From Candidatus Poribacteria bacterium (GTDB lineage Bacteria > Poribacteria > WGA-4E > WGA-3G), in contig JAJDWA010000037.1 of the NCBI GenBank assembly GCA_022825825.1, forward strand, positions 34-64,033: a stretch of 64,000 bases of DNA, written 5' to 3'. Positions 1-64,000 of this stretch are shown in pieces (positions within the stretch are counted from its first letter, which is position 1; every line of letters begins with the position of its first letter). The notes under the pieces were generated by a model. The model was not told where the DNA came from, searched no databases, and saw nothing but the letters and a program-made list of their open reading frames with translations. The position numbers and the translations under genes were made by a program.

Positions 1-159
1 CGTTAATCTACACCACCGGCACAGGCGCTTATACAAAACGCGCCTACCAGGGGGTCCTAAATCGGGCTTAGAAAGCGGATGGGATTTATCAAACTCACGT
101 TAGTATGCTATTTACATCTCCTTTTGACATGCTTGTAGAGTTACGCGTGTCGGTAAATC

Positions 160-195
160 GGGTCTGTGGATCTCTCCCGCAGACCCACTTTTTTG
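160..195 (+). terminator. Rho-independent terminator-like hairpin followed by a T-run
   Basis: GGGTCTGTGG (160-169) pairs with CCGCAGACCC (177-186), with one G-U pair and a 7-nt loop. ACTTTTTTG follows directly. The T-run is on the plus strand only, so it probably terminates a plus-strand transcript that starts left of the window. It may also act weakly on coaBC. Confidence 0.5.
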
Positions 196-237
196 TTTAT
201 AGTCAAATCCAAAAATAACAACGAGGGATCGCGTTGA

Positions 238-1437
238 TTATATTTCCATCAATTTTACGATGCGATCTAATATAGCATTTGCCACTTCTTGCTTGGAAAG
301 GAGTGGGAGTTGTTCACAGTTGCCCGCTTTGTCAAGCAGCGTTACAATATTTGTATCGCCCGCAAATCCAGCGCCTTCGGCAAGAATATCATTTGCAACA
401 ATGAGGTCACAGTTTTTTCGGATTAATTTCTCTTTAGCGTTTTCAAGGACATCGTTCGTTTCTGCAGCAAAACAGACGGTTAACTGATGCGTTTTATTTT
501 CACCAATCGTCTGTGCAGTATCTGGGTTTTTCTGTAAAGCGATGTTTAATGTGTCGGTCCGTTTTTTGATTTTGTGCGGTGCAAATTCTGCTGGACGATA
601 GTCAGCAGGGGCAGCCGCCATGATGGCAATGTCTGTTTCCGCAAACTTTTGTAGTACTGTCTCATGCATCTCTTGTGTCGTTTCTACGCTGCAGATTTCA
701 ATTCCTGTTGGAGGAGAAACTGTTGCATGTCCGCTAATCAACTGCACAGTTGCCCCTCGACGTGCTGCTGCTTCTGCAAGGGCATATCCCATCTTTCCGC
801 TTGATCTGTTTGTTATAAACCTAACTGGGTCAATGTATTCACGAGTCGCCCCTGCAGTAACGAGAATTCGTTTGCCATGTAAATCTTGATGGAGGTTTAG
901 AATTGCTTTCGTACGTTCGAGAATCACATCTACCTCATTTAAGCGACCAACCCCTTGGTAGCCGCACGCAAGATCACCGCTTGCAGGCTCTATGAATTCG
1001 ACACCGTGCTTACGCAGTGTGTCTATATTCTGTTGAACAAACGGGTTTTGATACATGTGTCCATTCATGGCAGGTGCCACGAGAATGGGACAATGGACAG
1101 AGACAGCCACAGTAGAAAGTGCATCATCAGCGATACCGTTTGCCATTTTTCCGAGGACGTTCGCGGTTGCAGGGACAATGGCAAGTAGGTCAGCACGGTC
1201 AGCTAGATCAATATGCGGGGGTTTCCAATCTTCACCTGTTTCAAACAGGTCGAGTAGCACGGGATTCCGTGATATAACTTGAAATTGTAGCGGGTTTATC
1301 AAGCGGGTAGCGTTTTTTGTCATTATGACGTGAACAGAAGCACCCCATTTGACCAATTGACTCGCATAATCAAGCGATTTATGGATGGCAATTCCACCTG
1401 TAACGCCTAAAAGGATAGTTCGGTCTTTGAGTTCCAT
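238..1437 (-). CDS. coaBC: Bifunctional phosphopantothenoylcysteine decarboxylase / phosphopantothenate-cysteine ligase
   Basis: 399-aa ORF. The N-terminal flavoprotein half has ILLGVTGGIAIHKS. The C-terminal CoaB half has LVTAGATREYIDPVRFITNRSSGKMG. Length and order match Dfp/CoaBC. Confidence 0.93.
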   Translation of the reverse strand: MELKDRTILLGVTGGIAIHKSLDYASQLVKWGASVHVIMTKNATRLINPLQFQVISRNPVLLDLFETGEDWKPPHIDLADRADLLAIVPATANVLGKMANGIADDALSTVAVSVHCPILVAPAMNGHMYQNPFVQQNIDTLRKHGVEFIEPASGDLACGYQGVGRLNEVDVILERTKAILNLHQDLHGKRILVTAGATREYIDPVRFITNRSSGKMGYALAEAAARRGATVQLISGHATVSPPTGIEICSVETTQEMHETVLQKFAETDIAIMAAAPADYRPAEFAPHKIKKRTDTLNIALQKNPDTAQTIGENKTHQLTVCFAAETNDVLENAKEKLIRKNCDLIVANDILAEGAGFAGDTNIVTLLDKAGNCEQLPLLSKQEVANAILDRIVKLMEI

Positions 1438-1449
1438 AAAAAATCGGGA

Positions 1450-2109
1450 TTACAAATCTCGCCTATTGGGAATACTAAAAGATTCCATAAGAGTTGCAGT
1501 CTGTTCAGGCGTAATACGGGACCGTTCGGCAGAGATAATCGCTTGAATTTGAGAGACCGCCTGTTCTACTGCATTTTCATGATTGATAACACAGTAATCG
1601 TAATGTGTAATCTGGCTAATTTCGGTTTTGGCAATTTCCAATCGGTTTGTGAGTTCTGTCTCCGATTCAGTTTTTCTGCCGCGTAGGCGTTTCTCCAAAA
1701 TAGCGAACGATGCTGGGATCAGAAAAATCAGAATGCTTCTTGTGGGGGTGAGGTCCTGTTTTTGGACCTGTAGCGCACCGTTCACCTCGATCTCTAAAAT
1801 TGTGTCTTTTCCTTCCTGCCGTGCTGTTTCTATTTCAGATTTTGGTGTTCCGTAATAGTGTTCACCGTATTTTGCCCACTCTAAGAACGCATTTTGTCCT
1901 ATCTGTTCTTCAAATTGTGTAGATGTCAAAAAATGGTAGTTAACCCCATCAACTTCACGCGGGCGTGCGGTGCGTGTTGTTGCAGAAATAGAGAGCCGTA
2001 ATGTGTCATCCGTTTCGCACAAGGCAGTAGCAACAGTGCTTTTACCACACCCAGAAGGACCAGAGATGACAACGACTAAATTATGGTTTTTAAACGGTGT
2101 GGTAACCAT
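1450..2109 (-). CDS. gmk: Guanylate kinase
   Basis: P-loop ISGPSGCGKST and ATTRTARPREVDGVNYHF match the guanylate kinase signature. The length is typical. Confidence 0.93.
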   Translation of the reverse strand: MVTTPFKNHNLVVVISGPSGCGKSTVATALCETDDTLRLSISATTRTARPREVDGVNYHFLTSTQFEEQIGQNAFLEWAKYGEHYYGTPKSEIETARQEGKDTILEIEVNGALQVQKQDLTPTRSILIFLIPASFAILEKRLRGRKTESETELTNRLEIAKTEISQITHYDYCVINHENAVEQAVSQIQAIISAERSRITPEQTATLMESFSIPNRRDL

Positions 2110-2127
2110 TTCAGAATTGAATGAGCG

Positions 2128-2586
2128 TTAATCTGCTGCTTCAGCAAGTTCTAATAGCACGGGTGATTCAACACGGATAGCATCCTTGATACATACCTCT
2201 TCGCACAACTTGCAGCCAACGCAGTCTTTCGGTTTGACTAATTCACAGATACCGAAGAAGCTTTCAGCATGTTCGCCAGTTTCGGGGTCTTTGAGTTCAA
2301 GACACTCCCACGGGCAGATATGCACACAGAAATCACACCCAGAGCAGAGTTCTTCATAGATAACAGCGATAGGTCTATGTGTTGGACGACGAATAAATTT
2401 GCACACTTCACCGAATTGGTCTCGGATTGCTTCTACCGGACACACCATACCGCACGCGCTACAATCAATACAGATACTTGGGTCAATGATGTGCAGCTTA
2501 TTTCGGTCACCAGTAATGGCATCCACAGGGCAATTGGTTAAGCATGCCATACATCCGATGCATTCGTCAGTTATATAATACGCCAT
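2128..2586 (-). CDS. Poly-ferredoxin with four 4Fe-4S binding motifs
   Basis: Four motifs of the CxxCxxCxxxC(P) type: CIGCMACLTNCP, CIDCSACGMVCP, CSGCDFCVHICP, CVGCKLCEEVC. Confidence 0.8.
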   Translation of the reverse strand: MAYYITDECIGCMACLTNCPVDAITGDRNKLHIIDPSICIDCSACGMVCPVEAIRDQFGEVCKFIRRPTHRPIAVIYEELCSGCDFCVHICPWECLELKDPETGEHAESFFGICELVKPKDCVGCKLCEEVCIKDAIRVESPVLLELAEAAD

Positions 2587-2612
2587 AGAAACGATACCTC
2601 CAGATTTCTTTT

Positions 2613-2641
2613 ATTTTAACATAACTTGGTGAAAATGTCAA
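2613..2641 (-). promoter_or_regulatory. Sigma-70-type promoter for the ferredoxin-gmk-coaBC operon
   Basis: The minus strand reads TTGACA, 17 nt, TAAAAT. A GGAGG ribosome-binding site follows before the ferredoxin ATG. Confidence 0.6.
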
Positions 2642-2984
2642 ATTGATATTTTGAGGGTATCAACTAAACAATGATATTTGTCGACATTCTCCGATATTTG
2701 ATGTATGGTATCAGCAAGAAGTCAAAATATGCCGATGCGTCCGTTCCCGAAGACATTCACATTCAAGGGACTTTTGTTTCATAACTTCTACTGAAAAATG
2801 GGAGAAAACTTCGTGTTTTCTTTTACATCTGTTCACAATAACATACGTAAAAAAATATAAATCAGATAATAGAGTTATAGTAAAAACCATAATTATGGAC
2901 ACACTACGAATCAACGCCAAATGCGCTTTTATGTTTATATGCTTCATATTTTACCATAAATATCTTGACAACTAAACCCATATC

Positions 2985-3012
2985 TTGACAAATCCTCCTG
3001 ATTCGGTAAAAT
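2985..3012 (+). promoter_or_regulatory. Sigma-70-type promoter upstream of ECF-propeller paralogue 1
   Basis: TTGACA (2985-2990), 16 nt, TAAAAT (3007-3012). A near-identical block (atcttgacaaaNcctcc...ggtaaaata) recurs at 12784-12811 upstream of paralogue 4. Confidence 0.55.
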
Positions 3013-3063
3013 ATTACCTCATAGTCTCGGATCACTCCTCTTAGAAATATTTTTTCAGTGTTA

Positions 3064-3091
3064 TGCACCCGTTTTGCACCTAACTCGCGTC
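3064..3091 (+). promoter_or_regulatory. ECF-type promoter, paralogue 1
   Basis: TGCACC (3064-3069), 18 nt, CGTC (3088-3091), then TTTATAAAG. The same motif with identical spacing lies upstream of all four paralogues. Confidence 0.6.
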
Positions 3092-3185
3092 TTTATAAAG
3101 TACAGGAACGATGTTAGAGATGTAATCTTTTTTCATCAATACAAGGAAATAATGCTTAAAGTTTGCGATTATCAGAAGGTGACCT

Positions 3186-6100
3186 ATGAAAAACAACGAT
3201 ATTGAATTGGTCCGTCGTACCCTTAACGGTGATGAAGCTGCTTTTTCTCTCCTCGTCGAAAAATATCAAAAGCAGGTTCATGCGCTCGCTTGGCGGAAAA
3301 TCGGTGATTTCCATATTGCTGAAGAAATTACGCAAGACACTTTCCTGAAAGCGTATCAAAAACTTGCAACGTTGAAAAAACCGCATCGTCTGGCGGGATG
3401 GCTTTATGTGATTGCGACACGCTGCTGTCAGGCTTGGTTACGAAAAAAGCAGATACAGACCGAATCATTAGAAGAAATAGATTATGAAAAGATAGAACCG
3501 GAGGCGTATTCCCAATATGTCGCGGAGGAGCAAGCGAAAGTAACCGCTGCGGCACAACGTCGAGTCGTCAAAAAGATTCTCGCTACATTGCCAGAGAGTG
3601 AGCGCACTGTCATTACGCTTCACTACTTCGGTGAAATGACGTGTGAAGAAATGAGCGAATTTTTGGGCGTATCCGCAAACACAATCAAGAGTAGACTCCG
3701 TCGCGCACGTAACCGCTTGAAAAAGGAGGAACTGATGATCCGAGAAGCAATTAGTAACTTCCAAATTTCACCTAATTTAACCGATAACATCATGAAAGAA
3801 GTCGCAAGACTTAAACCTGCTGCACCTTCTGCCAGTAAACCTTTGATCCCGTGGGTAATAGGCGCTGCAAGTGCTGTTTTGATCGTGCTAATGCTCGGCA
3901 TTGGTAGTCAATACTTAACGCGTTTTCAGCAACCCTATAGTTTGGATACGCAGACTGAGATGACAGTTGAGCTTGTTGACGCACCTATTATGCTAAATCT
4001 TGAAATGAAACCGGATGTTCGTCATCAACTTGGAAATTCAAATGCACTTGGTCCAAGTGATAGTAACGGTCAGAAACCTGATGAGGTCCTATTTGCTGCA
4101 GCACAATCGAACGGAGAAGATATTACTACCCCCAAGCAACAATGGATCCAGTCTGAACCTATCATTGGAAGTGCTGTAGAAAATTTATATGCAACCGATG
4201 ACGGACAACTCTACACTGTTCTTGATGCGCATATATACAAATGGCAAAATGATAGAACGGGGTGGGAACAGATTAGTGGTGACATAAGAGACTATCATGA
4301 TAGACTGAATGAAACTACTCTTATAACTAATGTTCCGATAGCAAAGTGGGACAATACCCTTTATATTGTTTTAGAAAATTTACTATTGGCTTCAAAAGAT
4401 GATGGCAAGACATGGAAAATAGTTCATTCATGGACACAGGATTATTTTGACCCGCGTGAATTGGTGTTTACTGAACAAGCAATTTGGGTAATTTTTTCCC
4501 AAGGTGCTTTCCGTTCTGAGGATAAAGGTAAGACATGGAAGGATGTGGACAACAATGAATTATTTAAAGGTTATATCTTCTTTAAAGCCATACAAAACAA
4601 GGTATTTGTCGGAACATACACCGGACTTTATTTTTGGAACATCGATAGCTGGGAACGGATAGAATTACCGGTTCCTAAGGCATTAATAGTCCACAAAGCC
4701 ACAGCCACTAAAGATCGATTGTATGTAATGACAGGATTAGGTTATGATTTTTATGATGATAAAGCAGTCAGGGAGGGACGACAACGGACTTGGTGGATAT
4801 TTCGCTCAACCGATTTGGGGAATTCGTGGGAGGATATTACACCGACAAATGCCTGGCCCCTAAAAGCTGAGTCACCAGATATCCGACTTGTTGCTGCTGG
4901 CGAAACAATCATGTTAATGGGACGGGGTATTGTGCGTTCTACCGATGGAGGAGATACTTGGTTGCCCTTACAAGCACCTCACACTCTCCCTACAGATATA
5001 AAGTCTCACGGGCCTTCTGTGGCATTAAACGAGCATGTATTTTACGCTATAGGAAGAGGTCTACACCGTACCACTGATGGTGGCAAATCATGGAGCAAGG
5101 TAAATATCACTCCGAATAGGAGATGGCTTGGAATACAAAACTTACTCGCGTATAAACGGAACGAAAGAATGGAAAGCATGCTGCCGACTCTCTATGGGAT
5201 CGCTGGGAGTGGGATAGTAAAAACTACTGACAAGGGTAAGTCTTGGAAGCCTGTTCAGGTAGAAATACCTATGACCGCTCTTGTAAGAGAAGACCAACCA
5301 TCAATTATTCAGATAGTCAAATCCGATGGTGTTCTCTATGCGAAAGGTAGCAGTGATTACCCAATCGGGGAATTGCGCTGCTATCGCGTATCTGAAGATG
5401 GCAACATGTTGGTCCCTATTCAAGGCATGCCTACATTCGACTCAAGAGAATTAAAAGACTATTTGCGTAAGCCTCAAAACCTCTCTATTGAGGCGTTACA
5501 GAAAGATTTTTCGGGAGCGACTCTTTTTTTTAAGTTGCTGCTCCAAGTACCTCCTCAAGTACAGGATATACTCATCCGAGAGGGGTTTCGGGGGCAGTTT
5601 GCAGTCAGTGATAATACGTTTTATATCGAATACAATTATAAACTCTTCCGATGGGAACCGGGTGGTACAGAATGGCAAAACATTGGACAAGAAGAAACTT
5701 CACGCGGAAAAGGGGGATATCTCCAATTTGCTGTTTCAGGAAACACAGTCTACGTCGGAAAACGGGATGGCCATCTCGTCGTATCGTTTGATAGGGGAGA
5801 TAATTGGATTGATCTCACGCCAGCACTACCATTCCCTGTTAGATTCTTCAAAAAGATTGTAACTGCTGGGTCAACCGTTTATGTAGCAACAGACGCAGGT
5901 GTCCTTACATCAGACAATGGGAGGAATTGGCGAGTTGTGCCTGATACAGAAGGAGCAAATCTAATCATGGAAGAATTGACTGTTGATGGCACAACGATTT
6001 ATGGAATTACTAAAGACACAGGTATCTATCGTTTAGAGAGTGATAGTGGTATTTGGGAACAGATTATCTCAGAGATACCTGAGATCGCAAAAGTTAATAT

Positions 6101-6194
6101 AGCGAGTAACGGAACTTCTCTCGCTGTTGCTGGAAGCACTATATACCTTGGCACCCAATTCAACGGTATGCTTCATTTTACTCTCAAAGAATAA
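3186..6194 (+). CDS. ECF sigma factor fused via one TM helix to a BNR/Asp-box beta-propeller ectodomain (paralogue 1)
   Basis: aa 1-185 form a complete ECF sigma: region 2 GWLYVIATRCCQAWLRKK, region 4 HTH MTCEEMSEFLGVSANTIKSRLRRARNRLKK. The TM segment is LIPWVIGAASAVLIVLMLGIG. Eight Asp-box motifs follow (SKDDGKTW, SEDKGKTW, STDLGNSW, STDGGDTW, TTDGGKSW, TTDKGKSW, SFDRGDNW, TSDNGRNW). Confidence 0.88.
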   Translation: MKNNDIELVRRTLNGDEAAFSLLVEKYQKQVHALAWRKIGDFHIAEEITQDTFLKAYQKLATLKKPHRLAGWLYVIATRCCQAWLRKKQIQTESLEEIDYEKIEPEAYSQYVAEEQAKVTAAAQRRVVKKILATLPESERTVITLHYFGEMTCEEMSEFLGVSANTIKSRLRRARNRLKKEELMIREAISNFQISPNLTDNIMKEVARLKPAAPSASKPLIPWVIGAASAVLIVLMLGIGSQYLTRFQQPYSLDTQTEMTVELVDAPIMLNLEMKPDVRHQLGNSNALGPSDSNGQKPDEVLFAAAQSNGEDITTPKQQWIQSEPIIGSAVENLYATDDGQLYTVLDAHIYKWQNDRTGWEQISGDIRDYHDRLNETTLITNVPIAKWDNTLYIVLENLLLASKDDGKTWKIVHSWTQDYFDPRELVFTEQAIWVIFSQGAFRSEDKGKTWKDVDNNELFKGYIFFKAIQNKVFVGTYTGLYFWNIDSWERIELPVPKALIVHKATATKDRLYVMTGLGYDFYDDKAVREGRQRTWWIFRSTDLGNSWEDITPTNAWPLKAESPDIRLVAAGETIMLMGRGIVRSTDGGDTWLPLQAPHTLPTDIKSHGPSVALNEHVFYAIGRGLHRTTDGGKSWSKVNITPNRRWLGIQNLLAYKRNERMESMLPTLYGIAGSGIVKTTDKGKSWKPVQVEIPMTALVREDQPSIIQIVKSDGVLYAKGSSDYPIGELRCYRVSEDGNMLVPIQGMPTFDSRELKDYLRKPQNLSIEALQKDFSGATLFFKLLLQVPPQVQDILIREGFRGQFAVSDNTFYIEYNYKLFRWEPGGTEWQNIGQEETSRGKGGYLQFAVSGNTVYVGKRDGHLVVSFDRGDNWIDLTPALPFPVRFFKKIVTAGSTVYVATDAGVLTSDNGRNWRVVPDTEGANLIMEELTVDGTTIYGITKDTGIYRLESDSGIWEQIISEIPEIAKVNIASNGTSLAVAGSTIYLGTQFNGMLHFTLKE

Positions 6195-6206
6195 TGTATC
6201 CTGCCA

Positions 6207-6227
6207 GGGCGGTGTTAAATGCCGCCC
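6207..6227 (+). terminator. Conserved 3-prime hairpin after paralogue 1 (no clear U-tract)
   Basis: GGGCGG-tgttaaatg-CCGCCC lies 13 nt after the stop codon. An identical copy follows paralogue 2, and decayed copies follow paralogues 3 and 4. Confidence 0.4.
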
Positions 6228-6433
6228 ATTCCTACCTTTCGCAATCTCAAATTCACCTCAAGTTTGCCTTAATCGCTATCTTTCAGATATTTTATGAAGC
6301 ATCTTCTGTGAACTAAAATGTCATCACCTCTGATACGTTAGCGTTTGTGCAGATATGAAAAAAGAGAGGAAAATGGTATAATATTGATACATTATCTATT
6401 TTTCCCTTATTTTTAAAATATTTTGCAGAATTA

Positions 6434-6461
6434 TGCACCAGTTTTCCTCTTAACATGCGTC
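6434..6461 (+). promoter_or_regulatory. ECF-type promoter, paralogue 2
   Basis: TGCACC, 18 nt, CGTC, then ACTATAGCG. The 21-nt block gcagaattatgcaccagtttt is identical to the one at paralogue 4. Confidence 0.6.
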
Positions 6462-6487
6462 ACTATAGCGCGATCGGAGGTAATTCC

Positions 6488-9400
6488 ATGAAAACTACTG
6501 ATGTTGAGCTCATTAATCGCATTCTAAATGGCGATGATACCGCCTTCACTGAACTTGTAAAAAAGTATCAAAAACCAGTTCACGCGCTTGTTTGGCGTAA
6601 AATTGGAGATTTCCACGTCGCCGAGGAAATTACACAGGATACATTCCTAAAGGCATATCAAGGATTAGCGACACTGAAGAAACCGCAGAGTTTTGCAAGT
6701 TGGCTTTACGTGATTGCCACTAACAATAGTAATACGTGGCTTCGTAAAAAGCGTTTGTGGACACAGTCGCTTGAAGAGACAAGTAACTCACAGTTTGGAA
6801 AATCGACATATTCACAATACGTCGTTGAAGAGAAGGAACGGACAGCAGTAGAAGCACAACGCGAAGTCGTCCAAAAGTTGCTTGCGAAACTTCCAGAGAG
6901 CGAACGCACGGTCATTACGTTACACTATTTCAGCGATATGTCCAGTGCAGAGATTGGCGCGTTTTTAGGTGTATCGGCAAATACGATTCGGAGTCGCCTC
7001 CGCAGAGCACAACAACGTTTACAAAAGGAGGAAACGATGATTAGAGAAGCGCTTGACCATTTTCAAATTTCACCGAACCTAACTGATAACATTATGCGAG
7101 AAATCGCACGACTTAAACCTGTTGCACCTTCAAGAAGCAAACCCTTAGTACCGTGGGCGATTGCAGCTTCAAGTACTGTTTTAATTGTGTTGATGCTTGG
7201 TATAAGTAGTCAATACTTAGCATTTTTTCAAAGACCTTATAGTTTAGACGCCCAAGCTGAGACGACCGTTGAACTTGTTGACACACCTATTGTGCTAAAT
7301 CTTGAAGTAGAACCAGATGTACTCCGTCAACTTGGGAATTCAAATGCGTTAGGTGTAAGTGAGAATGAAGGTCAGAAACCTGATGAGGTCCTATTGGCTG
7401 CTGCCCAGGCAGATGGAGAAGATGTGTCTGTGCCTAAACAGCAGTGGATTCAGGCTGAACCTATCAAAGGCAGCCCACTCACGAGTATGATGGGGACACC
7501 TGAAGGCGATATATATGTGCTCGGTGAGGAACTTAGTCTCTACAAATTACCTGCCGATGGAAAGCAGTGGCAATATATCTCTGACATGGGCTCACTGGAT
7601 ACCTGGTGGACACCGAGTCCGCCTATCGCAAAGTGGAAAAATACCCTTTACATGGTACCATCAAATAAACTCTTTGCTTCAATCGATGATGGGAAGACAT
7701 GGGATTTACTCTACACATGGCAGGAAGAAAAATATTGGACTCCGATTGAATTGGTGCTAACAGAGGATGCGTTTTATGTTGCTTTTACAAGCGGGATTTT
7801 GCGTTCTGAGGATAAGGGTAAAACATGGAGAGCAATGAATAAAGAATTAGGAAAAATTAGTTTCTTAGTCAATATTCAACATACACTTTTTGTTGCAGCA
7901 GACACTGGATTCTACCGCCTCGATCCTGATGTTGAGATTTGGGAACGCTTAAAGTTCCCAGCACCGACAATGGGACGCTTTCTTTCAGTTGCATCGACTG
8001 AAAAGAATCTTTATGTTGCAGCAGAATTTAGTTGGGACGCGGTAAATCCTGCTGACGTATCGCGAGGATTAGAGCGTGGTTGGTGGATATTCCGATCAAC
8101 TGACCTTGGGGATTCATGGGTGGATATAACACCGACAAACGCTTGGCCCGTAAAGGGATGGTCCCCCGAAATCACACTTATTGCTGCAGGTGAAGCACTT
8201 CTGGCGATGGAAAATGGTATGGTTCGGTCTACTGATGGAGGAAATACGTGGATGCCGCCGCAGACACCCGACACTTCTCCTTCAACGATTAGTGGATTTC
8301 CATCTGCGGTGTTAAACGAACGTGTTTTTTATGTTCATAGCTGGGACGGGCTCCATCGTTCTACTGATGGCGGAAAATCATGGGAGAAGATAAATATCCC
8401 TGGGGAGAAGGAAATAAGTCCAATAGACAATCTAATCGTGTATCAAGAGAACGATAAAGTACAAAGCACGCTCCCTACTCTCTACGCGAGATTTGGAGGT
8501 GAGTACTGGAGATTGAAAGGAGAGATAGCAAAAACTACCGACAATGGTAAATCTTGGAAAATTATTGAGATGGAAATACCACCAATCACGGAACGCGACA
8601 GAGAGGAACAACCAAGTATTACTCAGATAGTAAAATCGAAAGGTGTTATCTATGCAAAAAATGTAGATTCTTTAGGTAGAGGGAAACCATATATCTATCA
8701 AGTATCTGTAGATGACAAGACGCTTGTGCCATTTCAAGGAATGCCTTACATTGACTCAATGAATTTAGAGGAGCAGTTGTTCTTTCAAAAACTCCCAGTA
8801 AAAGATCCCTTGTATGTCCCGGTTGAAAATTGGGATGAAAATTTTTCTGGTGCTATGCAATTCTTTAGGCAGTTGGAAAATGGGAATCCTCGGCAACAAG
8901 AGGAACTTATTCAACAAGGACTAAGAGGGATTTTTTCGGTTAGTGATGATACATTCTATATGGAATACAACTTTAAACTCTTCCGATGGAAGCTGGGTGA
9001 GACAGAATGGTACGACACTGGACAGGAAGAAACAGTTGAATTGACTTTGGAAGTAGCAAGAAAAAACCTCAAGCTTGCTGTTTCAGGTGACACTGTCTAC
9101 GTCGGAAAACGGGATGGACACCTTGTTGTATCTTTTGATAGGGGAGATAATTGGATCGATCTTACCCCTGCTCTGCCGTTTCCTGTTAAAACTTTCAAAG
9201 AGATTGTGGTTGCTGGTTCCACCGTGTATGTAGCAACGGACGCAGGTATTATTACTTCAGATGATGGGAGAACTTGGCAAGTCGTCACTGATGCAGCAGG
9301 TACAAATCTTATCATGGAGCATTTGGCTGCTGACGGTGAAACCCTTTACGGTATTACTAAAAACACGGGTGCCTATCGCTTGGAAAGCGGTGTTTGGGAA

Positions 9401-9511
9401 CAGATTGTCTCAGAGGTGCCCGATAACGTGACGTCTCTTGCTGTTGATGGAGACACGTTATATGTAGGTACAGAATATAACGAAATGCTCCATTTCAATT
9501 TTGAAAAATAA
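6488..9511 (+). CDS. ECF sigma - TM - BNR/Asp-box propeller fusion (paralogue 2)
   Basis: Same architecture as paralogue 1, with eight Asp boxes. The start was moved from the track ATG at 6455, which sits inside the promoter -10 region. The new start is the ATG at 6488, preceded by GGAGG, and aligns with the MK..D N-termini of the paralogues. Confidence 0.88.
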   Translation: MKTTDVELINRILNGDDTAFTELVKKYQKPVHALVWRKIGDFHVAEEITQDTFLKAYQGLATLKKPQSFASWLYVIATNNSNTWLRKKRLWTQSLEETSNSQFGKSTYSQYVVEEKERTAVEAQREVVQKLLAKLPESERTVITLHYFSDMSSAEIGAFLGVSANTIRSRLRRAQQRLQKEETMIREALDHFQISPNLTDNIMREIARLKPVAPSRSKPLVPWAIAASSTVLIVLMLGISSQYLAFFQRPYSLDAQAETTVELVDTPIVLNLEVEPDVLRQLGNSNALGVSENEGQKPDEVLLAAAQADGEDVSVPKQQWIQAEPIKGSPLTSMMGTPEGDIYVLGEELSLYKLPADGKQWQYISDMGSLDTWWTPSPPIAKWKNTLYMVPSNKLFASIDDGKTWDLLYTWQEEKYWTPIELVLTEDAFYVAFTSGILRSEDKGKTWRAMNKELGKISFLVNIQHTLFVAADTGFYRLDPDVEIWERLKFPAPTMGRFLSVASTEKNLYVAAEFSWDAVNPADVSRGLERGWWIFRSTDLGDSWVDITPTNAWPVKGWSPEITLIAAGEALLAMENGMVRSTDGGNTWMPPQTPDTSPSTISGFPSAVLNERVFYVHSWDGLHRSTDGGKSWEKINIPGEKEISPIDNLIVYQENDKVQSTLPTLYARFGGEYWRLKGEIAKTTDNGKSWKIIEMEIPPITERDREEQPSITQIVKSKGVIYAKNVDSLGRGKPYIYQVSVDDKTLVPFQGMPYIDSMNLEEQLFFQKLPVKDPLYVPVENWDENFSGAMQFFRQLENGNPRQQEELIQQGLRGIFSVSDDTFYMEYNFKLFRWKLGETEWYDTGQEETVELTLEVARKNLKLAVSGDTVYVGKRDGHLVVSFDRGDNWIDLTPALPFPVKTFKEIVVAGSTVYVATDAGIITSDDGRTWQVVTDAAGTNLIMEHLAADGETLYGITKNTGAYRLESGVWEQIVSEVPDNVTSLAVDGDTLYVGTEYNEMLHFNFEK

Positions 9512-9523
9512 AATCCATTATCT

Positions 9524-9544
9524 GGGCGGTGTTAAATGCCGCCC
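9524..9544 (+). terminator. Conserved 3-prime hairpin after paralogue 2
   Basis: GGGCGG-tgttaaatg-CCGCCC, identical to 6207-6227. Confidence 0.4.
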
Positions 9545-9596
9545 TTACTCATCTCTATTCTCTTTTTTCTCCAAATACCTCTTTTTTGCACAATTA

Positions 9597-9624
9597 TGCA
9601 ACCGTTTTGCATCTAACTTGCGTC
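9597..9624 (+). promoter_or_regulatory. ECF-type promoter, paralogue 3
   Basis: TGCAAC, 18 nt, CGTC, then ACTATAGTT. Confidence 0.55.
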
Positions 9625-9675
9625 ACTATAGTTTGATATGTTATTAATCAAACTATCTATCTTTGGAGATACCTC

Positions 9676-12600
9676 ATGACAAACGACGATGTTGCACTTA
9701 TCAGACAAATTCTCGCTGGTAATGAAACCGCCTTCGCTGAACTTGTGAAAAAATATCAAAAACAGGTTCACGTGCTGGCGTGGCGAAAAATTGGAGATTT
9801 CCACATCGCTGAGGACATCGCCCAGGATGTCTTCCTGAAAGTGTATCAAAGGCTTCACACCCTGAAAAATTTGAACCAGTTTTCCGGATGGCTCTATGTA
9901 ATCACGACACGCCTTTGTGCCACGTGGCTACGCAAAAATCGGATTCAAACGCAACCGTTGGAGGACGTAGAGGAAACGATGGGACAGTGGGATGCTTATT
10001 CACAACATGTTGTAGAGGAGCGGGCAAACACGGCAGTTGAAACGCAACGCGAAGTTGTCAAGAAACTACTTGCGAAATTGAAAGAGAGCGAACGCACAGT
10101 GATGACGCTCCACTACCTCGGTGAGATGACGGTTGAAGAGATTAGCAAGTTTTTAGGGGTCTCTGTCGGAACGATTAAGAGTCGACTACAACGTGCACGG
10201 CACCGTTTACAAAAGGAGGAAACAATGATTAGAGAAGCACTCGACCATTTCCAAATTTCACCGAACCTAACTGAGAACATCATGCAAGAAATCAATCGTC
10301 TTAAACCCGCTGCACCTTCTGTCAGCAACCCTTTTGTGCCTTGGGCAATTGCTGCTTCAAGTGCCCTTTTGATTGTATTGATATTTGGTATAGGCAGCCA
10401 ATACCTACTACATTTCCAGAAACCTTATAGTTTGGATAAGCAGTCTGAAATGATGGTTAAACTTGTTGAAACACCTGTTGTGCTAAACCTTGAAGTAAAA
10501 CCGAATATCCGAAATCAACTTGTGAATGCAAATGCACTTGATAACGGCGATAATAACGGTCAAAAACCTGATGAAGTTTTACTGGCTGCCGTCCAAGAAG
10601 AAGGAGAAGACATTGCTGTTTCCAAACAGCAGTGGATTCAGTCTGGCCCCATCAAAGGAAGCGAGGTAATTAGTTTGCTTGCAACACCAGCGGGTGAACT
10701 TTACGCTTTTGCTGATAGGAATATTTATAAATTGGAAACTGATGGGAAAGAATGGCAACACATCTTTGATACTACCTTACTGGATACTTATTATGAGGAG
10801 GGTGAGGCAGTTATGAAAAAATGGGACAATACGCTCTATCTGATACTGTCTACAGACCTCTTCGCTTCAAAAGATGATGGTAAAACGTGGGATTTAGTTC
10901 ACTCATGGCCAGAAGGTCTTTGGTACCCTATGGAATTGGTCCTAACAAAACAAGCTTTTTATCTCCTTTTTTATCTGGGAAGAAATAATGTCTTTCAAGC
11001 TAACGATCTTTTTCGTTCTGAAGATTCTGGCAAGACATGGGAGGTCATAAATGGTCCTCCAATAGATAGAAACATTCAATCAATTGTTAATATACAGGAC
11101 ACGTTGTTTGCAAGGACAAATTATGCCCTCTACCGCTTTAGCGATGAAAACTGGCAACGTATAGAATTTCCAGTGTCTGTTGGATATATCCATTCAATTG
11201 CCACGGCAGAAGAGAAACTATATGTTACGGCAGAGGTAGGTGACGATGTGTTAGATACGGGTAAAGTATCACAAGGCCTTGAACGGGGTTGGTGGATATT
11301 TCGTTCAACTGACCTCGGCGAGTCTTGGGATGATATAACACCAATAAACGCATGGCGCGTAAAGGGGCGAGCTCCCCGTCTCAAACTAATTGCTGTTGGT
11401 GACACACTTCTGGCAGTGGAACATGGTATGGTCCGGTCTACCGATAGTGGAAACACCTGGCTACCCCCACAATTATTAGGCACTGTCCCTTCAATGAATG
11501 CCAATATAGCTAATAAAGACTTTGCGGCAGCAGTAAACGAACGCATTTTTTATGTTAGTGGGAGAAACGGATTGCATCGCTCCACTGATAGCGGTAAATC
11601 ATGGAATAAGATTAATATCGCTGCGGATAGGAGTAAAATAGATACTCTCATCGCGTATAAAGGGAACGGTGAAAGGGATAACATGCCCCCGACTCTCTAT
11701 GCAAAGTATGAAGCAAGGATCGTCCAAACTACTGATGAAGGTGAGTCTTGGAATGTCGTTCAAATAGAAATTCCGATGACGGATCCTGAGAGAGAAAAAC
11801 CACCAGATATTACGCATATAACCGAATCTGATGGTGTTCTCTACGCAAAGGGAGGCGGATCTTTTCACAGAAGCAAAACACATATATATCGCATATCTAC
11901 AGACGGTAATATGCTTGTACCGATTCAAGGCATGCCCATCTACGACTTACTCGAATCGTATGGTAAGTCGGGCGATATATTGAGAAACCAATTTAACGTC
12001 CCAGATAAATCTGTCCTTGAACAGATGCAAGAGGGGATTCCTGGCGCAACCCAGTTCTTTAAACAGTTGACACAAACAGACCGCGAAAATCAGTTTAAAC
12101 TTTTTAGGCTGGCCCAGTTTAGTCCGTTTGCTGTTAGTGGTGACACATTCTATATGGAATACAATTATAAACTTTTCCGATGGAAATTCGGTGATACAGA
12201 ATGGTCAGACACCGGTGTGGAAGAAACTGTTGAATTGACTTTAGACATAGCGGGGAAAGATCCTAAACTTGCTGTATCAGGAAATACTGTCTACTTTGGT
12301 AAACGGGATGGACACCTTGTTCAATCATTAGATGCAGGACATACTTGGAAAGATATCCCATTGGACTTTATGTTTTCTACGCCTATTCAAGCCTTCAAGG
12401 ATATCGTATTTGCGGGTTCTACGGTATATGTAGCAACGGACGCAGGTGTTGCTGTATCAGGTGGCGGAAAACATTGGCGAGCCGTCACTGACTCTGAGGG
12501 AACAAATCTTATCATGGAACACTTAGCAGTAGATGGCACAACGGTTTATGGTGTAACCAAAGACACGGGTATCTACCGTTTGGAAAGCGGTGTTTGGGAA

Positions 12601-12711
12601 CAAGTTGTTTCAGCGATTCCTGATAACGTAACGTCTCTCGCTATTGATGGAAACACGTTATACGTAGGCACACAAAGCAACGGTATGCTTCATTTTAATC
12701 TTGAAGAATAG
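9676..12711 (+). CDS. ECF sigma - TM - BNR/Asp-box propeller fusion (paralogue 3)
   Basis: Sigma regions 2 and 4, TM segment FVPWAIAASSALLIVLIFGIG, and seven clear Asp boxes plus one degenerate box. The RBS GGAGA lies upstream of the ATG. Confidence 0.88.
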   Translation: MTNDDVALIRQILAGNETAFAELVKKYQKQVHVLAWRKIGDFHIAEDIAQDVFLKVYQRLHTLKNLNQFSGWLYVITTRLCATWLRKNRIQTQPLEDVEETMGQWDAYSQHVVEERANTAVETQREVVKKLLAKLKESERTVMTLHYLGEMTVEEISKFLGVSVGTIKSRLQRARHRLQKEETMIREALDHFQISPNLTENIMQEINRLKPAAPSVSNPFVPWAIAASSALLIVLIFGIGSQYLLHFQKPYSLDKQSEMMVKLVETPVVLNLEVKPNIRNQLVNANALDNGDNNGQKPDEVLLAAVQEEGEDIAVSKQQWIQSGPIKGSEVISLLATPAGELYAFADRNIYKLETDGKEWQHIFDTTLLDTYYEEGEAVMKKWDNTLYLILSTDLFASKDDGKTWDLVHSWPEGLWYPMELVLTKQAFYLLFYLGRNNVFQANDLFRSEDSGKTWEVINGPPIDRNIQSIVNIQDTLFARTNYALYRFSDENWQRIEFPVSVGYIHSIATAEEKLYVTAEVGDDVLDTGKVSQGLERGWWIFRSTDLGESWDDITPINAWRVKGRAPRLKLIAVGDTLLAVEHGMVRSTDSGNTWLPPQLLGTVPSMNANIANKDFAAAVNERIFYVSGRNGLHRSTDSGKSWNKINIAADRSKIDTLIAYKGNGERDNMPPTLYAKYEARIVQTTDEGESWNVVQIEIPMTDPEREKPPDITHITESDGVLYAKGGGSFHRSKTHIYRISTDGNMLVPIQGMPIYDLLESYGKSGDILRNQFNVPDKSVLEQMQEGIPGATQFFKQLTQTDRENQFKLFRLAQFSPFAVSGDTFYMEYNYKLFRWKFGDTEWSDTGVEETVELTLDIAGKDPKLAVSGNTVYFGKRDGHLVQSLDAGHTWKDIPLDFMFSTPIQAFKDIVFAGSTVYVATDAGVAVSGGGKHWRAVTDSEGTNLIMEHLAVDGTTVYGVTKDTGIYRLESGVWEQVVSAIPDNVTSLAIDGNTLYVGTQSNGMLHFNLEE

Positions 12712-12783
12712 TATCCTTCCTTGGGCGGTACTGAACGCCACCCTTCCGACCTCTATCCTATCTCCCATTCAATTCCTAACATC

Positions 12784-12811
12784 TTGACAAACCCTCCCCA
12801 TTTGGTAAAAT
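12784..12811 (+). promoter_or_regulatory. Sigma-70-type promoter upstream of paralogue 4
   Basis: TTGACA, 16 nt, TAAAAT. This duplicates the 2985-3012 block. Confidence 0.55.
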
Positions 12812-12858
12812 AGTATTTCACTGTTTCCAACCATTCAATTTGTAAATATGCAGAATTA

Positions 12859-12886
12859 TGCACCAGTTTTACTCCTAAGTCGCGTC
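12859..12886 (+). promoter_or_regulatory. ECF-type promoter, paralogue 4
   Basis: TGCACC, 18 nt, CGTC, then ACTATAAAG. Confidence 0.6.
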
Positions 12887-12911
12887 ACTATAAAGCGATC
12901 GGAGGTGATCC

Positions 12912-15900
12912 ATGAAAAACGATGATGTTCAACTTATTCATCGCATTCTTGATGGTGATGATACCGCTTTCACCGAACTTGTGGAAAAATATCAAAAGTC
13001 TGTCCATGCGCTTGCGTGGCGAAAGATTGGAGATTTCCATATCGCAGAAGAGATTACGCAAGATACTTTCCTGAAAGCGTATCAAAAATTAGGCACATTA
13101 AAGAAGCCTCAGCGTTTTGCCAGCTGGCTTTATGTGATAGCCTCACGTCGCTGCGTTGCTTGGGCGCGTAAAAAGCGTGTGTGGACGCAGCCACTTGAAG
13201 AGACCAGCAGCCTGCAGGTAGAAAAATCGACTTACTCACAATATGTCATTGAAGAAAATGAACGGACAGCAGCAGAAGCACAACGCGAAGTCGTCAAGAA
13301 ATTGCTTGCCAAGCTCCCAGAGAGTGAACGCACGGTCATTACGTTACACTATTTCGGCGATATGTCCAGTGCAGAGATTGGCGCGTTTTTAGGTGTCTCG
13401 GCAAATACGATTCGGAGTCGTCTCCGCCGAGCACAGCACCGTTTACAAAAGGAGGAAACAATGATTAGAGAAGCACTCGACCATTTCCAAATTTCACCGA
13501 ACTTAACCGATAACATCATGCGAGAAGTTGCCCGCCTGAAACCTACTGCACCTTCTGGCAGCAAACCTTTGATGCCGTGGGTAGCTGCTGCATCAAGTGC
13601 TATTTTGATTATATTGATGCTTGGTATAGGCAGCCAACGCTTAGTGCGGTTTCAGAAACCGTATAGTTTGGATGCAAAGGCTGAGACAACAGTTGAACTC
13701 GTTGATGCGTCTGTTGTGCTAAATCTTGAGGCAAAACCAAATGTCCAAGATCGACTTGGGAATCCAAATATAGTTGGTAAAAGTAATAACGGTCAGAAAC
13801 CTGATGAGGTTTTATTGGCTGCATCGCAGACAGAAGGCGAAGACAAGGTATCCGTTCCTAAACAGCAGTGGACTCAAACTGGAGCCATCAAGGGAAGTTT
13901 TGTAGACAGTTTACTTGCAACATCTGAGAGTGAACTATACGTTTATGCAAATGGACACTTATACAAATTGCCAACCGATGGAACAGGATGGCAACACGTC
14001 AACGACTTCAGCTCACTAATTGATATTTGGCATGTTAATAGACCACTTATGGCGGAGTGGAACAATACCCTCTATATTGTGTTAATTAATAAACTATATG
14101 CTTCAAACGATGATGGCAAGACATGGAATGTAGTTCACTCATGGCGAGAAGATAAGTACTGGTCTCACCGAGAATTGTTCCTGACTGAAAAGACATTTTA
14201 TCTCACTTTTAATAATGGGATTATGGGTTCGGAGGATCAAGGCAAGACGTGGAAGGATATCAGCGATGAATTCCCCAATATTCCTTACTTTTTTGTAACA
14301 ATACAAGACACAGTATTTGCTGTAATAGGTTCTGGTCTCTATCGTAGAAACGGAGACAACTGGCAACGTTTAGAATTACCAGGGCCAGAAAAACTGAGCA
14401 TCGTTTCAGTTGCAGGCACTAAAGATCGTCTGTATGTGATAGGATTTCTTGCTCATGATGGGCTTATTCCTGATCTTGATATAATATCAAAGGCACAAAA
14501 ACGTACTTGGTGGATATTCCGTTCAACTGACCTTGGAAATTCGTGGAATGATATAACGCCAACAAACGCTTGGTCTCTAAAGGGATTCCCACCTGATAAG
14601 ATTGTTGCTGCTGGTGAAACACTCTTAGTGATGGAACGAGGTATGGTGCGCTCTACCGATGGTGGAGATACATGGATGCCATCACAATTACCTGGTACTT
14701 CCCCCTCAATACAATTTTCTGTTTCTGATAATGTGGCATTAAACGAACATATTTTTTATATAAATAGTTGGGAAGACGGTCTTACTCGCTCTATTGATGG
14801 TGGTAAAACGTGGGAAGGAGTGAACATCACTCCAGATCAGGAAAAGGATGCAGTATTTAATCTCATCGTTGATAAAGGAAGCAATGAAGGGCAAAACACA
14901 ACGCCTACTCTTTACGCGCGAGTCTACACAAGAGAAGCAACAGAAATTGTTAAAACGATGGACGCAGGAAAATCTTGGCAAGTTGTTCAAGTAGAAATAC
15001 CTCTCACGGACCCTTACAGAGTTCCACCATCTAAGATAGATCAAATTGTTAAGTCTGGTGATATTCTTTATGCAAAAGGTGGAGGCGATCATACCAACAG
15101 AAAGTTGCGTCTATATCGTATATCTGCAGATGGCAGTATGTTAGATCCTATTCAAGGTATGCCGACCTTTGACTCAACGCATCTATTTCACCTATTGCAT
15201 TTAGGAGCTGCTTCCAGAGGATCAGATAAGTCCTACACAGAAAAGCTGCAGAAAAGTTCTGCTGGGGCAACACAGTTCTTTAAGCAGTTAGCTCAAATGA
15301 AGCAGCAACAAGCAGAGATATTCTACAAATTCGGATTACAAGGTGCATTTGCTGTTAGTGATGACACATATTATATGGAATATAATTTTAAGCTTTTTCG
15401 ATGGGAACCCGGTGATACTGAATGGTACGATACAGGACTTGAAGAAACCTTCGAATTAACTTCGGACATAGCGAGGAGAAAACTCAAACTTGCGGCATCA
15501 GGCGACACCGTCTACGTTGGGAAACGGGATGGACATCTCGTTGTATCATTTGATAGAGGGAATAATTGGATTGATCTCACACCAGGGCTGCCATTTCCTA
15601 TCAAAACTTTCAGAGAGATTCTGGTAGCTGAGTCCACCGTTTATGTAGCAACGGACATAGGTATTATTACGTCAGATGATGGAAGAAGTTGGCATACTAT
15701 CGCCGATGCAGATGGAACTAATCTCATTATGGAGCATTTAGCTGCTGATGGCACAACGGTTTATGGTGTTACCAAAAACACAGGTATTTATCGCTTGGAA
15801 AATGATATTTGGGCACAAGTTGTTTCAGAGATTCCTGAAAGCGTAACTTCTCTTGCTGTTGATGGGAATACCCTATACGTAGGCACACAAAACCGTGGTA

Positions 15901-15926
15901 TGCTTTATTTCACTCTTGATGAATGA
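12912..15926 (+). CDS. ECF sigma - TM - BNR/Asp-box propeller fusion (paralogue 4)
   Basis: Same architecture, with eight Asp boxes. The RBS GGAGG lies 7 nt upstream of the ATG. Confidence 0.88.
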   Translation: MKNDDVQLIHRILDGDDTAFTELVEKYQKSVHALAWRKIGDFHIAEEITQDTFLKAYQKLGTLKKPQRFASWLYVIASRRCVAWARKKRVWTQPLEETSSLQVEKSTYSQYVIEENERTAAEAQREVVKKLLAKLPESERTVITLHYFGDMSSAEIGAFLGVSANTIRSRLRRAQHRLQKEETMIREALDHFQISPNLTDNIMREVARLKPTAPSGSKPLMPWVAAASSAILIILMLGIGSQRLVRFQKPYSLDAKAETTVELVDASVVLNLEAKPNVQDRLGNPNIVGKSNNGQKPDEVLLAASQTEGEDKVSVPKQQWTQTGAIKGSFVDSLLATSESELYVYANGHLYKLPTDGTGWQHVNDFSSLIDIWHVNRPLMAEWNNTLYIVLINKLYASNDDGKTWNVVHSWREDKYWSHRELFLTEKTFYLTFNNGIMGSEDQGKTWKDISDEFPNIPYFFVTIQDTVFAVIGSGLYRRNGDNWQRLELPGPEKLSIVSVAGTKDRLYVIGFLAHDGLIPDLDIISKAQKRTWWIFRSTDLGNSWNDITPTNAWSLKGFPPDKIVAAGETLLVMERGMVRSTDGGDTWMPSQLPGTSPSIQFSVSDNVALNEHIFYINSWEDGLTRSIDGGKTWEGVNITPDQEKDAVFNLIVDKGSNEGQNTTPTLYARVYTREATEIVKTMDAGKSWQVVQVEIPLTDPYRVPPSKIDQIVKSGDILYAKGGGDHTNRKLRLYRISADGSMLDPIQGMPTFDSTHLFHLLHLGAASRGSDKSYTEKLQKSSAGATQFFKQLAQMKQQQAEIFYKFGLQGAFAVSDDTYYMEYNFKLFRWEPGDTEWYDTGLEETFELTSDIARRKLKLAASGDTVYVGKRDGHLVVSFDRGNNWIDLTPGLPFPIKTFREILVAESTVYVATDIGIITSDDGRSWHTIADADGTNLIMEHLAADGTTVYGVTKNTGIYRLENDIWAQVVSEIPESVTSLAVDGNTLYVGTQNRGMLYFTLDE

Positions 15927-15972
15927 TGTATTATTTCTGGGCGGTGCTGGTGCCTATTCCTACCTCATCCAA

Positions 15973-18900
15973 TTAAAGTTCGGCACTGACCGTCATCTCT
16001 AAGCGATGTTCAGGTTTGCGTTGTTTAGTTGAAAGCAAACGGTAATTGAGTCTAAATAGTAAATCAGTGAATTTGCGCAATCTATAATCCGCTGTGGCGC
16101 GCACTTCATGACTGATGCCTTCATAAAAATAGTATTGTGCAAAAGGTACACCGCCATCGCTTTTGCCGTAGCCGAGTGTATGATTAACTTCAATGCGTCC
16201 CTTACCGAGAATACTATACGTGATACGATTTTCAAAAGAGAAGGTGCGCGTCTTTGCTGTAGACTCTTCATCAAGTTGTTCTATATCGGTTGTGCGTTTG
16301 TATCCACCGGTACCGCTCCATCGGACCGCGCGGCTCAGTTCATATTGGATTTTTAACTCTGTTATCTGTTCAAATTGGCGTAAGTCAGAGATTGGTGTTG
16401 GTGGAAAGTCGTTGGAATTAGGGTTCGGCATCCCTTCCACTTCCATTGAGTCAAGTTCAGGAAAGTAGAGTTGGCTATACTTTTCAGTTTCGCGGCGTTG
16501 CTCCCAGTTTGCACCAACTGAAAAACGTTGCGTTGGATTGACTGAAAAAGCGACATCCCACGTTCGGTAATTTCGCAGCCGTTCTTGTGTATTAATCCGT
16601 CGATTGAGTGTGCGTCCTGTCCGTAGATTAACTTCAAAACTAAAAAGAGGTGAAGGAGAAAATTCAACACGATGATGTTGGTTAACCCGACCAAAAAGTG
16701 TTTGTGAACCTTGTAGGATTTGGAGCAGATAGAGAGAGAGAGTATCTTCCGCTTCTTGTTCTTCTGTCAACCATAGGCGCGTCTGGATTCTGAGTGCATT
16801 TAAGAACCACGTGAATGGCTGTCGCTTTTTAGTTGTGGGTTTTTCGTTGTCAGCGGTAGCGGCTGAGGAAAGAGCACCTCGACTCACGAAATCTGTTCTG
16901 GATCGTTGGTTTCGGGCGCGGCGGGCAAAAAATTGGCGCGGTTGGAGTCGGAGTCGAAATGCGGCGTCTACTGCTGTTGTCGGTTTGTCCCCTACATTCT
17001 GGTAAATTTTGATATATGTTCCTTCCTCTGGGTCTTCTACATATCGCAAGTCATCTAATCTGACGTAATACCCTTCGCCGGGTTGGATTCTATGTCCTGT
17101 GAGCGGGTGAATGTCAGTGTATATCTCACGACGTTGGGTTGTCAGTTTTTTATCCAATTCATAAGTGACTTCAGCGTCAATTGCACGGTTGAAAGGCGTA
17201 AATTGGATTGTTGCATCTGCTAATTGTGTTGCCACATCTGTGCCGAGTTCTGAATGCGCTTTTACTGTCCGACGTGCAAGATTTGTTTTTATATTTATCC
17301 ACTGCCCTTGCTGCGAAAAAAGACCTACTTTCCATGTTCGCGCTGTGGTAGACCGCATCCAATCAGAAATTCCTAAAGTTTCGCCATCAAGCGTCAATAA
17401 CGGTTCTTTACCAAAAGCCCGTTCCAATTCGTAACTCGTGTTAATGGATACCCATTTGAAATCAACTAAGTTAACACGTCCAGAAGTTCGGTTACGTCTG
17501 CGGTTGCGTACAGCGGTGTAATCATCAATTGAAGCGAACCGATCATAAGTGCCGACAAATTCAAAAGGAGAAAGAAGATAGGATAGACTTCCCTCTTGCC
17601 TTGATTTTCGGAAATTTTCTTCTGTGCCTGTGGTCTCCTCATTTGATTCTATGAGGGATGTACTACGATAATCATTCCAGCGAAGGTTTGGGAATTTTGC
17701 CAAAATAGAAGTTTTGTCTGTCGGTTTACGCGAAAGATCACCTTCCACAGAACTCGGTCTCCGTCCATTGTCTCTTTGATATTGCGAAGGTGGTTGGAAT
17801 AAATTTTCCGGTTGCTGGGATATAGGTGAAAAAACATTGCTTCTACTTGAACGTGGTGTGAAATTTGCCCCCCAATTGAGATTATTACGACGTGTAGTTT
17901 GCCCTTCCACTGCTGCCTCAATCGTCCTACCGCCACCTAAATCAAACCGTAGCCATTGGTACGGCAGTAATTTGAAGTCAAGATTTAACGTTTGTTCATC
18001 AGATTCCTGCGAGATAGAACTTGGATCGAACAGAAAAGCGTCCTCAAATCCTTCAGTTGTATATTGTGTCCCGTAACGATCGCGAGTGCGATTACTAAGG
18101 GACGCACCAACAGGTAAAAAACCGGCATCCATGGATCGTAGATCAAAGTTGCCTATTACTTTCGGACGCAGCTTGTTAGACCATGTAGGAAAATCCCAAT
18201 TTGTGTAGCCGATTAATTTCCAAGCTTGGTTTATATCTTTCCTGTCTACCGTAGAATACGTGTTTCTATCAACTGCACTAAAAGCGAATTCTCCATCAAT
18301 CCATGTCTGTTCGGCAAAATTCAGTCGACTCTCTAATCCCCATACCGTATGTTTCTGTGGTGGTGTAAGGAGAATCCCATCCCCATCCGGATCCAGCGTA
18401 TTTTGGCGGAGTGCGTCCAGATCGTCATCATCAAAAAGGACTAAAGCCTGCTCAGGATCATCTAAATCTGCTTCCACAGCGTAAGAAGCACCAAGCGATA
18501 ACCATTCCCCTGGAAACACGAAAACGTTATTGATACCGTATAGATTTTGTTGATATGCCCGGTCTTCAGGAATATACTCAAAGTCAACACGAATTACATC
18601 GTTACTTGTTATGAGATGCTTGCTGTTGAACTCAATAATTGGATCACCGTATTCACGGATAATGTAATCGTTGTTTTCTCCGCGCCGCATCTTCTCTCCG
18701 TTCAGCCAAACAATTTCACTCCCCGCTTTGACAATAACGAACTGATTGCCCACATCAAGCCGATATTCACTGCGTCCCTCCTCACCACGAATCACTTTGC
18801 TTGTGGATTGCCCCTTTGGCAGCGCGCTCGGAATGAGATGGAATTTGGTTCTCTCAAAATTACCTTCAACTTTGACACCTTCAAGTGCACGCGGGAAAAA

Positions 18901-19671
18901 GACAAACTCGGACGGACCTAAGGACGCATTGAAATCACCTAATGTACCTGTCACGTTCGGATGCATGATCCGAAATAATTTCTGATTGATGTCCTGGATA
19001 TCTTCAGTCATTCCCTCCGGTTGAATAGGCAAATCTTGGTCGGAAAGCATGGCAAGTACTTCAATGTTATCTGCGACGTTGCCTCGGACATTGATACGAA
19101 ACTCCTGATTTTGCGACAACGCGCGACCGCTGCCAATAGATATACCAAACGTGCGACTACCAGAATATTCTAACTGTGAAGATGGAGCTGAAGCAGGTGT
19201 ACCGGGGACTGTGGGTTCGGTTTCTAAATCAGAAGAAACATCTGGACTTGGTGCTGATTCTAATTCTACATCAAGTGGTATTCCGTAGAGGTCCCGCTTA
19301 TATATCTTTTGGAAAGTGAAAGGGATTGAACGATAAGTGATTGACCATGTTACGTCTTTCTGTGCTACGACTGATTTATCAAAGGTAATCTTACCTGATG
19401 AATAATCTATCTGGTACTCTTTCTCGCGAACAAGTATTTGACCTTTATTATCTGTTATCTTTTCACTTTCAGGAAAGATAGGCGGATATTTAACTGTCCA
19501 CGCCGCGCTGTCTGTTTCTAACCGAAAATTTTCTATCTTCTCAATTATAGAGAATGTGGGAAGTTTTAGTGGAGGGTTCTGCTTTGGGGCTTGCGTTTGT
19601 GCATCTATAAAAAAAAGAAAGCAGAAAAAAAATGAAAGGATGGAAAGTAAGATTTGTATATGCTTTGCCAT
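15973..19671 (-). CDS. Large secreted envelope protein, possibly an outer-membrane beta-barrel; function unknown
   Basis: The long ORF is trimmed to the MAKHIQILLSILSFFFCFLFFIDAQ signal peptide. The C-terminal ~600 aa show alternating hydrophobic and aromatic beta-strand patterning rich in Y/R/N/T. I recognise no family. Confidence 0.6.
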   Translation of the reverse strand: MAKHIQILLSILSFFFCFLFFIDAQTQAPKQNPPLKLPTFSIIEKIENFRLETDSAAWTVKYPPIFPESEKITDNKGQILVREKEYQIDYSSGKITFDKSVVAQKDVTWSITYRSIPFTFQKIYKRDLYGIPLDVELESAPSPDVSSDLETEPTVPGTPASAPSSQLEYSGSRTFGISIGSGRALSQNQEFRINVRGNVADNIEVLAMLSDQDLPIQPEGMTEDIQDINQKLFRIMHPNVTGTLGDFNASLGPSEFVFFPRALEGVKVEGNFERTKFHLIPSALPKGQSTSKVIRGEEGRSEYRLDVGNQFVIVKAGSEIVWLNGEKMRRGENNDYIIREYGDPIIEFNSKHLITSNDVIRVDFEYIPEDRAYQQNLYGINNVFVFPGEWLSLGASYAVEADLDDPEQALVLFDDDDLDALRQNTLDPDGDGILLTPPQKHTVWGLESRLNFAEQTWIDGEFAFSAVDRNTYSTVDRKDINQAWKLIGYTNWDFPTWSNKLRPKVIGNFDLRSMDAGFLPVGASLSNRTRDRYGTQYTTEGFEDAFLFDPSSISQESDEQTLNLDFKLLPYQWLRFDLGGGRTIEAAVEGQTTRRNNLNWGANFTPRSSRSNVFSPISQQPENLFQPPSQYQRDNGRRPSSVEGDLSRKPTDKTSILAKFPNLRWNDYRSTSLIESNEETTGTEENFRKSRQEGSLSYLLSPFEFVGTYDRFASIDDYTAVRNRRRNRTSGRVNLVDFKWVSINTSYELERAFGKEPLLTLDGETLGISDWMRSTTARTWKVGLFSQQGQWINIKTNLARRTVKAHSELGTDVATQLADATIQFTPFNRAIDAEVTYELDKKLTTQRREIYTDIHPLTGHRIQPGEGYYVRLDDLRYVEDPEEGTYIKIYQNVGDKPTTAVDAAFRLRLQPRQFFARRARNQRSRTDFVSRGALSSAATADNEKPTTKKRQPFTWFLNALRIQTRLWLTEEQEAEDTLSLYLLQILQGSQTLFGRVNQHHRVEFSPSPLFSFEVNLRTGRTLNRRINTQERLRNYRTWDVAFSVNPTQRFSVGANWEQRRETEKYSQLYFPELDSMEVEGMPNPNSNDFPPTPISDLRQFEQITELKIQYELSRAVRWSGTGGYKRTTDIEQLDEESTAKTRTFSFENRITYSILGKGRIEVNHTLGYGKSDGGVPFAQYYFYEGISHEVRATADYRLRKFTDLLFRLNYRLLSTKQRKPEHRLEMTVSAEL

Positions 19672-19702
19672 CCTTCTACCTTTCCATTTTTGAGTCCTTC
19701 CA

Positions 19703-20878
19703 TTACCGTTGTTGCAATTCTGCTTTCTTGGCATCTGATGTTGAGGTTGTCTTGAATATCACCTGAAAGATTTTAATATCCCCTGCCTCAGTGTCGGTCA
19801 CAAATATCTGTCCTCTCTGTGAAACAGCGATTCCACAAGGATTCAATAGTGTCTTCACGGTGAATTCTATAACAGTGTGTCCTTCTGATGTAAAAACCTG
19901 AATGCGTCTATTTCCACTATCTGTAACATACAAATAGTTCCAAGCGTCTACGGCAAGTCTTTTCGGTTCTTGGAACTGCCCGAGCGCACTCCCCTTCTCA
20001 CCCCACGTCCGGATTGGATTTCCACTGAAATCGTAACTCATAATGCGATGGTTACCAGTATCCACCACATACACAGTGCCATGTGGATTCACAACAAGGT
20101 CAGTTGGATTCCAAAATTGCTCTCGACTATTCCCGAAACTACCCATCGTAAGAATAGGCGCGAGGTTTCGACTAAATTGGACCCAGCGATGATTAAGGGT
20201 GTCGACTACAAAAACTTCGCCGTTCCGACCAAGACTGATACCCTCAGGCCCATCAAACTCAAAGTCTTGGGAAGTAGTCGTAATTGGATAAAAAATGCGA
20301 TGCACCAGATTGCAATACTGTACTCGGTTATTTCCTGTATCTGCAACGTAGAGGGTGTCCAAACTGAGTGCTACGTCATTAGGGAAATCAAACTCACCGT
20401 CACGCCATCCGTAACTTCCGAATTCAGCAATGAAGTGACCATTACTATCAATAACTTGCACGCGATTGTTCCCCGCGTCCGCCACGTATAGCTGCCCATA
20501 GGCATCTATAATTAGTCCCATAGGCATCAGAAACTCACCAATACCTTGCCCTGTTCTGCCGATCGTCTTAACGTAGCGAACACCTAATATTGGAGGGGTT
20601 TCTCGCTCCCGAATTGAAGGAACAAAATCTACTTTTGAAGATATTAGAGGATGCTGCGCGCTTTTCCCATTAGGTTCAGGCACAGTGCAACTTGCATAGC
20701 ATAGGAGAGAAACACAGACGAGAATAAAGCCACTGCGGGCAAACTTTATTGAAGTATTGATAAGAAAAGAAAGAAAGGAATTTGAGGAACGATCCCCTGG
20801 ATCCGGTATTGGCAGGATTAATTTTACATCAACCTCGCTGTACCTTAAATTTGAAAACAAACGTTGTCTGCTGATCAT
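19703..20878 (-). CDS. NHL-repeat beta-propeller lipoprotein
   Basis: Six NHL-type blades: YVADAGNNRVQVID, YVADTGNNRVQYC, VVDTLNHRWVQF, YVVDTGNHRIMSYD, YVTDSGNRRIQVF, FVTDTEAGDIKIF. A lipobox-like LLCYASC is present. The true start is uncertain because the ATG at 20878 overlaps the upstream gene by 50 nt. Confidence 0.8.
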   Translation of the reverse strand: MISRQRLFSNLRYSEVDVKLILPIPDPGDRSSNSFLSFLINTSIKFARSGFILVCVSLLCYASCTVPEPNGKSAQHPLISSKVDFVPSIRERETPPILGVRYVKTIGRTGQGIGEFLMPMGLIIDAYGQLYVADAGNNRVQVIDSNGHFIAEFGSYGWRDGEFDFPNDVALSLDTLYVADTGNNRVQYCNLVHRIFYPITTTSQDFEFDGPEGISLGRNGEVFVVDTLNHRWVQFSRNLAPILTMGSFGNSREQFWNPTDLVVNPHGTVYVVDTGNHRIMSYDFSGNPIRTWGEKGSALGQFQEPKRLAVDAWNYLYVTDSGNRRIQVFTSEGHTVIEFTVKTLLNPCGIAVSQRGQIFVTDTEAGDIKIFQVIFKTTSTSDAKKAELQQR

Positions 20879-21506
20879 TGAATTCGCTCGTCACACCGGG
20901 AATAATAATACGCAGATTATTAGATTTGATACTGCGTTTTGGAAAATAGAGATAGAATAATGAACTGTTTTTCGGCATAATGTTCGTCTTCTTTAAATCA
21001 TCTGTTGGTAGAACAGCATACCCCCCTTGTACACGAATAGTCTTGTCATATCGGAAAACATCTGCTGCAAATTCAGGGGGCAGATTCGGTCTATCATTCT
21101 TTTTTAAATAGAATGATAGCTGCGATTTGTCAATCTGTTTTACAATGTTGCCTGCTTGATCCAACATCTGACAATCCTCTTTTTTTAAACTGATCCAGTG
21201 ATTTGTTCTGTTGTAAATAAGAACTCCAAACGCATCAACATTTTTCACATCATTGAGTGCCACCGTCATTACGACTATTCCGTTTTCTACATAAATAACG
21301 GTGCCTGTCTGTGGCGTAATTGTTGCATCCGGATCAAAAACTGGGACTATCCGCTCTGGTCGGAAGAAATCTACGAGTCCACTCCGCATCTTTGCACATC
21401 CAGTTATAGATACAGATAGTGCAAACATCGCTAAAATCTGACAAGTCCGTATCCAAATTAAAGATGAATACTGTGTGGTATTTGTCGAATCACCGAAAAA
21501 CCTCAT
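20829..21506 (-). CDS. Hypothetical lipoprotein
   Basis: Signal peptide with lipobox (ALSVSITGC). First gene of the three-gene envelope cluster. Confidence 0.6.
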   Translation of the reverse strand: MRFFGDSTNTTQYSSLIWIRTCQILAMFALSVSITGCAKMRSGLVDFFRPERIVPVFDPDATITPQTGTVIYVENGIVVMTVALNDVKNVDAFGVLIYNRTNHWISLKKEDCQMLDQAGNIVKQIDKSQLSFYLKKNDRPNLPPEFAADVFRYDKTIRVQGGYAVLPTDDLKKTNIMPKNSSLFYLYFPKRSIKSNNLRIIIPGVTSEFNDQQTTFVFKFKVQRG

Positions 21507-21530
21507 TTAAACGTGCTCCTTTTTCCTTTA

Positions 21531-22481
21531 TCAATTGTTATATACCAACATTGCTGCACCGACGAATCCTGCGTCATTTCCTAATTTTGCTGGAACAATT
21601 TCCATACCACCGGGAATGTCCATTGTTCGTTTAGTAAACTCTTCACGAATATGTTGAAAGAGTAGGTTTTCCCCTGCTGCAGCAATTCCTCCACCAATGA
21701 TCGCTATTTGCGGGTTAAGGATATGTGCTATAGATGTCAACGCAACAGCGATATATCTACCTGTTTCCGCCCAAATATTAAGTGCCAGTTCATCTCCCGC
21801 GGTTGCTGCTTCAGCGATTTGCTTCGGGGTCAGGACTCCCGAGTCCAAACAGGTTTTCTTCCCTTCTGCTATTTGCTGTTGTGTTCGCTCTACAATGTGT
21901 CTCGCGCCGGCGTAAGCCTCGAGACAACCGTGATTACCGCATCCACACTTACGACCATCCGGTTGCACCACCGTATGTCCTAGTTCGCCTGCTGTATTCC
22001 AACTTCCATGGTAGACCTTTCTGTTGATGACGACACCACCGCCAACACCTGTGCCGAGCGTGAGTCCTACGGCGTTTTCATAACCGACCCCCGCACCGTG
22101 ATGCAGTTCACCTAGGACCATCGCATTGACATCGTTGTCAATATAGAGTGGCAGGTCTAAGCCGCCAAGTTCTTCAGTAACATAATTCAATAGCGGGACA
22201 TCGCTCCATCCAGGAAAGTTCGGTGAAAAATGGATAACACCACTGTCAGCGATGATGAGTCCTGCCGCCCCCAAGCCGATACCGACAATTTCCTTTTTGT
22301 CTTCCTTTTCCGCTAATTCAATAATTTGGTAGATTGTCTGAGCAATACGGGTTGCTATTGCTCTTGCACCTTCATCCACACAAGTAGAAACGACCATGCG
22401 GCACGAAAGTTTACCATCTGCTGCCAACAAACCTGCTTTAATATAAGTTCCACCGAGATCAATTCCTATGCTATATTTCAT
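21531..22481 (-). CDS. ROK-family glucokinase
   Basis: N-terminal IGIDLGGTYIK ATPase motif and the ROK zinc motif CGCGNHGCLEAY. Confidence 0.88.
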   Translation of the reverse strand: MKYSIGIDLGGTYIKAGLLAADGKLSCRMVVSTCVDEGARAIATRIAQTIYQIIELAEKEDKKEIVGIGLGAAGLIIADSGVIHFSPNFPGWSDVPLLNYVTEELGGLDLPLYIDNDVNAMVLGELHHGAGVGYENAVGLTLGTGVGGGVVINRKVYHGSWNTAGELGHTVVQPDGRKCGCGNHGCLEAYAGARHIVERTQQQIAEGKKTCLDSGVLTPKQIAEAATAGDELALNIWAETGRYIAVALTSIAHILNPQIAIIGGGIAAAGENLLFQHIREEFTKRTMDIPGGMEIVPAKLGNDAGFVGAAMLVYNN

Positions 22482-22555
22482 TTTTTAAGTAGTTGTTGAT
22501 ATTAGAATTTCTGAATCACTTCTTCGTCCGTGGATTGCTGACTGCCAAAAGCCGC

Positions 22556-23806
22556 CTAACCGTAGGAATTCCATTTAATACGCGCGCCATCACCAACGTT
22601 ACATATATAAATGTCAGGTTCAATGCCTGTGCGACGCGGATATTCCTTCATTACCCGGTCCTGCAACTCCTCTACAGCGTCTTGGTAGACTAAATTCACT
22701 GTACATCCCCCAAAACCTGCTCCTGTCATTCTTGCGCCGATAACACCATCAATACTTTGTGCAATATCCGTCAATATATTTAACTCATCACAACTGACTT
22801 CATAAGCATCGCGTAGACCTGTGTGTGAAGCATTCATGAGTTTGCCAAAGGTGTTTATCTCTTTCGCTGCGAGGGCATCTATAGCACTTTGCACTCGCGT
22901 GTTTTCTTCTACAACATATCTACACCTTTTTTGTGTAATCTGAGGTAGTTCTGCTTCATATTTTTTGAAATCTGCTAACGTCACATCTCTAAGTGAGGTA
23001 ATAGTAGGCATCCACTGCTGCAAAATCTCAACCCCTTTTTCACATTCAGCACGCCGCTTATTATACTCTGAAGAAGCAAGTTCACGTTTGACATTGGTAT
23101 TACAGATGACAAGCAGAATATCGGTTAAGTTGAGTGGGATCTGCTTGTATTCAAGTGAACGGCAATCTAAAAACAGCGCGTGATCTGCTTTTCCTAATAA
23201 AGAGATAGATTGGTCCATGATGCCACAGTTGACACCAGCAAATTCATTTTCTGCACGTTGACATAGCGCTGCTAACTCCATCGGGGGCAGTTGGATCAAT
23301 TCAATCTCACTATTAGAATTTATACCTGTGTTTGCTATTTCTAAGCCACATACCCCTAAAAAAGCGAGCGCTGACGCTACTTCAAGCGCAGCAGAAGAGC
23401 TAAGTCCCGCACTAATTGGGACATTTCCAGCAATTACAGCAGATATGCCGTTCAACGTGTGGCCACTTTTTCGTAAGACCTGTTCTTGTAAGAAGTGCGC
23501 AACACCCCTCAGATAATTACCCCACGGAGGTGTCTTTGCGTCCTCAATTGTCCCCAAATTGAAGGTGCATGCCTCATTCATATCTAAAGCATGAAGGTGC
23601 ACTTGGTCGTCAGAACGTTTGCGCGCAGCAATGTGGAGATATTTATCAATAGCGACAGGAAACACAAAACCGTCATTGTAATCTGTATGCTCACCGATTA
23701 GGTTAACCCTTCCTGGTGCAGACACAATGAAATCCGGTGGATGACCGAAATGTTTGTGAAATTCCTGTGCTAATCTATCGATCAAAATAGACGGTTTCTG
23801 TTCCAT
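22556..23806 (-). CDS. galK: Galactokinase
   Basis: Galactokinase signature GRVNLIGEHTDYNDGFVFP, and GHMP kinase motifs PISAGLSSSAALE and GAGFGGC. Confidence 0.92.
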   Translation of the reverse strand: MEQKPSILIDRLAQEFHKHFGHPPDFIVSAPGRVNLIGEHTDYNDGFVFPVAIDKYLHIAARKRSDDQVHLHALDMNEACTFNLGTIEDAKTPPWGNYLRGVAHFLQEQVLRKSGHTLNGISAVIAGNVPISAGLSSSAALEVASALAFLGVCGLEIANTGINSNSEIELIQLPPMELAALCQRAENEFAGVNCGIMDQSISLLGKADHALFLDCRSLEYKQIPLNLTDILLVICNTNVKRELASSEYNKRRAECEKGVEILQQWMPTITSLRDVTLADFKKYEAELPQITQKRCRYVVEENTRVQSAIDALAAKEINTFGKLMNASHTGLRDAYEVSCDELNILTDIAQSIDGVIGARMTGAGFGGCTVNLVYQDAVEELQDRVMKEYPRRTGIEPDIYICNVGDGARIKWNSYG

Positions 23807-23895
23807 CCCATTTACCCTTTTGTCTTGCTATTAATTTGTCTAAATAGACACCTGATTTGAGTTTGTTGAATCTCTGTTCATTGTTTACTCAATCA

Positions 23896-26550
23896 TTAAA
23901 ACGCATTTGCCACAATAACTAAATCTTGGATATTTACAACACCATCACCATTGAGATCGGGTTCTGCTTCGCCAAAGGCATTCGCGACAGCAACTAAATC
24001 TAAGATATTCACAATGCCATCGTCATTGACATCCGCATCGGACCGAAATTCGGTGAGATTTAATCCAGCGAGTGGACTAAAATCGGTAGCTGGATTGTTC
24101 CTAATCCACAACCCTTCCAAATTTGTAAGTCCAGCAAGCGGGTTAAAGTCTTCAATCTGGTTATTTGAAAGACTTAACTCCCGAAGTGTCTTCAGTCCCG
24201 CAAGTGGACTAATATCCGAAACCTTACTATTTATCAGAGTGAGCTGCTCTAAGTTGATGAGATTCGCCAACGGAGTGATGTCAAGCGTTGGCGTTTCTGG
24301 AGAGAGATTTGAAAGATACAGATTTTCAAGAGTAGTCAAGTTAGTAAGCGGGCGCAGGTCTGTTATTGGATTCCCACTCAGGCGTAAAGCGGCGAGATTT
24401 GTTGCAAACTCTAAGCCTGTTATATTAACAATGCCTTTGTGGTCTGCTCTCAGATTACGCACAAGCCATAGCATCTTCTCTTTTGTCAAGTGTGCCGCTG
24501 CGGGCAGCCCGAGTGCCTCTCGAACTGCGGCGCGCAATGCCGCGTCAGGCATCCATTCTGATGCCAATTCTGGTGGGGTCTCTATCGCAAGGTCTAACAC
24601 TTTGACGGTACCATCAGCAGTTATACCGGGTTCCTGTTTCAGATACATCTCGCCATCTAAATCTGGGATGATGTGTGTTGTGCTTGTGATACCACTTTCT
24701 ACACCAATGGCTTGCGTTGAGAACTGAATTTTTTGTGCCTTCCCGCTGCGGTTGTAAACTGCCCAGCCGTTGGTGAACTCTCGAACAAAGAGTCCTTCAC
24801 AGTTGTCACAGAGTTGTCCCTTTTTTCCAATAGGTTGTCCAAGATCAGCATTCCAGAAATCATACCAGAAATTATGGGAGTCCATCCACTTGTTCCAACT
24901 ACCGGCTGGATAAGTTAAGCGAACGTAGCCATCAGAGTGCGTCAGCCCTCTTGTTGTAAACATACGCATTCGTCTTTGATTGTCCGGACTGTCCGGTGGT
25001 TGATCCGGCAAAAGGAATCCTTCGCCCCAGTTAACAGTTGGTTGTCGCAAGTGTTTTTCATTCCAGAGTAATGTCTCATCGAGCACTTGAAGCAGTTTAT
25101 ATGTGCCGCCAGCAGTTCCTTTATAGTCTTCACCCGGTTCCATCGCGGAACCATTGACGTATTCTGCATACTGAACAGGTTTATTTCGCCCCGCATTTAC
25201 AATGATTAGGAAGTCATCACGCACCTGCTCTCGGACTCCTCGTAAAATACGGTTGCGTGCTTCAATAATTAATTCATAAGCAAACCAGTCTCCGAATGAT
25301 GCATCACCACCAAACCCATCCAATAGAATACCATCAAAAATACCACATTCGGAAAACCCTACAATCCTTTCAATAAGCAAATCCTGTAAATCTGGATTTA
25401 AAAGGTTCATCATATACTCACCATTTGAATTTTGGACTATTCTACCTTCACTATCTCGAAGCCAAAAATCAGAATCAACTGGAAAAGCCCTGTTGTTTGG
25501 TGGTAGATGGTTATGAATACGTACTTCCCTAAAAAATAGCATATTGGGGTTACGTTGAAGTAGTTGTTGATGGATTGCTTTTGCCTCTTCAATATCGCCT
25601 GAAAGTTGAGTTCTTAAGCCAAATGGTTCTGTTTGTGATGTCTTCCAGGACAACCCCAAAGATGTACCATAATTAAAGTCATAGTTGGTAGATTCTTCGC
25701 CATCGGGATGTATTCCTACTATTGATGGAAAATTTCTATTTTTAATGCGTGATTCAACTGAATCACGCAGTGGAATGAGATCACACACCTCATCATAGTG
25801 GAACTCTATAAGATTTAAAGAGAGTAGTGGGCTTATATCTCTCGTCCAATTTTTCTGAATCCATAGCTTTTCGAGATTTGTCAATTCGGCAAGCAGACTA
25901 AAGTCCTCAATGTGATTATTTGCAATATGTAATTCCCGAAGTTTCTTGAGTCCCACCAGTGGTGTGATATCCGTAATCCCGTTCCCCGCCAGAGAGAGCA
26001 CCTCTAAGTTGATAAGATTCGTCAACGGACGCAGATCAAGATTTGTCGGATTGGCGGGAAAGTGCCAAAAATGTAGCTCCACGAGTTGTGTCAAATTTGC
26101 CAGAGGACGTAGGTCTGTTATAGGATTTCTACTCAGGTGCAATACTCTGAGCTTCGTCAGGCCCGCCAGCGGTGTGATATCGGAAATTCCATTCTCCACC
26201 AGAGAGAGTCTGTCTAAGTTTATTAGATTTGCCAATGGGCGCAGGTTTGTTATGGGATTCTTATCCAAATGTAATACTCTGAGTTTCGTCGCAAACTCTA
26301 ATCCAGCTATGTCGGTGATACCGCTATCCCGCACATTGAGATCCTTTAGCCGGGGCATCTTATCCTTCGTCAAGAGTTCGTCTGCCGGTAGTTTTAAAGC
26401 CTCGCGCACTGCTTGCCGCAAGTTTGGATCAGGCATCCATTCTTCAGCATCTTCTGCGTAGATAAGAGTGTTGTAGCCAAGTATGCCTATAACAGATACA
26501 AACAATATCCGAAACCATAACGATTTACAACATGTTTTTTTGATTTTCAT
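23896..26550 (-). CDS. Secreted LRR - central TIM-barrel-like (possible glycoside-hydrolase-like) - LRR - dockerin protein
   Basis: Signal peptide, then two homologous LRR blocks (LxLxxNxIxDIxPLxxLxxL). Each block is introduced by EWMPD..LR.AVREAL.LP. The C-terminus has tandem dockerin-type Ca-binding repeats DVNDDGIVNILDLVAVANAF and DLNGDGVVNIQDLVIVANAF. The central-domain assignment is weak. Confidence 0.75.
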   Translation of the reverse strand: MKIKKTCCKSLWFRILFVSVIGILGYNTLIYAEDAEEWMPDPNLRQAVREALKLPADELLTKDKMPRLKDLNVRDSGITDIAGLEFATKLRVLHLDKNPITNLRPLANLINLDRLSLVENGISDITPLAGLTKLRVLHLSRNPITDLRPLANLTQLVELHFWHFPANPTNLDLRPLTNLINLEVLSLAGNGITDITPLVGLKKLRELHIANNHIEDFSLLAELTNLEKLWIQKNWTRDISPLLSLNLIEFHYDEVCDLIPLRDSVESRIKNRNFPSIVGIHPDGEESTNYDFNYGTSLGLSWKTSQTEPFGLRTQLSGDIEEAKAIHQQLLQRNPNMLFFREVRIHNHLPPNNRAFPVDSDFWLRDSEGRIVQNSNGEYMMNLLNPDLQDLLIERIVGFSECGIFDGILLDGFGGDASFGDWFAYELIIEARNRILRGVREQVRDDFLIIVNAGRNKPVQYAEYVNGSAMEPGEDYKGTAGGTYKLLQVLDETLLWNEKHLRQPTVNWGEGFLLPDQPPDSPDNQRRMRMFTTRGLTHSDGYVRLTYPAGSWNKWMDSHNFWYDFWNADLGQPIGKKGQLCDNCEGLFVREFTNGWAVYNRSGKAQKIQFSTQAIGVESGITSTTHIIPDLDGEMYLKQEPGITADGTVKVLDLAIETPPELASEWMPDAALRAAVREALGLPAAAHLTKEKMLWLVRNLRADHKGIVNITGLEFATNLAALRLSGNPITDLRPLTNLTTLENLYLSNLSPETPTLDITPLANLINLEQLTLINSKVSDISPLAGLKTLRELSLSNNQIEDFNPLAGLTNLEGLWIRNNPATDFSPLAGLNLTEFRSDADVNDDGIVNILDLVAVANAFGEAEPDLNGDGVVNIQDLVIVANAF

Positions 26551-26627
26551 AGATAACTTGAGTTAGATCATGGATAAATTTTACTTTAGTGTTCTGTAGG
26601 TGTAGATACTATAATGTTTGACTATTC

Positions 26628-27392
26628 TCAATCAATTGTAGCGAAAAACTTCAATAACCGCGCTAACACCGTGGGCAACTCCAGGCGTGGAATATAGCAG
26701 TCTACACTAATGTCTGGAGTACGTGAGTTTAGTTCGCGATTCTTTTCAGGGAGAAGTTGTTCTTCAGGTGCATGTAAAGCTGGTTGTGGTTGAAATCGAG
26801 ATGCATTTTCTAATCGTGATGCACACTCTGCTATAACGATTTCACCAACAGGCAGATATGGTGCAAACTGTCCAATACTCGTTTCAGTCAAAATAGTTAA
26901 ATGTGGCAGTGATTTTTCCGCTAATTCCTCTAACTGTAGAAACAGTGGCACAATTTCAGAAAAGGAAATTTGCGATTCAACCGGACTCGCCGTGAAAATA
27001 GAAAGCAGAGGAATTGATTCTTTCAACGCACGCCCAATTGCTTCAGAAAATACCTGCAAATGTTGCTGTAGAAGGGGAGAATCTGGGTGCAAAATAAACA
27101 AACTGACCGTATAGCCGGCAATATCCTCTTCAGTAGCAAGAATATCAATTGTAGACTCTGTAGGCTCACCTGAAAATCCATCAGCGGTGTCAGGAGCATT
27201 CTCATCCATAAGAAGCTTTAGGCGATTTTCAATAGATAAAGGAAATAATTCTTTACACTTTGGGCAGATAAAACCGTTTCGTTCTAATTCTCCTCGGAAA
27301 GACACCTCATTACAATACGTGCATTTGTGCCATAAACCGATACTTTCCTCTGCTATTTCGGCGTTTCGCGTAGTTTCCATATTTTGATCCAT
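26628..27392 (-). CDS. AccD-like zinc-ribbon protein with degenerate carboxyltransferase motifs
   Basis: GLWHKCTYCNEVSFRGELERNGFICPKCKELFPLSIENRLKLLMDE aligns with E. coli AccD [46 protein letters not shown]. The remainder is colinear, but the glycine-rich motifs GGSMG, SGGARMQE and TMGGV are replaced by DSPLL, ASPVESQ and SIGQF. Confidence 0.7.
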   Translation of the reverse strand: MDQNMETTRNAEIAEESIGLWHKCTYCNEVSFRGELERNGFICPKCKELFPLSIENRLKLLMDENAPDTADGFSGEPTESTIDILATEEDIAGYTVSLFILHPDSPLLQQHLQVFSEAIGRALKESIPLLSIFTASPVESQISFSEIVPLFLQLEELAEKSLPHLTILTETSIGQFAPYLPVGEIVIAECASRLENASRFQPQPALHAPEEQLLPEKNRELNSRTPDISVDCYIPRLELPTVLARLLKFFATID

Positions 27393-27451
27393 TAGAGTTT
27401 GTAAACGGGTAATCTATGCGTGGTCGGTATAAATTTAGTGATAATTTAGCA

Positions 27452-27796
27452 TTAAAGAAAACTTGCAATTGCCTCTGCTTCTGTATCATATCGGTCAAAT
27501 ATCGTTACAAGTTTAGCCATAATAATAAGACTTCTAATGTTTCCACCGATGTTGAGGAGAACCACTCTGCCATTATTGCGTCTGATAGATGCATAGGCAG
27601 CAACAATTACACCCAATCCAGAACTATCCATCATTTGGACACGTTCCATATTTAAAATCATAAATACTGGTTCACCACTGGCCTCTTGAATTTGGTTATC
27701 AATGATGTTTTTCAGTGCAATTGTATTAGGGCCAACAAGGTTACCCTCAATATCTAAAATAGTAACACTCCCTTTATGTCGTAGGTTGATTTGCAT
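27452..27796 (-). CDS. STAS-domain anti-sigma-factor antagonist (SpoIIAA/RsbV-like)
   Basis: Starts at MQINL, with the RBS GAAGGAG upstream. The conserved phosphorylatable-serine motif MDSSGLG is present. Confidence 0.85.
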   Translation of the reverse strand: MQINLRHKGSVTILDIEGNLVGPNTIALKNIIDNQIQEASGEPVFMILNMERVQMMDSSGLGVIVAAYASIRRNNGRVVLLNIGGNIRSLIIMAKLVTIFDRYDTEAEAIASFL

Positions 27797-27938
27797 AAAT
27801 ACTCCTTCTTTTAAAATTTTGCCTTCCTGAAAGCACAGATAAGCCAACTTTGTTAGAATATAAACATTCGTTAATGTCAAGGTACTCCTTTTGGATTAGT
27901 ATCTGTTAACGTACGTGACATTCTCCAGCTATCTGGAG

Positions 27939-28367
27939 CTACAAATTCGGGCTTTGCTTAAATTTAACCATCTTGACAATGGTGCCTTCAGCCTCGTAGC
28001 TCACTTCGTCCATGCACGCTTCCATCAGGAAAAGGCCGCGTCCACTGCTTTTCAGTAGATTTTCTGGTTCAAGTGGATTCGCAACATTTTCGCGCTGAAA
28101 CCCAGGCCCTTCATCAGTTACAACAATCGTGAGTTTCTCATCTTCAATAAGAAACTCAAATGTCGCCGTCTTATTAATATCTTCTTTATTGCCGTGTTTG
28201 ATTGCGTTTGTCCCTGCTTCAATGACAGCTAGGTTCACATGCTCCTGCGCTTCTTCATCAAAATTCATCTCTCTCAGAATATCACTGCAAACAGTGTCGA
28301 GTAGATAAATCAACTGCATTGTGCTTGGGAGAGAAAGGAAAATTCTCCATTGGGTTTTCTCGCCCAC
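27939..28367 (-). CDS. RsbW/SpoIIAB-like anti-sigma serine kinase (HATPase_c)
   Basis: N-box AVIEAGTNAIKHG, G1 box VTDEGPGF, G2 box SGRGLFLM. GTG start with a GGAG RBS. Confidence 0.85.
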   Translation of the reverse strand: MGEKTQWRIFLSLPSTMQLIYLLDTVCSDILREMNFDEEAQEHVNLAVIEAGTNAIKHGNKEDINKTATFEFLIEDEKLTIVVTDEGPGFQRENVANPLEPENLLKSSGRGLFLMEACMDEVSYEAEGTIVKMVKFKQSPNL

Positions 28368-28439
28368 GTTTTAGGCTCCTTCTTTGTGAATGCAAATGTC
28401 CGTGTTGTATATCATTCAAATAAATTTCCTGCAATGCAA

Positions 28440-29720
28440 CTAAGTTGAAGTTGCCTTCGCATCAGTGCGTTTAATTACAACAACGGCGCGGTCATCCTTG
28501 AGTTGTGTCGTTCCGCTAAATTCTTTCAATTCCGTTTGAAGAACATCACAAAGTGCTTCAGCGGATAGTGTTAGATTTTTTGAGAAGCAGTCAATCAAAC
28601 GTTCTTCACCATAGAAGTTATTTGGTGTTTGCCCCTCAGTTTCGGTTACCCCATCGGTATAAAGTAAAAGGACATCTCCTGGAGATAATAGACAGGTTTC
28701 TGACGAAAAAGTTGCGATATCAAACGCGCCTATTAGCATTCCACCAGTTTCAAGTAACTCCACTTGATGTTTACTTTTTTCGGTTTGTTTAGGGCCTTCT
28801 AAGCCTTTAATAAAATGAATTGGTGGACAGTGTCCTCCATTAGAATAAGTAAACCTTCCCGTGTCTATTTCTAATATACCGTATACCATTGTGGCAAATT
28901 GTTCAAGGTCTGTGTTATGAAAAAGTAAAGTATTAATACGTTTTAAAACCGTTGCGGGCAAATGCGCGTTTGGCATTTGCCCTGAATCCGCTTCATTACT
29001 TAATAGACGTGAAGCTGTCTGGATCATTACCATTAAAAGTGCAGCTGGAATTCCATGTCCTTTTACATCGCCTAACACGATGCCGAGACGTGTGTCGCTA
29101 AGTGGGATAAAATCATAAAAGTCACCAGAAACAGAGGTTGAACTTCGGAACATGGTTGCGAAGTCGAAACCGGTAAAGGTAGGCGGCTTCTCTGGAAGTA
29201 ACTTGAGTTGAATTTCGGCAGCTGCTTGGAGATGCGAACCGAGTTCAGCTACACCTGCCTCGCTGAAACTTTCTCCCATCGCATTGATCAATGGATTGAT
29301 GTATTTTACAGGGCGTGTTCGCCCTAAAACTGCGTTAATCCGAGCAGTCACCTCACGCAAATCAAAAGGTTTTGTAATATAGTCATCCCCACCAACTTCT
29401 AATCCGCGTAATTTGTCCACAGTTTGTGATTTCGCTGTCAACCATAGGACGGGAATTGCATTTGTTTCACTATCTGCTTTTAGTTTCTCAATTACTTGTA
29501 AGCCATCCATCTGCGGCATCATAACGTCAAGCAGAATCAGGTCCGGTTGGTCCGCTTTAGCAAGTTGGATCCCATTTATACCGTTATTGGCGGTGATGAC
29601 ATGGAATCCATCAGAAGCCAAACTCATTTCGAGTAGAGCCAGGATATCAGTATCATCATCAATTACCAAAATGGTTTCAGCTGTTTGTGCCGTTGGAGAC
29701 ACAAAAATTGTTTCGGACAT
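28440..29720 (-). CDS. Response-regulator receiver fused to a PP2C/SpoIIE phosphatase (RsbU-like)
   Basis: Receiver motifs ILVIDDD, DLILLDVMMPQMDG and TAKS. PP2C motifs SGDFYDF, GDVKGHGIPAAL and LLLYTDGVTE. Confidence 0.9.
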   Translation of the reverse strand: MSETIFVSPTAQTAETILVIDDDTDILALLEMSLASDGFHVITANNGINGIQLAKADQPDLILLDVMMPQMDGLQVIEKLKADSETNAIPVLWLTAKSQTVDKLRGLEVGGDDYITKPFDLREVTARINAVLGRTRPVKYINPLINAMGESFSEAGVAELGSHLQAAAEIQLKLLPEKPPTFTGFDFATMFRSSTSVSGDFYDFIPLSDTRLGIVLGDVKGHGIPAALLMVMIQTASRLLSNEADSGQMPNAHLPATVLKRINTLLFHNTDLEQFATMVYGILEIDTGRFTYSNGGHCPPIHFIKGLEGPKQTEKSKHQVELLETGGMLIGAFDIATFSSETCLLSPGDVLLLYTDGVTETEGQTPNNFYGEERLIDCFSKNLTLSAEALCDVLQTELKEFSGTTQLKDDRAVVVIKRTDAKATST

Positions 29721-29764
29721 ATCTTTAGCCTTAAGTTTTCAATTCAGAAATTTGGTTAATGAAA

Positions 29765-30421
29765 TTACAGCACGCCATCGCTGTTTTCCTTTCGCCTGAT
29801 CTCTATTGTTGGAAGGACGCCTTCTCCCGTAACGTGCCAAACAGGATCCTGAAGAAACAGTTGTCTTATACGATCAATGAAGACTGTGTCTTTCGAGGCA
29901 ATAGCCATCTCGAAGGCAGCTCGTCTTATGTAAGGGTCCTTGTGTTGACAGAATTGGTCAGCGATTTCTTTGGCGTCATTTGGATAAAGACGGGCCAAGC
30001 TGAGGAGTGCTCGCCGCTTGCAGTAGTCGTCTGGGTCTTGAAGCCCTTTTTTTAAGAGATTTTCCGCCTTTCGACCTGCACAGCTAAGAACATCATACAC
30101 TTGCCATCGCGTACTTGCGTATGCCGACTTTGTCAGTAAAAGCAATACGTCCCAACATCGATCTATGTGGGTTCTTGCATAATCAGCAAGATGTTCTCCT
30201 TCTTTCGAAATGGCCCAGCATTTGTCAATATACTGGATATCCTCTCGTTTTGGGGATTGTCGGGTCATTTCGTAAATAGCGGCTTCCATCAAAAAACCCC
30301 ACTTGGGATAATCTTCCTGCCAACCCTCATCGTTTTGGTCTGCCGTGATCGCCCACTCTTTCCAATCTCTATATTTTCTTTTTAGATCGTTTGCCATCAT
30401 ATCCTCTACTGCTGTGTCCAC
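29765..30421 (-). CDS. Hypothetical protein with HEAT-like repeats
   Basis: Helical repeats such as LKKGLQDPDDYCKRRALLSLARL and CQHKDPYIRRAAFEMAI. Sits between the histidine kinase and the RR-PP2C gene. Confidence 0.5.
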   Translation of the reverse strand: MDTAVEDMMANDLKRKYRDWKEWAITADQNDEGWQEDYPKWGFLMEAAIYEMTRQSPKREDIQYIDKCWAISKEGEHLADYARTHIDRCWDVLLLLTKSAYASTRWQVYDVLSCAGRKAENLLKKGLQDPDDYCKRRALLSLARLYPNDAKEIADQFCQHKDPYIRRAAFEMAIASKDTVFIDRIRQLFLQDPVWHVTGEGVLPTIEIRRKENSDGVL

Positions 30422-30472
30422 CTAATTTACACCCTCAAATAATCATAATTCGTCGGTGTAAAAATAAAGTCT

Positions 30473-32962
30473 CTATGATAAAAACGGAATCCAAAATTGG
30501 AAGTTGCAACCTTTATCATTTTCGCCTACATCTACCCAGATTTTCCCTTTATGTGCTTCAACGAATCCGCGTGCGATTGGAAGACCTAAGCCGGTACCGC
30601 CCTGTTCCCGAGTTTGAATATTACTAAGTTGTCGGAATTTGTCAAAGACATCTTCACGGTCTTGAGCAGGGATACCAGGGCCAGTGTCTATCACCTCAAC
30701 ATGAATGCCATCGTTTTCATCCCTAACACTATCTTCTTTTATAGGACAATCCTTACGGGACATTTTCACGTTTACTTCGCCGTTTGACGGCGTGAATTTG
30801 ATGGCATTTCCTATCAGATTTGTTAAAATTTGACCGAGATATTCCGCATCCCCGTTTAGATCGGGTAAATCAGGTTGAACGCTTAAATCCAATTTGATTG
30901 TCTTTTCGTCGGCTTGTGGTTTGAGTTCCTCAATCCGTTGCTGCGCAATCTCAGCGAGGTCCACTGGCTCAAGTTTCATTACAATCCGTCCCGCTTCAAT
31001 ACGTGAAATATCAAGCAGATCATTAATCATTGTGGCGAGCCGTTCCGACTGGCGATGTGCGCGGGTCAAACTCTGTTGTTGGACTTCGTTAATCGGTCCA
31101 GCTTTTCCATCCAGTATCAGTGAGATAAATCCGATGATTGAAGTCAACGGAGTTCTCAATTCATGGGAGACAAGTGCTACAAAATCAGATTTCATCTTAT
31201 CAATTTCATGTTCACGCGTTATATCATCAAAAACATAGACCATTCCCGCCATCTCGGTATTTTCATTAGAAGAACTATCAGTATCTGCGGTTGTGCTAAC
31301 CGAAGAAAATTGGCTTGTCACAACACGAAGAATACGATTTTCACCTTCTTGGTCTAAGTTGATTTCAACTGTTGTTCGCGTATCCTGTCCGTGTGTATTT
31401 GCCAAAACAGTCAAATTCGTGATACGTAGCAATTCGGTAAATCGATCAGGAAACTGTGATGTCTCATTAAAGTTAAGCAGATGCTTAGCAGCGGGGTTAA
31501 AGTAAAGGATTCGGTCGCGAACATCAACCACAATGAGTCCTTCACCGAGGCAATCAACAATAGTCGTCATCTGTTGTTCGGCACTAATGAGTTTTTCAAC
31601 AGCAATTTTTAAATTACGGTGCATATCGTTGAATTCTTGTGCCAACATCCCGACTTCATTCTTACTGTGGATTGAGATAAGTTCAGCTTCTTCATTTTGG
31701 TACCACTGCATATTTGCTATCTGTTTGCGGACTTGATCAGACTCTTCTTGGACAACATCTTTTGCTTCTTGGCCGATACGTTTTGCTACTTGTGCGAGCT
31801 GCATAACCGGCTGAGAGATACGTTTTGCCACCGCATAAGCGATCGGTATAACTATTACACATGATAGAATGGTAACCCACAAGACATACTCGTTCAGTTT
31901 CACAACCCCTGCGTAAGCTTCGGAGCTTGGATATGAAACAAAAACAATCCAGTTACTGAAATTTGGCTCGGTTTTCCACGATTTCCATCTTGCTGGTCGT
32001 GTACTCGCCCATCCATAAACACGAGATTCACCGAAACGATCTACTTCACCTGAGGCTTCATAGCCGTAGTATTTTCCCTCCTCCGCTCCCCTTTTCGCTT
32101 TTTTCGCTTCTATTATTGCTCTCATTGTAGCATTTTCCGTTGATATCACATCACCTATCTTGTACTTACTTTGTGGTGAAGCGGCAATTACTTTTCCAGA
32201 TTGAGTTGTCAGAATGGTATGTGCCTTTTGCATGTCTGGTAGCAATTCAACAACATTGGAAAGTTCCGGCACTAAAAGAACAAGTCTGAGTACACCGACA
32301 GCTATGTATCCAGTGTCAGAAGACGATCGCGGACTTTTCCCGCGAATCGGAAATGCCATTGAAAGAGTATACGCACTGTGCTCCTGATCATAGGTGACAT
32401 CCTCAATGTATCGAGAACCTTCACTGTTGTTGAAAGCTCTATCCCACCAAACTTGGTCATCAACCCGATACGGTAGATCCCTTCTCGGATCGAAATCTAA
32501 TTTTGAATTGTTTGAGCGGAGAACATACCCATCAGCATTTGTAATTGTAACCTCACTTCCATTTCTACGGATGCGTCTTCTGTTCCTGCTACCAGTATAA
32601 GTTTCCAACAACCGAATACTACCCCCTAAATTGCTCCACACTTCAAAAAAAACATTATAATTTCCTTTAGCATTGTTAGATTTTATAACTGGATCTCGAA
32701 TCTCTTTTTGAATATTCGGTATCTCCGCAAGGATTTTTCGCATCCTCTCTGAAATAGAGCGATCCGCTTCGTTGAGTTTTGCTTGTGCTAATAAAGCCAT
32801 ACCTTCACCAACGCTGCTTCTCAAAGCGTTTTCACCCAACCTTTTGATTGTCAGTGAAACAATTAATAACGGCGTAAGCGAAACAAGCAGAAACAGAAGA
32901 ACTTGTTGGCTGCGCAATCCCATCTTAAACCGAGTACGCATTGCAGGTTTTTTCTCTTTCAT
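30473..32962 (-). CDS. Sensor histidine kinase (TM - Cache-like ectodomain - TM - HAMP - PAS - HisKA - HATPase)
   Basis: Two TM segments flank a ~330-aa ectodomain. H-box FVALVSHELRTPLTSIIGF, N-box LIGNAIKFT, G-boxes DTGPGI and GTGLGLPIARG. Confidence 0.9.
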   Translation of the reverse strand: MKEKKPAMRTRFKMGLRSQQVLLFLLVSLTPLLIVSLTIKRLGENALRSSVGEGMALLAQAKLNEADRSISERMRKILAEIPNIQKEIRDPVIKSNNAKGNYNVFFEVWSNLGGSIRLLETYTGSRNRRRIRRNGSEVTITNADGYVLRSNNSKLDFDPRRDLPYRVDDQVWWDRAFNNSEGSRYIEDVTYDQEHSAYTLSMAFPIRGKSPRSSSDTGYIAVGVLRLVLLVPELSNVVELLPDMQKAHTILTTQSGKVIAASPQSKYKIGDVISTENATMRAIIEAKKAKRGAEEGKYYGYEASGEVDRFGESRVYGWASTRPARWKSWKTEPNFSNWIVFVSYPSSEAYAGVVKLNEYVLWVTILSCVIVIPIAYAVAKRISQPVMQLAQVAKRIGQEAKDVVQEESDQVRKQIANMQWYQNEEAELISIHSKNEVGMLAQEFNDMHRNLKIAVEKLISAEQQMTTIVDCLGEGLIVVDVRDRILYFNPAAKHLLNFNETSQFPDRFTELLRITNLTVLANTHGQDTRTTVEINLDQEGENRILRVVTSQFSSVSTTADTDSSSNENTEMAGMVYVFDDITREHEIDKMKSDFVALVSHELRTPLTSIIGFISLILDGKAGPINEVQQQSLTRAHRQSERLATMINDLLDISRIEAGRIVMKLEPVDLAEIAQQRIEELKPQADEKTIKLDLSVQPDLPDLNGDAEYLGQILTNLIGNAIKFTPSNGEVNVKMSRKDCPIKEDSVRDENDGIHVEVIDTGPGIPAQDREDVFDKFRQLSNIQTREQGGTGLGLPIARGFVEAHKGKIWVDVGENDKGCNFQFWIPFLS

Positions 32963-33045
32963 CGCTGCTCTCCTTTAAGATTCAGATTCTCCGTACCCGA
33001 TGGGAACTAATATGACATCAATCATTACTCTGTTGAATCCTCAAC

Positions 33046-33381
33046 TTACGAAAAAGCGTTGAGCGCGGCTTCCTTAGTTTCGTACACCTCTAAAATTGAC
33101 GTAAGACGCGTAACTTCTAATATACTACTAACAGTTTTTTGTGGATTTAGCAGCACCAATTTTCCCCCCGATCTTTGCAAAATTTGCATGGTGACAATAA
33201 TGACGCCAAGTGCAGTACTGTCAAGGAGTGGGACGTTCTTCAGATCAATAATCAGTTTGTTATTCCCATTTTGCAGCTGCTGTTCTATTTCTTTGCGGAA
33301 TTCTGTTACTGTATTGCCAATAATTTTCCCTTGCACGTGGACAACTGCCGTGTTTACAGCGTCCGTTGTAATCTCAAACAT
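33046..33381 (-). CDS. Second STAS-domain anti-sigma-factor antagonist
   Basis: Starts at MFEIT, with the RBS GAAGGAG upstream. The conserved motif is LDSTALG, with Ser-Thr at the phosphosite. Confidence 0.8.
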   Translation of the reverse strand: MFEITTDAVNTAVVHVQGKIIGNTVTEFRKEIEQQLQNGNNKLIIDLKNVPLLDSTALGVIIVTMQILQRSGGKLVLLNPQKTVSSILEVTRLTSILEVYETKEAALNAFS

Positions 33382-33473
33382 TACATAAAACTCCTTCACC
33401 GGCGAATTGCTATTGCCGTACATACTAAATCATCTGCGTGAGCGTGATGATAAAAGAAAAATTACCCGGTGTA

Positions 33474-34148
33474 TTAGATTTCACCATCAACACAACGCAC
33501 AACAATGTAGCAACGATTGAGTTGTGAAATTGGACTATCGTACACTCCTTCAATTTCTCCACCAAGTTTCTGTAGTGCTTTAATGCTTTGGCGAATCTCT
33601 ACATCTTTCTCACTGGATTTATATGCTACCCATCTACCTGTAGCATTGAGCAACGGTAAACAGTATTCGGCTGAGTCTACCAGTGAGGCAACGTAACGTG
33701 TCAAAACCCAGTCATAAGTCCTCATAAACGTATCGTTTTTAGCACAAATTTCAGCGCGCTTCGCTAAGACCTGAATTGGCGAATCTAAACCCAATTGAGA
33801 AACCAGATATTTGAGAAACGCCACCTTCTTATGGGAGGCTTCAACAAGTGTTAGTCGGATATTGGGGATATAGATTTTAAGTACAACCCCAGGAAATCCG
33901 GCACCGGTTCCAATGTCAATAACTGTTTGACCATCTTTAATAGCAAAATGTTCAAGAACACTGACAGAATCGAGGAAATGTTTATAAATTACTTCAGTGT
34001 TGTCGTTAAGTGCCGTTAGATTTATATGTGAATTCCACCGTTGCAATTCAGAGCGGTACACAGTCAACTGTTCAATCTGAATCGGGGTCAGTGGAAATCC
34101 GTTACTTTTGAACACTTCTTCAAGTTGATGACGGAATTGCGTTTCCAT
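33474..34148 (-). CDS. rsmG: 16S rRNA (guanine527-N7)-methyltransferase
   Basis: SAM motif DIGTGAGFPG, typical length, and position directly downstream of mnmG. Confidence 0.9.
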   Translation of the reverse strand: METQFRHQLEEVFKSNGFPLTPIQIEQLTVYRSELQRWNSHINLTALNDNTEVIYKHFLDSVSVLEHFAIKDGQTVIDIGTGAGFPGVVLKIYIPNIRLTLVEASHKKVAFLKYLVSQLGLDSPIQVLAKRAEICAKNDTFMRTYDWVLTRYVASLVDSAEYCLPLLNATGRWVAYKSSEKDVEIRQSIKALQKLGGEIEGVYDSPISQLNRCYIVVRCVDGEI

Positions 34149-34202
34149 ATTTTCTTGGCAATTATTCTAATTCAGTGTCTCAAATACCTCCATCGTATCA
34201 AA

Positions 34203-36077
34203 CTACCGGTTTTGCTGATGCAGCATCACCATTAAAATAGAGATGTCTGCTGGCGAAACGCCAGGCAGACGCGAAGCTTGTCCTATAGAGGCAGGACGGA
34301 TTTTTTCAAGTTTCTCACGTGCTTCAGTTTTCAGTCCGCGCACATCCACATAGTTGAACGTATCCGGAATGCGAAGATTTTCTAATTTTTTGAATTGGTG
34401 AATCTGTCGTTGTTGCCGTTGGATATAGCCATCATATTTTATTTGGATTTCAACCTGTTCTTTGACCGCTGGTGGTAGTTCTTCGTCTGTCGGTGCCAAA
34501 CGTGCTATGTGTTCATAACTGAGTTCAGGACGTTTGAGCAGGTCTGCTAATAACGTGGGTTGTTTTAGTTCACCTGTTTGGACGATATCTGCCAATCGAT
34601 CAATAGTTGCTGCGTTTGGAATCAAACGTGTTTCGTCTAATCGCTTCAGTTCTGCTTTGATAAACGATGCTTTCTTTTGGAATCTGCTGTATGTGTTATC
34701 ATCAACAAGTCCAATCTGTCTACCGATTTCGGTGAGCCGTAGGTCTGCATTATCTTCCCGTAACGCCAACCTATATTCCGCACGTGATGTGAACATGCGA
34801 TAAGGTTCACGGATGTCCAACGTAACTAAATCGTCAATGAGAACAGCGATATATGCCTGGGATCTATCAAGGATAAGCGGTTCTTCGCCCTTCACTTTCA
34901 AAGCAGCGTTGATGCCTGCCATAAGTCCTTGTGCGGCGGCTTCCTCATAGCCGGTCGTGCCGTTGAGTTGTCCAGCAAAATAGAGTCCGGGAACCGTTTT
35001 TGTTTCAAGTGTCGGCTGGAGTTGCGTAGCAGGGGCAAAGTCGTATTCTACTGCGTATCCAAAGCGCATAATCTCAGCGTTCTCCAAGCCTTTGATACTA
35101 TGCACCATTTCTACCTGTACATCTTCAGGCAAACTCGCTGAGATGCCGTTAAGATAAATCTCATCGGTATCTAATCCTTCTGGCTCTACAAAGACCTGAT
35201 GTTCTGTTTTTTCAGCAAAACGGGTCACTTTATCTTCAATGGAGGGGCAATAGCGGGGACCGATACCAACAATACGCCCACTGTACATCGCGGAACGGTG
35301 AAGATTTTCTTTAATTACATCGTGTGTTTTTTCATTTGTATAGGTGAGGTAACACGGCACTTGTGGCTGTGTTATTTGCTCAGTGGAGAAGGAAAACGGT
35401 AGCGGGTCTTCATCACCTGGTTGAATCTCCATCCGGCTAATGTCAATGGAATGTGCATTGACGCGGGGTGGTGTGCCTGTTTTGAGTCTACCGATCTCAA
35501 AGCCAAGATTCAGAAAACTTTCAGAAAGTTTTTCAGCGGAGGATTCGCCTGCCCTGCCAGCACTGTAAGATACATCTCCGATATGGATGAGGCCTCTCAG
35601 AAAAGTGCCTGTGGTCAGAATGACAGTATCTCCATAATATGCTGTTTGTGTTTGGCTTTTAATTCCAATGCACCGCCCATTTTCGGTTAGCAATTCTTCT
35701 ACCAACACCTGTTTTATGTCGAGGTGTTCTTGTCCTTCCAGCACACGTTTCATTTCATCTTGATAAGCTTTTTTGTCTGCCTGGGCGCGACTGGATCGTA
35801 CCGCCGGTCCCTTTTTGGTGTTCAAGCGGCGGAATTGGATGCCGGTCTTGTCAATGTTTTTTGCCATCTCCCCGCCCAGCGCGTCTATCTCTTTGACGAG
35901 ATGTCCTTTGGCGAGACCGCCAATGGCGGGGTTACAAGACATCTTGGCAATCGTATCTAAATTGATAGTTACGATGAGCGTTTCGCAGCCCATGCGCGCA
36001 GCGGCGAGTGCGGCTTCACACCCTGCATGACCTGCTCCTACAACTATGACATCGTATTTTTTATGATATGTGTTCAT
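34203..36077 (-). CDS. mnmG: tRNA uridine 5-carboxymethylaminomethyl modification enzyme
   Basis: FAD motif YDVIVVGAGHAGCEAA and a full-length GidA match. The start was trimmed to MNTYHKKYDV at 36077. Confidence 0.93.
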   Translation of the reverse strand: MNTYHKKYDVIVVGAGHAGCEAALAAARMGCETLIVTINLDTIAKMSCNPAIGGLAKGHLVKEIDALGGEMAKNIDKTGIQFRRLNTKKGPAVRSSRAQADKKAYQDEMKRVLEGQEHLDIKQVLVEELLTENGRCIGIKSQTQTAYYGDTVILTTGTFLRGLIHIGDVSYSAGRAGESSAEKLSESFLNLGFEIGRLKTGTPPRVNAHSIDISRMEIQPGDEDPLPFSFSTEQITQPQVPCYLTYTNEKTHDVIKENLHRSAMYSGRIVGIGPRYCPSIEDKVTRFAEKTEHQVFVEPEGLDTDEIYLNGISASLPEDVQVEMVHSIKGLENAEIMRFGYAVEYDFAPATQLQPTLETKTVPGLYFAGQLNGTTGYEEAAAQGLMAGINAALKVKGEEPLILDRSQAYIAVLIDDLVTLDIREPYRMFTSRAEYRLALREDNADLRLTEIGRQIGLVDDNTYSRFQKKASFIKAELKRLDETRLIPNAATIDRLADIVQTGELKQPTLLADLLKRPELSYEHIARLAPTDEELPPAVKEQVEIQIKYDGYIQRQQRQIHQFKKLENLRIPDTFNYVDVRGLKTEAREKLEKIRPASIGQASRLPGVSPADISILMVMLHQQNR

Positions 36078-36105
36078 CTTATACTTCCCACTTCCATTGT
36101 AGGTT

Positions 36106-36345
36106 TTAGGGTGTCCATGCGTCCCATTCCTTATCGCCTTCAACATCCCACCAATCTGTTGATTCTATGCTTGTTGCAATAGATGCCAGTTTCTCTGTTT
36201 CAGTCAAAAGACCATTGTCAGGAGAACAATACGCACTCAACACACCTACAAGGACATTCTCTAATTTGACCCCTTGCGTTTTGGCAATTTGGTTAGCACG
36301 TCGGTACACGGCATCGGGAATATTGAGTGTGACTTGATGTTCCAT
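36106..36345 (-). CDS. Small hypothetical protein, possibly a ribbon-helix-helix fold
   Basis: 79-aa ORF with the RBS GAAAGG. The N-terminal VTLNIPDAVYRRANQIAK resembles an RHH beta-strand plus helix. No partner toxin gene is adjacent. Confidence 0.45.
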   Translation of the reverse strand: MEHQVTLNIPDAVYRRANQIAKTQGVKLENVLVGVLSAYCSPDNGLLTETEKLASIATSIESTDWWDVEGDKEWDAWTP

Positions 36346-36396
36346 TATTTTACCTTTCTGTTTTTGATAAAAATATAAAGTTTCCAGACCGAGAAT

Positions 36397-36427
36397 ATTA
36401 TATCATTTCCTAAAGAAAATACGTCAA
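36397..36427 (-). promoter_or_regulatory. Sigma-70-type promoter for the small ORF-mnmG-rsmG transcription unit
   Basis: The minus strand reads TTGACG, 19 nt, TATAAT. An alternative -10 is GATATA at 17 nt. Confidence 0.4.
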
Positions 36428-36457
36428 TCTTTCGGACCGCAATTGTATTCGGTTTAA

Positions 36458-38566
36458 TTATTTCCGTATCAGCATCTTGCGCGTAGCAGTAAAATTGCCC
36501 GCGGTGAGTGTATAAAAATAGACTCCACTGGCGACCGACTCGCCAAGATTGTTTTTACCATCCCAGTGTGCCGCCCGACTGCGGTTCTGATAGAGACCCG
36601 GTGATTGATGCCCCAATGCCAAAGTTCGTACCACTGTGCCATCTATTGCATAGATAGTCAACGTGACATCGGCAGATTCTGCTAACTGATAGGGTATCCA
36701 TGTCTCAGGATTGAATGGATTGGGATAGTTCGGCAAGAGTGCAGTCTTTTTCGGGGTAAACGCTGCAAGTAGCTGCTGAAGGAAAAGAATCCCGCGTTGC
36801 GACTGTGCATCTATTAAGTTTAAGTGTTGTGCCTGAGATAACCACAGTTTGACATCTGCTGCCGTGAAGAGTCTTCCCGTCTGTGCGTAGACGGAAGGTG
36901 CTGCCGCTTTATTGCCTAATGCACCTGCAACCAGTACAAGATCAACGATATCAACGTCACCATCCCCATTAACATCCCCACTAACAACTACCGTATCACG
37001 TAAGATAATTGTTTGTCTTGGTTTGCCAAAACCTGAGGCGACGAGTTGTAAATCTAAAATATCCACAACGCCATCAAGATTAACATCCTCTCGCAGTCGT
37101 GGTACACCAACAACAGATTTTCGATTTCCAAAATAGAAACCGAGACGATCACCAGTGCTATTAACGATAACGATCTCAGACAAAGTTAGTGTTGACTCTT
37201 TAATGGCAATCACTTCAAACGTTAAGATTGCGAGTGTACCGTCCCCGCTGCTATCATCAGCGACAGAGGTTGCACCGAGTGTCACCTGATTCCCTTCAAC
37301 GACTGGTGGCACAAAAAATGCATCGGCGGGCAGGAAGTTCCCGTTGGCACTCTCCACATAGCGGAGTGCTGTATCATCAAAAATAATCTTGGCTTGATAT
37401 CCTTTAATATTCTTTCCGCCGGTAATGTCAATTTTCAAAGTTAATTTCTCCCCGATAGCCGGATCATCCACTGGTAATGGAGTGATACTTATACGAGTAT
37501 CGGGTAACTCCCACAACTCCCACAAGCGAATGGTCCTGTCCGCACTCGAACTTGCCAGTCTACTCCCATCAGGACTGAAAACTACATTATTGACACTACC
37601 CGTGTGTCCTTCAAGCGTTGCTATAGGATCACCAGAGACACCATCCCATAAACGAATGGTTCTGTCCGCACTTGCACTCGCCAGTCTACTCCCATCGGGA
37701 CTGAAAACTACACTACTAACACTATAAACTACACCATTAACACTAGGCGTGTGTCCTTCAAGCGTTGCTATAGGATCACCAGAGACACCATCCCATAAGC
37801 GAATGGTAGCGTCCCAACTCCCACTCGCCAGTCTACTCCCATCAGGACTGAAAACTACATCAGAAACACCACGCGTGTGTCCTTCAAGCCTTGCCATAAG
37901 ATCACCAGAGACACCCTCCCATAAGCGAACGGTATTATCAGAACTCCCACTCGCCAGTCTACTCCCATCAGGACTGAAAACTACACTATTGACAGAACTC
38001 GTGTGTCCTCTAAGCGTTGCTATAGGATCACCAGAAACACCATCCCATAAGCGAACGGTATTATCATAACTCCCACTCGCCAGTCTACTCCCATCCGGAC
38101 TGAAAACTACACTATTGACAGAACTCGTGTGTCCTCTAAGCGTTGCTATAGGATCACCGGAGACACCATCCCATAAGCGAACGTCACCGTCCTGGCTCCC
38201 ACTCGCCAGTCTACTCCCATCCGGACTGAAAACTACACCAGTGACAGAACCCGTGTGTCTAAGTGTTGCTATATGTGCACCAGAAACACCATCCCATAAG
38301 CCGATAGTTTTGTCAGAACTCCCACTCGCCAGTCTACTCCCATCCGGATTGAAAACTACACCAGTGACAGAACCCGTGTGTCCTCTAAGTACTTTGGATG
38401 GAATATTTTGCGCGAACGTGGTCTGTGGTCCAAAAGTTAGTAACAATAAGATAGCTAAAGTTATGGTAGATTTTAGAAGGATTTGGACACTCTGTCCTGG
38501 CGAGGTTAGGAAACCTCGCCTACCGAGGATCATAAAATGTGTTTTTTTCATCAGTTTTCCTTTCAT
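36458..38566 (-). CDS. WD40 propeller - cohesin-like - double dockerin - T9SS C-terminal sorting domain protein
   Basis: About seven WD40 repeats (GHTxSVxxVVFSPDGSRLASGSxDxTxRLWD). A cohesin-like module follows (ISITP...LTLKIDITGGKNIKGYQAKIIFDDTALRY). Dockerin loops are DVNLDGVVDILDL and DVNGDGDVDIVDL. The C-terminal NYPNPFNPETWIPYQL...IYAIDG...WDGKN..GE.VASGVYFYTL matches the T9SS/FlgD-Ig type CTD. The start could instead be at 38551 or 38533, where MILGRRGFLTS resembles a Tat motif. Confidence 0.85.
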   Translation of the reverse strand: MKGKLMKKTHFMILGRRGFLTSPGQSVQILLKSTITLAILLLLTFGPQTTFAQNIPSKVLRGHTGSVTGVVFNPDGSRLASGSSDKTIGLWDGVSGAHIATLRHTGSVTGVVFSPDGSRLASGSQDGDVRLWDGVSGDPIATLRGHTSSVNSVVFSPDGSRLASGSYDNTVRLWDGVSGDPIATLRGHTSSVNSVVFSPDGSRLASGSSDNTVRLWEGVSGDLMARLEGHTRGVSDVVFSPDGSRLASGSWDATIRLWDGVSGDPIATLEGHTPSVNGVVYSVSSVVFSPDGSRLASASADRTIRLWDGVSGDPIATLEGHTGSVNNVVFSPDGSRLASSSADRTIRLWELWELPDTRISITPLPVDDPAIGEKLTLKIDITGGKNIKGYQAKIIFDDTALRYVESANGNFLPADAFFVPPVVEGNQVTLGATSVADDSSGDGTLAILTFEVIAIKESTLTLSEIVIVNSTGDRLGFYFGNRKSVVGVPRLREDVNLDGVVDILDLQLVASGFGKPRQTIILRDTVVVSGDVNGDGDVDIVDLVLVAGALGNKAAAPSVYAQTGRLFTAADVKLWLSQAQHLNLIDAQSQRGILFLQQLLAAFTPKKTALLPNYPNPFNPETWIPYQLAESADVTLTIYAIDGTVVRTLALGHQSPGLYQNRSRAAHWDGKNNLGESVASGVYFYTLTAGNFTATRKMLIRK
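37531..38395 (-). repeat. Intragenic tandem repeats (~126-nt period) encoding the WD40 blades
   Basis: The string ccagtctactcccatcNggaNtgaaaactaca recurs about eight times at ~126-nt spacing. Adjacent blades are nearly identical at nucleotide level. Confidence 0.85.
38499..38520. repeat. Hairpin repeat with conserved GGTTAGGAAACC core (copy inside the 5-prime end of the WD40 ORF)
   Basis: GGCGA-GGTTAGGAAACC-TCGCC. The same 12-nt core occurs at 52621-52646 and 52663-52688 with different but self-complementary flanks. Confidence 0.6.
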
Positions 38567-38578
38567 TTGGTTTTGGTA

Positions 38579-39460
38579 TTATTCGTTGTTTTCGTTCAAC
38601 GCTTGCGTGAACTCTTCCAGAGTTTCCACTTGCATTGCGATCCGAAACAGTTGCTTAAGGCGTTGGAGATCATCAATCGCCTCTAAATCGGGTTTCAAGT
38701 TTTGCGCGGCTTCGGTTTGCAATTGAAAGGCGAGTATCTCAAGGATATTTTCACGCGTGGATTCTTGTCTTCCTCTTTCGCGTGCTTGTGGTGCCACGTA
38801 TTCAACAATTGGTGGGTGTTGCATGGTTTCCTCCGAAATAATATCTAAAATCGTTTGTGAATCATAAACTAAATTTCCCAAAATAGCCAAACATCCGAGA
38901 TATTCAGGCTTGTTCGGAACATCAATGCTATCAGCTATTTGAACACACCGGCGAAGCCATTGCTCAGCATCTATGTCTGCCGGATGCTTCATGAGCGGTG
39001 CGAAAGGGACCAAACCTGCAAGCTTTAAATCGAGTATCGTTTGTCCATCTATTTCACTGAGCCGGAAAACTTGGTATTCAATAGAAATATTATGGTTTTC
39101 CAGATTTTGCGTGAACTTTCCTGGGTCGTTTTTCCCTGCATCAGGCCCCAAATAGAGGACATTAGAATACACTGGTAAACGGTAGACTTCAATCGCTCTA
39201 ATGATGTAACCTGCCATCCGCAGTGGCATCTCCGGGTCATAACTATCAGCGGTTTGAAACTCAAAATGCACAAGAACTTCTGTCCCTTCGTAAAGGGCTT
39301 TGATAAGAATGTCTGCTTGACGCATTTCAACGGTCGGTTGTTCAGGAGTAACGACCTCCAGTACGGTGATATTCTCCAATCCGAATTTGAAGCAGAGGTA
39401 GACAAAATCCAGCGGGTTTGTCTCTACCTGTTTTTTAGAGGCAGTATCAAAACTTGCCAT
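38579..39460 (-). CDS. Rpn/YhgA-like PD-(D/E)XK nuclease (putative transposase-like protein) with a DUF4351-type tail
   Basis: ADILIKALYEGTEVLVHFEFQT matches the D...hiEfQ core of the Rpn/Transposase_31 family as I recall it. The C-terminus is a helical tail. Confidence 0.6.
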   Translation of the reverse strand: MASFDTASKKQVETNPLDFVYLCFKFGLENITVLEVVTPEQPTVEMRQADILIKALYEGTEVLVHFEFQTADSYDPEMPLRMAGYIIRAIEVYRLPVYSNVLYLGPDAGKNDPGKFTQNLENHNISIEYQVFRLSEIDGQTILDLKLAGLVPFAPLMKHPADIDAEQWLRRCVQIADSIDVPNKPEYLGCLAILGNLVYDSQTILDIISEETMQHPPIVEYVAPQARERGRQESTRENILEILAFQLQTEAAQNLKPDLEAIDDLQRLKQLFRIAMQVETLEEFTQALNENNE

Positions 39461-39514
39461 CTGTTTCCTTTCACAGTTTTATAGTGAATTCTACAATTAA
39501 CTTTACATCTGATA

Positions 39515-39579
39515 TGTAGGAGGGAACTCCGATTCCCGACTATTAGTGGTTTGGTCGCGATTCGGAGATCGCTCCTACA
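39515..39579. repeat. Imperfect 26-bp inverted repeat with a 13-nt spacer
   Basis: tgtaggagggaactccgattcccgac ... gtcgcgattcggagatcgctcctaca, with 22 of 26 positions complementary. Each arm also contains its own GGAG-N4-CTCC mini-hairpin. Confidence 0.6.
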
Positions 39580-39655
39580 GAATATATGTCCACTTATTAC
39601 ATAATTTACTATAATATGTGTTTTTAACATCTGTTTTCTTTTGTTATTGGCAAAT

Positions 39656-40597
39656 CTAAAGCCCTTCATAAATTATGTTGACAACAAGTTTTCCGACAAT
39701 TTCTAAACTCTTTGGGCTACATTTGTCCACCGTATCTTCAAGCGTATGCCAATGCGGATAATCGAAGTCAATTATATTCACCATCGGTATGCCTGCTCTG
39801 ATTAACGGGACATGGTCATCCATCACTTTGTAACCTAATTTGCGTTGAAAAGGGGCTAAGCCGAGTTTCTCTGCACGTCGCCAGATAGCAAGTGCGAATT
39901 CTGGGTTTGCCTCCCAAGAGAATCGTTCTATCGGTATCTGCAAATCCTTGTCACCTATCATGTCCAAGAGAATGCCGTAGTCGGGTTTCCACTTTCCCAT
40001 ATTTTTTGCGAAATAACGGGAACCGAAGAACATTTGGTCAGTTGTTTTCCCATAATCTTCTCCATCAAACAGAATAATGATGATCCTACGCGGTGGCGGT
40101 GTTGCCTTTAGAATTCGTGCGATTTCAAGCAAAACTGCTACACCTGATGCCCCATCATTAGCCCCGAGAATAGGTTCGCGCTGCTTATCACGATTCGGGT
40201 CTCTATCAGCACAAGGGCGTGTATCCCAATGTGCTGCGAGCAGAAGTGTTTCACTGTGACTGCTACCGAATTCAGCGATGATGTTGTTCATGTGGAGCGT
40301 TTTGCGTTGGGGTGGATCGTCAATCGTGTCTACTTCTGATGTGTAGGGTTGAAGTGTAACAGAGTCTGTATATTTTTTAAGTTCCGTAAAAAGATAATCG
40401 CGTGTTTTCCGATGTGCTTCTGAACCTGGGGGACGCGGACCGAATTCGCACTGCTTTTTCAAAATTTCAAAGGCGCGGTGGCTGTCAAAAGGCAAAGGGG
40501 TCTTTTGAGCGGCTGGGTTCGGTGGTTCTGCACACGCCCACGTGAATATGCCACAACATAGGATCAAAACGAGAATAGTTAACTGTATGATTTTCAT
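39656..40597 (-). CDS. M28-family metallopeptidase / glutaminyl-cyclase-like protein
   Basis: Signal peptide, then metal-ligand motifs LLLAAHWDTR, GANDGASGVAVLLEIAR, ILFDGEDYG and a terminal HWHT. Confidence 0.85.
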   Translation of the reverse strand: MKIIQLTILVLILCCGIFTWACAEPPNPAAQKTPLPFDSHRAFEILKKQCEFGPRPPGSEAHRKTRDYLFTELKKYTDSVTLQPYTSEVDTIDDPPQRKTLHMNNIIAEFGSSHSETLLLAAHWDTRPCADRDPNRDKQREPILGANDGASGVAVLLEIARILKATPPPRRIIIILFDGEDYGKTTDQMFFGSRYFAKNMGKWKPDYGILLDMIGDKDLQIPIERFSWEANPEFALAIWRRAEKLGLAPFQRKLGYKVMDDHVPLIRAGIPMVNIIDFDYPHWHTLEDTVDKCSPKSLEIVGKLVVNIIYEGL

Positions 40598-40889
40598 CGA
40601 CTACGTCTCTTTCATTTTATAGTAAATTCCATAATTATTTGGACATTTTTGCACCTGTCTAATTTCCCCCCGCCATCACATGCGCCAAATCAACGGTATG
40701 AATACCATTTAGGCATTCCCGTGTGGCATGCGAATTGGGGGATAAAGGAGGGTAATCTTTCAGGTGTAACTTAATTGTGGATTCCACTATAAAAGTAAAT
40801 ATGGAAATCAGAGATGAAATTTCAAATTGAATACTTTCAATTTATCTCACCTGACTTCCTATTTTAACGAATTTCACTATAAAATACGT

Positions 40890-41489
40890 TTACACTGCGC
40901 GTCTGCCTTCCAAAGCCTTCGCAAGGGTTACTTCGTCAATGTACTCCAAGTCCCCTCCAACAGGAATACCGTAGGCGATTCGTGTAACACTTACCTGAAA
41001 CTGCTCAAGATGTTGCGTAAGATAAAGTGCCGTTGCTTGTCCTTCTGTGTCCCAGTTGGTCGCGAGGATAACCTCTTTGACGGTTCCATTGTGGACTCGA
41101 TTAAAAAGAGAATCTATTCGTAGAGAATCTGGGCCGACTCCATCTAATGGCGATAAAACGCCGCCGAGCACATGATACAACCCTTTGTGGCTTTCAGTCC
41201 GTTCTATTGCCCATAAATCATCCGGTTGTTCAACAACACAGATAATCTGTGGGTCACGTCTCGGATTTGAACAGATATGACACGGGTTTATGTCAGTAAT
41301 AGTACCACATATCTTGCAATCTGACAAGTTTTCTTTAACTTCTAAGATCGCTTCTGCGATTTGTTTGGTCTCAATGTCCGGGAGTGTTAGCATAAAAAAA
41401 GCTAAACGTTGCGCGGTTTTGGGACCAACCGTAGGAAGTTTCTGAAGCTGCATGATAAGCCGCTCCAACGGTTGTGGATAGCCTTGCAT
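40890..41489 (-). CDS. recR: Recombination protein RecR
   Basis: HhH N-terminus, C4 zinc finger CKICGTITDINPCHIC, Toprim domain. Conserved dnaX-ybaB-recR synteny. Confidence 0.93.
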   Translation of the reverse strand: MQGYPQPLERLIMQLQKLPTVGPKTAQRLAFFMLTLPDIETKQIAEAILEVKENLSDCKICGTITDINPCHICSNPRRDPQIICVVEQPDDLWAIERTESHKGLYHVLGGVLSPLDGVGPDSLRIDSLFNRVHNGTVKEVILATNWDTEGQATALYLTQHLEQFQVSVTRIAYGIPVGGDLEYIDEVTLAKALEGRRAV

Positions 41490-41506
41490 GTTTTTGCCTA
41501 TTGCTG

Positions 41507-41815
41507 TTACGGAAGTCCCGGAATCTTAAAACCACCTGTGAGTTTGCTCATCTCATCAGACATCAGTTCTTGTGATTGTTGCAATGCCTCATTCACAGCT
41601 GCCACAACTAAATCTTCAAGCATTTCAGTGTCATCAGGGTCAACAACTTCTGGTGTAATGCGGAGTGAAACGAGTTCTTGTTGCCCATTGACCACTGCGG
41701 TGACCATGCCGCCTCCGACGGTTGCTTCAATCGTCTGGTTCGCGAGTTCTTCACGGATTTCAAGCATGCGCTTTTGCATCTGCTGCGCTTGCTTCATTAA
41801 GTCATTCATTTTCAT
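41507..41815 (-). CDS. ybaB: Nucleoid-associated protein YbaB/EbfC
   Basis: 102 aa with MNDLMKQAQQMQ and VTAVVNGQQELVSLRI. Sits between dnaX and recR. Confidence 0.92.
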   Translation of the reverse strand: MKMNDLMKQAQQMQKRMLEIREELANQTIEATVGGGMVTAVVNGQQELVSLRITPEVVDPDDTEMLEDLVVAAVNEALQQSQELMSDEMSKLTGGFKIPGLP

Positions 41816-41860
41816 AATTGTAAATGATTCCGATTCTCAAAGAGAACTGGAAATATCTCC

Positions 41861-43627
41861 TTATTGAGTTTCTAAAATTCTTGCGTCAAATAGGTCAAGC
41901 ACGGGTCTGATCTGTTCATCTTCTTCGGCTTGCTGTCTACGCATCATAGGTGTTGTTTTCACTTTTTCCTCAACCGGTTCAAGGGTTTCTTCGGGTTGTG
42001 CTACTGCTTCACCCTTGATAAGTTCAATCTGAACCGGTTTTCCTAAAGCCTCTTTAAATGCCTTGGTAATATCTGCTATTGCCTCATTATAATTTAAAAA
42101 AAACGCTCCTTCAGGATAAATAATATTAATTTGATCTTCTCCTTCTACCTTTGGAGTCGCATCCCTGAGTGCGCCATGAACTAAAGAAGGCGAAATTTCC
42201 TTAAGCCGTGATTTGACCTCTTCCCAAATAGTGGGCAGCTCGTCCAAACTACGAACTGCTATTTGATCGGATTGATTCGTATTTGACACCGATTCACTAT
42301 TTTCTACTACGGGACTTGGAGGTGTTTGAGATGCAATTTCTGATTCTTGTATGGAACGGGTAGGACTATCTACTTCAAAAACCGGTTCCAGGGTTTCACC
42401 GCTGCGGAGGCTGCTGGGAAGTGGCGGATTTGGTGTAGGCTCTGATTCGCTACTATCAATTTTCTGTTCTAAGGCAACAAGTTTACGGATAATTTCATCA
42501 AGTTGAATGGTTTCATTTATTGTGTTGATCTGAATTAGCGCATTTTCAAGTTGTAATTGGGCATAACCGTATTCTTTGATTTCACGGTTGGCATGCATCA
42601 GAATTTTGATAATTCGCGATAGTCGGTCTACTGATATCTGTTGTGCTTTTTCCTTGAGTTCGGATAGTTCAGATTTTGGGTTTTGAATAAGTTCATCAAG
42701 TTGGCTATCAACAGCAAGGAGTCGTAGGTCGCGAAAGTATGTGATGAGTTGATGCAGGCATTGTGTCAAATCCATTCCTTGTTTAGATAGTTTGTTTAAT
42801 GTAGCGAGTCCCGAAGCAAGGTTGCGTTTTTCGATTGCCTCCGAAAGTTCGTGAAGTAGTAAATTTGAACCGTGTCCAAGTGTCTCTTGAACGTTTGTTA
42901 GTGTTAACTCTTTCCCCGCAGATGACACTAAGCGTTCAAGAAGGTTCTCGGCATCACGGAGACATCCTTCGGATTGACGTGCGATGAGGGCAAACACGCC
43001 ATCATCTGCCGAAATCTTTTCATCATCAGCTATAAGCTGTAAGCGAGAAACTATTTGCTCAGGGATGAGATGGCGAAAGTCAAAGTCTTGACAACGGGAG
43101 ATAATGGTTTTTGGGATTTGGCCGTGTTCGGTAGTTGCCATGATGAAGATAACATGCGGTGGTGGTTCCTCAAGTGTTTTCAGTAACGCATTGAAACCTT
43201 CCGTTGTTAGCATGTGAACTTCATCAATAATGTAGATTTTATATTTATAGGCTGCGGGAGAAAGTTTGACGTTCTCACGGAGGTCCCGGATTGTGTCAAT
43301 GCCACGATTGGAAGCAGCGTCCATCTCTATAACATCAAAAGATGATCCTTGGGTTATCTCTCTACAAGCATCACATTCATTACACGGTTCACCTGTAATT
43401 ACTTGCTCAAATTCAGTTTCTTGCGTGGGGTTCAGACAGTTGACCGCTTTGGCGAAGAGGCGTGCCACTGTCGTTTTACCTGTACCTCTTGGTCCCCAAA
43501 AAAGGTATGCATGACCAAGACGCTCGGACCGAATTTGGTTCTGTAACGTACTGGTTACGTGCGCCTGTCCAACAACATCGCTGAAGTACTGAGGGCGCCA
43601 TTTCTGTGCGAAAACTTCATAAGACAT
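41861..43627 (-). CDS. dnaX: DNA polymerase III subunits gamma/tau
   Basis: Walker A GPRGTGKTT, zinc module CNECDACREI, and IIDEVHMLT. Confidence 0.93.
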   Translation of the reverse strand: MSYEVFAQKWRPQYFSDVVGQAHVTSTLQNQIRSERLGHAYLFWGPRGTGKTTVARLFAKAVNCLNPTQETEFEQVITGEPCNECDACREITQGSSFDVIEMDAASNRGIDTIRDLRENVKLSPAAYKYKIYIIDEVHMLTTEGFNALLKTLEEPPPHVIFIMATTEHGQIPKTIISRCQDFDFRHLIPEQIVSRLQLIADDEKISADDGVFALIARQSEGCLRDAENLLERLVSSAGKELTLTNVQETLGHGSNLLLHELSEAIEKRNLASGLATLNKLSKQGMDLTQCLHQLITYFRDLRLLAVDSQLDELIQNPKSELSELKEKAQQISVDRLSRIIKILMHANREIKEYGYAQLQLENALIQINTINETIQLDEIIRKLVALEQKIDSSESEPTPNPPLPSSLRSGETLEPVFEVDSPTRSIQESEIASQTPPSPVVENSESVSNTNQSDQIAVRSLDELPTIWEEVKSRLKEISPSLVHGALRDATPKVEGEDQINIIYPEGAFFLNYNEAIADITKAFKEALGKPVQIELIKGEAVAQPEETLEPVEEKVKTTPMMRRQQAEEDEQIRPVLDLFDARILETQ

Positions 43628-43713
43628 GTTTTAACCTTAGACAGGCAGTATCAGCCTACCCTATTTAGCGTTTAAGCATACGCGTGTGTAAGTGTGCACA
43701 CTTCATATATAAT

Positions 43714-43983
43714 GGCTATGCACCCAGAGTTGACAAGCCTCTCCGGGCGTTGCCCATGTCGTTGGCTCAAGCCAGGCTACCTTGCGTCACACGAGAAGAC
43801 TCATCTGCCGCTGCTTCTTTCCAGACCTGACGGGGTTCAACAAGCTCTCGTTGCTCAAGACCCAACCATCAACGCTACGTGCATGGGACAGACCCCACAA
43901 AGACAGGCCGCATGCTGGGGATTCAGTTCTGCTTTAGCGGTTTGCAGATACAGGGCACCGCTACCTCCCCACCTAGCATAGCC
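43714..43983 (-). ncRNA. ffs: Signal recognition particle RNA, long (Alu-domain, Bacillus-type) form
   Basis: The minus strand contains the domain IV core GUCAGGUCUGGAAAGAAGCAGC (plus-strand coordinates 43810-43832). It also has a 5-prime Alu-domain segment GCUAGGUGGGGAGGUAGCGGUGCCCUGUAUCUGCAAACCGCUAAAGCAG, close to the B. subtilis scRNA as I recall it. The termini pair (GGCUAUGC with GCAUAGCC). It lies immediately upstream of dnaX, as in Bacillus. The ends are approximate. Confidence 0.85.
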
Positions 43984-44067
43984 AAGTCGTTAAAGTTATT
44001 CATCGGATATGGACACGTCGGGTCTGCAACGTTCAATTGAACTAAAACCGACGCATCTCCTCAAAAC

Positions 44068-44159
44068 TGGCGGAGAGAGTGGGATTCGAACCCACGGTAC
44101 TGCAAAACAGCACACATGATTTCCAGTCATGCCAGTTCAACCAACTCCTGCATCTCTCC
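44068..44159 (-). tRNA. tRNA-Ser (GGA)
   Basis: Acceptor stem GGAGAGA/TCTCTCC, anticodon stem-loop CATGA-CTGGAAA-TCATG, long variable arm, T-loop GGTTCGAATCC. CCA is encoded. Confidence 0.9.
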
Positions 44160-44175
44160 GAAAAGTATAAGTAAA

Positions 44176-44248
44176 TGGAGCAGACGGGATTCGAACCCGT
44201 GACCTCATCCGTGCGAGGGATACACTCTCCCAACTGAGCTACTGCCCC
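44176..44248 (-). tRNA. tRNA-Ala (CGC)
   Basis: 73 nt with a G3:U70 pair in the acceptor stem GGGGCAG/CTGCTCC and the anticodon loop CTCGCAC. Confidence 0.9.
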
Positions 44249-44382
44249 AAGTAAATCATAGAAGTTTAGTAGATACCCGTAACGTTACATTTTTCGCTTG
44301 TTCAAGAAGTCCATTGTAGCACAAACTTTTAGTTTGTGTCGTCCCTGCGCAAACTAAAAGTTTGCGGTACTATCAAAAGAAA

Positions 44383-44467
44383 CGGAGAGAGTGGGATTCG
44401 AACCCACGGTGACTTGCGCCACAACAGTTTTCGAGACTGTCCAGTTCAACCGCTCCTGCATCTCTCC
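44383..44467 (-). tRNA. tRNA-Ser (CGA)
   Basis: 85 nt with the anticodon stem-loop ACAGT-CTCGAAA-ACTGT, a long variable arm and a canonical T-arm. Confidence 0.9.
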
Positions 44468-44583
44468 CTATTATATTGGCTATCAGCATTAGTAGTTGTA
44501 TATCTGTGCGTTATTTGGTCTTGAAATGTTTTTGTGTATAAGTTGTAAAAGTTATGCTAAAAACTATTTGAAATTTTTAGGTA

Positions 44584-45063
44584 CTAACGGCGGTTCTTAA
44601 AAAATGATTTCAACAGTGCACTACTCTCTTCAGCACAGACACCGCGGACCAATTCCACTTGATGATTCAACCTTTCGTCTTGTAAAATATTATAGAGTGT
44701 GCCTGCTGCACCTGCTTTTGGATCAGCAGCAGCATAAACAACCTTTGGAATACGCGCCAGCACTATTGCCCCAGCACACATCGGGCAAGGTTCCAGCGTT
44801 ACATATAAGGTTGTCCCTGTTAAACGCCAGTTGCCGAGTTTTTGCGATGCTTCCTGGACCACCAGCATTTCAGCGTGTGCGATCGGATTGCCAGATTGTT
44901 CCCGCAAGTTATGAGCAGCAGCGATGCAGATATTGTCTTTAACAAGGACCGCACCGACAGGCACTTCTTCTTTTTCAGCTGCTTGCCGTGCTAATTCAAG
45001 AGCCTTCCCCATCCACCAGACATCGTTATCTAAAATTTTCTCAACAGGAGCGGCGTTTGACAC
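44584..45063 (-). CDS. tadA: tRNA-specific adenosine-34 deaminase
   Basis: CDA zinc motifs HAEM and PCPMCAGA. 159 aa. Confidence 0.92.
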   Translation of the reverse strand: MSNAAPVEKILDNDVWWMGKALELARQAAEKEEVPVGAVLVKDNICIAAAHNLREQSGNPIAHAEMLVVQEASQKLGNWRLTGTTLYVTLEPCPMCAGAIVLARIPKVVYAAADPKAGAAGTLYNILQDERLNHQVELVRGVCAEESSALLKSFFKNRR

Positions 45064-45104
45064 TGTTTTTAATCGTAGAGTTTTGTGTGTTCACAAGACT
45101 CGAA

Positions 45105-45178
45105 AGCGCCTGAGAGGATTCGAACCCCCGGCCTTCTGATCCGTAGTCAGATGCTCTAATCCGCTGAGCTACAGGCGC
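45105..45178 (-). tRNA. tRNA-Arg (ACG)
   Basis: 74 nt with acceptor stem GCGCCTG/CAGGCGC and anticodon stem-loop TCTGA-CTACGGA-TCAGA. Confidence 0.88.
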
Positions 45179-45260
45179 GTCCATAATAAAATATAAGTTA
45201 GTTGGTTTTCATTATGTTCAACTTAACCTATATACCGTATAAGTGCTTATAATTCAAAAA

Positions 45261-45345
45261 CGGAGAGGGTGGGATTCGAACCCACGATGGCTTTCGCCAT
45301 AACTGCTTAGCAGGCAGTCCAGTTCAACCACTCCTGCACCTCTCC
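45261..45345 (-). tRNA. tRNA-Ser (GCU)
   Basis: 85 nt with the anticodon stem-loop ACTGC-CTGCTAA-GCAGT and a long variable arm. Confidence 0.9.
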
Positions 45346-45352
45346 ATATTTT

Positions 45353-45440
45353 TGGCGGTGGGAGTAGGATTCGAACCCACGGTGACTTGCGCCACAACGG
45401 TTTTCAAGACCGCCGCTTTCGTCCACTCAGCCATCCCACC
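45353..45440 (-). tRNA. tRNA-Ser (UGA)
   Basis: 88 nt including the encoded CCA. Anticodon loop CTTGAAA. The variable arm GTTGTGGCGCAAGTCACC is identical to that of tRNA-Ser (CGA). Confidence 0.88.
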
Positions 45441-45462
45441 ATTTTAATATTAAGCAATTTTA

Positions 45463-45491
45463 ATTATAACATAAATTAAACCTTATGTCAA
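45463..45491 (-). promoter_or_regulatory. Consensus sigma-70 promoter for the tRNA-Ser/Ser/Arg-tadA cluster
   Basis: The minus strand reads TTGACA, 17 nt, TATAAT. The -10 element ends 22 nt upstream of the first tRNA. Confidence 0.75.
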
Positions 45492-45854
45492 GTGAATTAA
45501 ACAAGGTTGCAGGGTTATTTAGTTTTTGGTTTTTCTGGTGTCCTTTATCACAATATCTTCGCCAATTATCTTGGGTTTAATTCTGGTTACGTGTAGTGAA
45601 TAACACCGATTGATCCCAGATGTTCATTGATTTGCTGGATAACAATAGGTGCAGGTTTTTTCGGAAGTCCTTTTGACGATTTGCTCTATACCCATCGGAT
45701 AAGAACGCCGCTGCTTGATACTCACACGGGACACTGCTAAGAACGACAAGCTGGGGATCGCTTTTCCGTAATAAAAAACTTAAACCCTTATGGCCATTGA
45801 CTTTATAGAAAACAATCGCACTCAATCTTAACATGAGTCAATATAATTTGTCTA

Positions 45855-46730
45855 CTACGCGACCTGTGGCGGTCTCCGTGGTGCATTCGGTTGAATGATT
45901 TTCCGCTGATCAGGTGTCAAACGTGCTAACAACTCATCTGAATGTGGATAGTCAAAACGTTCGCGGACATACTTTGGAGAATAACGGTAGACAATTGACC
46001 GACGATAACCGGGATTTGTCCGCTCTGCTGAACCGTGTGTGATTGCATCAGTAAACATAACCACATCTCCCGCCTTCAGATGTACCTCTTGCGTTGCAAA
46101 GGCTGTCCCTGCAGGTTTACCGCTATAACCGTCGTAAACTATCCCTTTTCCATCGTGTTTCAATCGTGGGTGGATTTCAGTACATTTGTGGCTCCCCGGT
46201 ATCAATACGGGCGCCCCATCTCCCGGCCCGATGTCGTTGAGTGCCATTAGGACATTAATCTGCCCAACCAACCATTCACCGGTATTGATTTGACGGAACG
46301 TCAGATAACTCAGCGGCACATGTCCGCCGCAGTGAATATGGATAAAACCGCCGGGACCGCGAACGTTCAGAAAATTCTCATGGATAGATAGTCCATTTAC
46401 CTCATGGACGTATTTCCGAACCAGATTTATCCACGCTGGATGGTCAATTAACTTTTCAAATACCTCTCCGCCTTCAATAATATTCTGAAAATTGACACCA
46501 TTTTCGATATTATAAGTATGTGTTTCAATGTTGCCAATCCAACGTGGAATCCTTCTATCTCCGGAATTTGGTTCCCAAGGTTCCTCAACATAAGCCCAAT
46601 GCCCGTCAATCCATTCATTGATATGAGCAAGGTCTTCTTCGGAAATAGCATTCTCTAAAATCAGATATCCCTGCAGATCAAAAAGATAATCGAGTTGTTC
46701 CTGTTCCATGTTTGTCTCCTGTGATAACAC
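45855..46730 (-). CDS. Phytanoyl-CoA dioxygenase (PhyH) family Fe(II)/2-oxoglutarate oxygenase
   Basis: The N-terminal YLFDLQGYLILENAISEEDL matches the start of the PhyH family. Candidate metal ligands are HIHCGGH and a distal HGS. Confidence 0.8.
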   Translation of the reverse strand: MLSQETNMEQEQLDYLFDLQGYLILENAISEEDLAHINEWIDGHWAYVEEPWEPNSGDRRIPRWIGNIETHTYNIENGVNFQNIIEGGEVFEKLIDHPAWINLVRKYVHEVNGLSIHENFLNVRGPGGFIHIHCGGHVPLSYLTFRQINTGEWLVGQINVLMALNDIGPGDGAPVLIPGSHKCTEIHPRLKHDGKGIVYDGYSGKPAGTAFATQEVHLKAGDVVMFTDAITHGSAERTNPGYRRSIVYRYSPKYVRERFDYPHSDELLARLTPDQRKIIQPNAPRRPPQVA

Positions 46731-46988
46731 TTGCTAACTGCGATTCCAACCCTATCGTTCTTCTATGCGCACACAAGGGAATAATTATAATGAATTATAA
46801 GCAAGTATTGCGGGGGGTATGGCTATGGACTTCATCTCACAACCATTTTAGGCACACCCCTCAAATAGGTAGTGTGCAAGATATATTTGAGGTCCTATAA
46901 GTTATTGATATTGTTTTTGTAAGTATATCAGATGTTTAATAGAAATTCAATCGTTTTTCGAAATTGGATTAGGGTAGGGAAATTAGAA

Positions 46989-47011
46989 TGAGCAGGCACA
47001 GTGCCTGCTCA
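46989..47011 (-). terminator. Perfect palindromic hairpin just downstream of the sigma-FtsZ-PolIII ORF
   Basis: TGAGCAGGCAC-a-GTGCCTGCTCA, giving about 10-11 bp of stem. It starts 19 nt after the stop codon, and the following minus-strand sequence is U-rich (ATTCTAATTT). Confidence 0.55.
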
Positions 47012-47029
47012 TAAGGTAGGAAAGATGTG

Positions 47030-50000
47030 TTATGCTGTAAGAGCATTAAATGCACCTGAGGCGATAAGATTTTCAATGACTTCCTCATTCATCTCTGTTG
47101 AATCAAAACGATCACGGAAATCTTGAATCGATGTGAATAAACCGTCCTGATTTCTTTTCGCAAGAAGCAAATCTATTACTTCATCACTCACGCCTTTGAG
47201 AGCAACAAAGCCGAAACGAATATCGTTGCCATCTACGATGAAGTGCTTTTCACTCACGTTGATATCAAGCGGTAACAGATTAATTTCTACATCCAAAAAT
47301 TCAGCGAGTCTCACACATTCAAATTGGTAACGCTTGATCTTTTCCTTATCTGCTGACTCTCCAGTCATCAACGCCGCCATAAATTCATGCGGATAATGTG
47401 TTTTAAGATATGCCATCCTGTATGCCAACATAGAATAAGTAACCGAGTGTGATTTGTTAAAAGCATATCTGCCAAACTGTTGAAGCAGGTCAAATACCTC
47501 TTCTGCTTCTTTGGTGGCAATCCCCTTTTCAACCGCACCATTGATAAATTTTAGACGTTGTTCTTTGAGCACATCTACTTTCTTTTTTCCGATTGCAGCG
47601 CGGAGGATATCTGCTTCACCAACCGTGAACCCGGCAACATCGCACGCAATCTGCATCATCTGTTCCTGATAGATACAGACACCGTAAGTGTTTTTAAGGG
47701 CATCCTCAAACGACGCATGCAGATAAGTCACCGATTCTAATCCATTTTTTCGGTTGATAAACTGCTGCATCATACCGCTTTCTAACGGATATGGACGATA
47801 GAGCGCAGGAATTGCTGAAAAATCCTCAAAATTATCCGCTTTGAGCTGTGCAACAACCGTATACATTCCAGCAGAGGTTTCCAGTTGGAATAACCCAGCG
47901 ATCAACCCTCTACTGATGAGTGAATAAGTCTTTTTGTCCTCAAGTGGAATATCTTCAAGGGTAATCTCGCGACCACGGTTTTCCTGAATCATATTGAGAC
48001 AGTCAGCAACCTCTGAAAGACTTCGTACACCAAGCGTATCAAATTTAATGAGGCCGACATCTTCAACCGTTTTTGCTTCAAATTGCGTTGCGACTTGTCC
48101 ATGTCTATCCTTGAAAATTGGAGCGTAATTCGTAAGCGGTCCGTCCGAAATGATAATTGCAGATGCATGACAAGAAACATGCCGTTTCATACCTTCTACT
48201 GCTTTACTAATTTCAATTAACTCTCTATTTTCAGGAAGTTCAGCAAGTTTCTGAAATTCAGGCGCTTGTGCAAGAGCATCATCAAGCGTAATATCCGGCT
48301 GGCTTGGAATTAGTCTTGTCAAGGTATCTATCTTATCAAGAGGAATTTCAAGGGCGCGTCCAACATCTTTGATAGCAGTTTTTGCCCGCAACATAGTAAA
48401 GGTAGCAACTTTACCTACAGAATCATGACCGTATTTTCTCACAAGGTAATCAATCACATCGTCACGTGCATGATCGGCAAAATCGATATCAATATCTGGC
48501 GGATTCATGCTATCAAGATTTAAAAACCTTTCGAATAGGCATCCGTGATCCATCGGATTGAAATTGATCACACCGAGCGCATAAAGCACAAGGCTGCTTG
48601 CAGCAGAACCGCGAGCAGAAAGTAGATAGCCCTGTTGGTTTGCGTAGCCAACGTAATCCGCAACAATTAGGAAATAATTTGCGTATCCAGTTTGTTGGAT
48701 AACGTCCAGTTCATATTCCAATCGCTTATGGATTGGTTCGGAGAGATGTCCCCCATATTTTTCCTGCAAACTATTGTGACACTGTTCTCTTAGAAAACTG
48801 TCATGTGTATGTCCTTCGGGAATCTCAAAAATCGGCGTCACACTTTGGTCGTAGTCCAGTTTTAGATTACACCGATTGGCAATTTCAACTGTATTGATAA
48901 TCGCTTCGGGGGGATAATCCTTGAGTGCTTCACGCATTTCGTCAACATTTTTGAAATAGAATTGATTCTCAAATCGTATTCGTTTGGGGTCGTTGACGGT
49001 TTTCTTTGTCTGGATACAGAGAAGGATGTCGTGCATCCGATGATCGGATTTCCGTAGGTAGTGACAATCGTTTGTGCCGACAATAGGGAGATTGAATTCA
49101 TTTGCGAATTCCATCATCACCGGATATACCGCTAATTCCGCATCAGTGTAGTGGTTTTGAATTTCAACAAAGAGATTGTCTTCTCCCATGATGTCTCTCA
49201 ATTCTAACAAGTTTCGGACTGCTTCCTCTCTTTGGTTAGAACAAATTAGCTTCGGCACTATTCCATTAATGCACCCTGTCAGTGCTATTATGCCACCATG
49301 ATGTTCACGCAACATTTCCATGTTGATGCGTGGTTTTCTATGGAAACCTTGTGTGTATCCGAGTGATGTCAATTCTAAGAGATTATGATATCCTTCAGTG
49401 TTTTCCGCTAACAGTGTGAGATGAGAGGGTGAACATTGAGAATTACCGTCTGATTTTTCTTTTCCCGTTTCGACATATACCTCACATCCGACAATAGGGT
49501 TAACACCTGCTGCTTTAGCAGTATTGTAAAATTCCCATGCCCCGAACATGTTGCCGTGGTCTGTAAGCGCAACAGCAGGAGAACTGTTTTCAATTGCCCA
49601 TTGCACCATATCTGGAATTCGGCACGCACCATCCAGCAAACTGTACTCACTGTGATTGTGTAGATGAACAAATTCTGCACCGTTTGAAGTCGAAATAACA
49701 TTGCTTTGTACAGTAGGTATGTCACGCTCGGTGTCGGAAATAGTCCCACTCTGTCCACTCGATGAATCAATCCCGCTCGCAAGTAAAGTCACTAACACTT
49801 CATCGCTTAATTCCAACTCATCCTTGTAGACTAATCCGAAAATAGGCTGGGCATTCTTACATGTTTCGACAATTACTTTCATGGCTTGATCCAATTCGTG
49901 CATTGTGAAATTTGGTGGAGAAGCGATATTAACAATCATTATGGCGTCACCTGTAATACTGTTTTCTTCAAGTAAAGGCGAAGTAATTGCGTTTTCTGCA

Positions 50001-51322
50001 GCGATCTTTGCACGATTTTCACCTTTTGCTGTTCCTATACCCATTAGGACAGTACCTTGGCCACGCAGCACACTTTGAACATCATCGAAGTCAATATTAA
50101 TTTCCGCAGTTTGGACAAGCATTTCTGCAATGGCATTAACGCCCTGGATCAATATCTCATTGCTTTTTTGAAACGCTTCTTGCATCGGTAACTCTTGGTC
50201 AGCCAATTCCAATATACGCTGGTTCGGCACAACGATAACTGCATCCGACTGAGGTTGTAAACCGCCCTGCAGTTGCTGTAGCCCATATTCAGCTTGTTCA
50301 GTTCGGTGCTCTCCTTCAGAATCAAACGGACGCGATACAAAACATACTGTTAATGCTCCCTGTTCTCGTGCAAGAGATGCAAGTGCTGGAGCAACACCAG
50401 TGCCCGTTCCACCTCCCATACCAGCCATAACGATAACCATCTTGGCATCTGATACAATAGATCGGAGATCATCTATGCTCTCCGCAGCCGCTCTTTTTCC
50501 CAGTTCCAGATTCCCATCCGTACTTTGTCCTTGAACGGCGTTAATGCCTATTTGCACCTGTGTTGCACCGTTGCATGTGTTAAGTGTGTTCTTATCGGTA
50601 TCAACAGCACAGAATTCAAAGTTTGTCAAACCGCCTTCAATCATGCGTTTTATAGCATTGCAACCCGCTCCACCGACACCGATAACCTTCAATTTAGTTC
50701 TTACCGTATCTGATTTTTTCTGTTCAATTGACATAGTTTCCCCCTTTATAGTTTCTAACTCTACCTCAAACTCTTTGCGGAGAAGTTGTCGGACTTCGCT
50801 TAGCTTCGTCTTGACTGTACCGATCGCTAAGTCGAGTTCTTCTGCAATCTCTTTGATATTCCACAATTCGAGATAGTACAATATTGCGACAGACCGCACC
50901 CTTTGTGGCAGGTTATGCACAGCCTCCCTTGCCTCTGATCGAAGCCTTGCATCTTGAAAACGTTGTTCTGCTTCTCTATCAATCTGCAAAGCTAAATCTT
51001 CGTAGCTCAGTATAATTTCACCGTGCCGATGCAAGTTAGAGGCATAGTATCTGTTGCAAGCCGTCCGAGCAATTCGACGCAACCATCCGCCAAAACTTTC
51101 CGCTTTTCGTAACCCGATTATGTTTTCCCAAACAGCCATCCAGATGTCCATAAGAATCTCTTCCGCATCCCGTCTTTGTCTTGAATTTTCGACTACAATG
51201 TTCCAAATTCGAGGACTATAGCGGGACATCAATTCCGCGAATGCTGCTTCATCGCGGCTTTGCACAAGTCGGACTAATTCTACATCTGTTAAATTGTTTG
51301 GGGTGACAAAATTGTAGTGCAT
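47030..51322 (-). CDS. Single ORF fusing an ECF sigma factor, FtsZ, and DNA polymerase III alpha lacking the clamp-binding, OB and tau-binding C-terminus
   Basis: aa 1-190 carry sigma regions 2 and 4. aa 197-520 are FtsZ (VIGVGGAGCNAIKRM, GMGGGTGTGVAPALA, NIDFDDV, GTVLMGIGTAKGENRAKIAAENAITSPLLE). aa 550-1430 are PolIII alpha (HLHNHSEYSLLDG, PPDIDIDF, KFDTLGV, YQEQMMQIA, FNKSHS, HhH). There are no in-frame stops, and I hand-checked the sigma/FtsZ junction. Confidence 0.8.
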   Translation of the reverse strand: MHYNFVTPNNLTDVELVRLVQSRDEAAFAELMSRYSPRIWNIVVENSRQRRDAEEILMDIWMAVWENIIGLRKAESFGGWLRRIARTACNRYYASNLHRHGEIILSYEDLALQIDREAEQRFQDARLRSEAREAVHNLPQRVRSVAILYYLELWNIKEIAEELDLAIGTVKTKLSEVRQLLRKEFEVELETIKGETMSIEQKKSDTVRTKLKVIGVGGAGCNAIKRMIEGGLTNFEFCAVDTDKNTLNTCNGATQVQIGINAVQGQSTDGNLELGKRAAAESIDDLRSIVSDAKMVIVMAGMGGGTGTGVAPALASLAREQGALTVCFVSRPFDSEGEHRTEQAEYGLQQLQGGLQPQSDAVIVVPNQRILELADQELPMQEAFQKSNEILIQGVNAIAEMLVQTAEINIDFDDVQSVLRGQGTVLMGIGTAKGENRAKIAAENAITSPLLEENSITGDAIMIVNIASPPNFTMHELDQAMKVIVETCKNAQPIFGLVYKDELELSDEVLVTLLASGIDSSSGQSGTISDTERDIPTVQSNVISTSNGAEFVHLHNHSEYSLLDGACRIPDMVQWAIENSSPAVALTDHGNMFGAWEFYNTAKAAGVNPIVGCEVYVETGKEKSDGNSQCSPSHLTLLAENTEGYHNLLELTSLGYTQGFHRKPRINMEMLREHHGGIIALTGCINGIVPKLICSNQREEAVRNLLELRDIMGEDNLFVEIQNHYTDAELAVYPVMMEFANEFNLPIVGTNDCHYLRKSDHRMHDILLCIQTKKTVNDPKRIRFENQFYFKNVDEMREALKDYPPEAIINTVEIANRCNLKLDYDQSVTPIFEIPEGHTHDSFLREQCHNSLQEKYGGHLSEPIHKRLEYELDVIQQTGYANYFLIVADYVGYANQQGYLLSARGSAASSLVLYALGVINFNPMDHGCLFERFLNLDSMNPPDIDIDFADHARDDVIDYLVRKYGHDSVGKVATFTMLRAKTAIKDVGRALEIPLDKIDTLTRLIPSQPDITLDDALAQAPEFQKLAELPENRELIEISKAVEGMKRHVSCHASAIIISDGPLTNYAPIFKDRHGQVATQFEAKTVEDVGLIKFDTLGVRSLSEVADCLNMIQENRGREITLEDIPLEDKKTYSLISRGLIAGLFQLETSAGMYTVVAQLKADNFEDFSAIPALYRPYPLESGMMQQFINRKNGLESVTYLHASFEDALKNTYGVCIYQEQMMQIACDVAGFTVGEADILRAAIGKKKVDVLKEQRLKFINGAVEKGIATKEAEEVFDLLQQFGRYAFNKSHSVTYSMLAYRMAYLKTHYPHEFMAALMTGESADKEKIKRYQFECVRLAEFLDVEINLLPLDINVSEKHFIVDGNDIRFGFVALKGVSDEVIDLLLAKRNQDGLFTSIQDFRDRFDSTEMNEEVIENLIASGAFNALTA

Positions 51323-51456
51323 AAGTAGATTCCCAAATAGATTTGCTTATAAAGAGGGGAAATTTTTGGGAAACGGTTTAAAAAATATAGAAAAATTGTA
51401 GTTGAGGAATTTATTAAAGTGTTGGTGTCTGGAAAACTAATTGAAGGAAATAGAAA

Positions 51457-52566
51457 TTATTTTCTCGATGCCATGTCAAAACCAACGGCTGCAACAAGGA
51501 CAACCCCTTTGATAATATCTTGCCCCGCAGTGCCCATGTTTGCCAATTCCATTCCATTGCTAAGGCTTGCCATGACGAACGCGCCTAAGATAGCACCAAA
51601 AATGGTGCCGCGTCCGCCCATTAAGCTAGCACCGCCAATTACACATGCTGCAATCGCATCCAACTCAAGCAACTTCCCTGCCCCCGGTCGGGCACTACCG
51701 AGGCGAGCTGTCATGACAATTCCTGCGATCGCCATTAATGCACCCATTATTGCAAACACCCGTAATGTGATGCTCCGCACGTTAATCCCGGAGAGATAGG
51801 CTGCTTCAGCATTGCCGCCAACAGCATAAACATATCTACCAAAACGGGTGTGATTTGCTATGAAGTGGAACACGAATGCCAACCCGAACAAAATGCAGGC
51901 TGAAAATGGAATCCCTTTATAAGCATTCATCACAGCAACAAATGCAATAATACAACCCCACGTGCCAATTATCTTTAAAATTGTGGGTAAATATGCTCTT
52001 TCAGTGCGCGTCGACTGCGAAGTTGAGAGTTGTCGGAAAAATACATATCCACTTACCCCAAGTCCAATTAGCATTATAGTCCATCCAATAGAACGTGGAA
52101 GATAGGCGTTGCCAATAGCTTTTAGCCAATTATCATGTAAAAGAATAGTTTTGCCTTTTGTGAATGCTAACATCAAGCCACGATACGCCAAAAACCCACC
52201 GAGAGTCACAATAAATGCTGGAATACGTTGATACGCGACGAGATAGCCCTGTATTAATCCAATTAAAATCCCGATACAAATAACAATGAAGAGTGTTGAG
52301 ATAATTGGTAGTTTCCACCAGACGTGTAAAATCGCAGTGATTGCACCGAGCAAGCCAGCACCGAAACCAACAGATAGATCAATGTTAGCAGAGACGATAA
52401 CTAACGTCATACCGATGGCAAGAATCGCGGTTCCTACTGTTCTCCGGGAGAGGTTGGATAGGTTTCGTGTGCTGAGGAAGGTGCCACCTGTTAGCCAAGT
52501 GAAGATAAGCCAGATAAAGACGAGGGCAACTACCATCGCATACATGCGAAGATTCAGATGCTTCAT
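51457..52566 (-). CDS. Sugar ABC transporter permease (RbsC/XylH family)
   Basis: Motifs NIDLSVGFGAG and GGASLMGGRGTIFGAILGAF, with about 10 TM segments. Confidence 0.88.
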   Translation of the reverse strand: MKHLNLRMYAMVVALVFIWLIFTWLTGGTFLSTRNLSNLSRRTVGTAILAIGMTLVIVSANIDLSVGFGAGLLGAITAILHVWWKLPIISTLFIVICIGILIGLIQGYLVAYQRIPAFIVTLGGFLAYRGLMLAFTKGKTILLHDNWLKAIGNAYLPRSIGWTIMLIGLGVSGYVFFRQLSTSQSTRTERAYLPTILKIIGTWGCIIAFVAVMNAYKGIPFSACILFGLAFVFHFIANHTRFGRYVYAVGGNAEAAYLSGINVRSITLRVFAIMGALMAIAGIVMTARLGSARPGAGKLLELDAIAACVIGGASLMGGRGTIFGAILGAFVMASLSNGMELANMGTAGQDIIKGVVLVAAVGFDMASRK

Positions 52567-52620
52567 GCCTGATGTTTGTCCTTCTGTTATAGTAAACCAA
52601 TAATAATTGATATACTACGG

Positions 52621-52646
52621 TAGGTTCGGTTTCCTAACCGAACCTA
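52621..52646. repeat. Hairpin repeat, core GGTTTCCTAACC
   Basis: TAG-GTTC-GGTTTCCTAACC-GAAC-CTA, an 11-bp stem with a 4-nt loop. Confidence 0.7.
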
Positions 52647-52662
52647 TGCTTATTCGGTCTCA

Positions 52663-52688
52663 TAGATGCGGTTAGGAAACCGCATCTA
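52663..52688. repeat. Hairpin repeat, core GGTTAGGAAACC (inverted copy)
   Basis: TAG-ATGC-GGTTAGGAAACC-GCAT-CTA. It has the same design as 52621-52646, with the core inverted and the 4-nt flanks changed in a compensatory way. Confidence 0.7.
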
Positions 52689-52709
52689 CCAGGGAGTGCA
52701 CACATATTT

Positions 52710-53486
52710 TTAGGTTTTACTATAATTGATTCTGAACAGCGAATTGAAATTCTTTGTTGTGATTTCACCAATAATATTTACGGAAGTCTCACGAAGTTCA
52801 GCGATTTTTTCTGCAACTGCGCGGACATACGCTGGCTCATTCCGTTTACCGCGCCAAGATTGCGGTGCCAACCACGGACAATCGGTTTCTATCAATAACC
52901 GTTCCAACGGTACTTCCTTTGCCACAGCTTGGACATCTTTAGCATTGGGGTATGTAACGATTCCTCCAATTCCAATATGGAATCCGATTTCAATGCTTCT
53001 GTGCATGAGTTCAACATCTCCCGTAAAGCAGTGTAGGACACCTTGAATTTGTCCGCTTCGCGCCTCTAAAATGGGAAGTATGTCCACATAAGCGTCCCGA
53101 TTATGAACAATAATCGGTATTTCCATTTCTTTAGCAAGGTCTAATTGCTTCTCGAACGCTTCTTTTTGCACAGCAGGCGGTGAGAGGTTTCTATAGTAAT
53201 CCAATCCTATTTCACCAAGGGCAATTACCTTCGGATGGTGTAAGAGTTCACGAAAGGTTTTTAGCACATCGGGTGTCAAATCTTTTGCATCGTGGGGGTG
53301 CATGCCAACTGTTGCGTAGAGGTCTTTATGTTTATCAGCAAGTTCAACCGCACCGAGACTGGTTTCTAAATTAAATCCAATGATAAGGATAGTTGAAATT
53401 TCAGATTCGTGTGCACGTTTTAGTACAGCATCACGATCGCTATTGAATTGGGAAAGTTGAATATGTGCATGTGAATCAATAAACAT
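52710..53486 (-). CDS. TatD-family metal-dependent hydrolase/DNase
   Basis: Motifs FIDSHAHI, GEIGLDY and the rest of the HxH...E...H...H...D pattern. 258 aa. Confidence 0.9.
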   Translation of the reverse strand: MFIDSHAHIQLSQFNSDRDAVLKRAHESEISTILIIGFNLETSLGAVELADKHKDLYATVGMHPHDAKDLTPDVLKTFRELLHHPKVIALGEIGLDYYRNLSPPAVQKEAFEKQLDLAKEMEIPIIVHNRDAYVDILPILEARSGQIQGVLHCFTGDVELMHRSIEIGFHIGIGGIVTYPNAKDVQAVAKEVPLERLLIETDCPWLAPQSWRGKRNEPAYVRAVAEKIAELRETSVNIIGEITTKNFNSLFRINYSKT

Positions 53487-53506
53487 TTTCGTAAATGCCC
53501 AACAAG

Positions 53507-54217
53507 CTACATTAAAGGGGTTCTAATAACAGTCTCAAGTGTATGTGCGCGTGGTGATTGTGATACAAGGAATAGAATAAGATCCGCCACATCTTCCGGC
53601 AATGTTAGATGCTCAATTACATCGTCGGGGTGATTATCACGGCGCATCTTCGTATCAACCGGCCCTGGGCAAATGACCGAGGCTTTTACGCCGTGTGCTC
53701 TACCTTCATTGTTCGTTGTTTCGGTGAAACCGACAACAGCAAATTTAGAAGCGCAATACGCACCGCCGTTAACATGACCATATTTGCCTGATACCGAAGA
53801 AACGTTGACGATATGACCATATTTCTGTTCACACATGTGGCTAAAAACAGCTTGTGTACAGAGAAAAACACCTTTGAGGTTCACTGCCATTGTTAAATCC
53901 CAATCCTCTTCCCGTATCTTGGAAATCGGGTTATGGATCGCTACACCTGCGTTATTGACGAGAATGTCTACCTTGCCAAAGGTGTCAAGTGTTTGTGCAA
54001 CCATCGCATCCACTTCGGTTTTAAGTTGTATATCGGTTTTGATAGGGAGTGCATCTCTACCGAGTTGTTTTACCTCATCGGCAACGGCAGTGATCTCATT
54101 TTCAGTTCGTGCAGCCAGAACGATATCTGCTCCTTCTTTAGCAAACGCCAAAGCAGTAGCACGACCGATACCACGTCCGCCGCCTGTAATAATAGCGATG
54201 CGATTTTCAAGTTTCAT
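53507..54217 (-). CDS. Short-chain dehydrogenase/reductase (FabG-like)
   Basis: Motifs TGGGRGIGRA, NNAG and the catalytic YCASK. The start was trimmed to MKLENR at 54217, which has a GGAGG RBS. Confidence 0.88.
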   Translation of the reverse strand: MKLENRIAIITGGGRGIGRATALAFAKEGADIVLAARTENEITAVADEVKQLGRDALPIKTDIQLKTEVDAMVAQTLDTFGKVDILVNNAGVAIHNPISKIREEDWDLTMAVNLKGVFLCTQAVFSHMCEQKYGHIVNVSSVSGKYGHVNGGAYCASKFAVVGFTETTNNEGRAHGVKASVICPGPVDTKMRRDNHPDDVIEHLTLPEDVADLILFLVSQSPRAHTLETVIRTPLM

Positions 54218-54278
54218 GTGTTGTTCCTCCAAAGTCAATCGGGCGGACAAAGCCCTCCAACAAGAAGAGAAATCGGGG

Positions 54279-55364
54279 TTACAATATTTGATACTGTGTC
54301 AATTTCTGCTTATCAAATAGGATACCGTGTCCTGGACGATCAGGTGGAGAAAAATGCCCATCTTTAAGTGTTAAAGTATCACTCAGCACCGGATCAAGCG
54401 ATGGAATATACTCCACAAAAAGTGAATGCGGCACCGCAGCAGAGAGATGCACATGTAAATCCATCAGAAAGTGTGGTGAGACAGAAAGGCCGAAGCATTC
54501 AGCCGTATGTGCCACCTTCATCCATTCAGAAATACCACCGACACGCACAGCATCAGGTTGTAATATGTCAGCTGCACCTTGTGCAATGTATTCCTTAAAC
54601 ACAAATTTATTGTAGATCGTTTCACCTATAGCAATGGGGATAGTCGTTTTTTCTCGCAATGCTACATGACTATCAACATCATCTGCTTCAATCGGTTCTT
54701 CAAACCAGAAAAGGTCTGCTCCTTCCACACGGCAAGCGAGTTGAATGGCTTCGCGTGCGTTCCATTTCATATTCGCATCAATCATCAGGAAAGGGTCTTG
54801 TCCAATAGCTTTTCTAACAGCAAATATCCGTGCTACGTCTTCGTGTAGACTTTCGCGTCCTACCTTAATTTTTATCCCTTTAAAACCTTGCTCCACAAAT
54901 TCTACGGATTGTCTCACAAGTTCATCTTCCGATAGGTGTAGCCAACCCCCATCTGTGTTGTAAACAGGAACAGCAGCTCTTGCACCACCAAGCAGTTGAT
55001 AGAGGGGTAATTCGACCCGTTTTGCCATAAGGTCCCAAAGAGCGATATCCACTGCCGCCATTCCTAACCCTACTATACCACCCCTACCTACCCAGTGCGT
55101 CTCCATCCACATCCGATTCCAGATGCGGTCAATATTAGCAGCATCCTCTTCAAGAAGGATTGGCGTGAGATAGGCATCCATAATTTGTTTAATTGCTTCT
55201 CCACCTTTGCCGATAGTATAAGAAAAGCCGGTGCCTACCACACCATCTGCATCTTCAATTTCAATGAACGGAAATTCCATTGAGACAAAAGCTTGAATAG
55301 CATCGGTGCGTTGGACTTGTGGTGGAATGTCGTAAAGCGAGGTGCGAACCGCTTTAATTTTCAT
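54279..55364 (-). CDS. Enolase-superfamily enzyme (mandelate racemase / sugar-acid dehydratase-like)
   Basis: Metal-ligand context IDANMKWN, FEEPI and GETIYN. 361 aa. Confidence 0.85.
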   Translation of the reverse strand: MKIKAVRTSLYDIPPQVQRTDAIQAFVSMEFPFIEIEDADGVVGTGFSYTIGKGGEAIKQIMDAYLTPILLEEDAANIDRIWNRMWMETHWVGRGGIVGLGMAAVDIALWDLMAKRVELPLYQLLGGARAAVPVYNTDGGWLHLSEDELVRQSVEFVEQGFKGIKIKVGRESLHEDVARIFAVRKAIGQDPFLMIDANMKWNAREAIQLACRVEGADLFWFEEPIEADDVDSHVALREKTTIPIAIGETIYNKFVFKEYIAQGAADILQPDAVRVGGISEWMKVAHTAECFGLSVSPHFLMDLHVHLSAAVPHSLFVEYIPSLDPVLSDTLTLKDGHFSPPDRPGHGILFDKQKLTQYQIL

Positions 55365-56046
55365 ATTTTTGTTGTTCCTCTTTCAACCGCTCTATTTCAG
55401 CTCTGAGACGTGCCACTTCTGTTTTAGCTTGTCGTGCTATCTCAGCAGGTGTTTGAAGCCACTGCTCTGAAGTCGGATTGTAAAGCCCTACATCATCGCC
55501 TTGAATACTAAACTCTATTCCCAGTACAGCAGAGAGTATCCCATTATCTTGCGAAGATGGAATTTCATCATATTTTCCATCTTCATTTAGCCGAAAACCG
55601 ATCAATGAATTAGATAAATAAGATCGCTCCGGATCGTAAAGAAAATATTCCCGTACACCAATGTGAGCATATCGGGTTTTCTTTTTTCTCAGATCATTTT
55701 TATAGGTGCTTTTGCTGGTAACCTCCATTACGAAGTCCGGTGCTTTCCCTTCCTCCCAAATTTTATAGGTGCGCCGCATCTTTTTTTCAATGCCGAACAC
55801 AACCATCACATCAGGCGAAATAGAACGCCGAGTTTTACCGGGCACATCATAAATTAGCAGGTTTCCAGAAACATATACATCGTCTCTATCTTCATAGTAT
55901 GCCTCAAGTTTCTGATAGGTGTTGACAATTACGATGCGATGTAGGTCTGTTTCCGCAAGCGGTTTTCCATCAGATTCGGGATAGTAGATACCGTCGTCAT
56001 CTGTTGGGGCATATTGAATAGGTTTTTTAGTTTTATCGGATGCCAT
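55354..56046 (-). CDS. Uma2-family (DUF820) PD-(D/E)XK endonuclease
   Basis: Motifs PESDGKPLAETDLH, ISPDVMVVFG, PDFVMEVTSKST and YAHIGVREYFLYDP. The C-terminus is a coiled coil. Confidence 0.8.
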   Translation of the reverse strand: MASDKTKKPIQYAPTDDDGIYYPESDGKPLAETDLHRIVIVNTYQKLEAYYEDRDDVYVSGNLLIYDVPGKTRRSISPDVMVVFGIEKKMRRTYKIWEEGKAPDFVMEVTSKSTYKNDLRKKKTRYAHIGVREYFLYDPERSYLSNSLIGFRLNEDGKYDEIPSSQDNGILSAVLGIEFSIQGDDVGLYNPTSEQWLQTPAEIARQAKTEVARLRAEIERLKEEQQKYEN

Positions 56047-56086
56047 AGTCGTCTCCTATCGGGATCACGACACACAGAAAGTGCTA

Positions 56087-56956
56087 CTACTTTAGTTTTT
56101 CAATCATTGCCTGCAATTTCTCAATACAGATACGTGAGGCTTCTTCTCCTGCTTCGGAAAAGGCTTTTCCACCCGGTTTGTTGAGCAGATCATCGTCAAT
56201 TTTGAGTGAGGGACGCCAGTGCGTTTCAAGACAGAGGTGTCCTTCATATCCATCATCAACGAAGGCTTGTAGCTGCCCTTGCCAGTCAATAATTCCATCG
56301 CCAACCGGGACAGATTCCATTTCGCCAGTATCCGGATTTGGCGCGGCGTCTTTGAGATGTGCATGGACCATAGTCGGTTTCATCTGATTGTATGCATCGG
56401 GATATGGTGTCACGCCGCCCTTTGCGTGTGCTTCATTGGCAGGGTCCCAAATACCACGGATGCTTGGAGAGTCTATTTCTTCAATGAATTGTGCTGTAAG
56501 TTTAGCAGTGCTCAGAGAGGTAGTAGATTCGTTTTCCATACCGAGGATAATACCTTCACCATCAATTATTTTGCGAGGTTCATCGTAAGCAGCAATGATT
56601 TCGCCCCAACGTTCCTCTGTTTTGCCAGTATCCCAAAAAACAAAGGTGCGGATCAGATTTGTGTCAAATGCCTTGGCAGTACGGATACATCCTTTCAGAA
56701 TGTCAAGATGTTCGTCGCGTTCTTCAGCGTTGTCCATATCGCATTTAAAAAATGGAGATGCAACACCGATAATCTCTATATCCGTGCCATCAAGTAGACG
56801 TTTCATTTCGTCTATGTCGGTATCAGTGAGTTGATGTGGCAGCTTGTCCCATACCGAACGAATCTCTATGGAGTCCAAGTTGAATTCTTGGACAAAATTG
56901 ACTACGGTGGCGAAGTCCTGTGAGACCTCGTCTCCAATAACACCGATTTTAAACAT
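56087..56956 (-). CDS. Sugar-phosphate isomerase/epimerase (xylose-isomerase-like TIM barrel)
   Basis: 289 aa with the typical IEIRS, LGMENE, HAHLKD and CLETHW metal-site pattern. Confidence 0.8.
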   Translation of the reverse strand: MFKIGVIGDEVSQDFATVVNFVQEFNLDSIEIRSVWDKLPHQLTDTDIDEMKRLLDGTDIEIIGVASPFFKCDMDNAEERDEHLDILKGCIRTAKAFDTNLIRTFVFWDTGKTEERWGEIIAAYDEPRKIIDGEGIILGMENESTTSLSTAKLTAQFIEEIDSPSIRGIWDPANEAHAKGGVTPYPDAYNQMKPTMVHAHLKDAAPNPDTGEMESVPVGDGIIDWQGQLQAFVDDGYEGHLCLETHWRPSLKIDDDLLNKPGGKAFSEAGEEASRICIEKLQAMIEKLK

Positions 56957-57001
56957 ATTTTATGTCTCCTTTAGAACTTTTACGATATATTAGCACAGGA
57001 G

Positions 57002-57200
57002 GGAATAATTCGCAAGCGGGATTTTTGGGAGAATGTTTCGCGAAAAGGGTATCAGATTAGCAGCGAGGTGATTGAGAGTGCTTGCCCACATGTTGTTGGA
57101 AAGATGCCCACAAGCATCAATAAAATGGGAAAAACCAGGTATCAATAATGACGTTGTTTGTCCAAGAATAATGCTGGGGATGGTTATTGGAAGTGCAAGT
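57002..57200 (+). pseudogene. Relic of a transposase C-terminus (ISKra4-like motif), frameshifted and truncated
   Basis: One frame reads ...RKGYQISSEVIESACPHVVGK. A second frame continues RCPQASIKWEKPG. This recalls the GSGxVESxCKxVVGxRxKxxGMRW tail of ISKra4-type transposases, from memory only. No intact ORF or terminal repeats were found. Confidence 0.35.
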
Positions 57201-57393
57201 AAATCTATCTCTTGTGAGACTTGTTCGTCCGATTTTCTTGCACAGGATTCTACCTTTATCGTAAGGGAGCGTCGAATGCCATACGTATATTCGGTGTTGA
57301 TTCAACCTTGATACCATACTCGCCTATTTGCTTCTTACCAAGATACGGCAAGGTACAGGGTGATTTATGAAATACACGTTATTTTACTCTATC

Positions 57394-58794
57394 TTACTGT
57401 GTATCGTTTTCCACATTGCTACATTTCAAATTAATATTGCCGCCAACGCTGCGGAGTGTAAGGAGAGGACCATCCCCGTTAATAATCCCTTTCAATTGCC
57501 ATTCTTTGGAGGAATCTCCACCACTTCTAATGATCGGAAGTTCGGATGTAATATCACCGCCAATACTTCTGGCATCAAGTTTTGCTAAAATCTCCGCTAT
57601 TAACGAAACAGTGATGTCTCCACCAGCTGACTCTAAAACCCAATCATCTTGGGGTTGTCCCAATACATTGCCAACGATGGAACCACCAACGGTTTTAGCT
57701 GTAACAGGACCGTCGTTATCCAAACTTATACTTCCACCTGATGTTTCAACTGTGGCGCCTCCTTTGCATTGGATTAGCTTGACGGTGCCACCAGACGTTT
57801 CGGCAGAAATTGCTCCCACAACGTGGAAGCATTTCAAATCACCGCCAGAGGTTATAGTGACGATTTGACCAACGTGCTTGTTAATCTCAATTTTGCCGCC
57901 TGACGCTTCAACCCGAACATCGCTTTCACATCCTGTCATCTTTACATTTCCATAAGCGGTATGCCCAAAAACAGTACCTGTGATATTCTCAAAGTAAAAA
58001 TCACCCTTACTTGTTCTGCTCTGGACTATCCCGTTCACATTAACAACAGATATATCGCCACCTACGGTTTTCAAAAAAACATCATAACGAGTTTGCGGCA
58101 CTGTAATTTCAAAATGGATATCTAAACGATCAGCAATATTTTTCCAATGCCTATTCTGATCTTTGAACTTTGCATTGATACGGAGTTCTTTCCCTTTTTC
58201 GTCAAAGTTTACGTGGAAATCTTTAAGAATATCAGCAGCGTGTCTATCAGCTTTCAACTGAGCAGACCGACGGACGATGACGTTGACGACTTCGCTTTTT
58301 GCTGTCCGAACGTTAATTGTCCCGACATCTGTATTAAGGGTCAGTTTTCCATCAGGGCTTGCATTGAACGATTCATTGATATCGTCTAAAGTCTTTTGTG
58401 TCAAGAATTCAGGCATAGACTTACGAATTAAAACGCCTATTTTCCCCTCCTTCAATTCTTCACCAATATTCTCAATAAATTTTTTACCGAGAATGTTAGT
58501 CATCATATTTTTCAGATCAGATGATATACTTAATCCTTCACTGAGATAAGCCGCGAGATGCTGACAAGCGATACTAATTTCACTAAAAGCTGCATCGCCT
58601 TGTAATGGATCGAAGAGCCCCTGAGGTATTGCATCTATCTCTTTCAATCGTTCCAAGACCTTGTTAAATTGGGAGATACAGCGGTTTTCTCCGTGCTTAT
58701 GTGCTTCAGTCATTATTGAATCTTCAGCGATTTCTGCTGTCTGTTCTAATATCTGAAAGAGTCCGCGAATTTCGTTTTGTCGTTCCTGTTCCAT
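57394..58794 (-). CDS. DUF4097-type beta-helix protein with an N-terminal helical domain; candidate partner of the upstream ECF sigma
   Basis: Repeated GG-D/S-I/V strands: VGGDISV, SGGKIEI, SGGDLKC, SGGTVKL, SGGSISL, VGGSIVG, AGGDITV, IGGDITS, VGGNINL. I see no signal peptide and no TM helix. Confidence 0.7.
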   Translation of the reverse strand: MEQERQNEIRGLFQILEQTAEIAEDSIMTEAHKHGENRCISQFNKVLERLKEIDAIPQGLFDPLQGDAAFSEISIACQHLAAYLSEGLSISSDLKNMMTNILGKKFIENIGEELKEGKIGVLIRKSMPEFLTQKTLDDINESFNASPDGKLTLNTDVGTINVRTAKSEVVNVIVRRSAQLKADRHAADILKDFHVNFDEKGKELRINAKFKDQNRHWKNIADRLDIHFEITVPQTRYDVFLKTVGGDISVVNVNGIVQSRTSKGDFYFENITGTVFGHTAYGNVKMTGCESDVRVEASGGKIEINKHVGQIVTITSGGDLKCFHVVGAISAETSGGTVKLIQCKGGATVETSGGSISLDNDGPVTAKTVGGSIVGNVLGQPQDDWVLESAGGDITVSLIAEILAKLDARSIGGDITSELPIIRSGGDSSKEWQLKGIINGDGPLLTLRSVGGNINLKCSNVENDTQ

Positions 58795-58870
58795 GTCAGA
58801 TACCTCATAAAAGTTAAATTTGTGTTAGGACAGTCAATTTTTCAGATTAGGCACAACTATAGCAAATTTA

Positions 58871-59455
58871 CTATAATATTTCTCCATATCCCTGTTTTTC
58901 TAAAAGTGATTTTAACAATTCCTTTGCTTTGTGAAGTCGCCATTTCACTGTCGTTAATGGAAGCGATAGAAATTCTGCTATACGTTTTTGCGGCATATCT
59001 GCCCAATAATAGAGTTTGATAACTTCCTGAAATTCAGTGGGTAAGGAGTTAATTCCATCTCTGACTGCTTCATGTGTGGATTCCTGAACTAAAATCTGCG
59101 CGGGATCAGAAGATGCTGGCTCTGCTTCTACTTGCAATTCTGCGTCTATATCTTCATGAAATTGAAATCTGCTTGATCGTTTCATGAATCGCAACGCTCG
59201 GTTCCGAGTTATCGAATAGAGCCACGAACCAAACCGATTCAAATTATCCAGCTGGGGTAACGCTTCAAAAGCGAGTAGAAAAGCGTCTTGAACAATATCT
59301 TCTGCCTCTGTTGGATTACGGACGACGTTTTGTGCTACCGTCAACATCGCTCGCTGATACCGAAGCACCAATTCATCAAATGCTTTGAGATTGCCAGCAA
59401 GCACCGCAATTATCAGCTCCGCATCTTCAGCATCTTTCAATTCGTCTGCGCTCAT
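58871..59455 (-). CDS. ECF RNA polymerase sigma factor (stand-alone)
   Basis: Region 2 DIVQDAFLLAFEAL...SWLYSITRNRALRFMKR. Region 4 MPQKRIAEFLSLPLTTVKWRLHKAKELLK. Confidence 0.9.
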   Translation of the reverse strand: MSADELKDAEDAELIIAVLAGNLKAFDELVLRYQRAMLTVAQNVVRNPTEAEDIVQDAFLLAFEALPQLDNLNRFGSWLYSITRNRALRFMKRSSRFQFHEDIDAELQVEAEPASSDPAQILVQESTHEAVRDGINSLPTEFQEVIKLYYWADMPQKRIAEFLSLPLTTVKWRLHKAKELLKSLLEKQGYGEIL

Positions 59456-59661
59456 GAAACAATTTCTCCTTTCCTGTATATTAGAGACATTATTGTCCGA
59501 AAAGGATAGTATTTTGCTTTAAGATGCGGCACTAAAAAATAAAAAGACAAGATTTTAGGTGTGCCTCTAAGTCCTGCAATATCAATTCGACACTACTTTT
59601 TTCGACAAATGAATTGCGTTAACTAAAATCAGGGTTTCAGCGGTAAACTCTTTTATTTCTG

Positions 59662-60138
59662 CTAAGAACCGGGTCTAAAAAATGTTACGAGACACCCACC
59701 AGCCGCTGCGAGCAAAATTCCAAGCACAAATTGCCAACGGATAGCCCCCCAACCCCCTTCAGGCGGATGCGACAGTGTTGCGACAATAGCATTCACTATT
59801 GGTGCCCCCGCAAACACAATCGACATCACAACAGCCGGCCGGCCTTTTGCACCGAATGCAAGTAAAACACCAAATGCGCCAACAGCACCGACAACGCCTG
59901 CAAGGAAAGACCAAGATACGCCTTTCCCAGTAAATGACCATTCAGCACCGTTTACCATAAGCATTACGACAGAACCAATAACAGCCACCAAAAGATACGC
60001 AAGACCTACAAAAAGGAACGCTTTGTAACGCCCATCCACGGGATCCTCCATAGACAATTGGCCTTTATGAAGAAAAACGCCGTAGAGTCCCCATGATGTC
60101 ACAGTCATGACAACAAAAATAAGCCATGTTCTAACCAT
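59662..60138 (-). CDS. Small integral membrane protein (about 5 TM), unknown function
   Basis: 158 aa and strongly hydrophobic with glycine-rich helices. No family recognised. Confidence 0.6.
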   Translation of the reverse strand: MVRTWLIFVVMTVTSWGLYGVFLHKGQLSMEDPVDGRYKAFLFVGLAYLLVAVIGSVVMLMVNGAEWSFTGKGVSWSFLAGVVGAVGAFGVLLAFGAKGRPAVVMSIVFAGAPIVNAIVATLSHPPEGGWGAIRWQFVLGILLAAAGGCLVTFFRPGS

Positions 60139-60245
60139 AATTTATCTCCTTCACTTTATCAAAATATGTTTTTAATCTATTCAAAAATAGTACGGTTTTT
60201 TACAGATTTTAGGCACAAAACGGAAAGCGCAGTAACATAAAAATC

Positions 60246-61535
60246 CTAAAGATATTTTTCAAACACTTTCATCAGCTGCTGTGCAGTAATAGCATCGCTG
60301 AATTTTTGATGCACGTTTGACTTCCCTACTGTTCCTAATTGTTTCCGTTTTGAAGGGTCTCGGAATAGTTGAAATATACCTTCAGCAAGCGCTTCTGAAG
60401 ATTCAGGTTCTACCAAAATGCCACCTTCGGTTGCTTTTACCATTTCTGGAAATGATCCGTGTTGCGGTTGAACAACTGGCACTCCATTCGCAAGTGCTTC
60501 CAAGATAGATAGCCCTTTTGATTCACGGTAAACTGTGGGTACGGAAAAAACATGTAGACGATTCAGAAAATCTATCTTTTGTGAACGCGTGACTTCTCCG
60601 TAATGTACAAAACTATCTTCTAAACCCCACGCATGAATTTGATGGACTAACTCTTCAAAATAAGGTTCATCTTTTTTACCAAGATACCCCGCGACATGTA
60701 ATTCTATATTATCCGCCCCCAACTCCTTTGTCAGTGTATAGAACGCACTAACCAAGAGATGCAACCCTTTTTCGGGACAGATGCGCGCCAAATAACCAAT
60801 TTTGAACGGAGGAGGACCTGGTTTTTCATCCAAATTTCCGTGTCCCTCCAAGTTCAAACCGAGTGGCACAACATCAATTTTATCAACAGGGACTTTTAGA
60901 TACGCCTCTGCCATAAATTGGGCATAGTAGTTACAGGATGCGACAAACCCATCTGCATCAGCAGCACGCTCTGCCAGCAGACTTAAAGCCTCAGCTTTGT
61001 AAGGATCAATCAAATCACGAAGAAATATATCTTCACCTTGAAGTCCACACACAACCGGGACATCCAGAGCTTTTTTTATTTCTCTCGCAAAACCCACAAG
61101 CATGGAGTTTGTCAAGTAAACGATGTCCGGTTGGTTGTCGACCTGAAGCCATTTGACCAATTTCTCCAATTCTTTTTTCTGATACCCATGCTCAGCACTG
61201 AGCATCGACACCGTCAACATACCCAAATCGCGCGCGTCTGTTGAGGCACTAAAACGTGCTAACCCGTTTAATAATGATGGGTTATCCAAAAGTCTATCAA
61301 ATACCCAAGGTGTATGCCGAAACAAAGATAGTTTTTGTTGAAGATACACGTTAAGTCCCCCAAAAAAGATACGATTCAAACTCACATTCACTTCATCTGT
61401 TCGAGTAGGCGTATACGTTGGAATCAATTCAACGTTATGTCCCTGTTTCTGTAGCACTGTTGCAACAGTATTGTCATGAATGCAGGTGCCGCAATACATA
61501 CCTGCAGCACCTGCGGTGATATAAGCCACTTTCAT
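60246..61535 (-). CDS. Glycosyltransferase, GT4/GT-B fold
   Basis: The C-terminal ESKGLSILEALANGVPVVQPQHGSFPEMV matches the E-x7-E type motif. Confidence 0.85.
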   Translation of the reverse strand: MKVAYITAGAAGMYCGTCIHDNTVATVLQKQGHNVELIPTYTPTRTDEVNVSLNRIFFGGLNVYLQQKLSLFRHTPWVFDRLLDNPSLLNGLARFSASTDARDLGMLTVSMLSAEHGYQKKELEKLVKWLQVDNQPDIVYLTNSMLVGFAREIKKALDVPVVCGLQGEDIFLRDLIDPYKAEALSLLAERAADADGFVASCNYYAQFMAEAYLKVPVDKIDVVPLGLNLEGHGNLDEKPGPPPFKIGYLARICPEKGLHLLVSAFYTLTKELGADNIELHVAGYLGKKDEPYFEELVHQIHAWGLEDSFVHYGEVTRSQKIDFLNRLHVFSVPTVYRESKGLSILEALANGVPVVQPQHGSFPEMVKATEGGILVEPESSEALAEGIFQLFRDPSKRKQLGTVGKSNVHQKFSDAITAQQLMKVFEKYL

Positions 61536-61590
61536 CTTTTTACTTTTCGTTAAGATTAATAAATGTTAACTTGCAATCTCCTCTAAGTCA

Positions 61591-63051
61591 TCAATTGGTG
61601 AAAAACCTTTCAATAGTTTCTGATGATGGCGGTTTTGTGAGCAGAGAAACAGTTATCAAGGTTAATGAAGATACAAGGATAATTACTGCTACAGGCATAA
61701 TTCCTGTCCCACCAACAGTATATCCAGGGATTTTCCAATTGTTTAAAAAGAAATATAACCATAATAGTATAACACTTATGATGGATGCGAGAACACCATG
61801 CTTTGTGCTTCGTTTCCAAAACAGGGCAGCGACTACTATCGGAAATAGTCCAGCAAAACCTGTGAAAGACCAAATTGCGAGCTTAAAGATACTCGGTGCA
61901 GCAATAAGAGAAATAATATAGGTAATGCAGAGGATACAAATCACAAATAAGCGTCCAACCTGGACCTGTTGTTTTTCGGACATCTGGTCTTGTCCACGTT
62001 TTCTAAGGTAAGGACGAATGATGTCGTGCGTAAACATGCTCCCAAGAGATAGCGATTGTGAATCTAATGAAGACATGATTGCTGCAAACACACCTGCTGC
62101 TAAAAAACCTGATAAAATGCCAGGTGCATATTGACGAATCATCTCAATTAATACCGTGTTAACTTCTGGCCCCTTTAAACCCAGAAAATCCACATTGCCC
62201 AATATTCCAAGTAGTACACTTGGAATCCAAACAATTGCGATACAGATCGGATACAAAATTATTGGGTAGCGGAACGTGCTAACATCTTTCGCAGTCAGAC
62301 AGTGTGAGAAGATATGCGGAAACATGCCAACAGAAAGCGGAATGCAGGTGTATGTCAAAAGTTCTAACGGTTTGATGTGGTTAGACTGCATCAATAAACT
62401 TGTATCAACTTTTGAAAGCGCACCTGAAAATCCGCCCATACGCTTCATGATGATTACAAAGGCAATGCCTCCAAGTGTCATGAAAACAAGCGTTTGAAAC
62501 GTATTAACCCATGCTGTGCCGCGCATACCACTATAAGTTACATAGCAGAGAACAACGGCACAAATTAGTAATCCACCTAACCATTGTGGAATCGTGCCCT
62601 CTGTAATTGTAGACAATGTTCCACCACCACCCATTACGCCAATAAGCAGGTAGGGAATAAGCAGCAGTACGAGTACGATGAAAAGCAATAAACCTAACCT
62701 ATGCGATTCCCATCGATCGCGGAAGTATTGTACTTGTGTTATGTAGCCAAATCTTTTTCCGATCTGCCATAGGCGTGTGCCGATAAAGAGGAATACACAC
62801 GGCACAACAATTGCGGATGAAGATGCCATTAGAGCAAAAACACCGATACCTCTGTGGTAAGCCTCACGGGATGCGCCGAGGATAGAAAACGCTGTCATGT
62901 GTGTCCCAAAGAGTGACATTAGCAGCATAAACCAACTAATGTTACGGCTCGCCACAAAATAGTCTTCGCCAGTTTTTTGGAAAAACTTATGACTTAGAAT
63001 ACCTATGCTCAGCACTAAAGCCAAATAGATAATGATGACCGCCAAGATCAT
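61591..63051 (-). CDS. Sodium:solute symporter (SSS family)
   Basis: About 13 TM segments. Motifs GMRGTAWVNTFQ and DYFVASR. The start was trimmed to MILAVIII at 63051, which overlaps the upstream stop as ATGA. Confidence 0.85.
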   Translation of the reverse strand: MILAVIIIYLALVLSIGILSHKFFQKTGEDYFVASRNISWFMLLMSLFGTHMTAFSILGASREAYHRGIGVFALMASSSAIVVPCVFLFIGTRLWQIGKRFGYITQVQYFRDRWESHRLGLLLFIVLVLLLIPYLLIGVMGGGGTLSTITEGTIPQWLGGLLICAVVLCYVTYSGMRGTAWVNTFQTLVFMTLGGIAFVIIMKRMGGFSGALSKVDTSLLMQSNHIKPLELLTYTCIPLSVGMFPHIFSHCLTAKDVSTFRYPIILYPICIAIVWIPSVLLGILGNVDFLGLKGPEVNTVLIEMIRQYAPGILSGFLAAGVFAAIMSSLDSQSLSLGSMFTHDIIRPYLRKRGQDQMSEKQQVQVGRLFVICILCITYIISLIAAPSIFKLAIWSFTGFAGLFPIVVAALFWKRSTKHGVLASIISVILLWLYFFLNNWKIPGYTVGGTGIMPVAVIILVSSLTLITVSLLTKPPSSETIERFFTN

Positions 63052-63242
63052 TTTTCCCTCCAAACAAATTTGACTAAGGAGAACATGAGTAGAGATGCGG
63101 CGAGGCAAAACACGATGTGGTATAGCAATCCGATTGGTAGTCCAAAAATCAGTTCAGGTGTTCCCCAGAACCAAAAATCGTTGTGGAGAATGAACAGTAC
63201 CACCAGCAAACTATATAGCACCCACCTAAGTGTAGTTTTCAT
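63048..63242 (-). CDS. DUF3311-type small membrane protein paired with the SSS transporter
   Basis: 64 aa with two TM segments and an HNDFWFW motif. The ATGA overlap suggests translational coupling to the symporter. Confidence 0.7.
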   Translation of the reverse strand: MKTTLRWVLYSLLVVLFILHNDFWFWGTPELIFGLPIGLLYHIVFCLAASLLMFSLVKFVWREK

Positions 63243-64000
63243 GGTTTAACTTCCCTTTACGCCAATTATAGTAAAAGATAGAAACGCTCGCAAGCAGTGT
63301 TATCCCGTGTAGCCACATGAAGTTCATTTCAGTGGGTATAAAAAAGAGGATTGGTACTGCTATGAACATTAGACAACGTTCCCACAATAAAAGTTTTCTA
63401 AAAGCATACCCTGCTATGCTCGATGCAAAAATAACAGTGCCAGCCAATGTGGGTAAAAGGTTTATAAGAACAGTCCATATTTCTGGTGTGCCACCCTCTG
63501 CATTGAGCAACAGTAATTCTGGACGTAGTACAAACGCATAAGGCAACGCAAAACCTACAAGTGCGAACCGAAACGCGGCGAACGCGGTCTGCATAATGTT
63601 GGCATCTGCTATTGCTGCAGCAGTATACGCAGCAAGCGCAACAGGGGGTGTGACCATTGACATCATCCCAAAATAAAAAATAAAAAAGTGTGCCGCAAGT
63701 GGAACTACTCCTAAGTCAAGCAGCACTTGTCCAACCAAGATTGCCATCAATAGATAACAGACTGATGACGGGAGGCCCATCCCCAAAATAATTGTGGAAA
63801 TCATGAGCAGAAAAAGCGCAAAGATTAAATTAGTTTCTGCAAGGGGTAATAAAACACCGGGCAGTTTTGAGCCGACACCGGTCAGTGTAACAACTCCTAA
63901 GATAATTCCAACACAAGATGCAGCAGCTACCAGCGACACGCCACTATGTGCAGCGTTTTCCATAGATTTTAGAATGCCAGAAATTCCAACACGAGTTTGT
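63226..64000 (-). CDS. TRAP transporter fused permease (DctM-like, TAXI type), 5-prime end outside the window
   Basis: FFIFYFGMMSMVTPPVALAAYTAAAIA is typical of the TRAP large permease. The frame stays open to the window edge. Confidence 0.8.
   Translation of the reverse strand, partial: QTRVGISGILKSMENAAHSGVSLVAAASCVGIILGVVTLTGVGSKLPGVLLPLAETNLIFALFLLMISTIILGMGLPSSVCYLLMAILVGQVLLDLGVVPLAAHFFIFYFGMMSMVTPPVALAAYTAAAIADANIMQTAFAAFRFALVGFALPYAFVLRPELLLLNAEGGTPEIWTVLINLLPTLAGTVIFASSIAGYAFRKLLLWERCLMFIAVPILFFIPTEMNFMWLHGITLLASVSIFYYNWRKGKLNHENYT

Follow-up and report, generated by a model that had tools for sequence, protein, structure and literature searches.

Tandem genes for putative membrane-tethered ECF sigma factors with Asp-box propeller ectodomains in Candidatus Poribacteria

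The four-gene array and its products

The window analysed here, a stretch of 64,000 nt from Candidatus Poribacteria (uncultured, sponge-associated), contains four consecutive plus-strand ORFs of 1002, 1018 (1007 when counted from the ATG at 6488), 1011 and 1004 aa (Table 1). ORF calls, domain profiles and hydrophobicity all agree with the common architecture that the initial annotation attributed to these genes, and the array is, as stated there, the sole plus-strand block, with every further long ORF of the window on the minus strand. The absence of a separate anti-sigma gene was also confirmed: no ORF for one fits the intergenic gaps of 164–293 nt, which hold a 3' hairpin and the promoter motifs described below. 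The idea that the array might be an insertion found no support, since its G+C content (0.41–0.44) is the same as that of the remaining window and gives no indication of a foreign origin, and since the flank is syntenic. The start of gene 2 is most likely the ATG at 6488 rather than that at 6455, because the promoter motif predicted for this gene overlaps the upstream ATG.

Table 1. Positions of the genes and of the predicted features of the array, counted from the first nucleotide of the window
Feature	Position	Strand	Remarks
Gene 1	3186..6194	+	1002 aa; ECF sigma aa 1-183, linker 184-220, TM 221-240, stalk ~241-320, double-propeller ectodomain ~320-1002
Gene 2	6488..9511	+	1007 aa from ATG 6488; open frame extends to 6455; architecture as gene 1
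Gene 3	9676..12711	+	1011 aa; architecture as gene 1
Gene 4	12912..15926	+	1004 aa; architecture as gene 1
Promoter motif, gene 1	3061..3097	+	TTATGCACCCGTTTTGCACCTAACTCGCGTCTTTATA; conserved 37-nt motif
Promoter motif, gene 2	6431..6467	+	ends 20 nt before ATG 6488
Promoter motif, gene 3	9594..9630	+	conserved 37-nt motif
Promoter motif, gene 4	12856..12892	+	ends 19 nt before ATG
Distal promoter candidate, gene 1	2985..3012	+	sigma-70-like TTGACA-16-TAAAAT; consensus match only
Distal promoter equivalent, gene 2	6355-6382	+	consensus match and alignment
Distal promoter equivalent, gene 4	12784-12811	+	consensus match and alignment
Internal SD and ATG184, gene 1	3724..3737	+	AGGAGGAACTGATG; AGGAGG, 5-nt spacer, ATG of Met184
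Internal SD and ATG184, gene 2	7026..7039	+	
Internal SD and ATG184, gene 3	10214..10227	+	
Internal SD and ATG184, gene 4	13450..13463	+	
TM helix, gene 1	3846..3905	+	aa 221-240, from hydrophobicity; model helix 221-244, low confidence
TM helix, gene 2	7148-7207	+	equivalent of gene 1 TM
TM helix, gene 3	10336-10395	+	equivalent of gene 1 TM
TM helix, gene 4	13572-13631	+	equivalent of gene 1 TM
Ectodomain, gene 1	4143..6191	+	aa 320-1002; ~14 beta-blades, helical insert aa 754-800
3' hairpin after gene 1	6207..6227	+	GGGCGGTGTTAAATGCCGCCC; conserved; read from sequence
3' hairpin, second copy	9524-9544		read from sequence
3' hairpin, variant	12723-12743		read from sequence
3' hairpin, degenerate	15939-15954		read from sequence

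The N-terminal 183 aa, which had been described as a complete ECF sigma factor, constitute a complete group-4 (ECF) sigma factor composed of sigma2 and sigma4. The profile search identified Sigma70_r2 and Sigma70_r4_2 above their cutoffs in all four proteins, with TIGR02937 (sigma70-ECF) at 92–99 bits vs the cutoff of 42.9; Sigma70_ECF is above cutoff as well (with partial coverage in gene 1), and no match to sigma region 1 or region 3 was found by profile search in the four proteins. The closest solved sigma factor by sequence is SigW of B. subtilis (E 1e-22); an orthologue of SigW/ECF30 could be ruled out (PRK09641: 104–120 bits, cutoff 209; TIGR02948: 95–108 bits, cutoff 243). The only Cys conserved in at least 90% of the sigma family alignment (118 aligned members) is C81.

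After the C-terminus of sigma4 comes a flexible-looking linker with many Pro, Ala and Ser residues (PAAPSxSKP). The linker as a whole comprises 37 aa (184–220) and holds a short predicted amphipathic helix. Each protein has one strongly hydrophobic 19-mer, rich in small residues (aa 221–239, Kyte-Doolittle 2.1–2.4, no other segment above 1.4), in agreement with the single TM helix annotated initially, and this helix is followed by a conserved stalk of ~80 aa. The linker, also noted earlier as conserved, is the most conserved protein segment among the paralogues, identity being 72–82% for linker and TM, 63–83% for sigma and 52–56% for the ectodomain.

The ectodomain (~680 aa) must be periplasmic by topology. 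Its AlphaFold2 model is a confident beta-propeller (pLDDT mostly 80–93 over aa 320–1002), the blades having been counted from the DSSP string. The Asp-box repeats reported in the initial annotation are present ([ST]x[DN]xGxx[WFY]), with the first six at ~aa 398–690 and the rest at ~867–930, but their number is 7–8 canonical copies per protein and not always eight. Pfam matches on the ectodomains are BNR (above cutoff in genes 1 and 2), Sortilin-Vps10 and PSII_BNR, while neither WD40 nor Reg_prop repeats nor the Y_Y_Y domain was matched by Pfam in the four window proteins. The Foldseek search of the PDB identified tandem seven-bladed propellers of GH74 as the top 18 matches (E 5.5e-22 to 3e-19, TM-score by target 0.45–0.50, rmsd ~9–10 A, sequence identity 13–15%), followed by the sensor parts of two Bacteroides hybrid two-component systems, BT4673 and BT4663 (TM-score 0.28–0.30); the TM-scores are thus only moderate for GH74 and low for the Bacteroides sensors. 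The GH74 xyloglucanases are tandem beta-propellers of ~700 aa, which the window proteins resemble in the model, and likewise have Asp-box repeats, and BT4663 is documented as a periplasmic glycan sensor of two propellers (structure titles); the identity to GH74, BT4663 and BT4673 is, however, only 11–15%, and the output of the window proteins is a fused sigma factor rather than a kinase or hydrolysis.

Could the proteins act mainly as GH74-type glycoside hydrolases or as lectins, anchored in the membrane and located in the periplasm, with sigma as a minor or decaying appendage? Besides the best structural matches, only the partial matches to the NCBIfam 'F510_1955 family glycosylhydrolase' (83–107 bits, cutoff 175) point in this direction, and the explanation is very improbable: sigma and linker are better conserved than the ectodomain, the region 2 and region 4 motifs are intact in 118 aligned members, the sigma module persists even where the ectodomain is an unrelated one, and the low identity to GH74 itself offers little encouragement.

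A Poribacteria family with its own promoter motif

The proteins belong to a large, undescribed Poribacteria family, with at least 431 relatives in species-representative Poribacteria genomes. The 62 best related loci all belong to assemblies of Poribacteria (one of which bears merely the title 'uncultured bacterium'), with arrays of 1–6 genes per 20 kb and, on one chromosome, at least 14 genes in ~51 kb; beside the same downstream flank, the array varies in size and composition between genomes. The lineage-specific expansion suggested in the initial annotation is thus strongly supported. Other ectodomains are attached to the sigma-linker-TM-stalk module as well, among them WD40, Ig-like (Big_5), transglutaminase and CarboxypepD_reg domains, ~60–80 aa of the stalk being kept across the exchanged ectodomains. 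WD40 double propellers are present in Poribacteria paralogues that share the N-terminal module, in line with the precedent named in the initial annotation, an ECF sigma with TM and WD40 extension.

Each of the four genes has its own conserved ECF-type promoter motif, TGCA[A/C]C-N18-CGTC, 19–45 nt upstream of the start. The 37-nt motif has four occurrences in the window, one upstream of each array gene and none elsewhere, against 0 expected by chance. A survey of 63 loci plus the window, covering only DNA around family genes, yielded 142 distinct sites, at least 133 of which lie directly upstream of family genes, 19–20 or 42–45 nt from the ATG; in metagenomes 8 of 15 sites do so, only a few non-family genes were found behind the motif, and a variant (TG[C/T]AA[C/T]...[C/T]GTCTA) precedes a distant subfamily. 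An ECF-type promoter for each gene suggests autoregulation. The SigW promoter is TGAAAC-N16-CGTA, similar in flavour to the TGCAAC-N18-CGTC found here, and SigW is the solved sigma factor closest to those of the array; SigW and RsiW are separate proteins, whereas the window sigma is fused.

A putative internal start at codon 184

All four genes possess a canonical Shine-Dalgarno (SD) sequence followed by an invariant ATG at codon 184 (AAGGAGGAAnnnATG), the region around this codon reading AAAAGGAGGAAnnnATG in 4/4 window genes. In 182 family genes the SD codons are nearly invariant (K=AAG in 151/157, E=GAG in 174/177, E=GAA in 179/182), at a background usage of 30% for AAG and 30% for GAG, and the codons flanking the SD vary synonymously, which points to synonymous-codon constraint on the SD itself. 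Among 58 conserved two-fold-degenerate codon columns, the three adjacent SD codons rank 6th, 3rd and 2nd in fixity; in two of these the minor codon stands at 97–98%, the next such column reaching 83%. Part of this conservation must be ascribed to shared ancestry, because strong fixation is seen in many other codon columns of the family too. A folding scan of 840 nt of mRNA around codon 184 (mean -5.3, sd 1.65 kcal/mol) placed all of the eight least-structured 40-nt windows (-0.5 to -2.3 kcal/mol) between 0 and +48 nt relative to ATG184, the low structure being partly due to the lower local G+C. Eight database gene predictions start exactly at MIRE..., and the internal SD (AAGGAGG) is stronger than those of the annotated starts (GAAGGTG, GGAGGT, GGAGAT). 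A start at codon 184 would probably make a shorter, sigma-less and anti-sigma-like protein, a prediction from the nucleotide sequence alone.

Alternatively, SD-ATG184 may not be a working start at all, and only the full-length protein would be made. It could be the fossil ribosome-binding site and start codon of a translationally coupled anti-sigma gene that became fused to sigma, or it could be kept for another nucleotide-level reason, e.g. ribosome pausing; together, these explanations are a possibility, if a doubtful one. Coupled sigma/anti-sigma genes typically show an ATGA stop/start overlap, and ATGA is contained in ...GGAGGAAnnnATGAT; the many strongly fixed codon columns in a fairly young family also weaken the case for a working start, as do some distant members without Met184 (Val or Ile there) or with a weaker SD. 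It would remain to be explained why paralogues of 55–60% identity keep the minor codons AAG and GAG while the neighbouring codons drift, why mRNA structure reaches its minimum exactly behind ATG184, and why a fossil SD, which should have decayed, surpasses those of the annotated starts.

The per-gene ECF-type promoter and the internal SD-ATG184 are the two new features of the locus; both were absent from the initial annotation.

Relationship to known fusions and proposed mechanism

The only family match for aa 182–330 is the NCBIfam 'anti-sigma factor' NF052375, which aligns linker and TM with profile positions 43–115 of 217 (E 0.0015 for gene 1 and 0.0021 for gene 2); the match is weak (18 bits, far under the cutoff). 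RsiW has a cytoplasmic helix just before an Ala-rich TM helix and is removed by regulated intramembrane proteolysis, through which SigW is controlled. On the strength of the weak NF052375 match, the linker is read as a remnant of the anti-sigma cytoplasmic helix. A search of the PDB with the linker profile returned nothing relevant, and there is no structural evidence for contact between the linker helix and sigma, because the N-terminal 320 aa were poorly modelled in both runs (pLDDT <50).

Fused sigma/anti-sigma proteins freed by proteolysis have been documented, e.g. IutY and ECF48/52/53 (PMC8999054). In IutY of Pseudomonas putida (ECF243), an ECF sigma of the FecI type is joined to an anti-sigma of the FecR type; cleavage by Prc (site 1) and RseP (site 2) sets sigma free, and the truncated protein is constitutively active (PMC8999054). 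The window proteins likewise combine sigma and a membrane-spanning, presumed anti-sigma part within one polypeptide, but IutY has a full FecR-type domain and takes part in TonB-dependent cell-surface signalling, whereas they have a cytoplasmic segment of 37 aa and a 680-aa double propeller as the sensor, and processing has been demonstrated for IutY only. A FecI-FecR fusion of the IutY type was ruled out, as no FecR domain was matched in any of the four proteins. ECF48, ECF52 and ECF53 of Actinobacteria (e.g. SCO4117, whose extracytoplasmic domain binds carbohydrate) consist of an ECF sigma with a C-terminal extension, 1–2 TM helices and an extracytoplasmic domain, and their predicted route of activation is proteolysis (PMC8999054). 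They resemble the window proteins in having sigma, TM and extracytoplasmic domain in one ORF, but they carry a ZAS-type zinc finger between sigma and TM, their extensions reach ~400 aa at most, and they belong to another phylum and have another ectodomain fold. A sigma/ZAS fusion of the ECF52 type was also ruled out: Pfam, including zf-HC2, gave no match in aa 182–330 even at E up to 10, and no Cys/His motif is present in the 37-aa linker. The four proteins show the combination that marks one-component sigma/anti-sigma fusions, with sigma, TM and extracytoplasmic domain in one ORF and without an adjacent anti-sigma gene; their proteolytic release is inferred.

A further resemblance is to ECF57 of Planctomycetes, which is multi-copy and has long C-terminal beta-propeller (WD40-like) extensions, comparable to the WD40 double propellers of the Poribacteria paralogues. 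ECF57 is derived from ECF01-Gob. It occurs in 5.3 copies per planctomycetal genome (PMC7826278), and its regulation has been proposed to proceed via protein interaction and two conserved Cys linking sigma2 and sigma4 (PMC8999054). The four window proteins differ in carrying Asp-box rather than WD40 propellers, and their family has one conserved Cys, not two.

The explanation favoured here, with moderate confidence, is that each gene encodes a self-contained transmembrane unit, an ECF sigma fused in cis to an anti-sigma remnant, from which sigma is freed by regulated proteolysis. At rest, sigma would be kept at the inner membrane, away from core RNA polymerase. A ligand or a change of state at the propeller, probably involving a glycan or a surface/matrix component (the ligand is inferred), would trigger site 1 cleavage in the conserved stalk, followed by site 2 intramembrane cleavage of the TM helix, and the sigma domain would be freed into the cytoplasm, as with RsiW/sigma-W and the fused IutY. 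Cleavage is inferred to take place most likely in the TM helix or the stalk rather than in the linker, which the initial annotation had named as one option. Freed sigma would transcribe from the family promoter, resulting in positive autoregulation and probable cross-activation of the neighbouring paralogues, and would also drive a few other proteins, mostly secreted. The internal start would yield a second product of ~819 aa, running from Met184 to the C-terminus. As a type II membrane protein that exposes just the short helix to the cytoplasm, this product would resemble a minimal anti-sigma in shape and might buffer the system or set its threshold. The paralogues probably sense different ligands, because they differ most in the propeller. 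Support for proteolytic release is only indirect and comes from the conserved stalk and TM common to proteins with different ectodomains; against it, neither an S2P gene nor one for a site-1 protease is present in the window.

Or does sigma work without being released, the full-length protein binding core RNA polymerase at the membrane and acting mainly on its own array? Transertion, in which the encoded proteins are inserted into the membrane during transcription, would then hold the array at the membrane, and the main output would be more propeller protein, maybe an enzyme or a lectin. ToxR and CadC act while staying in the membrane. Such a mode of action would suit the preponderance of motif sites upstream of family genes (also in the metagenomes), the same-strand tandem arrays, the flexible-looking Pro/Ala/Ser linker after sigma4, and the glycoside hydrolase family fold of the ectodomain. 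It is unlikely nonetheless, as the apparent self-targeting is biased by a survey restricted to DNA around family genes, the tether spans only ~37 aa, the two reviews (PMC8999054, PMC7826278) describe no sigma factor that resides in the membrane, and IutY, the one fusion there with processing evidence, is activated by proteolysis (PMC8999054).

A more speculative combination, which is rather unlikely too, would have two products per frame, a tethered sigma and a sigma-less anti-sigma/sensor isoform, with sigma acting largely on its own array, possibly unreleased at the membrane. A self-amplifying bank of periplasmic propellers would result, with a separate host or matrix ligand for every member.

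The family offers a natural series of one-component ECF sigma factors with a linker of 37 aa, in which the minimal requirement for an anti-sigma could be tested, as well as a testable case of internal translation initiation within a sigma/anti-sigma fusion. The clear promoter motif may allow regulons to be defined in uncultured organisms, and the compact sigma/promoter/sensor units could supply synthetic biology with orthogonal parts. Marine sponges harbour Poribacteria as dominant, uncultured symbionts. With hundreds of members across species, arrays that can reach at least 14 genes and interchangeable sensors on a fixed module, the family may represent the chief transmembrane signalling device of these bacteria.

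Domain make-up of the array proteins

The four array genes are consecutive and encode proteins of 1002 to 1018 aa (see the table); for gene 2, the likelier translation start is 6488, given that the conserved promoter motif overlaps the upstream ATG. All other long ORFs of the window are on the minus strand, and the array is indeed its sole plus-strand block, as the initial annotation had stated. The architecture proposed there, i.e. an ECF sigma factor, a TM helix and an Asp-box propeller in each of four tandem genes, was found to be correct. Sigma70_r2 and Sigma70_r4_2 were detected in each of the four proteins, whose scores with the ECF superfamily model TIGR02937 are 92–99 bits (cutoff 42.9), so that the sigma part passes the ECF profile check; equivalog cutoffs (e.g. 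that of SigW) are reached by none of the four, and the closest solved sigma factor is SigW from B. subtilis (E 1e-22). Residues 221–239 form the sole strongly hydrophobic segment of each protein (Kyte-Doolittle 2.1–2.4; next best 1.4 or less), and canonical Asp boxes are present, numbering seven to eight per protein rather than the uniform eight noted before. The overall pairwise identity is 55–63%, with the linker plus TM most conserved (72–82%), compared to 63–83% in sigma and 52–56% in the ectodomain. In GenBank, the proteins are labelled just 'sigma-70 family RNA polymerase sigma factor'.

The consensus of the linker, derived from 178 members, is E[TP]MIREALxHFQISPNLTDNIMQEVxRLKPxAPSxxKPLxPW, followed by the TM helix (AAS...LMLGxGxQ) and FQxPYSLD. 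Pfam searches with aa 182–330 revealed no relevant match at E up to 10, and the single NCBIfam match of the linker region is a weak one, to the anti-sigma factor model NF052375 (E 0.0015 for gene 1 and 0.0021 for gene 2; 18 bits), in which the linker helix and TM align with profile positions 43–115 of 217, i.e. after the first ~40 residues. Many zinc-finger anti-sigma factors exhibit a P-x-[FL]-x-x-x-[IV]-M helix directly before the TM helix. The NF052375 match and this pre-TM helix together lend weak support to a prediction that the array proteins are sigma/anti-sigma fusions, whose anti-sigma domain would then be reduced to its final cytoplasmic helix. The search of the PDB with the linker-plus-TM profile identified only the Notch3 TM peptide, which was dismissed as a chance TM similarity. 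Docking of the linker helix on sigma2/sigma4 could not be shown, since the N-terminal 320 aa were modeled by AlphaFold2 with pLDDT <50, both in the full-length protein and in aa 1–245 alone (23 sequences).

For aa 320–1002, the AlphaFold2 model (118 homologues) exhibits pLDDT values of mostly 80–93 and an all-beta structure, in which we count ~14 blades on the basis of the DSSP string and which has a helical insert (aa 754–800). The Foldseek comparison with the PDB placed GH74 xyloglucanases first (E 5.5e-22; TM-score by target 0.45–0.50), which comprise two seven-bladed propellers and, like the array ectodomain, possess Asp boxes; next, with lower TM-scores, came BT4673 and BT4663, two hybrid two-component systems of Bacteroides, with their periplasmic double-propeller sensor domains. 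Sequence-level matches were limited to Ycf48, BNR glycosyl hydrolase and sortilin, all weak. Of the comparators suggested initially (Ycf48, sortilin and sialidase-like propellers), Ycf48 and sortilin were recovered weakly by sequence; the best structural match is GH74. Judging from the model and the Foldseek ranking, the predicted fold of the ectodomain is a GH74-like tandem propeller. We regard it as highly improbable that the array proteins are mainly enzymes.

Exchangeable ectodomains and expansion of the family

The search with aa 182–1002 against 1.84 billion representative proteins revealed full-length relatives down to ~29% identity, and also many proteins of 693 to 1279 aa whose similarity is confined to the N-terminal ~120 residues of the query, covering linker, TM and stalk, and lies at their own positions 182–300. 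The alternative ectodomains found on this module include WD40 double propellers, Big_5 Ig-like domains, the transglutaminase core and CarboxypepD_reg; the N-terminal ECF sigma is common to all these proteins, and at least the Big_5 form has a Poribacteria source name. Since the partial matches are limited to linker, TM and stalk and all carry the same sigma, the constant part of the family is inferred to consist of sigma, linker, TM and an extracytoplasmic stalk of ~60–80 aa, while the sensor part is exchangeable. In the related loci, the sigma4-linker-TM-stalk module is encoded by 201 distinct genes, of which 144 have the Asp-box ectodomain; 1–6 of these genes occur per 20 kb, without exception on a single strand.

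The best 120 database matches are all full-length (~1000 aa), with an identical domain set, and several of them derive from the same 5-Mb chromosomes; the source names of the homologues are Candidatus Poribacteria. The copy-number survey of related genomes envisaged in the initial annotation, for which each GTDB species was represented by a single genome, yielded >592 pattern matches, 431 of which were confirmed as relatives. From the record titles we count ~41 Poribacteria assemblies as the source of the 62 best loci, one record being titled only 'uncultured bacterium', and chromosome OZ243938.1 carries at least 14 family genes in ~51 kb (three overlapping loci). Within a six-gene family array of the same chromosome (locus L001) lies a 329-aa PD40/Tricorn-type beta-propeller gene.

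Downstream, the array is flanked by a 1253-aa ORF, without a Pfam match even at E 0.01, and by genes encoding an NHL-repeat protein and a ROK kinase. This flank is kept in the same position in eight other Poribacteria genomes (59–85% identity for the 1253-aa ORF), and the number and type of array members beside it differ between genomes. The G+C content is uniform over the window. The 'lineage-specific expansion or insertion' suggested earlier can thus be narrowed down: foreign insertion was rejected in view of the uniform G+C content and the conserved flank, and the array is a lineage-specific, dynamic expansion, as indicated by the variable arrays at a syntenic flank together with the family scan.

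Another fusion in the window is a 1430-aa frame, uninterrupted by stop codons, which comprises Sigma70_r2 and r4_2 (aa 31–180), a complete FtsZ (Tubulin, FtsZ_C; aa 211–519) and DNA polymerase III alpha (PHP, DNA_pol3_alpha, finger, HHH_6; aa 553–1428), with an SD-like AAAGGGGGAAACT and then ATG (Met197) at the sigma/FtsZ junction. This architecture is found in >110 protein clusters (~1345–1440 aa, 60–89% identity), from Poribacteria where named; to our knowledge, no sigma-FtsZ-DnaE fusion has been described. A conventional stand-alone ECF sigma is followed by a DUF4097 'toastrack' protein, likely its anti-sigma partner, so the genome also has ordinary two-gene ECF systems. The window further encodes a partner-switching cluster and two repeat proteins with WD40 and leucine-rich repeats, respectively, types reported as abundant in Poribacteria single-cell genomes (PMC3909097).

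Coordinates of the array and other features (window positions unless a related locus is named)
Feature	Position	Strand	Remarks
Gene 1 ORF	3186-6194	+
Gene 2 ORF	6455-9511	+
Gene 3 ORF	9676-12711	+
Gene 4 ORF	12912-15926	+
Hairpin after gene 1	6207-6227		GGGCGGTGTTAAATGCCGCCC or variant
Hairpin after gene 2	9524-9544		GGGCGGTGTTAAATGCCGCCC or variant
Hairpin after gene 3	12723-12743		GGGCGGTGTTAAATGCCGCCC or variant
Hairpin after gene 4	15939-15954		GGGCGGTGTTAAATGCCGCCC or variant
1253-aa ORF	15973-19734	-	converges on array end
884-aa protein	23896-26550	-	leucine-rich repeats, GHL15 glycosyl-hydrolase-like domain
Partner-switching cluster	27452-33423	-	STAS, RsbW-like HATPase_c_2 kinase, response-regulator-SpoIIE phosphatase, HEAT-repeat protein, HAMP-HisKA-HATPase histidine kinase, second STAS protein
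702-aa WD40 protein	36458-38566	-
Sigma-FtsZ-DNA polymerase III alpha frame	47030-51322	-	single open frame
DUF4097 protein	57394-58794	-	pair with ECF sigma, 57394-59455
Stand-alone ECF sigma	58871-59455	-
PD40/Tricorn-type gene	L001 16450-17439
ORF behind broken sigma	L044 10193-12493		begins MIREAL...
ORF behind broken sigma	L050 13373-15814		begins MIREAL...

Promoter motif and putative internal start signal

When the sequences upstream of the four array genes were aligned, a 37-nt motif became apparent, TTATGCAmCnGTTTTnCnnCTAAnnnGCGTCAyTATA, whose four copies in the 64-kb window are all upstream of array genes (0 expected) and which, in our own reading, would have the ECF-promoter form AAC ... 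CGTC with an 18-nt spacer. Its end lies 19–20 nt before the start codon of genes 2 and 4, so that no more than a short leader containing GGAGG fits in between. With a weight matrix, 142 distinct sites were found in the related loci and the window, at least 133 of which immediately precede a family gene, the preferred spacing being 19–20 or 42–45 nt; a distant subfamily exhibits the variant TG[C/T]AA[C/T]...[C/T]GTCTA. A promoter of this sort before the own gene is the usual signature of ECF sigma positive autoregulation, to which the family genes may be subject, and cross-activation among the array genes is likely by inference, the four motifs of the window being almost identical. A sigma-70-like TTGACA-16-TAAAAT (consensus match only) occurs further upstream of genes 1, 2 and 4. 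Each array gene is followed by a G+C-rich hairpin, which lacks a T-run and for which the terminator scan made no call; hairpin and promoter define the duplicated unit as promoter, gene, hairpin.

In the window, the motif is absent away from the array. The non-family sites in the loci comprise two strong ones, at a 281-aa secreted protein (L010) and a 237-aa membrane protein (L035), both without a Pfam match, and one weak PWM match (L061). The metagenome scan identified the motif before a small lipoprotein and, on contigs Ga0209543_1000265 and Ga0209543_1000009 (L065 and L068), before a secreted protein of 287 aa, which by eye alone resembles a LamG/concanavalin-type lectin domain and is a candidate for a non-family member of the regulon. 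Non-family genes behind the motif are rare, too few for the regulon to be defined.

At the sigma4/linker boundary, Met184 is invariant in 118 aligned members, and all four array genes carry AAAAGGAGGAAnnnATG at this codon, the only in-frame GGAGG-N4-9-start in each of them. The SD codons before ATG184 are AAGGAGGAA (synonymous alternative AAAGAAGAA); in 182 family genes they are AAG in 151 of 157 Lys codons, GAG in 174 of 177 Glu codons and GAA in 179 of 182, against a family-wide usage of 30% AAG and 30% GAG, and the neighboring codons vary synonymously. Among 58 conserved two-fold-degenerate columns the three rank 6th, 3rd and 2nd in fixity, and two of them are the sole columns fixed >83% for the minor codon. 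Within the 840 nt of mRNA examined around codon 184, the eight 40-nt windows with the least structure are all located 0 to +48 nt from ATG184 (-0.5 to -2.3 kcal/mol vs mean -5.3, sd 1.65), eight database gene predictions begin exactly MIRE..., and AAAGAGGAAnnnATG is retained in two of three genes of the distant subfamily. Taken together, SD and Met184 conservation, codon fixity, low mRNA structure and the gene calls predict translation initiation at codon 184; no product has been observed. In a broader codon test other columns were strongly biased too, so shared ancestry contributes to the fixity, and the signal, though not the rest of the protein, could conceivably be a non-functional fossil, an alternative we hold to be doubtful but not negligible. 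If initiation does occur, the inferred 819-aa product, in which a cytoplasmic tail of 37 aa is followed by a single TM helix and the propeller, would have the shape of a minimal anti-sigma factor.

No unfused sigma plus anti-sigma pairs were found in 63 loci, and Met184-initial ORFs occur only behind broken sigma domains. In loci L044 and L050, where a stop codon or frameshift breaks the sigma domain, the remaining frame begins at the Met184 equivalent; ancestral split forms were rejected on these grounds, and the ORFs are either pseudogenes or natural sigma-less versions. A programmed frameshift at the SD was also discarded: although ATGAT contains a TGA in the +1 frame, neither a slippery site nor a slow codon in the zero frame is present.

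Proposed mechanism and relation to known systems

The model that we favor, with moderate confidence, is a one-polypeptide sigma/anti-sigma sensor. The shared stalk would be cut at site 1 and the TM helix, which is rich in small residues, would undergo intramembrane cleavage; once freed, the sigma domain would activate its own promoter as well as related ones. The evidence for this is only indirect and consists of the relation to SigW, the conserved processing module common to members with different sensors, and the precedent of sigma/anti-sigma combinations in one protein, documented for IutY and predicted for ECF48/52/53 (PMC8999054). No protease genes were found in the window, so that the site-1 and site-2 enzymes to which the initial annotation had pointed have no candidates there. 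Action of the sigma at the membrane without release seems unlikely to us.

The nearest described group to these proteins is ECF57 of Planctomycetes (judged without an HMM assignment), but its WD40 domain and conserved cysteine pair are both absent from the four array proteins. Poribacteria and BNR are both missing from the main text of the ECF re-classification paper (PMC7826278), neither appears as a term in the ECF evolution paper (PMC7671368), and the Poribacteria single-cell genomics paper does not mention sigma factors (PMC3909097); no publication was found that deals with ECF sigma factors in Poribacteria or links BNR to ECF extensions. The principle of the sigma/anti-sigma fusion is already known, from proteins with a zinc-finger or FecR domain, whereas the array proteins have a minimal linker without either. 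The array proteins differ from the known systems in their phylum, this minimal linker, the predicted GH74-like ectodomain, the modular way in which ectodomains are exchanged, the extent of amplification in tandem and the putative internal start signal.

Follow-up and report, generated by a model that had tools for sequence, protein, structure and literature searches.

The gene examined here lies on the minus strand of the window (the whole stretch of poribacterial DNA that was analysed, 64,000 nucleotides) and encodes a protein resembling AccD, the carboxyltransferase beta subunit in acetyl-CoA carboxylase (ACC). The 250-residue form of this AccD-like protein is identical to database protein P0001. 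Its gene is preceded by a set of signalling genes on the same strand, listed with their coordinates in Table 1; RsbW equivalog models match the kinase of this set below threshold. The position of the first STAS gene (STAS1) recurs in loci L083, L085, L086, L087 and L090, and an LRR gene like that of the window occurs downstream of the AccD-like gene in only one of 80 related loci (L006). The initial annotation had described the AccD-like gene as the last one of a partner-switching operon, which holds only loosely: in 66 of 80 related genomes the start of galK follows within 200 nt on the same strand, and galK is possibly co-transcribed with the AccD-like gene. The same annotation had noted that no accA lies nearby, and likewise none of the ORFs of at least 150 residues in the 64-kb window was identified as an ACC or fab gene. 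Promoter and terminator matches around the AccD-like gene were no commoner than in shuffled sequence, and an Rfam scan gave no RNA element within or close to the operon.

Table 1. Genes and protein features at the AccD-like locus, by position in the window.
Feature	Position	Strand	Remarks
ROK-family sugar kinase	21531..22481	-	usual second downstream neighbour (76/80 loci)
Galactokinase (galK)	22556..23806	-	usual immediate downstream neighbour (79/80 loci)
LRR / GHL15 / dockerin protein	23896..26550	-	insertion separating galK from the AccD-like gene; outside the conserved unit
AccD-like protein, predicted non-catalytic	26628..27392	-	ORF of 254 aa; 250 aa from the probable start, Met5 at 27380
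Degenerate carboxyltransferase (crotonase-fold) core, aa 84-251	26640..27143	-	without the three glycine loops
Motif QPALHAPEEQ, aa 203-212	26757..26786	-	all positions invariant save L206, which is nearly so
C4 zinc ribbon, aa 21-46	27255..27332	-	four Cys, W21, R38 and N39 invariant in the family
STAS2, anti-sigma-antagonist type	27452..27796	-	114 aa from Met29 of the ORF; DSSG phospho-site; PF01740, TIGR00377
RsbW/SpoIIAB-like serine kinase (HATPase_c_2)	27939..28367	-	N-box and G1 box; PF13581, 95 bits
Response-regulator receiver fused to PP2C (SpoIIE-type) phosphatase	28440..29720	-	from domain matches; phosphatase predicted
HEAT-repeat protein	29765..30421	-	lineage-specific insertion (5/80 related loci)
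Sensor histidine kinase (HAMP-PAS-HisKA-HATPase_c)	30473..32962	-	presumed input to REC-PP2C
STAS1, first STAS gene of the module	33046..33423	-	between gidB and the histidine kinase gene

The homology of the window protein to AccD is colinear across residues 19–252. A profile-profile alignment (hhalign) between its family and 21 canonical AccDs gave a probability of 99.9% (E = 2.1e-32, 229 columns), and a tblastn search with E. coli AccD as the query aligned AccD residues 7–280 to the window with 25.6% identity and an E-value of 6.6e-14. Phmmer searches of the PDB matched E. coli AccD (2f9y_B and 8uxz_D, E-values of ~3e-15), with a second matching stretch at residues 115–247, as well as 9m70_A (residues 118–250 of the AccD-like protein). 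When an AlphaFold2 model (pLDDT 77.6, pTM 0.75) was compared to the PDB with Foldseek, the top hits were AccD beta subunits (2f9y_B, 2f9i_B and 8uz2; E ~1e-9, TM ~0.6). The earlier description of a full-length AccD homolog is right as to the homology and its colinearity; it is not right as to the length, as a stretch of about 30 residues (E. coli 70–100) is deleted and the protein lacks the C-terminal tail. The AccD-like N-terminal C4 zinc ribbon that had been proposed was confirmed by a match of Zn_ribbon_ACC (PF17848) to residues 21–46, which at 27.9 bits exceeds the cutoff of 24.5, and by the invariance of its four cysteines, which extends to the wider degenerate clade. This was the only Pfam match in the protein, with no match to Carboxyl_trans (PF01039), and the precomputed Pfam assignments of its relatives likewise consist of PF17848 only. 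The accD model TIGR00515 matched residues 5–66 only, with a score of 52 bits where the cutoff is 317. The core nonetheless retains the motifs LPHxTxLTE, GE..IAE and VDCYIPR and the C-terminal helix, and LP(H/Y)I(T/S)VLT, LG(D/E)..IAE and (V/I)D..(I/V).R are common to AccD (E. coli 2F9Y_B; TIGR00515) and the AccD-like protein, as is the arrangement of a C4 zinc ribbon followed by a crotonase-fold domain.

What sets the AccD-like protein apart from AccD is the catalytic apparatus. The E. coli elements FMGGSMG (129–135), SGGARMQE (162–169) and TMGGVSAS (202–209), the last containing the TMGG oxyanion loop, align to gaps or to variable non-glycine residues in the family. When the six catalytic glycines (G131/G132, G163/G164 and G204/G205 in E. 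coli numbering) were scored, the degenerate clade was found to keep 0–2 of the six and fully canonical AccDs all six, and a few other representatives, unlinked to the signalling module, were intermediate. Across 98 family members the frequency of glycine at these columns is 0–0.27, with some columns deleted, although LPHITVLTE and GE..IAE are invariant in the same family. One residue of the window protein, G173 (of SIGQ), does align with E. coli G204; it does not represent a conserved glycine, since this column is Gly in only 27% of members. The hhalign comparison thus upheld the earlier observation that the catalytic glycine motifs are all replaced, the glycines being absent and not shifted. 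About 20 of 31 positions invariant among canonical AccDs are lost as well. Judged from its sequence, the AccD-like protein is predicted to be a catalytically inactive AccD paralog, a pseudoenzyme by loss of catalytic elements. It further differs from AccD in being strongly acidic, the median pI of the family being 4.6 (range 4.3–5.7) compared to 7.6 for E. coli AccD, and in the setting of its gene, which is a signalling operon in place of a housekeeping setting, for example beside folC. Several family members nevertheless bear the JGI/IMG name acetyl-CoA carboxylase carboxyl transferase subunit beta, and because of this, metabolic reconstructions built on annotation could count the AccD-like protein, a predicted non-enzyme, as accD.

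Proteins without the glycines group together in a single clade of ~35 representative clusters, the named members of which are nearly all labelled Candidatus Poribacteria. Some 98 poribacterial clusters of the AccD-like protein are intact, with identities of 41–100%, and 80 genomes carry an intact ORF. The dN/dS of the AccD-like gene was 0.153 (18 pairs), compared to 0.155 for STAS, 0.087 for RsbW and 0.10 for GalK. The family has 39 invariant columns, including those of a new motif, QPALHAPEEQ, which stands in place of the GPRVIEQT region of AccD in a flexible, low-confidence loop of the AlphaFold2 model (pLDDT ~50–60) and is a candidate docking motif. The intact clusters, the dN/dS of 0.15 and the invariance of the zinc-ribbon cysteines and family-specific motifs rule out a decaying pseudogene; the dN/dS and the family-specific motifs likewise support the suggestion, made when the gene was first noticed, that a dead AccD has been retained for a function.

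A comparison of gene neighbourhoods linked the AccD-like gene to the module upstream. In 79 of 80 marine poribacterial genomes the AccD-like gene follows the genes for the RsbW-like kinase and the STAS antagonist, the marine order on one strand being histidine kinase, REC-PP2C, RsbW, STAS and AccD-like, and the median gap between STAS and the AccD-like gene is 64 nt. Counts of the module genes among these 80 species-level genomes were 78 for RsbW, 79 for STAS, 76 for PP2C and 74 for the histidine kinase, the missing genes being explained by contig ends in all cases but one. The linkage to RsbW/STAS was also found in all nine independent divergent contexts; of the deeper sub-branches, L083, L085, L086, L087, L088, L090 and L091 have the same core with differing downstream genes, and in L092, where the module is reduced and reordered to STAS, RsbW and AccD-like, the start codon of the AccD-like gene directly follows the rsbW stop. 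The co-occurrence with RsbW/STAS genes that the initial annotation had proposed to check is therefore present throughout the marine set, save one genome, and in every divergent member examined. The signalling residues of the module are conserved and its components appear functional, with a STAS phospho-site of DSSG in 73 and DSTG in 6 of 79 orthologs, and with the N-box and G1 box of RsbW in 78 of 78. The STAS antagonist, RsbW-type kinase and PP2C phosphatase (the latter by domain) of a partner-switching system are thus present. There was, however, no sigma-factor gene inside the module in any context examined, and the AccD-like gene, as seen in L092, occupies the position that classically belongs to a sigma factor, the target sequestered by the kinase in those systems.

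This arrangement invites comparison with the rsbV-rsbW-sigB and spoIIAA-spoIIAB-sigF operons of B. subtilis, which likewise encode a DSSG STAS antagonist, an RsbW/SpoIIAB-type HATPase_c_2 kinase and a PP2C phosphatase, and which L092 matches exactly in gene order, the AccD-like gene taking the place of the sigma gene. The poribacterial module differs from these classical operons in having no sigma factor and a third partner derived from an enzyme, in a presumed input by way of a REC-PP2C fusion from a histidine kinase dedicated to it, and in having a second STAS gene ahead of the kinase gene. Partner switches with outputs other than sigma factors exist, including control of a biosynthetic enzyme (10.64898/2026.04.08.717354; PMC6482189; PMC10120452; PMC8256260), and Anabaena HenR/All4160, P. 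aeruginosa HsbR-HsbA and V. fischeri SypE-SypA share the same signalling logic with a non-sigma output; an ACC-derived protein, however, is reported in none of them. Our literature searches for partner-switching together with acetyl-CoA carboxylase, and for AccD together with pseudoenzyme, found nothing.

Based on the conserved linkage and the loss of the catalytic loops, we suggest that the AccD-like protein is a non-catalytic, fixed component of the partner switch, most likely its regulated partner or output, a reading to which we assign a probability of roughly one half. We infer a physical contact with RsbW or STAS, a direction of switching and a downstream target, which together would give the following scheme. 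The HAMP/PAS histidine kinase would sense a signal and phosphorylate the receiver domain of REC-PP2C, the phosphatase of which would dephosphorylate STAS at the DSSG serine; unphosphorylated STAS would capture the RsbW-like kinase, and the AccD-like protein, in the classical sigma-factor slot, would thereby be released (or, conversely, bound). The free protein might then act through surfaces kept from AccD, namely the zinc ribbon and the crotonase-fold core, and through its lineage-specific invariant loop. Its target may be sought in AccA/ACC, in acyl-CoA sensing or in sugar metabolism. AccA or the ACC complex, the natural partner of AccD, would be the most economical of these, in which case the protein could serve as a decoy subunit that adjusts the supply of malonyl-CoA to the activation of sugars by the products of the downstream genes. 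As the recurrent downstream genes are sugar-related (galK, the ROK kinase, a MalK-type ATPase and NTP-transferases), the output may instead concern carbohydrate metabolism rather than ACC.

Other explanations of the protein were weighed against this one. It might be an input to the switch, its degenerate core binding acyl-CoA (acetyl- or malonyl-CoA) without turnover and reporting carbon status to an RsbW/STAS pair that acts on an unlinked target. Such a role would be in keeping with the retention of the crotonase-fold core at high model confidence, with adjoining genes that concern carbon and sugar metabolism, and with the finding that acetyl-CoA modulates a non-catalytic activity of the E. 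coli carboxyltransferase (PMC2831308); but the active-site loops have been deleted or vary, a search for conserved residues of a pocket gave none, and the position of the gene, as seen in the L092 order, fits a target and not the known input modules, and we consider a sensing role unlikely. The E. coli carboxyltransferase is also a translational repressor, binding accA/accD mRNA through the zinc domain of AccD (PMC2831308), and it resembles the poribacterial protein in its conserved zinc ribbon and in the non-catalytic regulatory activity of a carboxyltransferase subunit, which for the poribacterial protein is a proposal. A zinc ribbon that binds mRNA or DNA, with the switch controlling how the sugar-kinase genes downstream, or the acc genes, are expressed, would account for the invariance of the ribbon cysteines and their flanking residues across the whole degenerate clade. 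The E. coli zinc domain is, however, also needed for catalysis and structure, so that its conservation is no specific pointer to nucleic-acid binding. The E. coli enzyme is, moreover, active and near neutral, whereas the poribacterial protein has lost the catalytic loops and belongs to a strongly acidic family; the acidity weakens the initial suggestion that the zinc domain acts in this way, and we regard it as improbable.

A different objection is that the AccD-like gene could simply be a conserved neighbour with an unrelated role and no functional tie to the switch, held in place by a frozen gene order. Part of the adjacency could indeed reflect phylogenetic inertia, because the whole neighbourhood from gidA-gidB to an NHL-repeat gene is syntenic across these genomes, well past the module on both sides, and at L049, a marine locus, the AccD-like gene and galK occur with no module upstream. 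Against this, genes have been gained or lost on both flanks and between the histidine kinase and PP2C genes (HEAT, LRR, MalK, NTP-transferases, M24 and Rrf2) while RsbW, STAS and AccD-like stayed contiguous throughout; the AccD-like gene still abuts rsbW in L092 despite the rearrangement there; and a basal relative that keeps half of the glycines (P0127) is unlinked to the module. We therefore give little credence to a chance neighbour. That the protein is a highly divergent but still working beta subunit, possibly the sole accD of its genome, would agree with the JGI naming, and is very improbable given that the three catalytic loops are missing with their columns unconserved within the family, that most positions invariant in canonical AccDs are lost and that the scores fall so far short of the curated AccD models.

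Returning to the protein as the regulated partner of the switch, we offer a more specific version as a tentative speculation, one that is rather unlikely to hold in all its parts. In it a sigma factor has been exchanged for a dead ACC subunit, which on release from the RsbW-like kinase would pair with AccA in place of the real AccD and so shut down or re-localise fatty-acid synthesis at its committed step. The result would be a signal-controlled, post-translational decoy brake on lipid synthesis, one that a phylum of uncultivated sponge symbionts would have conserved and that would be coordinated with the downstream sugar-kinase genes. The closest functional analogy for a decoy subunit is with the plant BADC (biotin attachment domain-containing) proteins, inactive BCCP paralogs that act as regulators (PMC12706156), of which it might be the bacterial counterpart. 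Both are catalytically dead paralogs of a heteromeric ACC subunit; the BADC proteins, however, derive from BCCP and not from the carboxyltransferase beta subunit, belong to another kingdom and have no link to partner switching, and by this analogy we infer no more than that a BADC-like regulatory role is conceivable. Should ACC prove to be its target, the protein would be the first known case in bacteria of a dead ACC subunit serving as a regulator, and would directly tie the sensing of the environment to the allocation of lipid and carbon in Poribacteria, sponge symbionts that are dominant but uncultivated. Few bacterial signalling devices are commoner than partner-switching modules and, to our knowledge, the output of the orphan modules, those without a sigma factor, is mostly unknown. 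In the present case an orphan operon itself encodes a candidate output that is conserved and easy to recognise, which makes the question of output testable with a few recombinant proteins.

A canonical poribacterial counterpart to the AccD-like protein was also sought. Literature searches for a canonical poribacterial accD found nothing, and when canonical AccD representatives were ranked by the likeness of their zinc ribbon to that of the variant, there was no poribacterial label among their names. A group of 309-residue AccDs (P0099/P0346) was considered for this role and rejected, as a protein search placed it in Acidobacteriota. A metagenome scan with a profile of the divergent clade returned 79 ordinary AccDs and one member of the family (L094), the gene arrangement of which is the same as that of L084, and the two are probably from the same organism.

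Curated libraries recognised only the N-terminus of the AccD-like protein; Pfam placed a Zn_ribbon_ACC domain at aa 21–46, and TIGR00515 (accD) matched aa 5–66 at 52 bits, the cutoff being 317. The translation start lies at Met5 (27380) in both the family consensus and an identical database protein (P0001, 250 aa). A phmmer search of PDB sequences matched E. coli AccD (E ~3e-15) in two stretches, aa 3–66 and 115–247, as well as a further AccD, 9m70_A, over aa 118–250, and a tblastn search with E. coli AccD as query aligned AccD residues 7–280 (25.6% identity, E 6.6e-14). When we compared a profile of 47 family members with one of 21 canonical AccDs by hhalign, variant residues 19–252 matched E. 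coli 22–281 with 99.9% probability (E 2.1e-32). An AlphaFold2 model (mean pLDDT 77.6, pTM 0.75) had its best PDB matches in the AccD beta-subunit chains 2f9y_B, 9a4k_A, 2f9i_B and 8uz2 (E ~1e-9, TM ~0.6), followed by other biotin-dependent carboxyltransferases. The initial annotation had called this a full-length AccD homologue; the homology does extend over almost the whole protein, but ~30 residues equivalent to E. coli 70–100 are deleted.

Features of the AccD-like locus and of an RNA gene cluster in the window, with the number of marine poribacterial loci carrying each gene
Feature	Position	Strand	Marine loci	Remarks
STAS1	33046-33423	minus
Sensor histidine kinase (HK)	30473-32962	minus	74/80
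REC-PP2C phosphatase	28440-29720	minus	76/80
RsbW-like kinase	27939-28367	minus	78/80
STAS2	27452-27796	minus	79/80
AccD-like ORF	26628-27392	minus		intact, 254 codons
galK			79/80
ROK kinase			76/80
Large SRP RNA	43716-43981	minus		in the 43676-45440 cluster with six tRNA genes (four Ser, Ala, Arg)

The glycine-rich elements of E. coli AccD are FMGGSMG (129–135), SGGARMQE (162–169) and TMGGVSAS (202–209), and in the structural literature G204/G205 of the last form an oxyanion hole. Opposite all three, the MAFFT, HMMER and hhalign alignments placed three-column gaps or non-glycine residues. Glycine frequencies in 98 family members were 0–0.27 at the six columns that hold the catalytic Gly; the commonest residue there reached only 0.2–0.5, the family mean being 0.64. 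The window protein has G173 facing E. coli G204, in a column not conserved in the family. Only ~10 of the 31 positions that are invariant in our canonical AccD set survive (the four Cys, R60, D215 (as Glu), A219, E220, D258 and R263). As these columns are gapped or variable while LPHITVLTE and GE..IAE are invariant in the same 98 members, the replacement of the catalytic motifs proposed from the sequence alone is confirmed, glycines that are present but shifted are ruled out, and selection on the three loops has ceased.

This is not a decaying gene, a reading ruled out by intact ORFs, low dN/dS and invariant columns. A protein search identified 98 clusters (41–100% identity), each of 240–260 aa with the Zn-ribbon as sole Pfam domain, and every named cluster belonged to Candidatus Poribacteria. 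Scanning a single genome for each species gave 80 loci, many of them complete chromosomes (76 titled Poribacteria, two 'uncultured bacterium'), and the ORF was intact in each. The pairwise dN/dS (NG86, 18 pairs, ~78% identity) was 0.153, and the neighbouring genes had values of 0.155 for STAS, 0.087 for the RsbW-like kinase and 0.10 each for REC-PP2C and GalK. The family has 39 invariant columns, including D227, D231, Y233, R236 and a C-terminal FF. QPALHAPEEQ (aa 203–212) is invariant bar the nearly invariant L206, and since this motif sits in a loop modelled at low confidence (pLDDT ~50–60), the pattern fits a candidate docking motif.

In the window the minus-strand gene order is gidA, gidB, STAS1, sensor histidine kinase, HEAT protein, REC-PP2C phosphatase, RsbW-like kinase, STAS2, AccD-like, LRR/dockerin protein, galK and ROK kinase. 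Across the 80 marine loci the same-strand order is HK, REC-PP2C, RsbW, STAS, AccD-like, galK, ROK, each gene being present in the number of loci tabulated; the HEAT and LRR genes are lineage-specific insertions (5/80 and 1/80 loci). The median gap is 64 nt between STAS2 and the AccD-like gene, and 78 nt between the latter and galK. With galK starting less than 200 nt downstream in 66/80 loci, the AccD-like gene is usually not the last on its strand, as had been thought at first. Genes missing from marine loci are accounted for by contig ends except in L049 (1-7000), the sole marine locus with sufficient upstream sequence yet without partner-switching genes, where the AccD-like gene and galK come after guaA, OmpA-family, RNase E/G and L21 genes. 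Its contig is short, low-coverage and MAG-derived, and may be a rearrangement or chimera. The inserted LRR protein (884 aa, 23896-26550, minus) combines LRR, GHL15 and dockerin domains, and like a 702 aa WD40 protein (36458-38566, minus) carries eukaryote-like repeats.

The divergent sub-branches are a stronger test of this linkage. Six loci (L083, L085, L086, L087, L090 and L091) have STAS, HK, REC-PP2C and RsbW, then between one and three STAS genes ahead of the AccD-like gene, L088 has RsbW, STAS and AccD-like at a contig end, and L084 has STAS and AccD-like behind an IS605-type insertion, as does L094, probably from the same organism. In L092 only STAS and RsbW precede the AccD-like gene, whose start codon directly follows the rsbW stop, downstream of gidB-parA-parB. 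This order is identical to those of the classical partner switches rsbV-rsbW-sigB and spoIIAA-spoIIAB-sigF, the AccD-like gene taking the place of the sigma factor, and the module contained no sigma-factor gene in any context examined. Downstream genes vary. MalK-type ABC ATPases are among them and overlap the stop codon of the AccD-like gene in L087 and L091; others are galK or another GHMP kinase, NTP-transferases, an M24 peptidase, an Rrf2 regulator and an NHL protein. The adjacency may in part be inherited gene order, as the larger neighbourhood is syntenic as well: gidB lies upstream in L083, L085, L091 and L092, in L091, as in the window, gidB is itself preceded by recR and an M28 peptidase gene, and a downstream trio (15973-21506, minus; a 225-aa unknown, an NHL-repeat protein and a 1253-aa unknown, the two unknowns having no Pfam match) has homologues with 35–53% identity in L086 (9092-10776) and L088 (4725-8621). 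A functional tie is favoured because RsbW-STAS-AccD-like stays contiguous through re-ordering, with insertions and losses all around. The linkage to partner-switching genes holds in 79 of the 80 marine loci and, for its core, in the divergent sub-branches.

The switch itself looks competent, with a DSSG (73/79) or DSTG (6/79) phospho-site in STAS2 orthologues, N-box and G1 box kept in 78/78 RsbW-like kinases, and a full SpoIIE/PP2C domain behind the receiver domain of the phosphatase. Homologous to AccD, stripped of its loops, under selection and linked to the switch, the AccD-like protein is best read as a non-catalytic, AccD-derived partner-switch component, most likely the regulated partner or output; its binding to the switch proteins and its downstream target are inferred. 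The HK would act on REC-PP2C, which would dephosphorylate STAS; dephosphorylated STAS would capture the RsbW-like kinase, and this would release (or bind) the AccD-like protein. The most economical target would be AccA, the natural counterpart of AccD, or the ACC complex, with the AccD-like protein as a decoy subunit analogous to plant BADC proteins (PMC12706156). Equally open is carbohydrate metabolism as the output, since sugar-kinase, MalK and NTP-transferase neighbours recur. Neither canonical accD nor accA is present in the 64-kb window. In a hot-spring MAG (GCA_026004875.1; L087 1-1473), the biotin-carrier gene accB and the biotin-carboxylase gene accC stand on the same strand just before the module, with the AccD-like gene ~6 kb further downstream, an arrangement seen in this lineage only, so at least the L087 lineage has a heteromeric-type biotin carboxylase.

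An active enzyme is very unlikely, and an acyl-CoA-sensing input is possible but unsupported, the pocket loops being lost. Nucleic-acid binding through the Zn ribbon, hinted at in the initial annotation, has a precedent (PMC2831308) but is weakened by the acidity of the family (median pI 4.6 vs 7.6 for E. coli AccD). Partner switching with a biosynthetic enzyme, not a sigma factor, under its control was recently described (10.64898/2026.04.08.717354; review PMC8256260). A full-text literature search found nothing pairing partner-switching with acetyl-CoA carboxylase, or AccD with pseudoenzyme; pseudoenzyme paralogues are known, as are partner switches whose output is not a sigma factor, but their combination, and the AccD-like family itself, appear undescribed.

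Searched exhaustively with a profile, 1.84 billion representative proteins yielded a graded series of hits running from the poribacterial family to ordinary AccDs. By sequence inspection and a column-based count, ~35 representative clusters had 0–2 of the six glycines, against 6/6 in fully canonical AccDs, and a few other representatives were intermediate. A rough NJ tree united the glycine-less proteins in a single clade that divides deeply into several sub-branches, and the few named members of this clade are MAGs from several environments labelled Candidatus Poribacteria, apart from one 'bacterium' and one 'Deltaproteobacteria bacterium'. Invariant across the clade are the Zn-ribbon Cys, the P of LPL, the D of LGD, and the D and R of IDxYVxR; the QPALHAPEEQ loop is confined to its marine group. 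A basal relative, P0127, marks the boundary of the family, as it keeps 3/6 glycines and has no STAS or RsbW linkage; its neighbours are UbiB/ABC1 kinase and P450 genes. P0127, P0138, P0158, P0146, P0166, P0213 and P0228 (see also locus L093), all outside the switch-linked clade with 1–3 of 6 glycines left, may represent independent AccD degenerations. NCBI names family members 'hypothetical protein', whereas JGI/IMG mislabels the glycine-less P0006, P0067, P0114, P0254, P0259 and P0175 as 'acetyl-CoA carboxylase carboxyl transferase subunit beta', a name that could mislead annotation-based pathway reconstructions.

Elsewhere in the window, a permuted tmRNA called by ARAGORN (43676-44160) is probably false, overlapping the SRP RNA and a tRNA-Ser. 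Four tandem paralogous ORFs of ~1000 aa each (3186-15926, plus) join an N-terminal ECF sigma-70 domain (regions 2 and 4) to ~800 aa of beta-propeller-type sequence (BNR/Asp-box, Sortilin-Vps10-like, DUF6242). A 1430-codon ORF (47030-51322, minus) comprises ECF sigma (aa 31–180), full FtsZ (211–519) and DnaE-like (553–1428) parts with no stop between them, the last (PHP/polymerase III alpha/HHH) lacking its own Met and the usual C-terminal OB region; it is a genuine triple fusion or else an artefact of assembly or of reading.

Follow-up and report, generated by a model that had tools for sequence, protein, structure and literature searches.

A seven-gene operon of a Candidatus Poribacteria bacterium, a sponge symbiont from a phylum placed near the PVC group, encodes an intact partner switch with predicted gating by a two-component system and lacks a SigB/SigF-type sigma factor. 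Its last gene encodes a degenerate AccD-like protein, pseudo-AccD (pAccD), that is found phylum-wide behind the switch genes. Partner switching is textbook sigma-factor control. We read the operon as a working two-component-gated switch whose non-sigma partner, favoured from gene neighbourhood only, is pAccD; this explanation as a whole has about an even chance.

The operon and its signalling proteins

Pfam matches and ORF coordinates in the window (the whole 64,000-nucleotide stretch analysed) recover the one-directional gene order that an earlier sequence-only reading had described:

33046-33423, minus strand: STAS2, single-domain anti-sigma-antagonist-type STAS protein (Pfam STAS, E=2.7e-20)
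30473-32962, minus strand: membrane sensor histidine kinase (Pfam HAMP, PAS_8, HisKA, HATPase_c)
29765-30421, minus strand: HEAT-repeat protein, encoded between sensor kinase and response regulator (HEAT_2, E=5.5e-8)
28440-29720, minus strand: receiver-PP2C response regulator, 426 aa (Response_reg, E=1.3e-27; SpoIIE, E=3.4e-47)
27939-28367, minus strand: RsbW/SpoIIAB-like GHKL serine kinase, 142 aa (HATPase_c_2, E=3.7e-27)
27452-27880, minus strand: STAS1, second antagonist (Pfam STAS, E=2.3e-17)
26628-27392, minus strand: pAccD, degenerate AccD, with Zn_ribbon_ACC as its only Pfam match (E=2.7e-6)

The catalytic and phospho-acceptor motifs of the switch proteins are all intact and conserved, every operon gene is under purifying selection (dN/dS 0.04-0.23), and a promoter and terminator scan of the operon found no operon-splitting signal above shuffled expectation. 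The RsbU-V-W-like design proposed from the sequence, in which two-component input reaches a receiver-PP2C and then a STAS/RsbW pair, is complete in its parts, and the two antagonists per kinase hold in most of the order.

The sensor kinase is laid out as a first transmembrane segment (residues ~21-39), a periplasmic domain, a second transmembrane segment (~360-378), HAMP, PAS, HisKA (E=5.8e-21) and HATPase_c (E=8.7e-27), with an H-box SHELRTP (His600) and no receiver domain by Pfam. It had been called a Cache-HAMP-PAS kinase; HAMP, HisKA and HATPase_c stand, PAS_8 falls slightly below its cut-off (21.2 against 21.8 bits), and a Cache domain called directly in this protein had to be rejected, as its own periplasmic part (about 311-320 aa) gives no Pfam match even at E<=10. 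Orthologues that are at least 50% identical in the periplasmic part do carry PF02743 (dCache_1), and only through them do we accept the domain as a probable dCache_1.

The response regulator carries an acceptor Asp65 with T95 and K117 in its receiver, as well as the PP2C/SpoIIE metal-binding motifs SGDFYD, GDVKGHG, YTDG and KDD; it is 47-88% identical across the order and is presumed to be the phosphatase of phosphorylated STAS. The N (EAGTNAIKHG), G1 (DEGPGF) and G2 (SGRG) boxes of the RsbW-like kinase are invariant in 17 orthologues. Its best NCBIfam match, RsbW, scores 77 bits where the cut-off is 145, and it belongs to a Poribacteria-specific clade: a search of 1.84 billion gave just 7 cluster representatives below 1e-30. 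A search for natural fusions of this kinase as a clue to its partner returned only a partial tandem duplication. In other phyla its nearest relatives occur as RsbW-STAS pairs or as lone RsbW genes, with no sigma or AccD-like gene nearby, those of Acidobacteriota and Bacteroidota being bare RsbW-STAS pairs without a sigma gene.

Both phosphosite motifs named in the sequence-only reading, DSSGLG in STAS1 and DSTALG in STAS2, occur as described, and none of 13 STAS1 or 17 STAS2 orthologues departs from their Asp-Ser. STAS2 exceeds the NCBIfam ant_ant_sig cut-off (75.3 against 53.45 bits); its conserved start is M15 (position 33381, where the sequence-only reading ended its region), and Ser69 of the ORF, within LLDSTALG, is its putative phosphorylation site. 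STAS1 orthologues begin at M29 (27796), giving 114 aa, and the serine in MMDSSGLG is Ser58 counted from that start, the same position as Ser58 of SpoIIAA. STAS1 is 85-92% identical within the genus, with a dN/dS (0.04-0.10) below that of its neighbours; it is a pseudogene in genome G037 and missing from family f4, and STAS2 is the sole STAS retained by every lineage of the order.

The unusual conservation of STAS1 would fit several binding surfaces, and so bears on the proposal that the STAS proteins, once dephosphorylated, serve as the output, the RsbW-like kinase being merely their kinase and the two STAS proteins two output channels. STAS-as-output has been proposed for SypA, HmpV, RbaV and BtrV, which a review of non-canonical STAS-only proteins discusses (PMC8256260); unphosphorylated HsbA binds FlgM (PMC6482189), and the bare RsbW-STAS pairs of the nearest relatives agree with such an arrangement. 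We judge it improbable here; against it, family f4 and G037 do without STAS1; moreover the proposal is compatible with pAccD as the STAS target, and so overlaps our preferred explanation without replacing it.

The HEAT-repeat protein had been put forward as an obvious candidate target, a suggestion that did not survive comparison within the genus. In this genome and five others of the genus its gene does lie between kinase and response regulator, and it is under purifying selection (dN/dS 0.23-0.29). It is, however, found in only 10 of 37 genus genomes (6 in the operon slot and 4, G007, G033, G032 and G027, at unrelated loci without switch genes) and is absent from the other 27 and from every other family, including all 16 loci of the four-family comparison described below; in G003 and G036, where the slot is empty, no remnant of it turned up. 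The gene is an accessory insertion, a strain-level passenger, and we reject it as a core component: that role is close to refuted, and a role as target or adaptor of the switch is very improbable.

Sigma factors in the genome and phylum

As had been noted, neither the operon nor its immediate surroundings encode a group-3 (SigB/SigF-type) sigma factor; the region-4 match closest to it in the window lies at 13335-13484 on the other strand. The same is true genome-wide, in 37 of 37 genomes of the genus and in all 81 Poribacteria genomes, none of which has a SigB/F/G-type sigma above the cut-off of the SigBFG model (TIGR02980; 234 bits, against 131 for the best match in this genome). Sigma factors with region 3 number exactly three, here and in each of its 36 relatives in the genus (37 of 37 genomes), and score best to RpoD or RpoS models: RpoD itself, a 330-aa RpoS/SigC-like protein (contig C29) and a 561-aa second RpoD-like protein (C40). 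This genome is 84% complete; complete single-contig relatives encode the same three. Two candidates for a hidden SigB/F-type sigma were rejected: the small sigmas of deeper Poribacteria are of FliA/WhiG type with no switch genes within 5 kb, and what matches regions 3/4 of the SigBFG model on contig C70 proved to be an ECF sigma joined to an RpoD fragment and not a group-3 sigma.

A sigma output is still conceivable without a group-3 sigma, because published sigma-less modules target distant group 1/2 sigmas and this genome has three. The main alternative to pAccD as partner is accordingly that the switch controls one of these (C29, C40 or RpoD), with pAccD an unrelated neighbour or an accessory input. 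The icfG gene cluster of Slr1861 is not known to encode a sigma factor. The Synechocystis Slr1861/Ssr1600 pair controls the group-2 sigma SigC (PMC12329169), Chlamydia RsbW binds sigma66 in a system that also has two RsbV proteins (PMC4552016), and RpoS is bound by both CrsR and HsbR (PMC6482189). In these modules the sigma acted upon is of group 1 or 2 and encoded elsewhere, and the experimentally resolved partners of sigma-less RsbW proteins that we found in the literature are all sigma factors (PMC12329169, PMC4552016, PMC6482189), which counts against pAccD. The genome holds three RsbW-like kinases, so several switches may share the three conserved sigmas. Against this, the three sigma genes have no STAS, RsbW or PP2C neighbours, all such paralogues being located elsewhere; in ~60 loci examined, the 5 kb around the cassette contain no sigma gene; and the phylum-wide occurrence of pAccD behind RsbW and STAS, in three gene contexts, would be left unexplained. 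We regard a distant sigma target as somewhat unlikely.

A dead AccD behind the switch genes

The description of the last gene product as a degenerate AccD-like protein is well founded. pAccD is a full-length, colinear homologue of AccD, with a Cys4 zinc ribbon (C24, C27, C43, C46) that is invariant in 23 sequences, and like E. coli AccD (2F9Y/8UZ2; PMC2831308) it combines this ribbon with the AccD fold: its AlphaFold2 model (pLDDT 73.6) has AccD as top Foldseek match (E=1.6e-11), and the model indicates that the carboxyltransferase beta fold is kept. It differs from AccD in that the glycine-rich catalytic motifs GG..G, SGGxRMQE, GG(A/V)(S/T)AS and GFAGP are all replaced, as judged by alignment to E. 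coli AccD and to the genome's own genuine AccD, and likewise in families f2 to f8. pAccD scores 52.1 bits against TIGR00515 (cut-off 317.45), over model positions 10-71 only, and has no Pfam match to PF01039 (Carboxyl_trans). By its sequence, then, pAccD is a predicted catalytically dead carboxyltransferase beta subunit, and one under purifying selection (dN/dS 0.12-0.19). Genuine AccD and a single AccA are encoded elsewhere in the genome; a pseudo-AccA as partner was rejected, since the only AccA is genuine.

Gene order is conserved in relatives, and all 16 loci compared, from four families, keep the cassette. Within the order, however, same-direction synteny extends to unrelated genes, and the gene downstream of pAccD abuts or overlaps it as closely as the one upstream does. 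Because gidAB, galK, ROK and an NHL protein are equally syntenic, order-level synteny is insufficient proof that pAccD belongs to the switch, and other families were therefore compared. Throughout the phylum RsbW, STAS and pAccD stay side by side, in three gene contexts unrelated to one another. In family f6 and the present order, STAS2-HK-PP2C-RsbW-STAS1-pAccD stands between gidB and galK, ROK or c7; in f7 and f8 the order is gidB-parA-parB-STAS-RsbW-pAccD with ORFs abutting or overlapping, an arrangement in which pAccD occupies the position of sigB in rsbV-rsbW-sigB; and in f5 it is minC-minD-REC-PP2C-RsbW-STAS-pAccD-malK-like. pAccD follows the kinase in all 33 orthologous Poribacteria cassettes that have enough downstream DNA.

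The survival of this adjacency through three contexts strengthens the AccD-like protein as the candidate partner that the sequence-only reading had named, and it is this phylum-wide position behind kinase and STAS, together with the lack of a usual-type sigma in the genome, that makes pAccD the best non-sigma candidate. Counted against it, beside the order-level synteny with unrelated genes, are an orphan orthologous RsbW in one Poribacteria genome with neither STAS nor pAccD nearby, two further partner-switch modules in the present genome that both lack pAccD, and the rate covariation between RsbW and pAccD, for which r was ~0 (partial Mantel, 29-32 taxa). In the same analysis the histidine kinase and pAccD covaried at +0.67 to +0.71, but the control gene c7 correlated with several genes too, a caveat on both values.

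Proposed mechanism and known systems

From the families of the proteins, the dCache-HAMP-PAS kinase would sense an extracytoplasmic ligand and phosphorylate Asp65 of the receiver-PP2C, which would set phosphatase activity on the phospho-serines of STAS2 and STAS1. The RsbW-like kinase would put the phosphate back using ATP, and would bind the unphosphorylated antagonists in place of its other partner. From gene neighbourhood only, that other partner may be pAccD, or pAccD may instead be a partner of dephosphorylated STAS. Once free, pAccD could target either the single AccA or the ACC complex; alternatively it could act on nucleic acid through its zinc ribbon, as the E. coli AccD zinc finger does in binding acc mRNA (PMC2831308). 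Its role could be that of an output or of a metabolite-sensing input. The most specific version, in which the RsbW-like kinase holds the dead AccD until STAS dephosphorylation frees it to titrate AccA or bind acc transcripts via the zinc ribbon, so coupling a dCache-sensed extracellular cue directly to fatty-acid synthesis, is speculative and on balance unlikely.

Modules without an adjacent sigma gene form a growing list, to which pAccD would add a new type of candidate output that is concrete and inexpensive to test, an ACC-derived pseudoenzyme conserved phylum-wide in the usual slot of the sigma gene. If pAccD is the output, the operon would reveal a post-translational path from environmental sensing to lipid metabolism and add a bacterial case in which a dead enzyme has been put to new use in signalling. 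Our literature search gave no paper that connects partner switching to acetyl-CoA carboxylase and none on this switch system in Poribacteria.

One of the closest known systems is the RsbK-RsbY-RsbV-RsbW-SigB system of Bacillus cereus (PMC9912610, PMC4574943), in which a histidine kinase likewise acts through a receiver-PP2C on the STAS antagonist of an RsbW-type kinase; the Poribacteria receiver-PP2C, with Response_reg and SpoIIE in one protein, is RsbY-like. RsbK, by contrast, is of hybrid type, carrying a receiver of its own, and undergoes methylation by RsbM, whereas the Poribacteria kinase is orthodox. The B. cereus cluster also has sigB, while the Poribacteria cassette is without it, has two STAS genes and ends in pAccD.

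A 1999 paper on icfG reportedly described a cluster in which an RsbW-like kinase and a PP2C come with at least two STAS phosphoproteins but without a sigma gene alongside. The Synechocystis Slr1861/Ssr1600/SigC system (PMC12329169) shares the RsbW-like kinase and is tied to carbon metabolism, but its demonstrated target is the group-2 sigma SigC, and it has neither two-component input nor an AccD-like gene. Shewanella CrsR-CrsA and Pseudomonas HsbR-HsbA (PMC6482189) resemble the present operon in that a receiver controls a PP2C acting on STAS and the output is not an adjacent group-3 sigma; they differ in having receiver, PP2C and kinase in one polypeptide, input by an Hpt relay, and RpoS and FlgM as partners. 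The Rsb system of Chlamydia trachomatis (RsbU, RsbV1, RsbV2, RsbW; PMC4552016, PMC11619594) likewise has two antagonists for one kinase, no SigB-type sigma and a pathway that begins at an extracytoplasmic sensor domain, but there the sensor is fused straight to the PP2C, the genes are scattered and RsbW binds sigma66. Should a distant sigma prove to be the target, Poribacteria would join Synechocystis and Chlamydia as bacteria in which RsbW-type kinases govern group 1/2 sigmas.

Composition of the cassette

The cassette lies on contig C47 of a 5.1 Mb assembly (84% complete), and close homologues come mostly from MAGs labelled Candidatus Poribacteria. Between gidA-gidB and an LRR-dockerin gene, seven co-directional minus-strand ORFs match the gene list of the sequence-only reading, separated by gaps of 44-142 bp in which a consensus scan detected no convincing terminator.

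Features of the partner-switch cassette and its flanks (window coordinates)
34203-36146: gidA, cassette flank
33474-34148: gidB, cassette flank
33046-33423, minus: STAS2, STAS protein; start M15 (33381) from orthologues
30473-32962, minus: membrane histidine kinase (HK)
29765-30421, minus: HEAT_2 protein
28440-29720, minus: receiver-SpoIIE/PP2C protein (REC-PP2C)
27939-28367, minus: HATPase_c_2 kinase, RsbW-like; best NCBIfam matches RsbW, SpoIIAB
27452-27880, minus: STAS1; start M29 (27796) from orthologues
26628-27392, minus: AccD-like protein (pseudo-AccD), 254 aa; AccD zinc-ribbon is its only domain
23896-26550, minus: LRR-GHL15-LRR-dockerin gene, flank at the other end

All functional motifs checked are present in the switch proteins and invariant in alignments of 13-17 orthologues: the H-box SHELRTP and the N, G1 and G2 boxes of the histidine kinase; DDD, the acceptor Asp65, Thr95 and Lys117 of the receiver domain; GDFYD, GDVKGHG, YTDG and KDD of the PP2C domain; EAGTNAIKHG, DEGPGF and SGRG of the RsbW-like kinase; and the Asp-Ser of both STAS proteins (DSTALG in STAS2, DSSGLG in STAS1). 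Pairwise dN/dS across all cassette genes ranged between 0.04 and 0.23. The Cache label previously given to the histidine kinase has no match in the protein itself and is upheld through orthologues that match PF02743. By analogy with well-studied homologues (RsbKY, PMC9912610; general scheme, PMC8256260), the histidine kinase would signal to the receiver-PP2C protein and this in turn to STAS~P, with the RsbW-like kinase opposing it.

In this genome only, the LRR-GHL15-LRR-dockerin gene separates pseudo-AccD from galK, which directly follows pseudo-AccD in genus relatives; a gene for a eukaryote-like repeat protein thus seems to have entered a conserved block recently.

Sigma factors and other partner-switch modules

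Sigma region 4 is matched 61 times in the genome, nearly always by ECF types, and region 3 occurs in only three proteins (RpoD-like proteins of 537 and 561 aa, and one of 330 aa). RpoD or RpoS models give the best scores for all three; with the SigB/F/G model they reach about 125-147 bits, far short of its cut-off of 234. Because the assembly is incomplete the census was extended to the genus, where the same three sigmas recur in 37 of 37 genomes, ten of them single-contig; across the phylum, none of 81 genomes passed the SigB/F/G cut-off. The small sigmas of deeper Poribacteria lineages are of FliA/WhiG type, with no switch genes near. The three censuses therefore place the absence of a SigB/SigF-type sigma in the lineage and not just in the operon, bearing out the sequence-only reading, which had noted no group-3 sigma in or beside the operon and proposed a genome-wide search.

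Two further partner-switch modules occur in the genome, neither with a sigma or AccD-like gene:
Contig C23, L048:1-6800: STAS, RsbW; REC-PP2C, PAS kinase, Usp, STAS, STAS; two-component-fed
Contig C44, L049:3893-6717: RsbW, STAS, GAF-PP2C

Several other sigma and STAS loci were observed. A 328-aa ORF on contig C70 (L009:628-1614, minus) consists of a complete ECF-type sigma followed by a C-terminal RpoD-like fragment that closely resembles regions 1.2-2.4 of the genome's own RpoD and stops just past region 2. The ORF may be a genuine fusion or a product of chimeric assembly; contig C18 has a related ECF at its end. Many region-4 matches, among them those of the window at 3400-15930 (plus) and 47030-51322 (minus), fall inside long open frames, mostly about 850-1250 aa with a few between 700 and 1440 aa; four of these stand in tandem in the window, and there is also an ECF-FtsZ-PolIII-like fusion. 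Two loci, C29:410-2658 and C57:48020-50288 (one of them at a contig end), each pair a gene for a 630-aa membrane protein with a convergent orphan STAS gene; the N-termini of the two membrane proteins are near-identical, and the pair may be a repeated cassette.

Gene order and linkage of pseudo-AccD

All 16 loci compared, which represent four families of the order, keep the arrangement gidA-gidB-STAS2-HK-REC-PP2C-RsbW-STAS1-AccD-like, answering the earlier call for a conservation check, with two kinds of exception. In one genome (G052) gidA-gidB was not found upstream, and STAS1 is missing from 4 of the 16 loci, being a pseudogene in G037 and absent in family f4, where its slot is empty or holds a FAD-oxidoreductase-like ORF. 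Two antagonists per kinase, as first proposed, are therefore common but not obligatory; STAS2 is universal. The G037 remnant is full of stops (L039, reverse-complemented, about 8640-8970); the f4 ORF (L046, reverse-complemented, about 8200-9300) is whole in G039 and disrupted in G042.

The HEAT protein, previously an obvious candidate target, fared less well. Its gene was not found at any of the 16 loci surveyed, and a genus-wide search recovered it from 10 of 37 genomes, in the cassette slot in six (this genome, G026, G028, G035, G015, G034) and at unrelated loci without switch genes in four (G007, G033, G032, G027). With a dN/dS of 0.23-0.29, it is real but accessory. Its identity between genomes is 71-88% while adjoining genes are more diverged, and it sits at two or more kinds of locus (29765-30421, minus; L066:6470-7048; L067:6339-6914); patchiness, identity and varied loci together suggest mobility between genomes or sites.

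The case for pseudo-AccD as part of the switch is weaker within the order than first appears: synteny and shared direction extend over an entire 18-kb block, which starts with gidA and ends with the gene for a 1250-aa protein, and pseudo-AccD abuts or overlaps its downstream gene (galK, ROK or a small ORF) no less often than it abuts STAS1. Four other families of the phylum supply the decisive observation. In f7 and f8 the order is gidB-parA-parB-STAS-RsbW-pseudo-AccD, with overlapping or abutting ORFs, no kinase (HK) or PP2C gene in the cassette, and the last three genes arranged as a classical rsbV-rsbW-sigB; in f5 it is minC-minD-REC-PP2C-RsbW-STAS-pseudo-AccD, then a malK-like gene; f6 has the full cassette. 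The AccD-like proteins of all four are degenerate too, and RsbW, one STAS and pseudo-AccD stay together while flanks, input genes and STAS number vary. In f7 (L075:8249-12195) the trio is joined to gidB-parA-parB, a cluster classically found near the replication origin, with a 4-bp overlap between the parB stop and the STAS start.

Scanning 185,579 species genomes with a profile yielded 80 loci. Among Poribacteria loci whose cassette is orthologous and whose downstream sequence is long enough, 33 of 33 have pseudo-AccD behind the kinase, the exceptions to linkage being one orphan RsbW and one paralogous cluster. The orphan (L107:4866-5393; 61% identical, N-terminally extended) lies among metabolic genes in one Poribacteria MAG, and neither STAS nor pseudo-AccD is encoded within 5 kb of it. 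This RsbW clade has a sharp boundary, since of 1.84 billion cluster representatives only 7 score below 1e-30, and its nearest relatives outside Poribacteria, 36-46% identical and mostly from Acidobacteriota, also Bacteroidota and Planctomycetota, are RsbW-STAS pairs or lone RsbW with no sigma or AccD-like gene within 5 kb.

Pseudo-AccD as candidate partner

Pseudo-AccD can be aligned with E. coli AccD across its whole length, reading ASPVESQ for SGGARMQE and IGQ.FAP for MGGVSAS, and lacks all four glycine motifs of the genome's genuine AccD (C54:100653-101426, with a Carboxyl_trans domain). Its AlphaFold2 model (pLDDT 73.6) finds AccD chains as first structure matches (E=1.6e-11), and the four zinc-ribbon cysteines are kept throughout the family. 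A QPALHAPEEQ stretch, invariant in family f1 and disordered in the model, has the pattern of a putative docking motif. The genome holds one genuine AccA and no pseudo-AccA.

We favour, at roughly even odds (about 0.5), a functional link of pseudo-AccD to the switch as its candidate partner, because the adjacency is independent of gene context; of the two targets first proposed, the AccD-like protein is supported as a candidate and the HEAT protein is not. That pseudo-AccD is specifically a sequestered output is a doubtful model. The main rival to pseudo-AccD as partner, an output through a group 1/2 sigma encoded elsewhere, is possible if somewhat unlikely. The experimentally resolved sigma-less modules found in the literature led to just such sigmas, as with Slr1861/Ssr1600 and SigC (PMC12329169), chlamydial RsbW and sigma66 (PMC4552016), and CrsR and HsbR and RpoS (PMC6482189). 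The two readings are compatible if pseudo-AccD serves the switch as a metabolite sensor on the input side and a sigma is its output.

Our literature search found no paper joining partner switching to acetyl-CoA carboxylase, and none on this system in Poribacteria. Several precedents exist for a sigma-less partner switch with two-component input and two antagonists, and such a design is ordinary alone; what sets this switch apart from all described systems found is a pseudo-AccD that occupies the sigma slot across the phylum.
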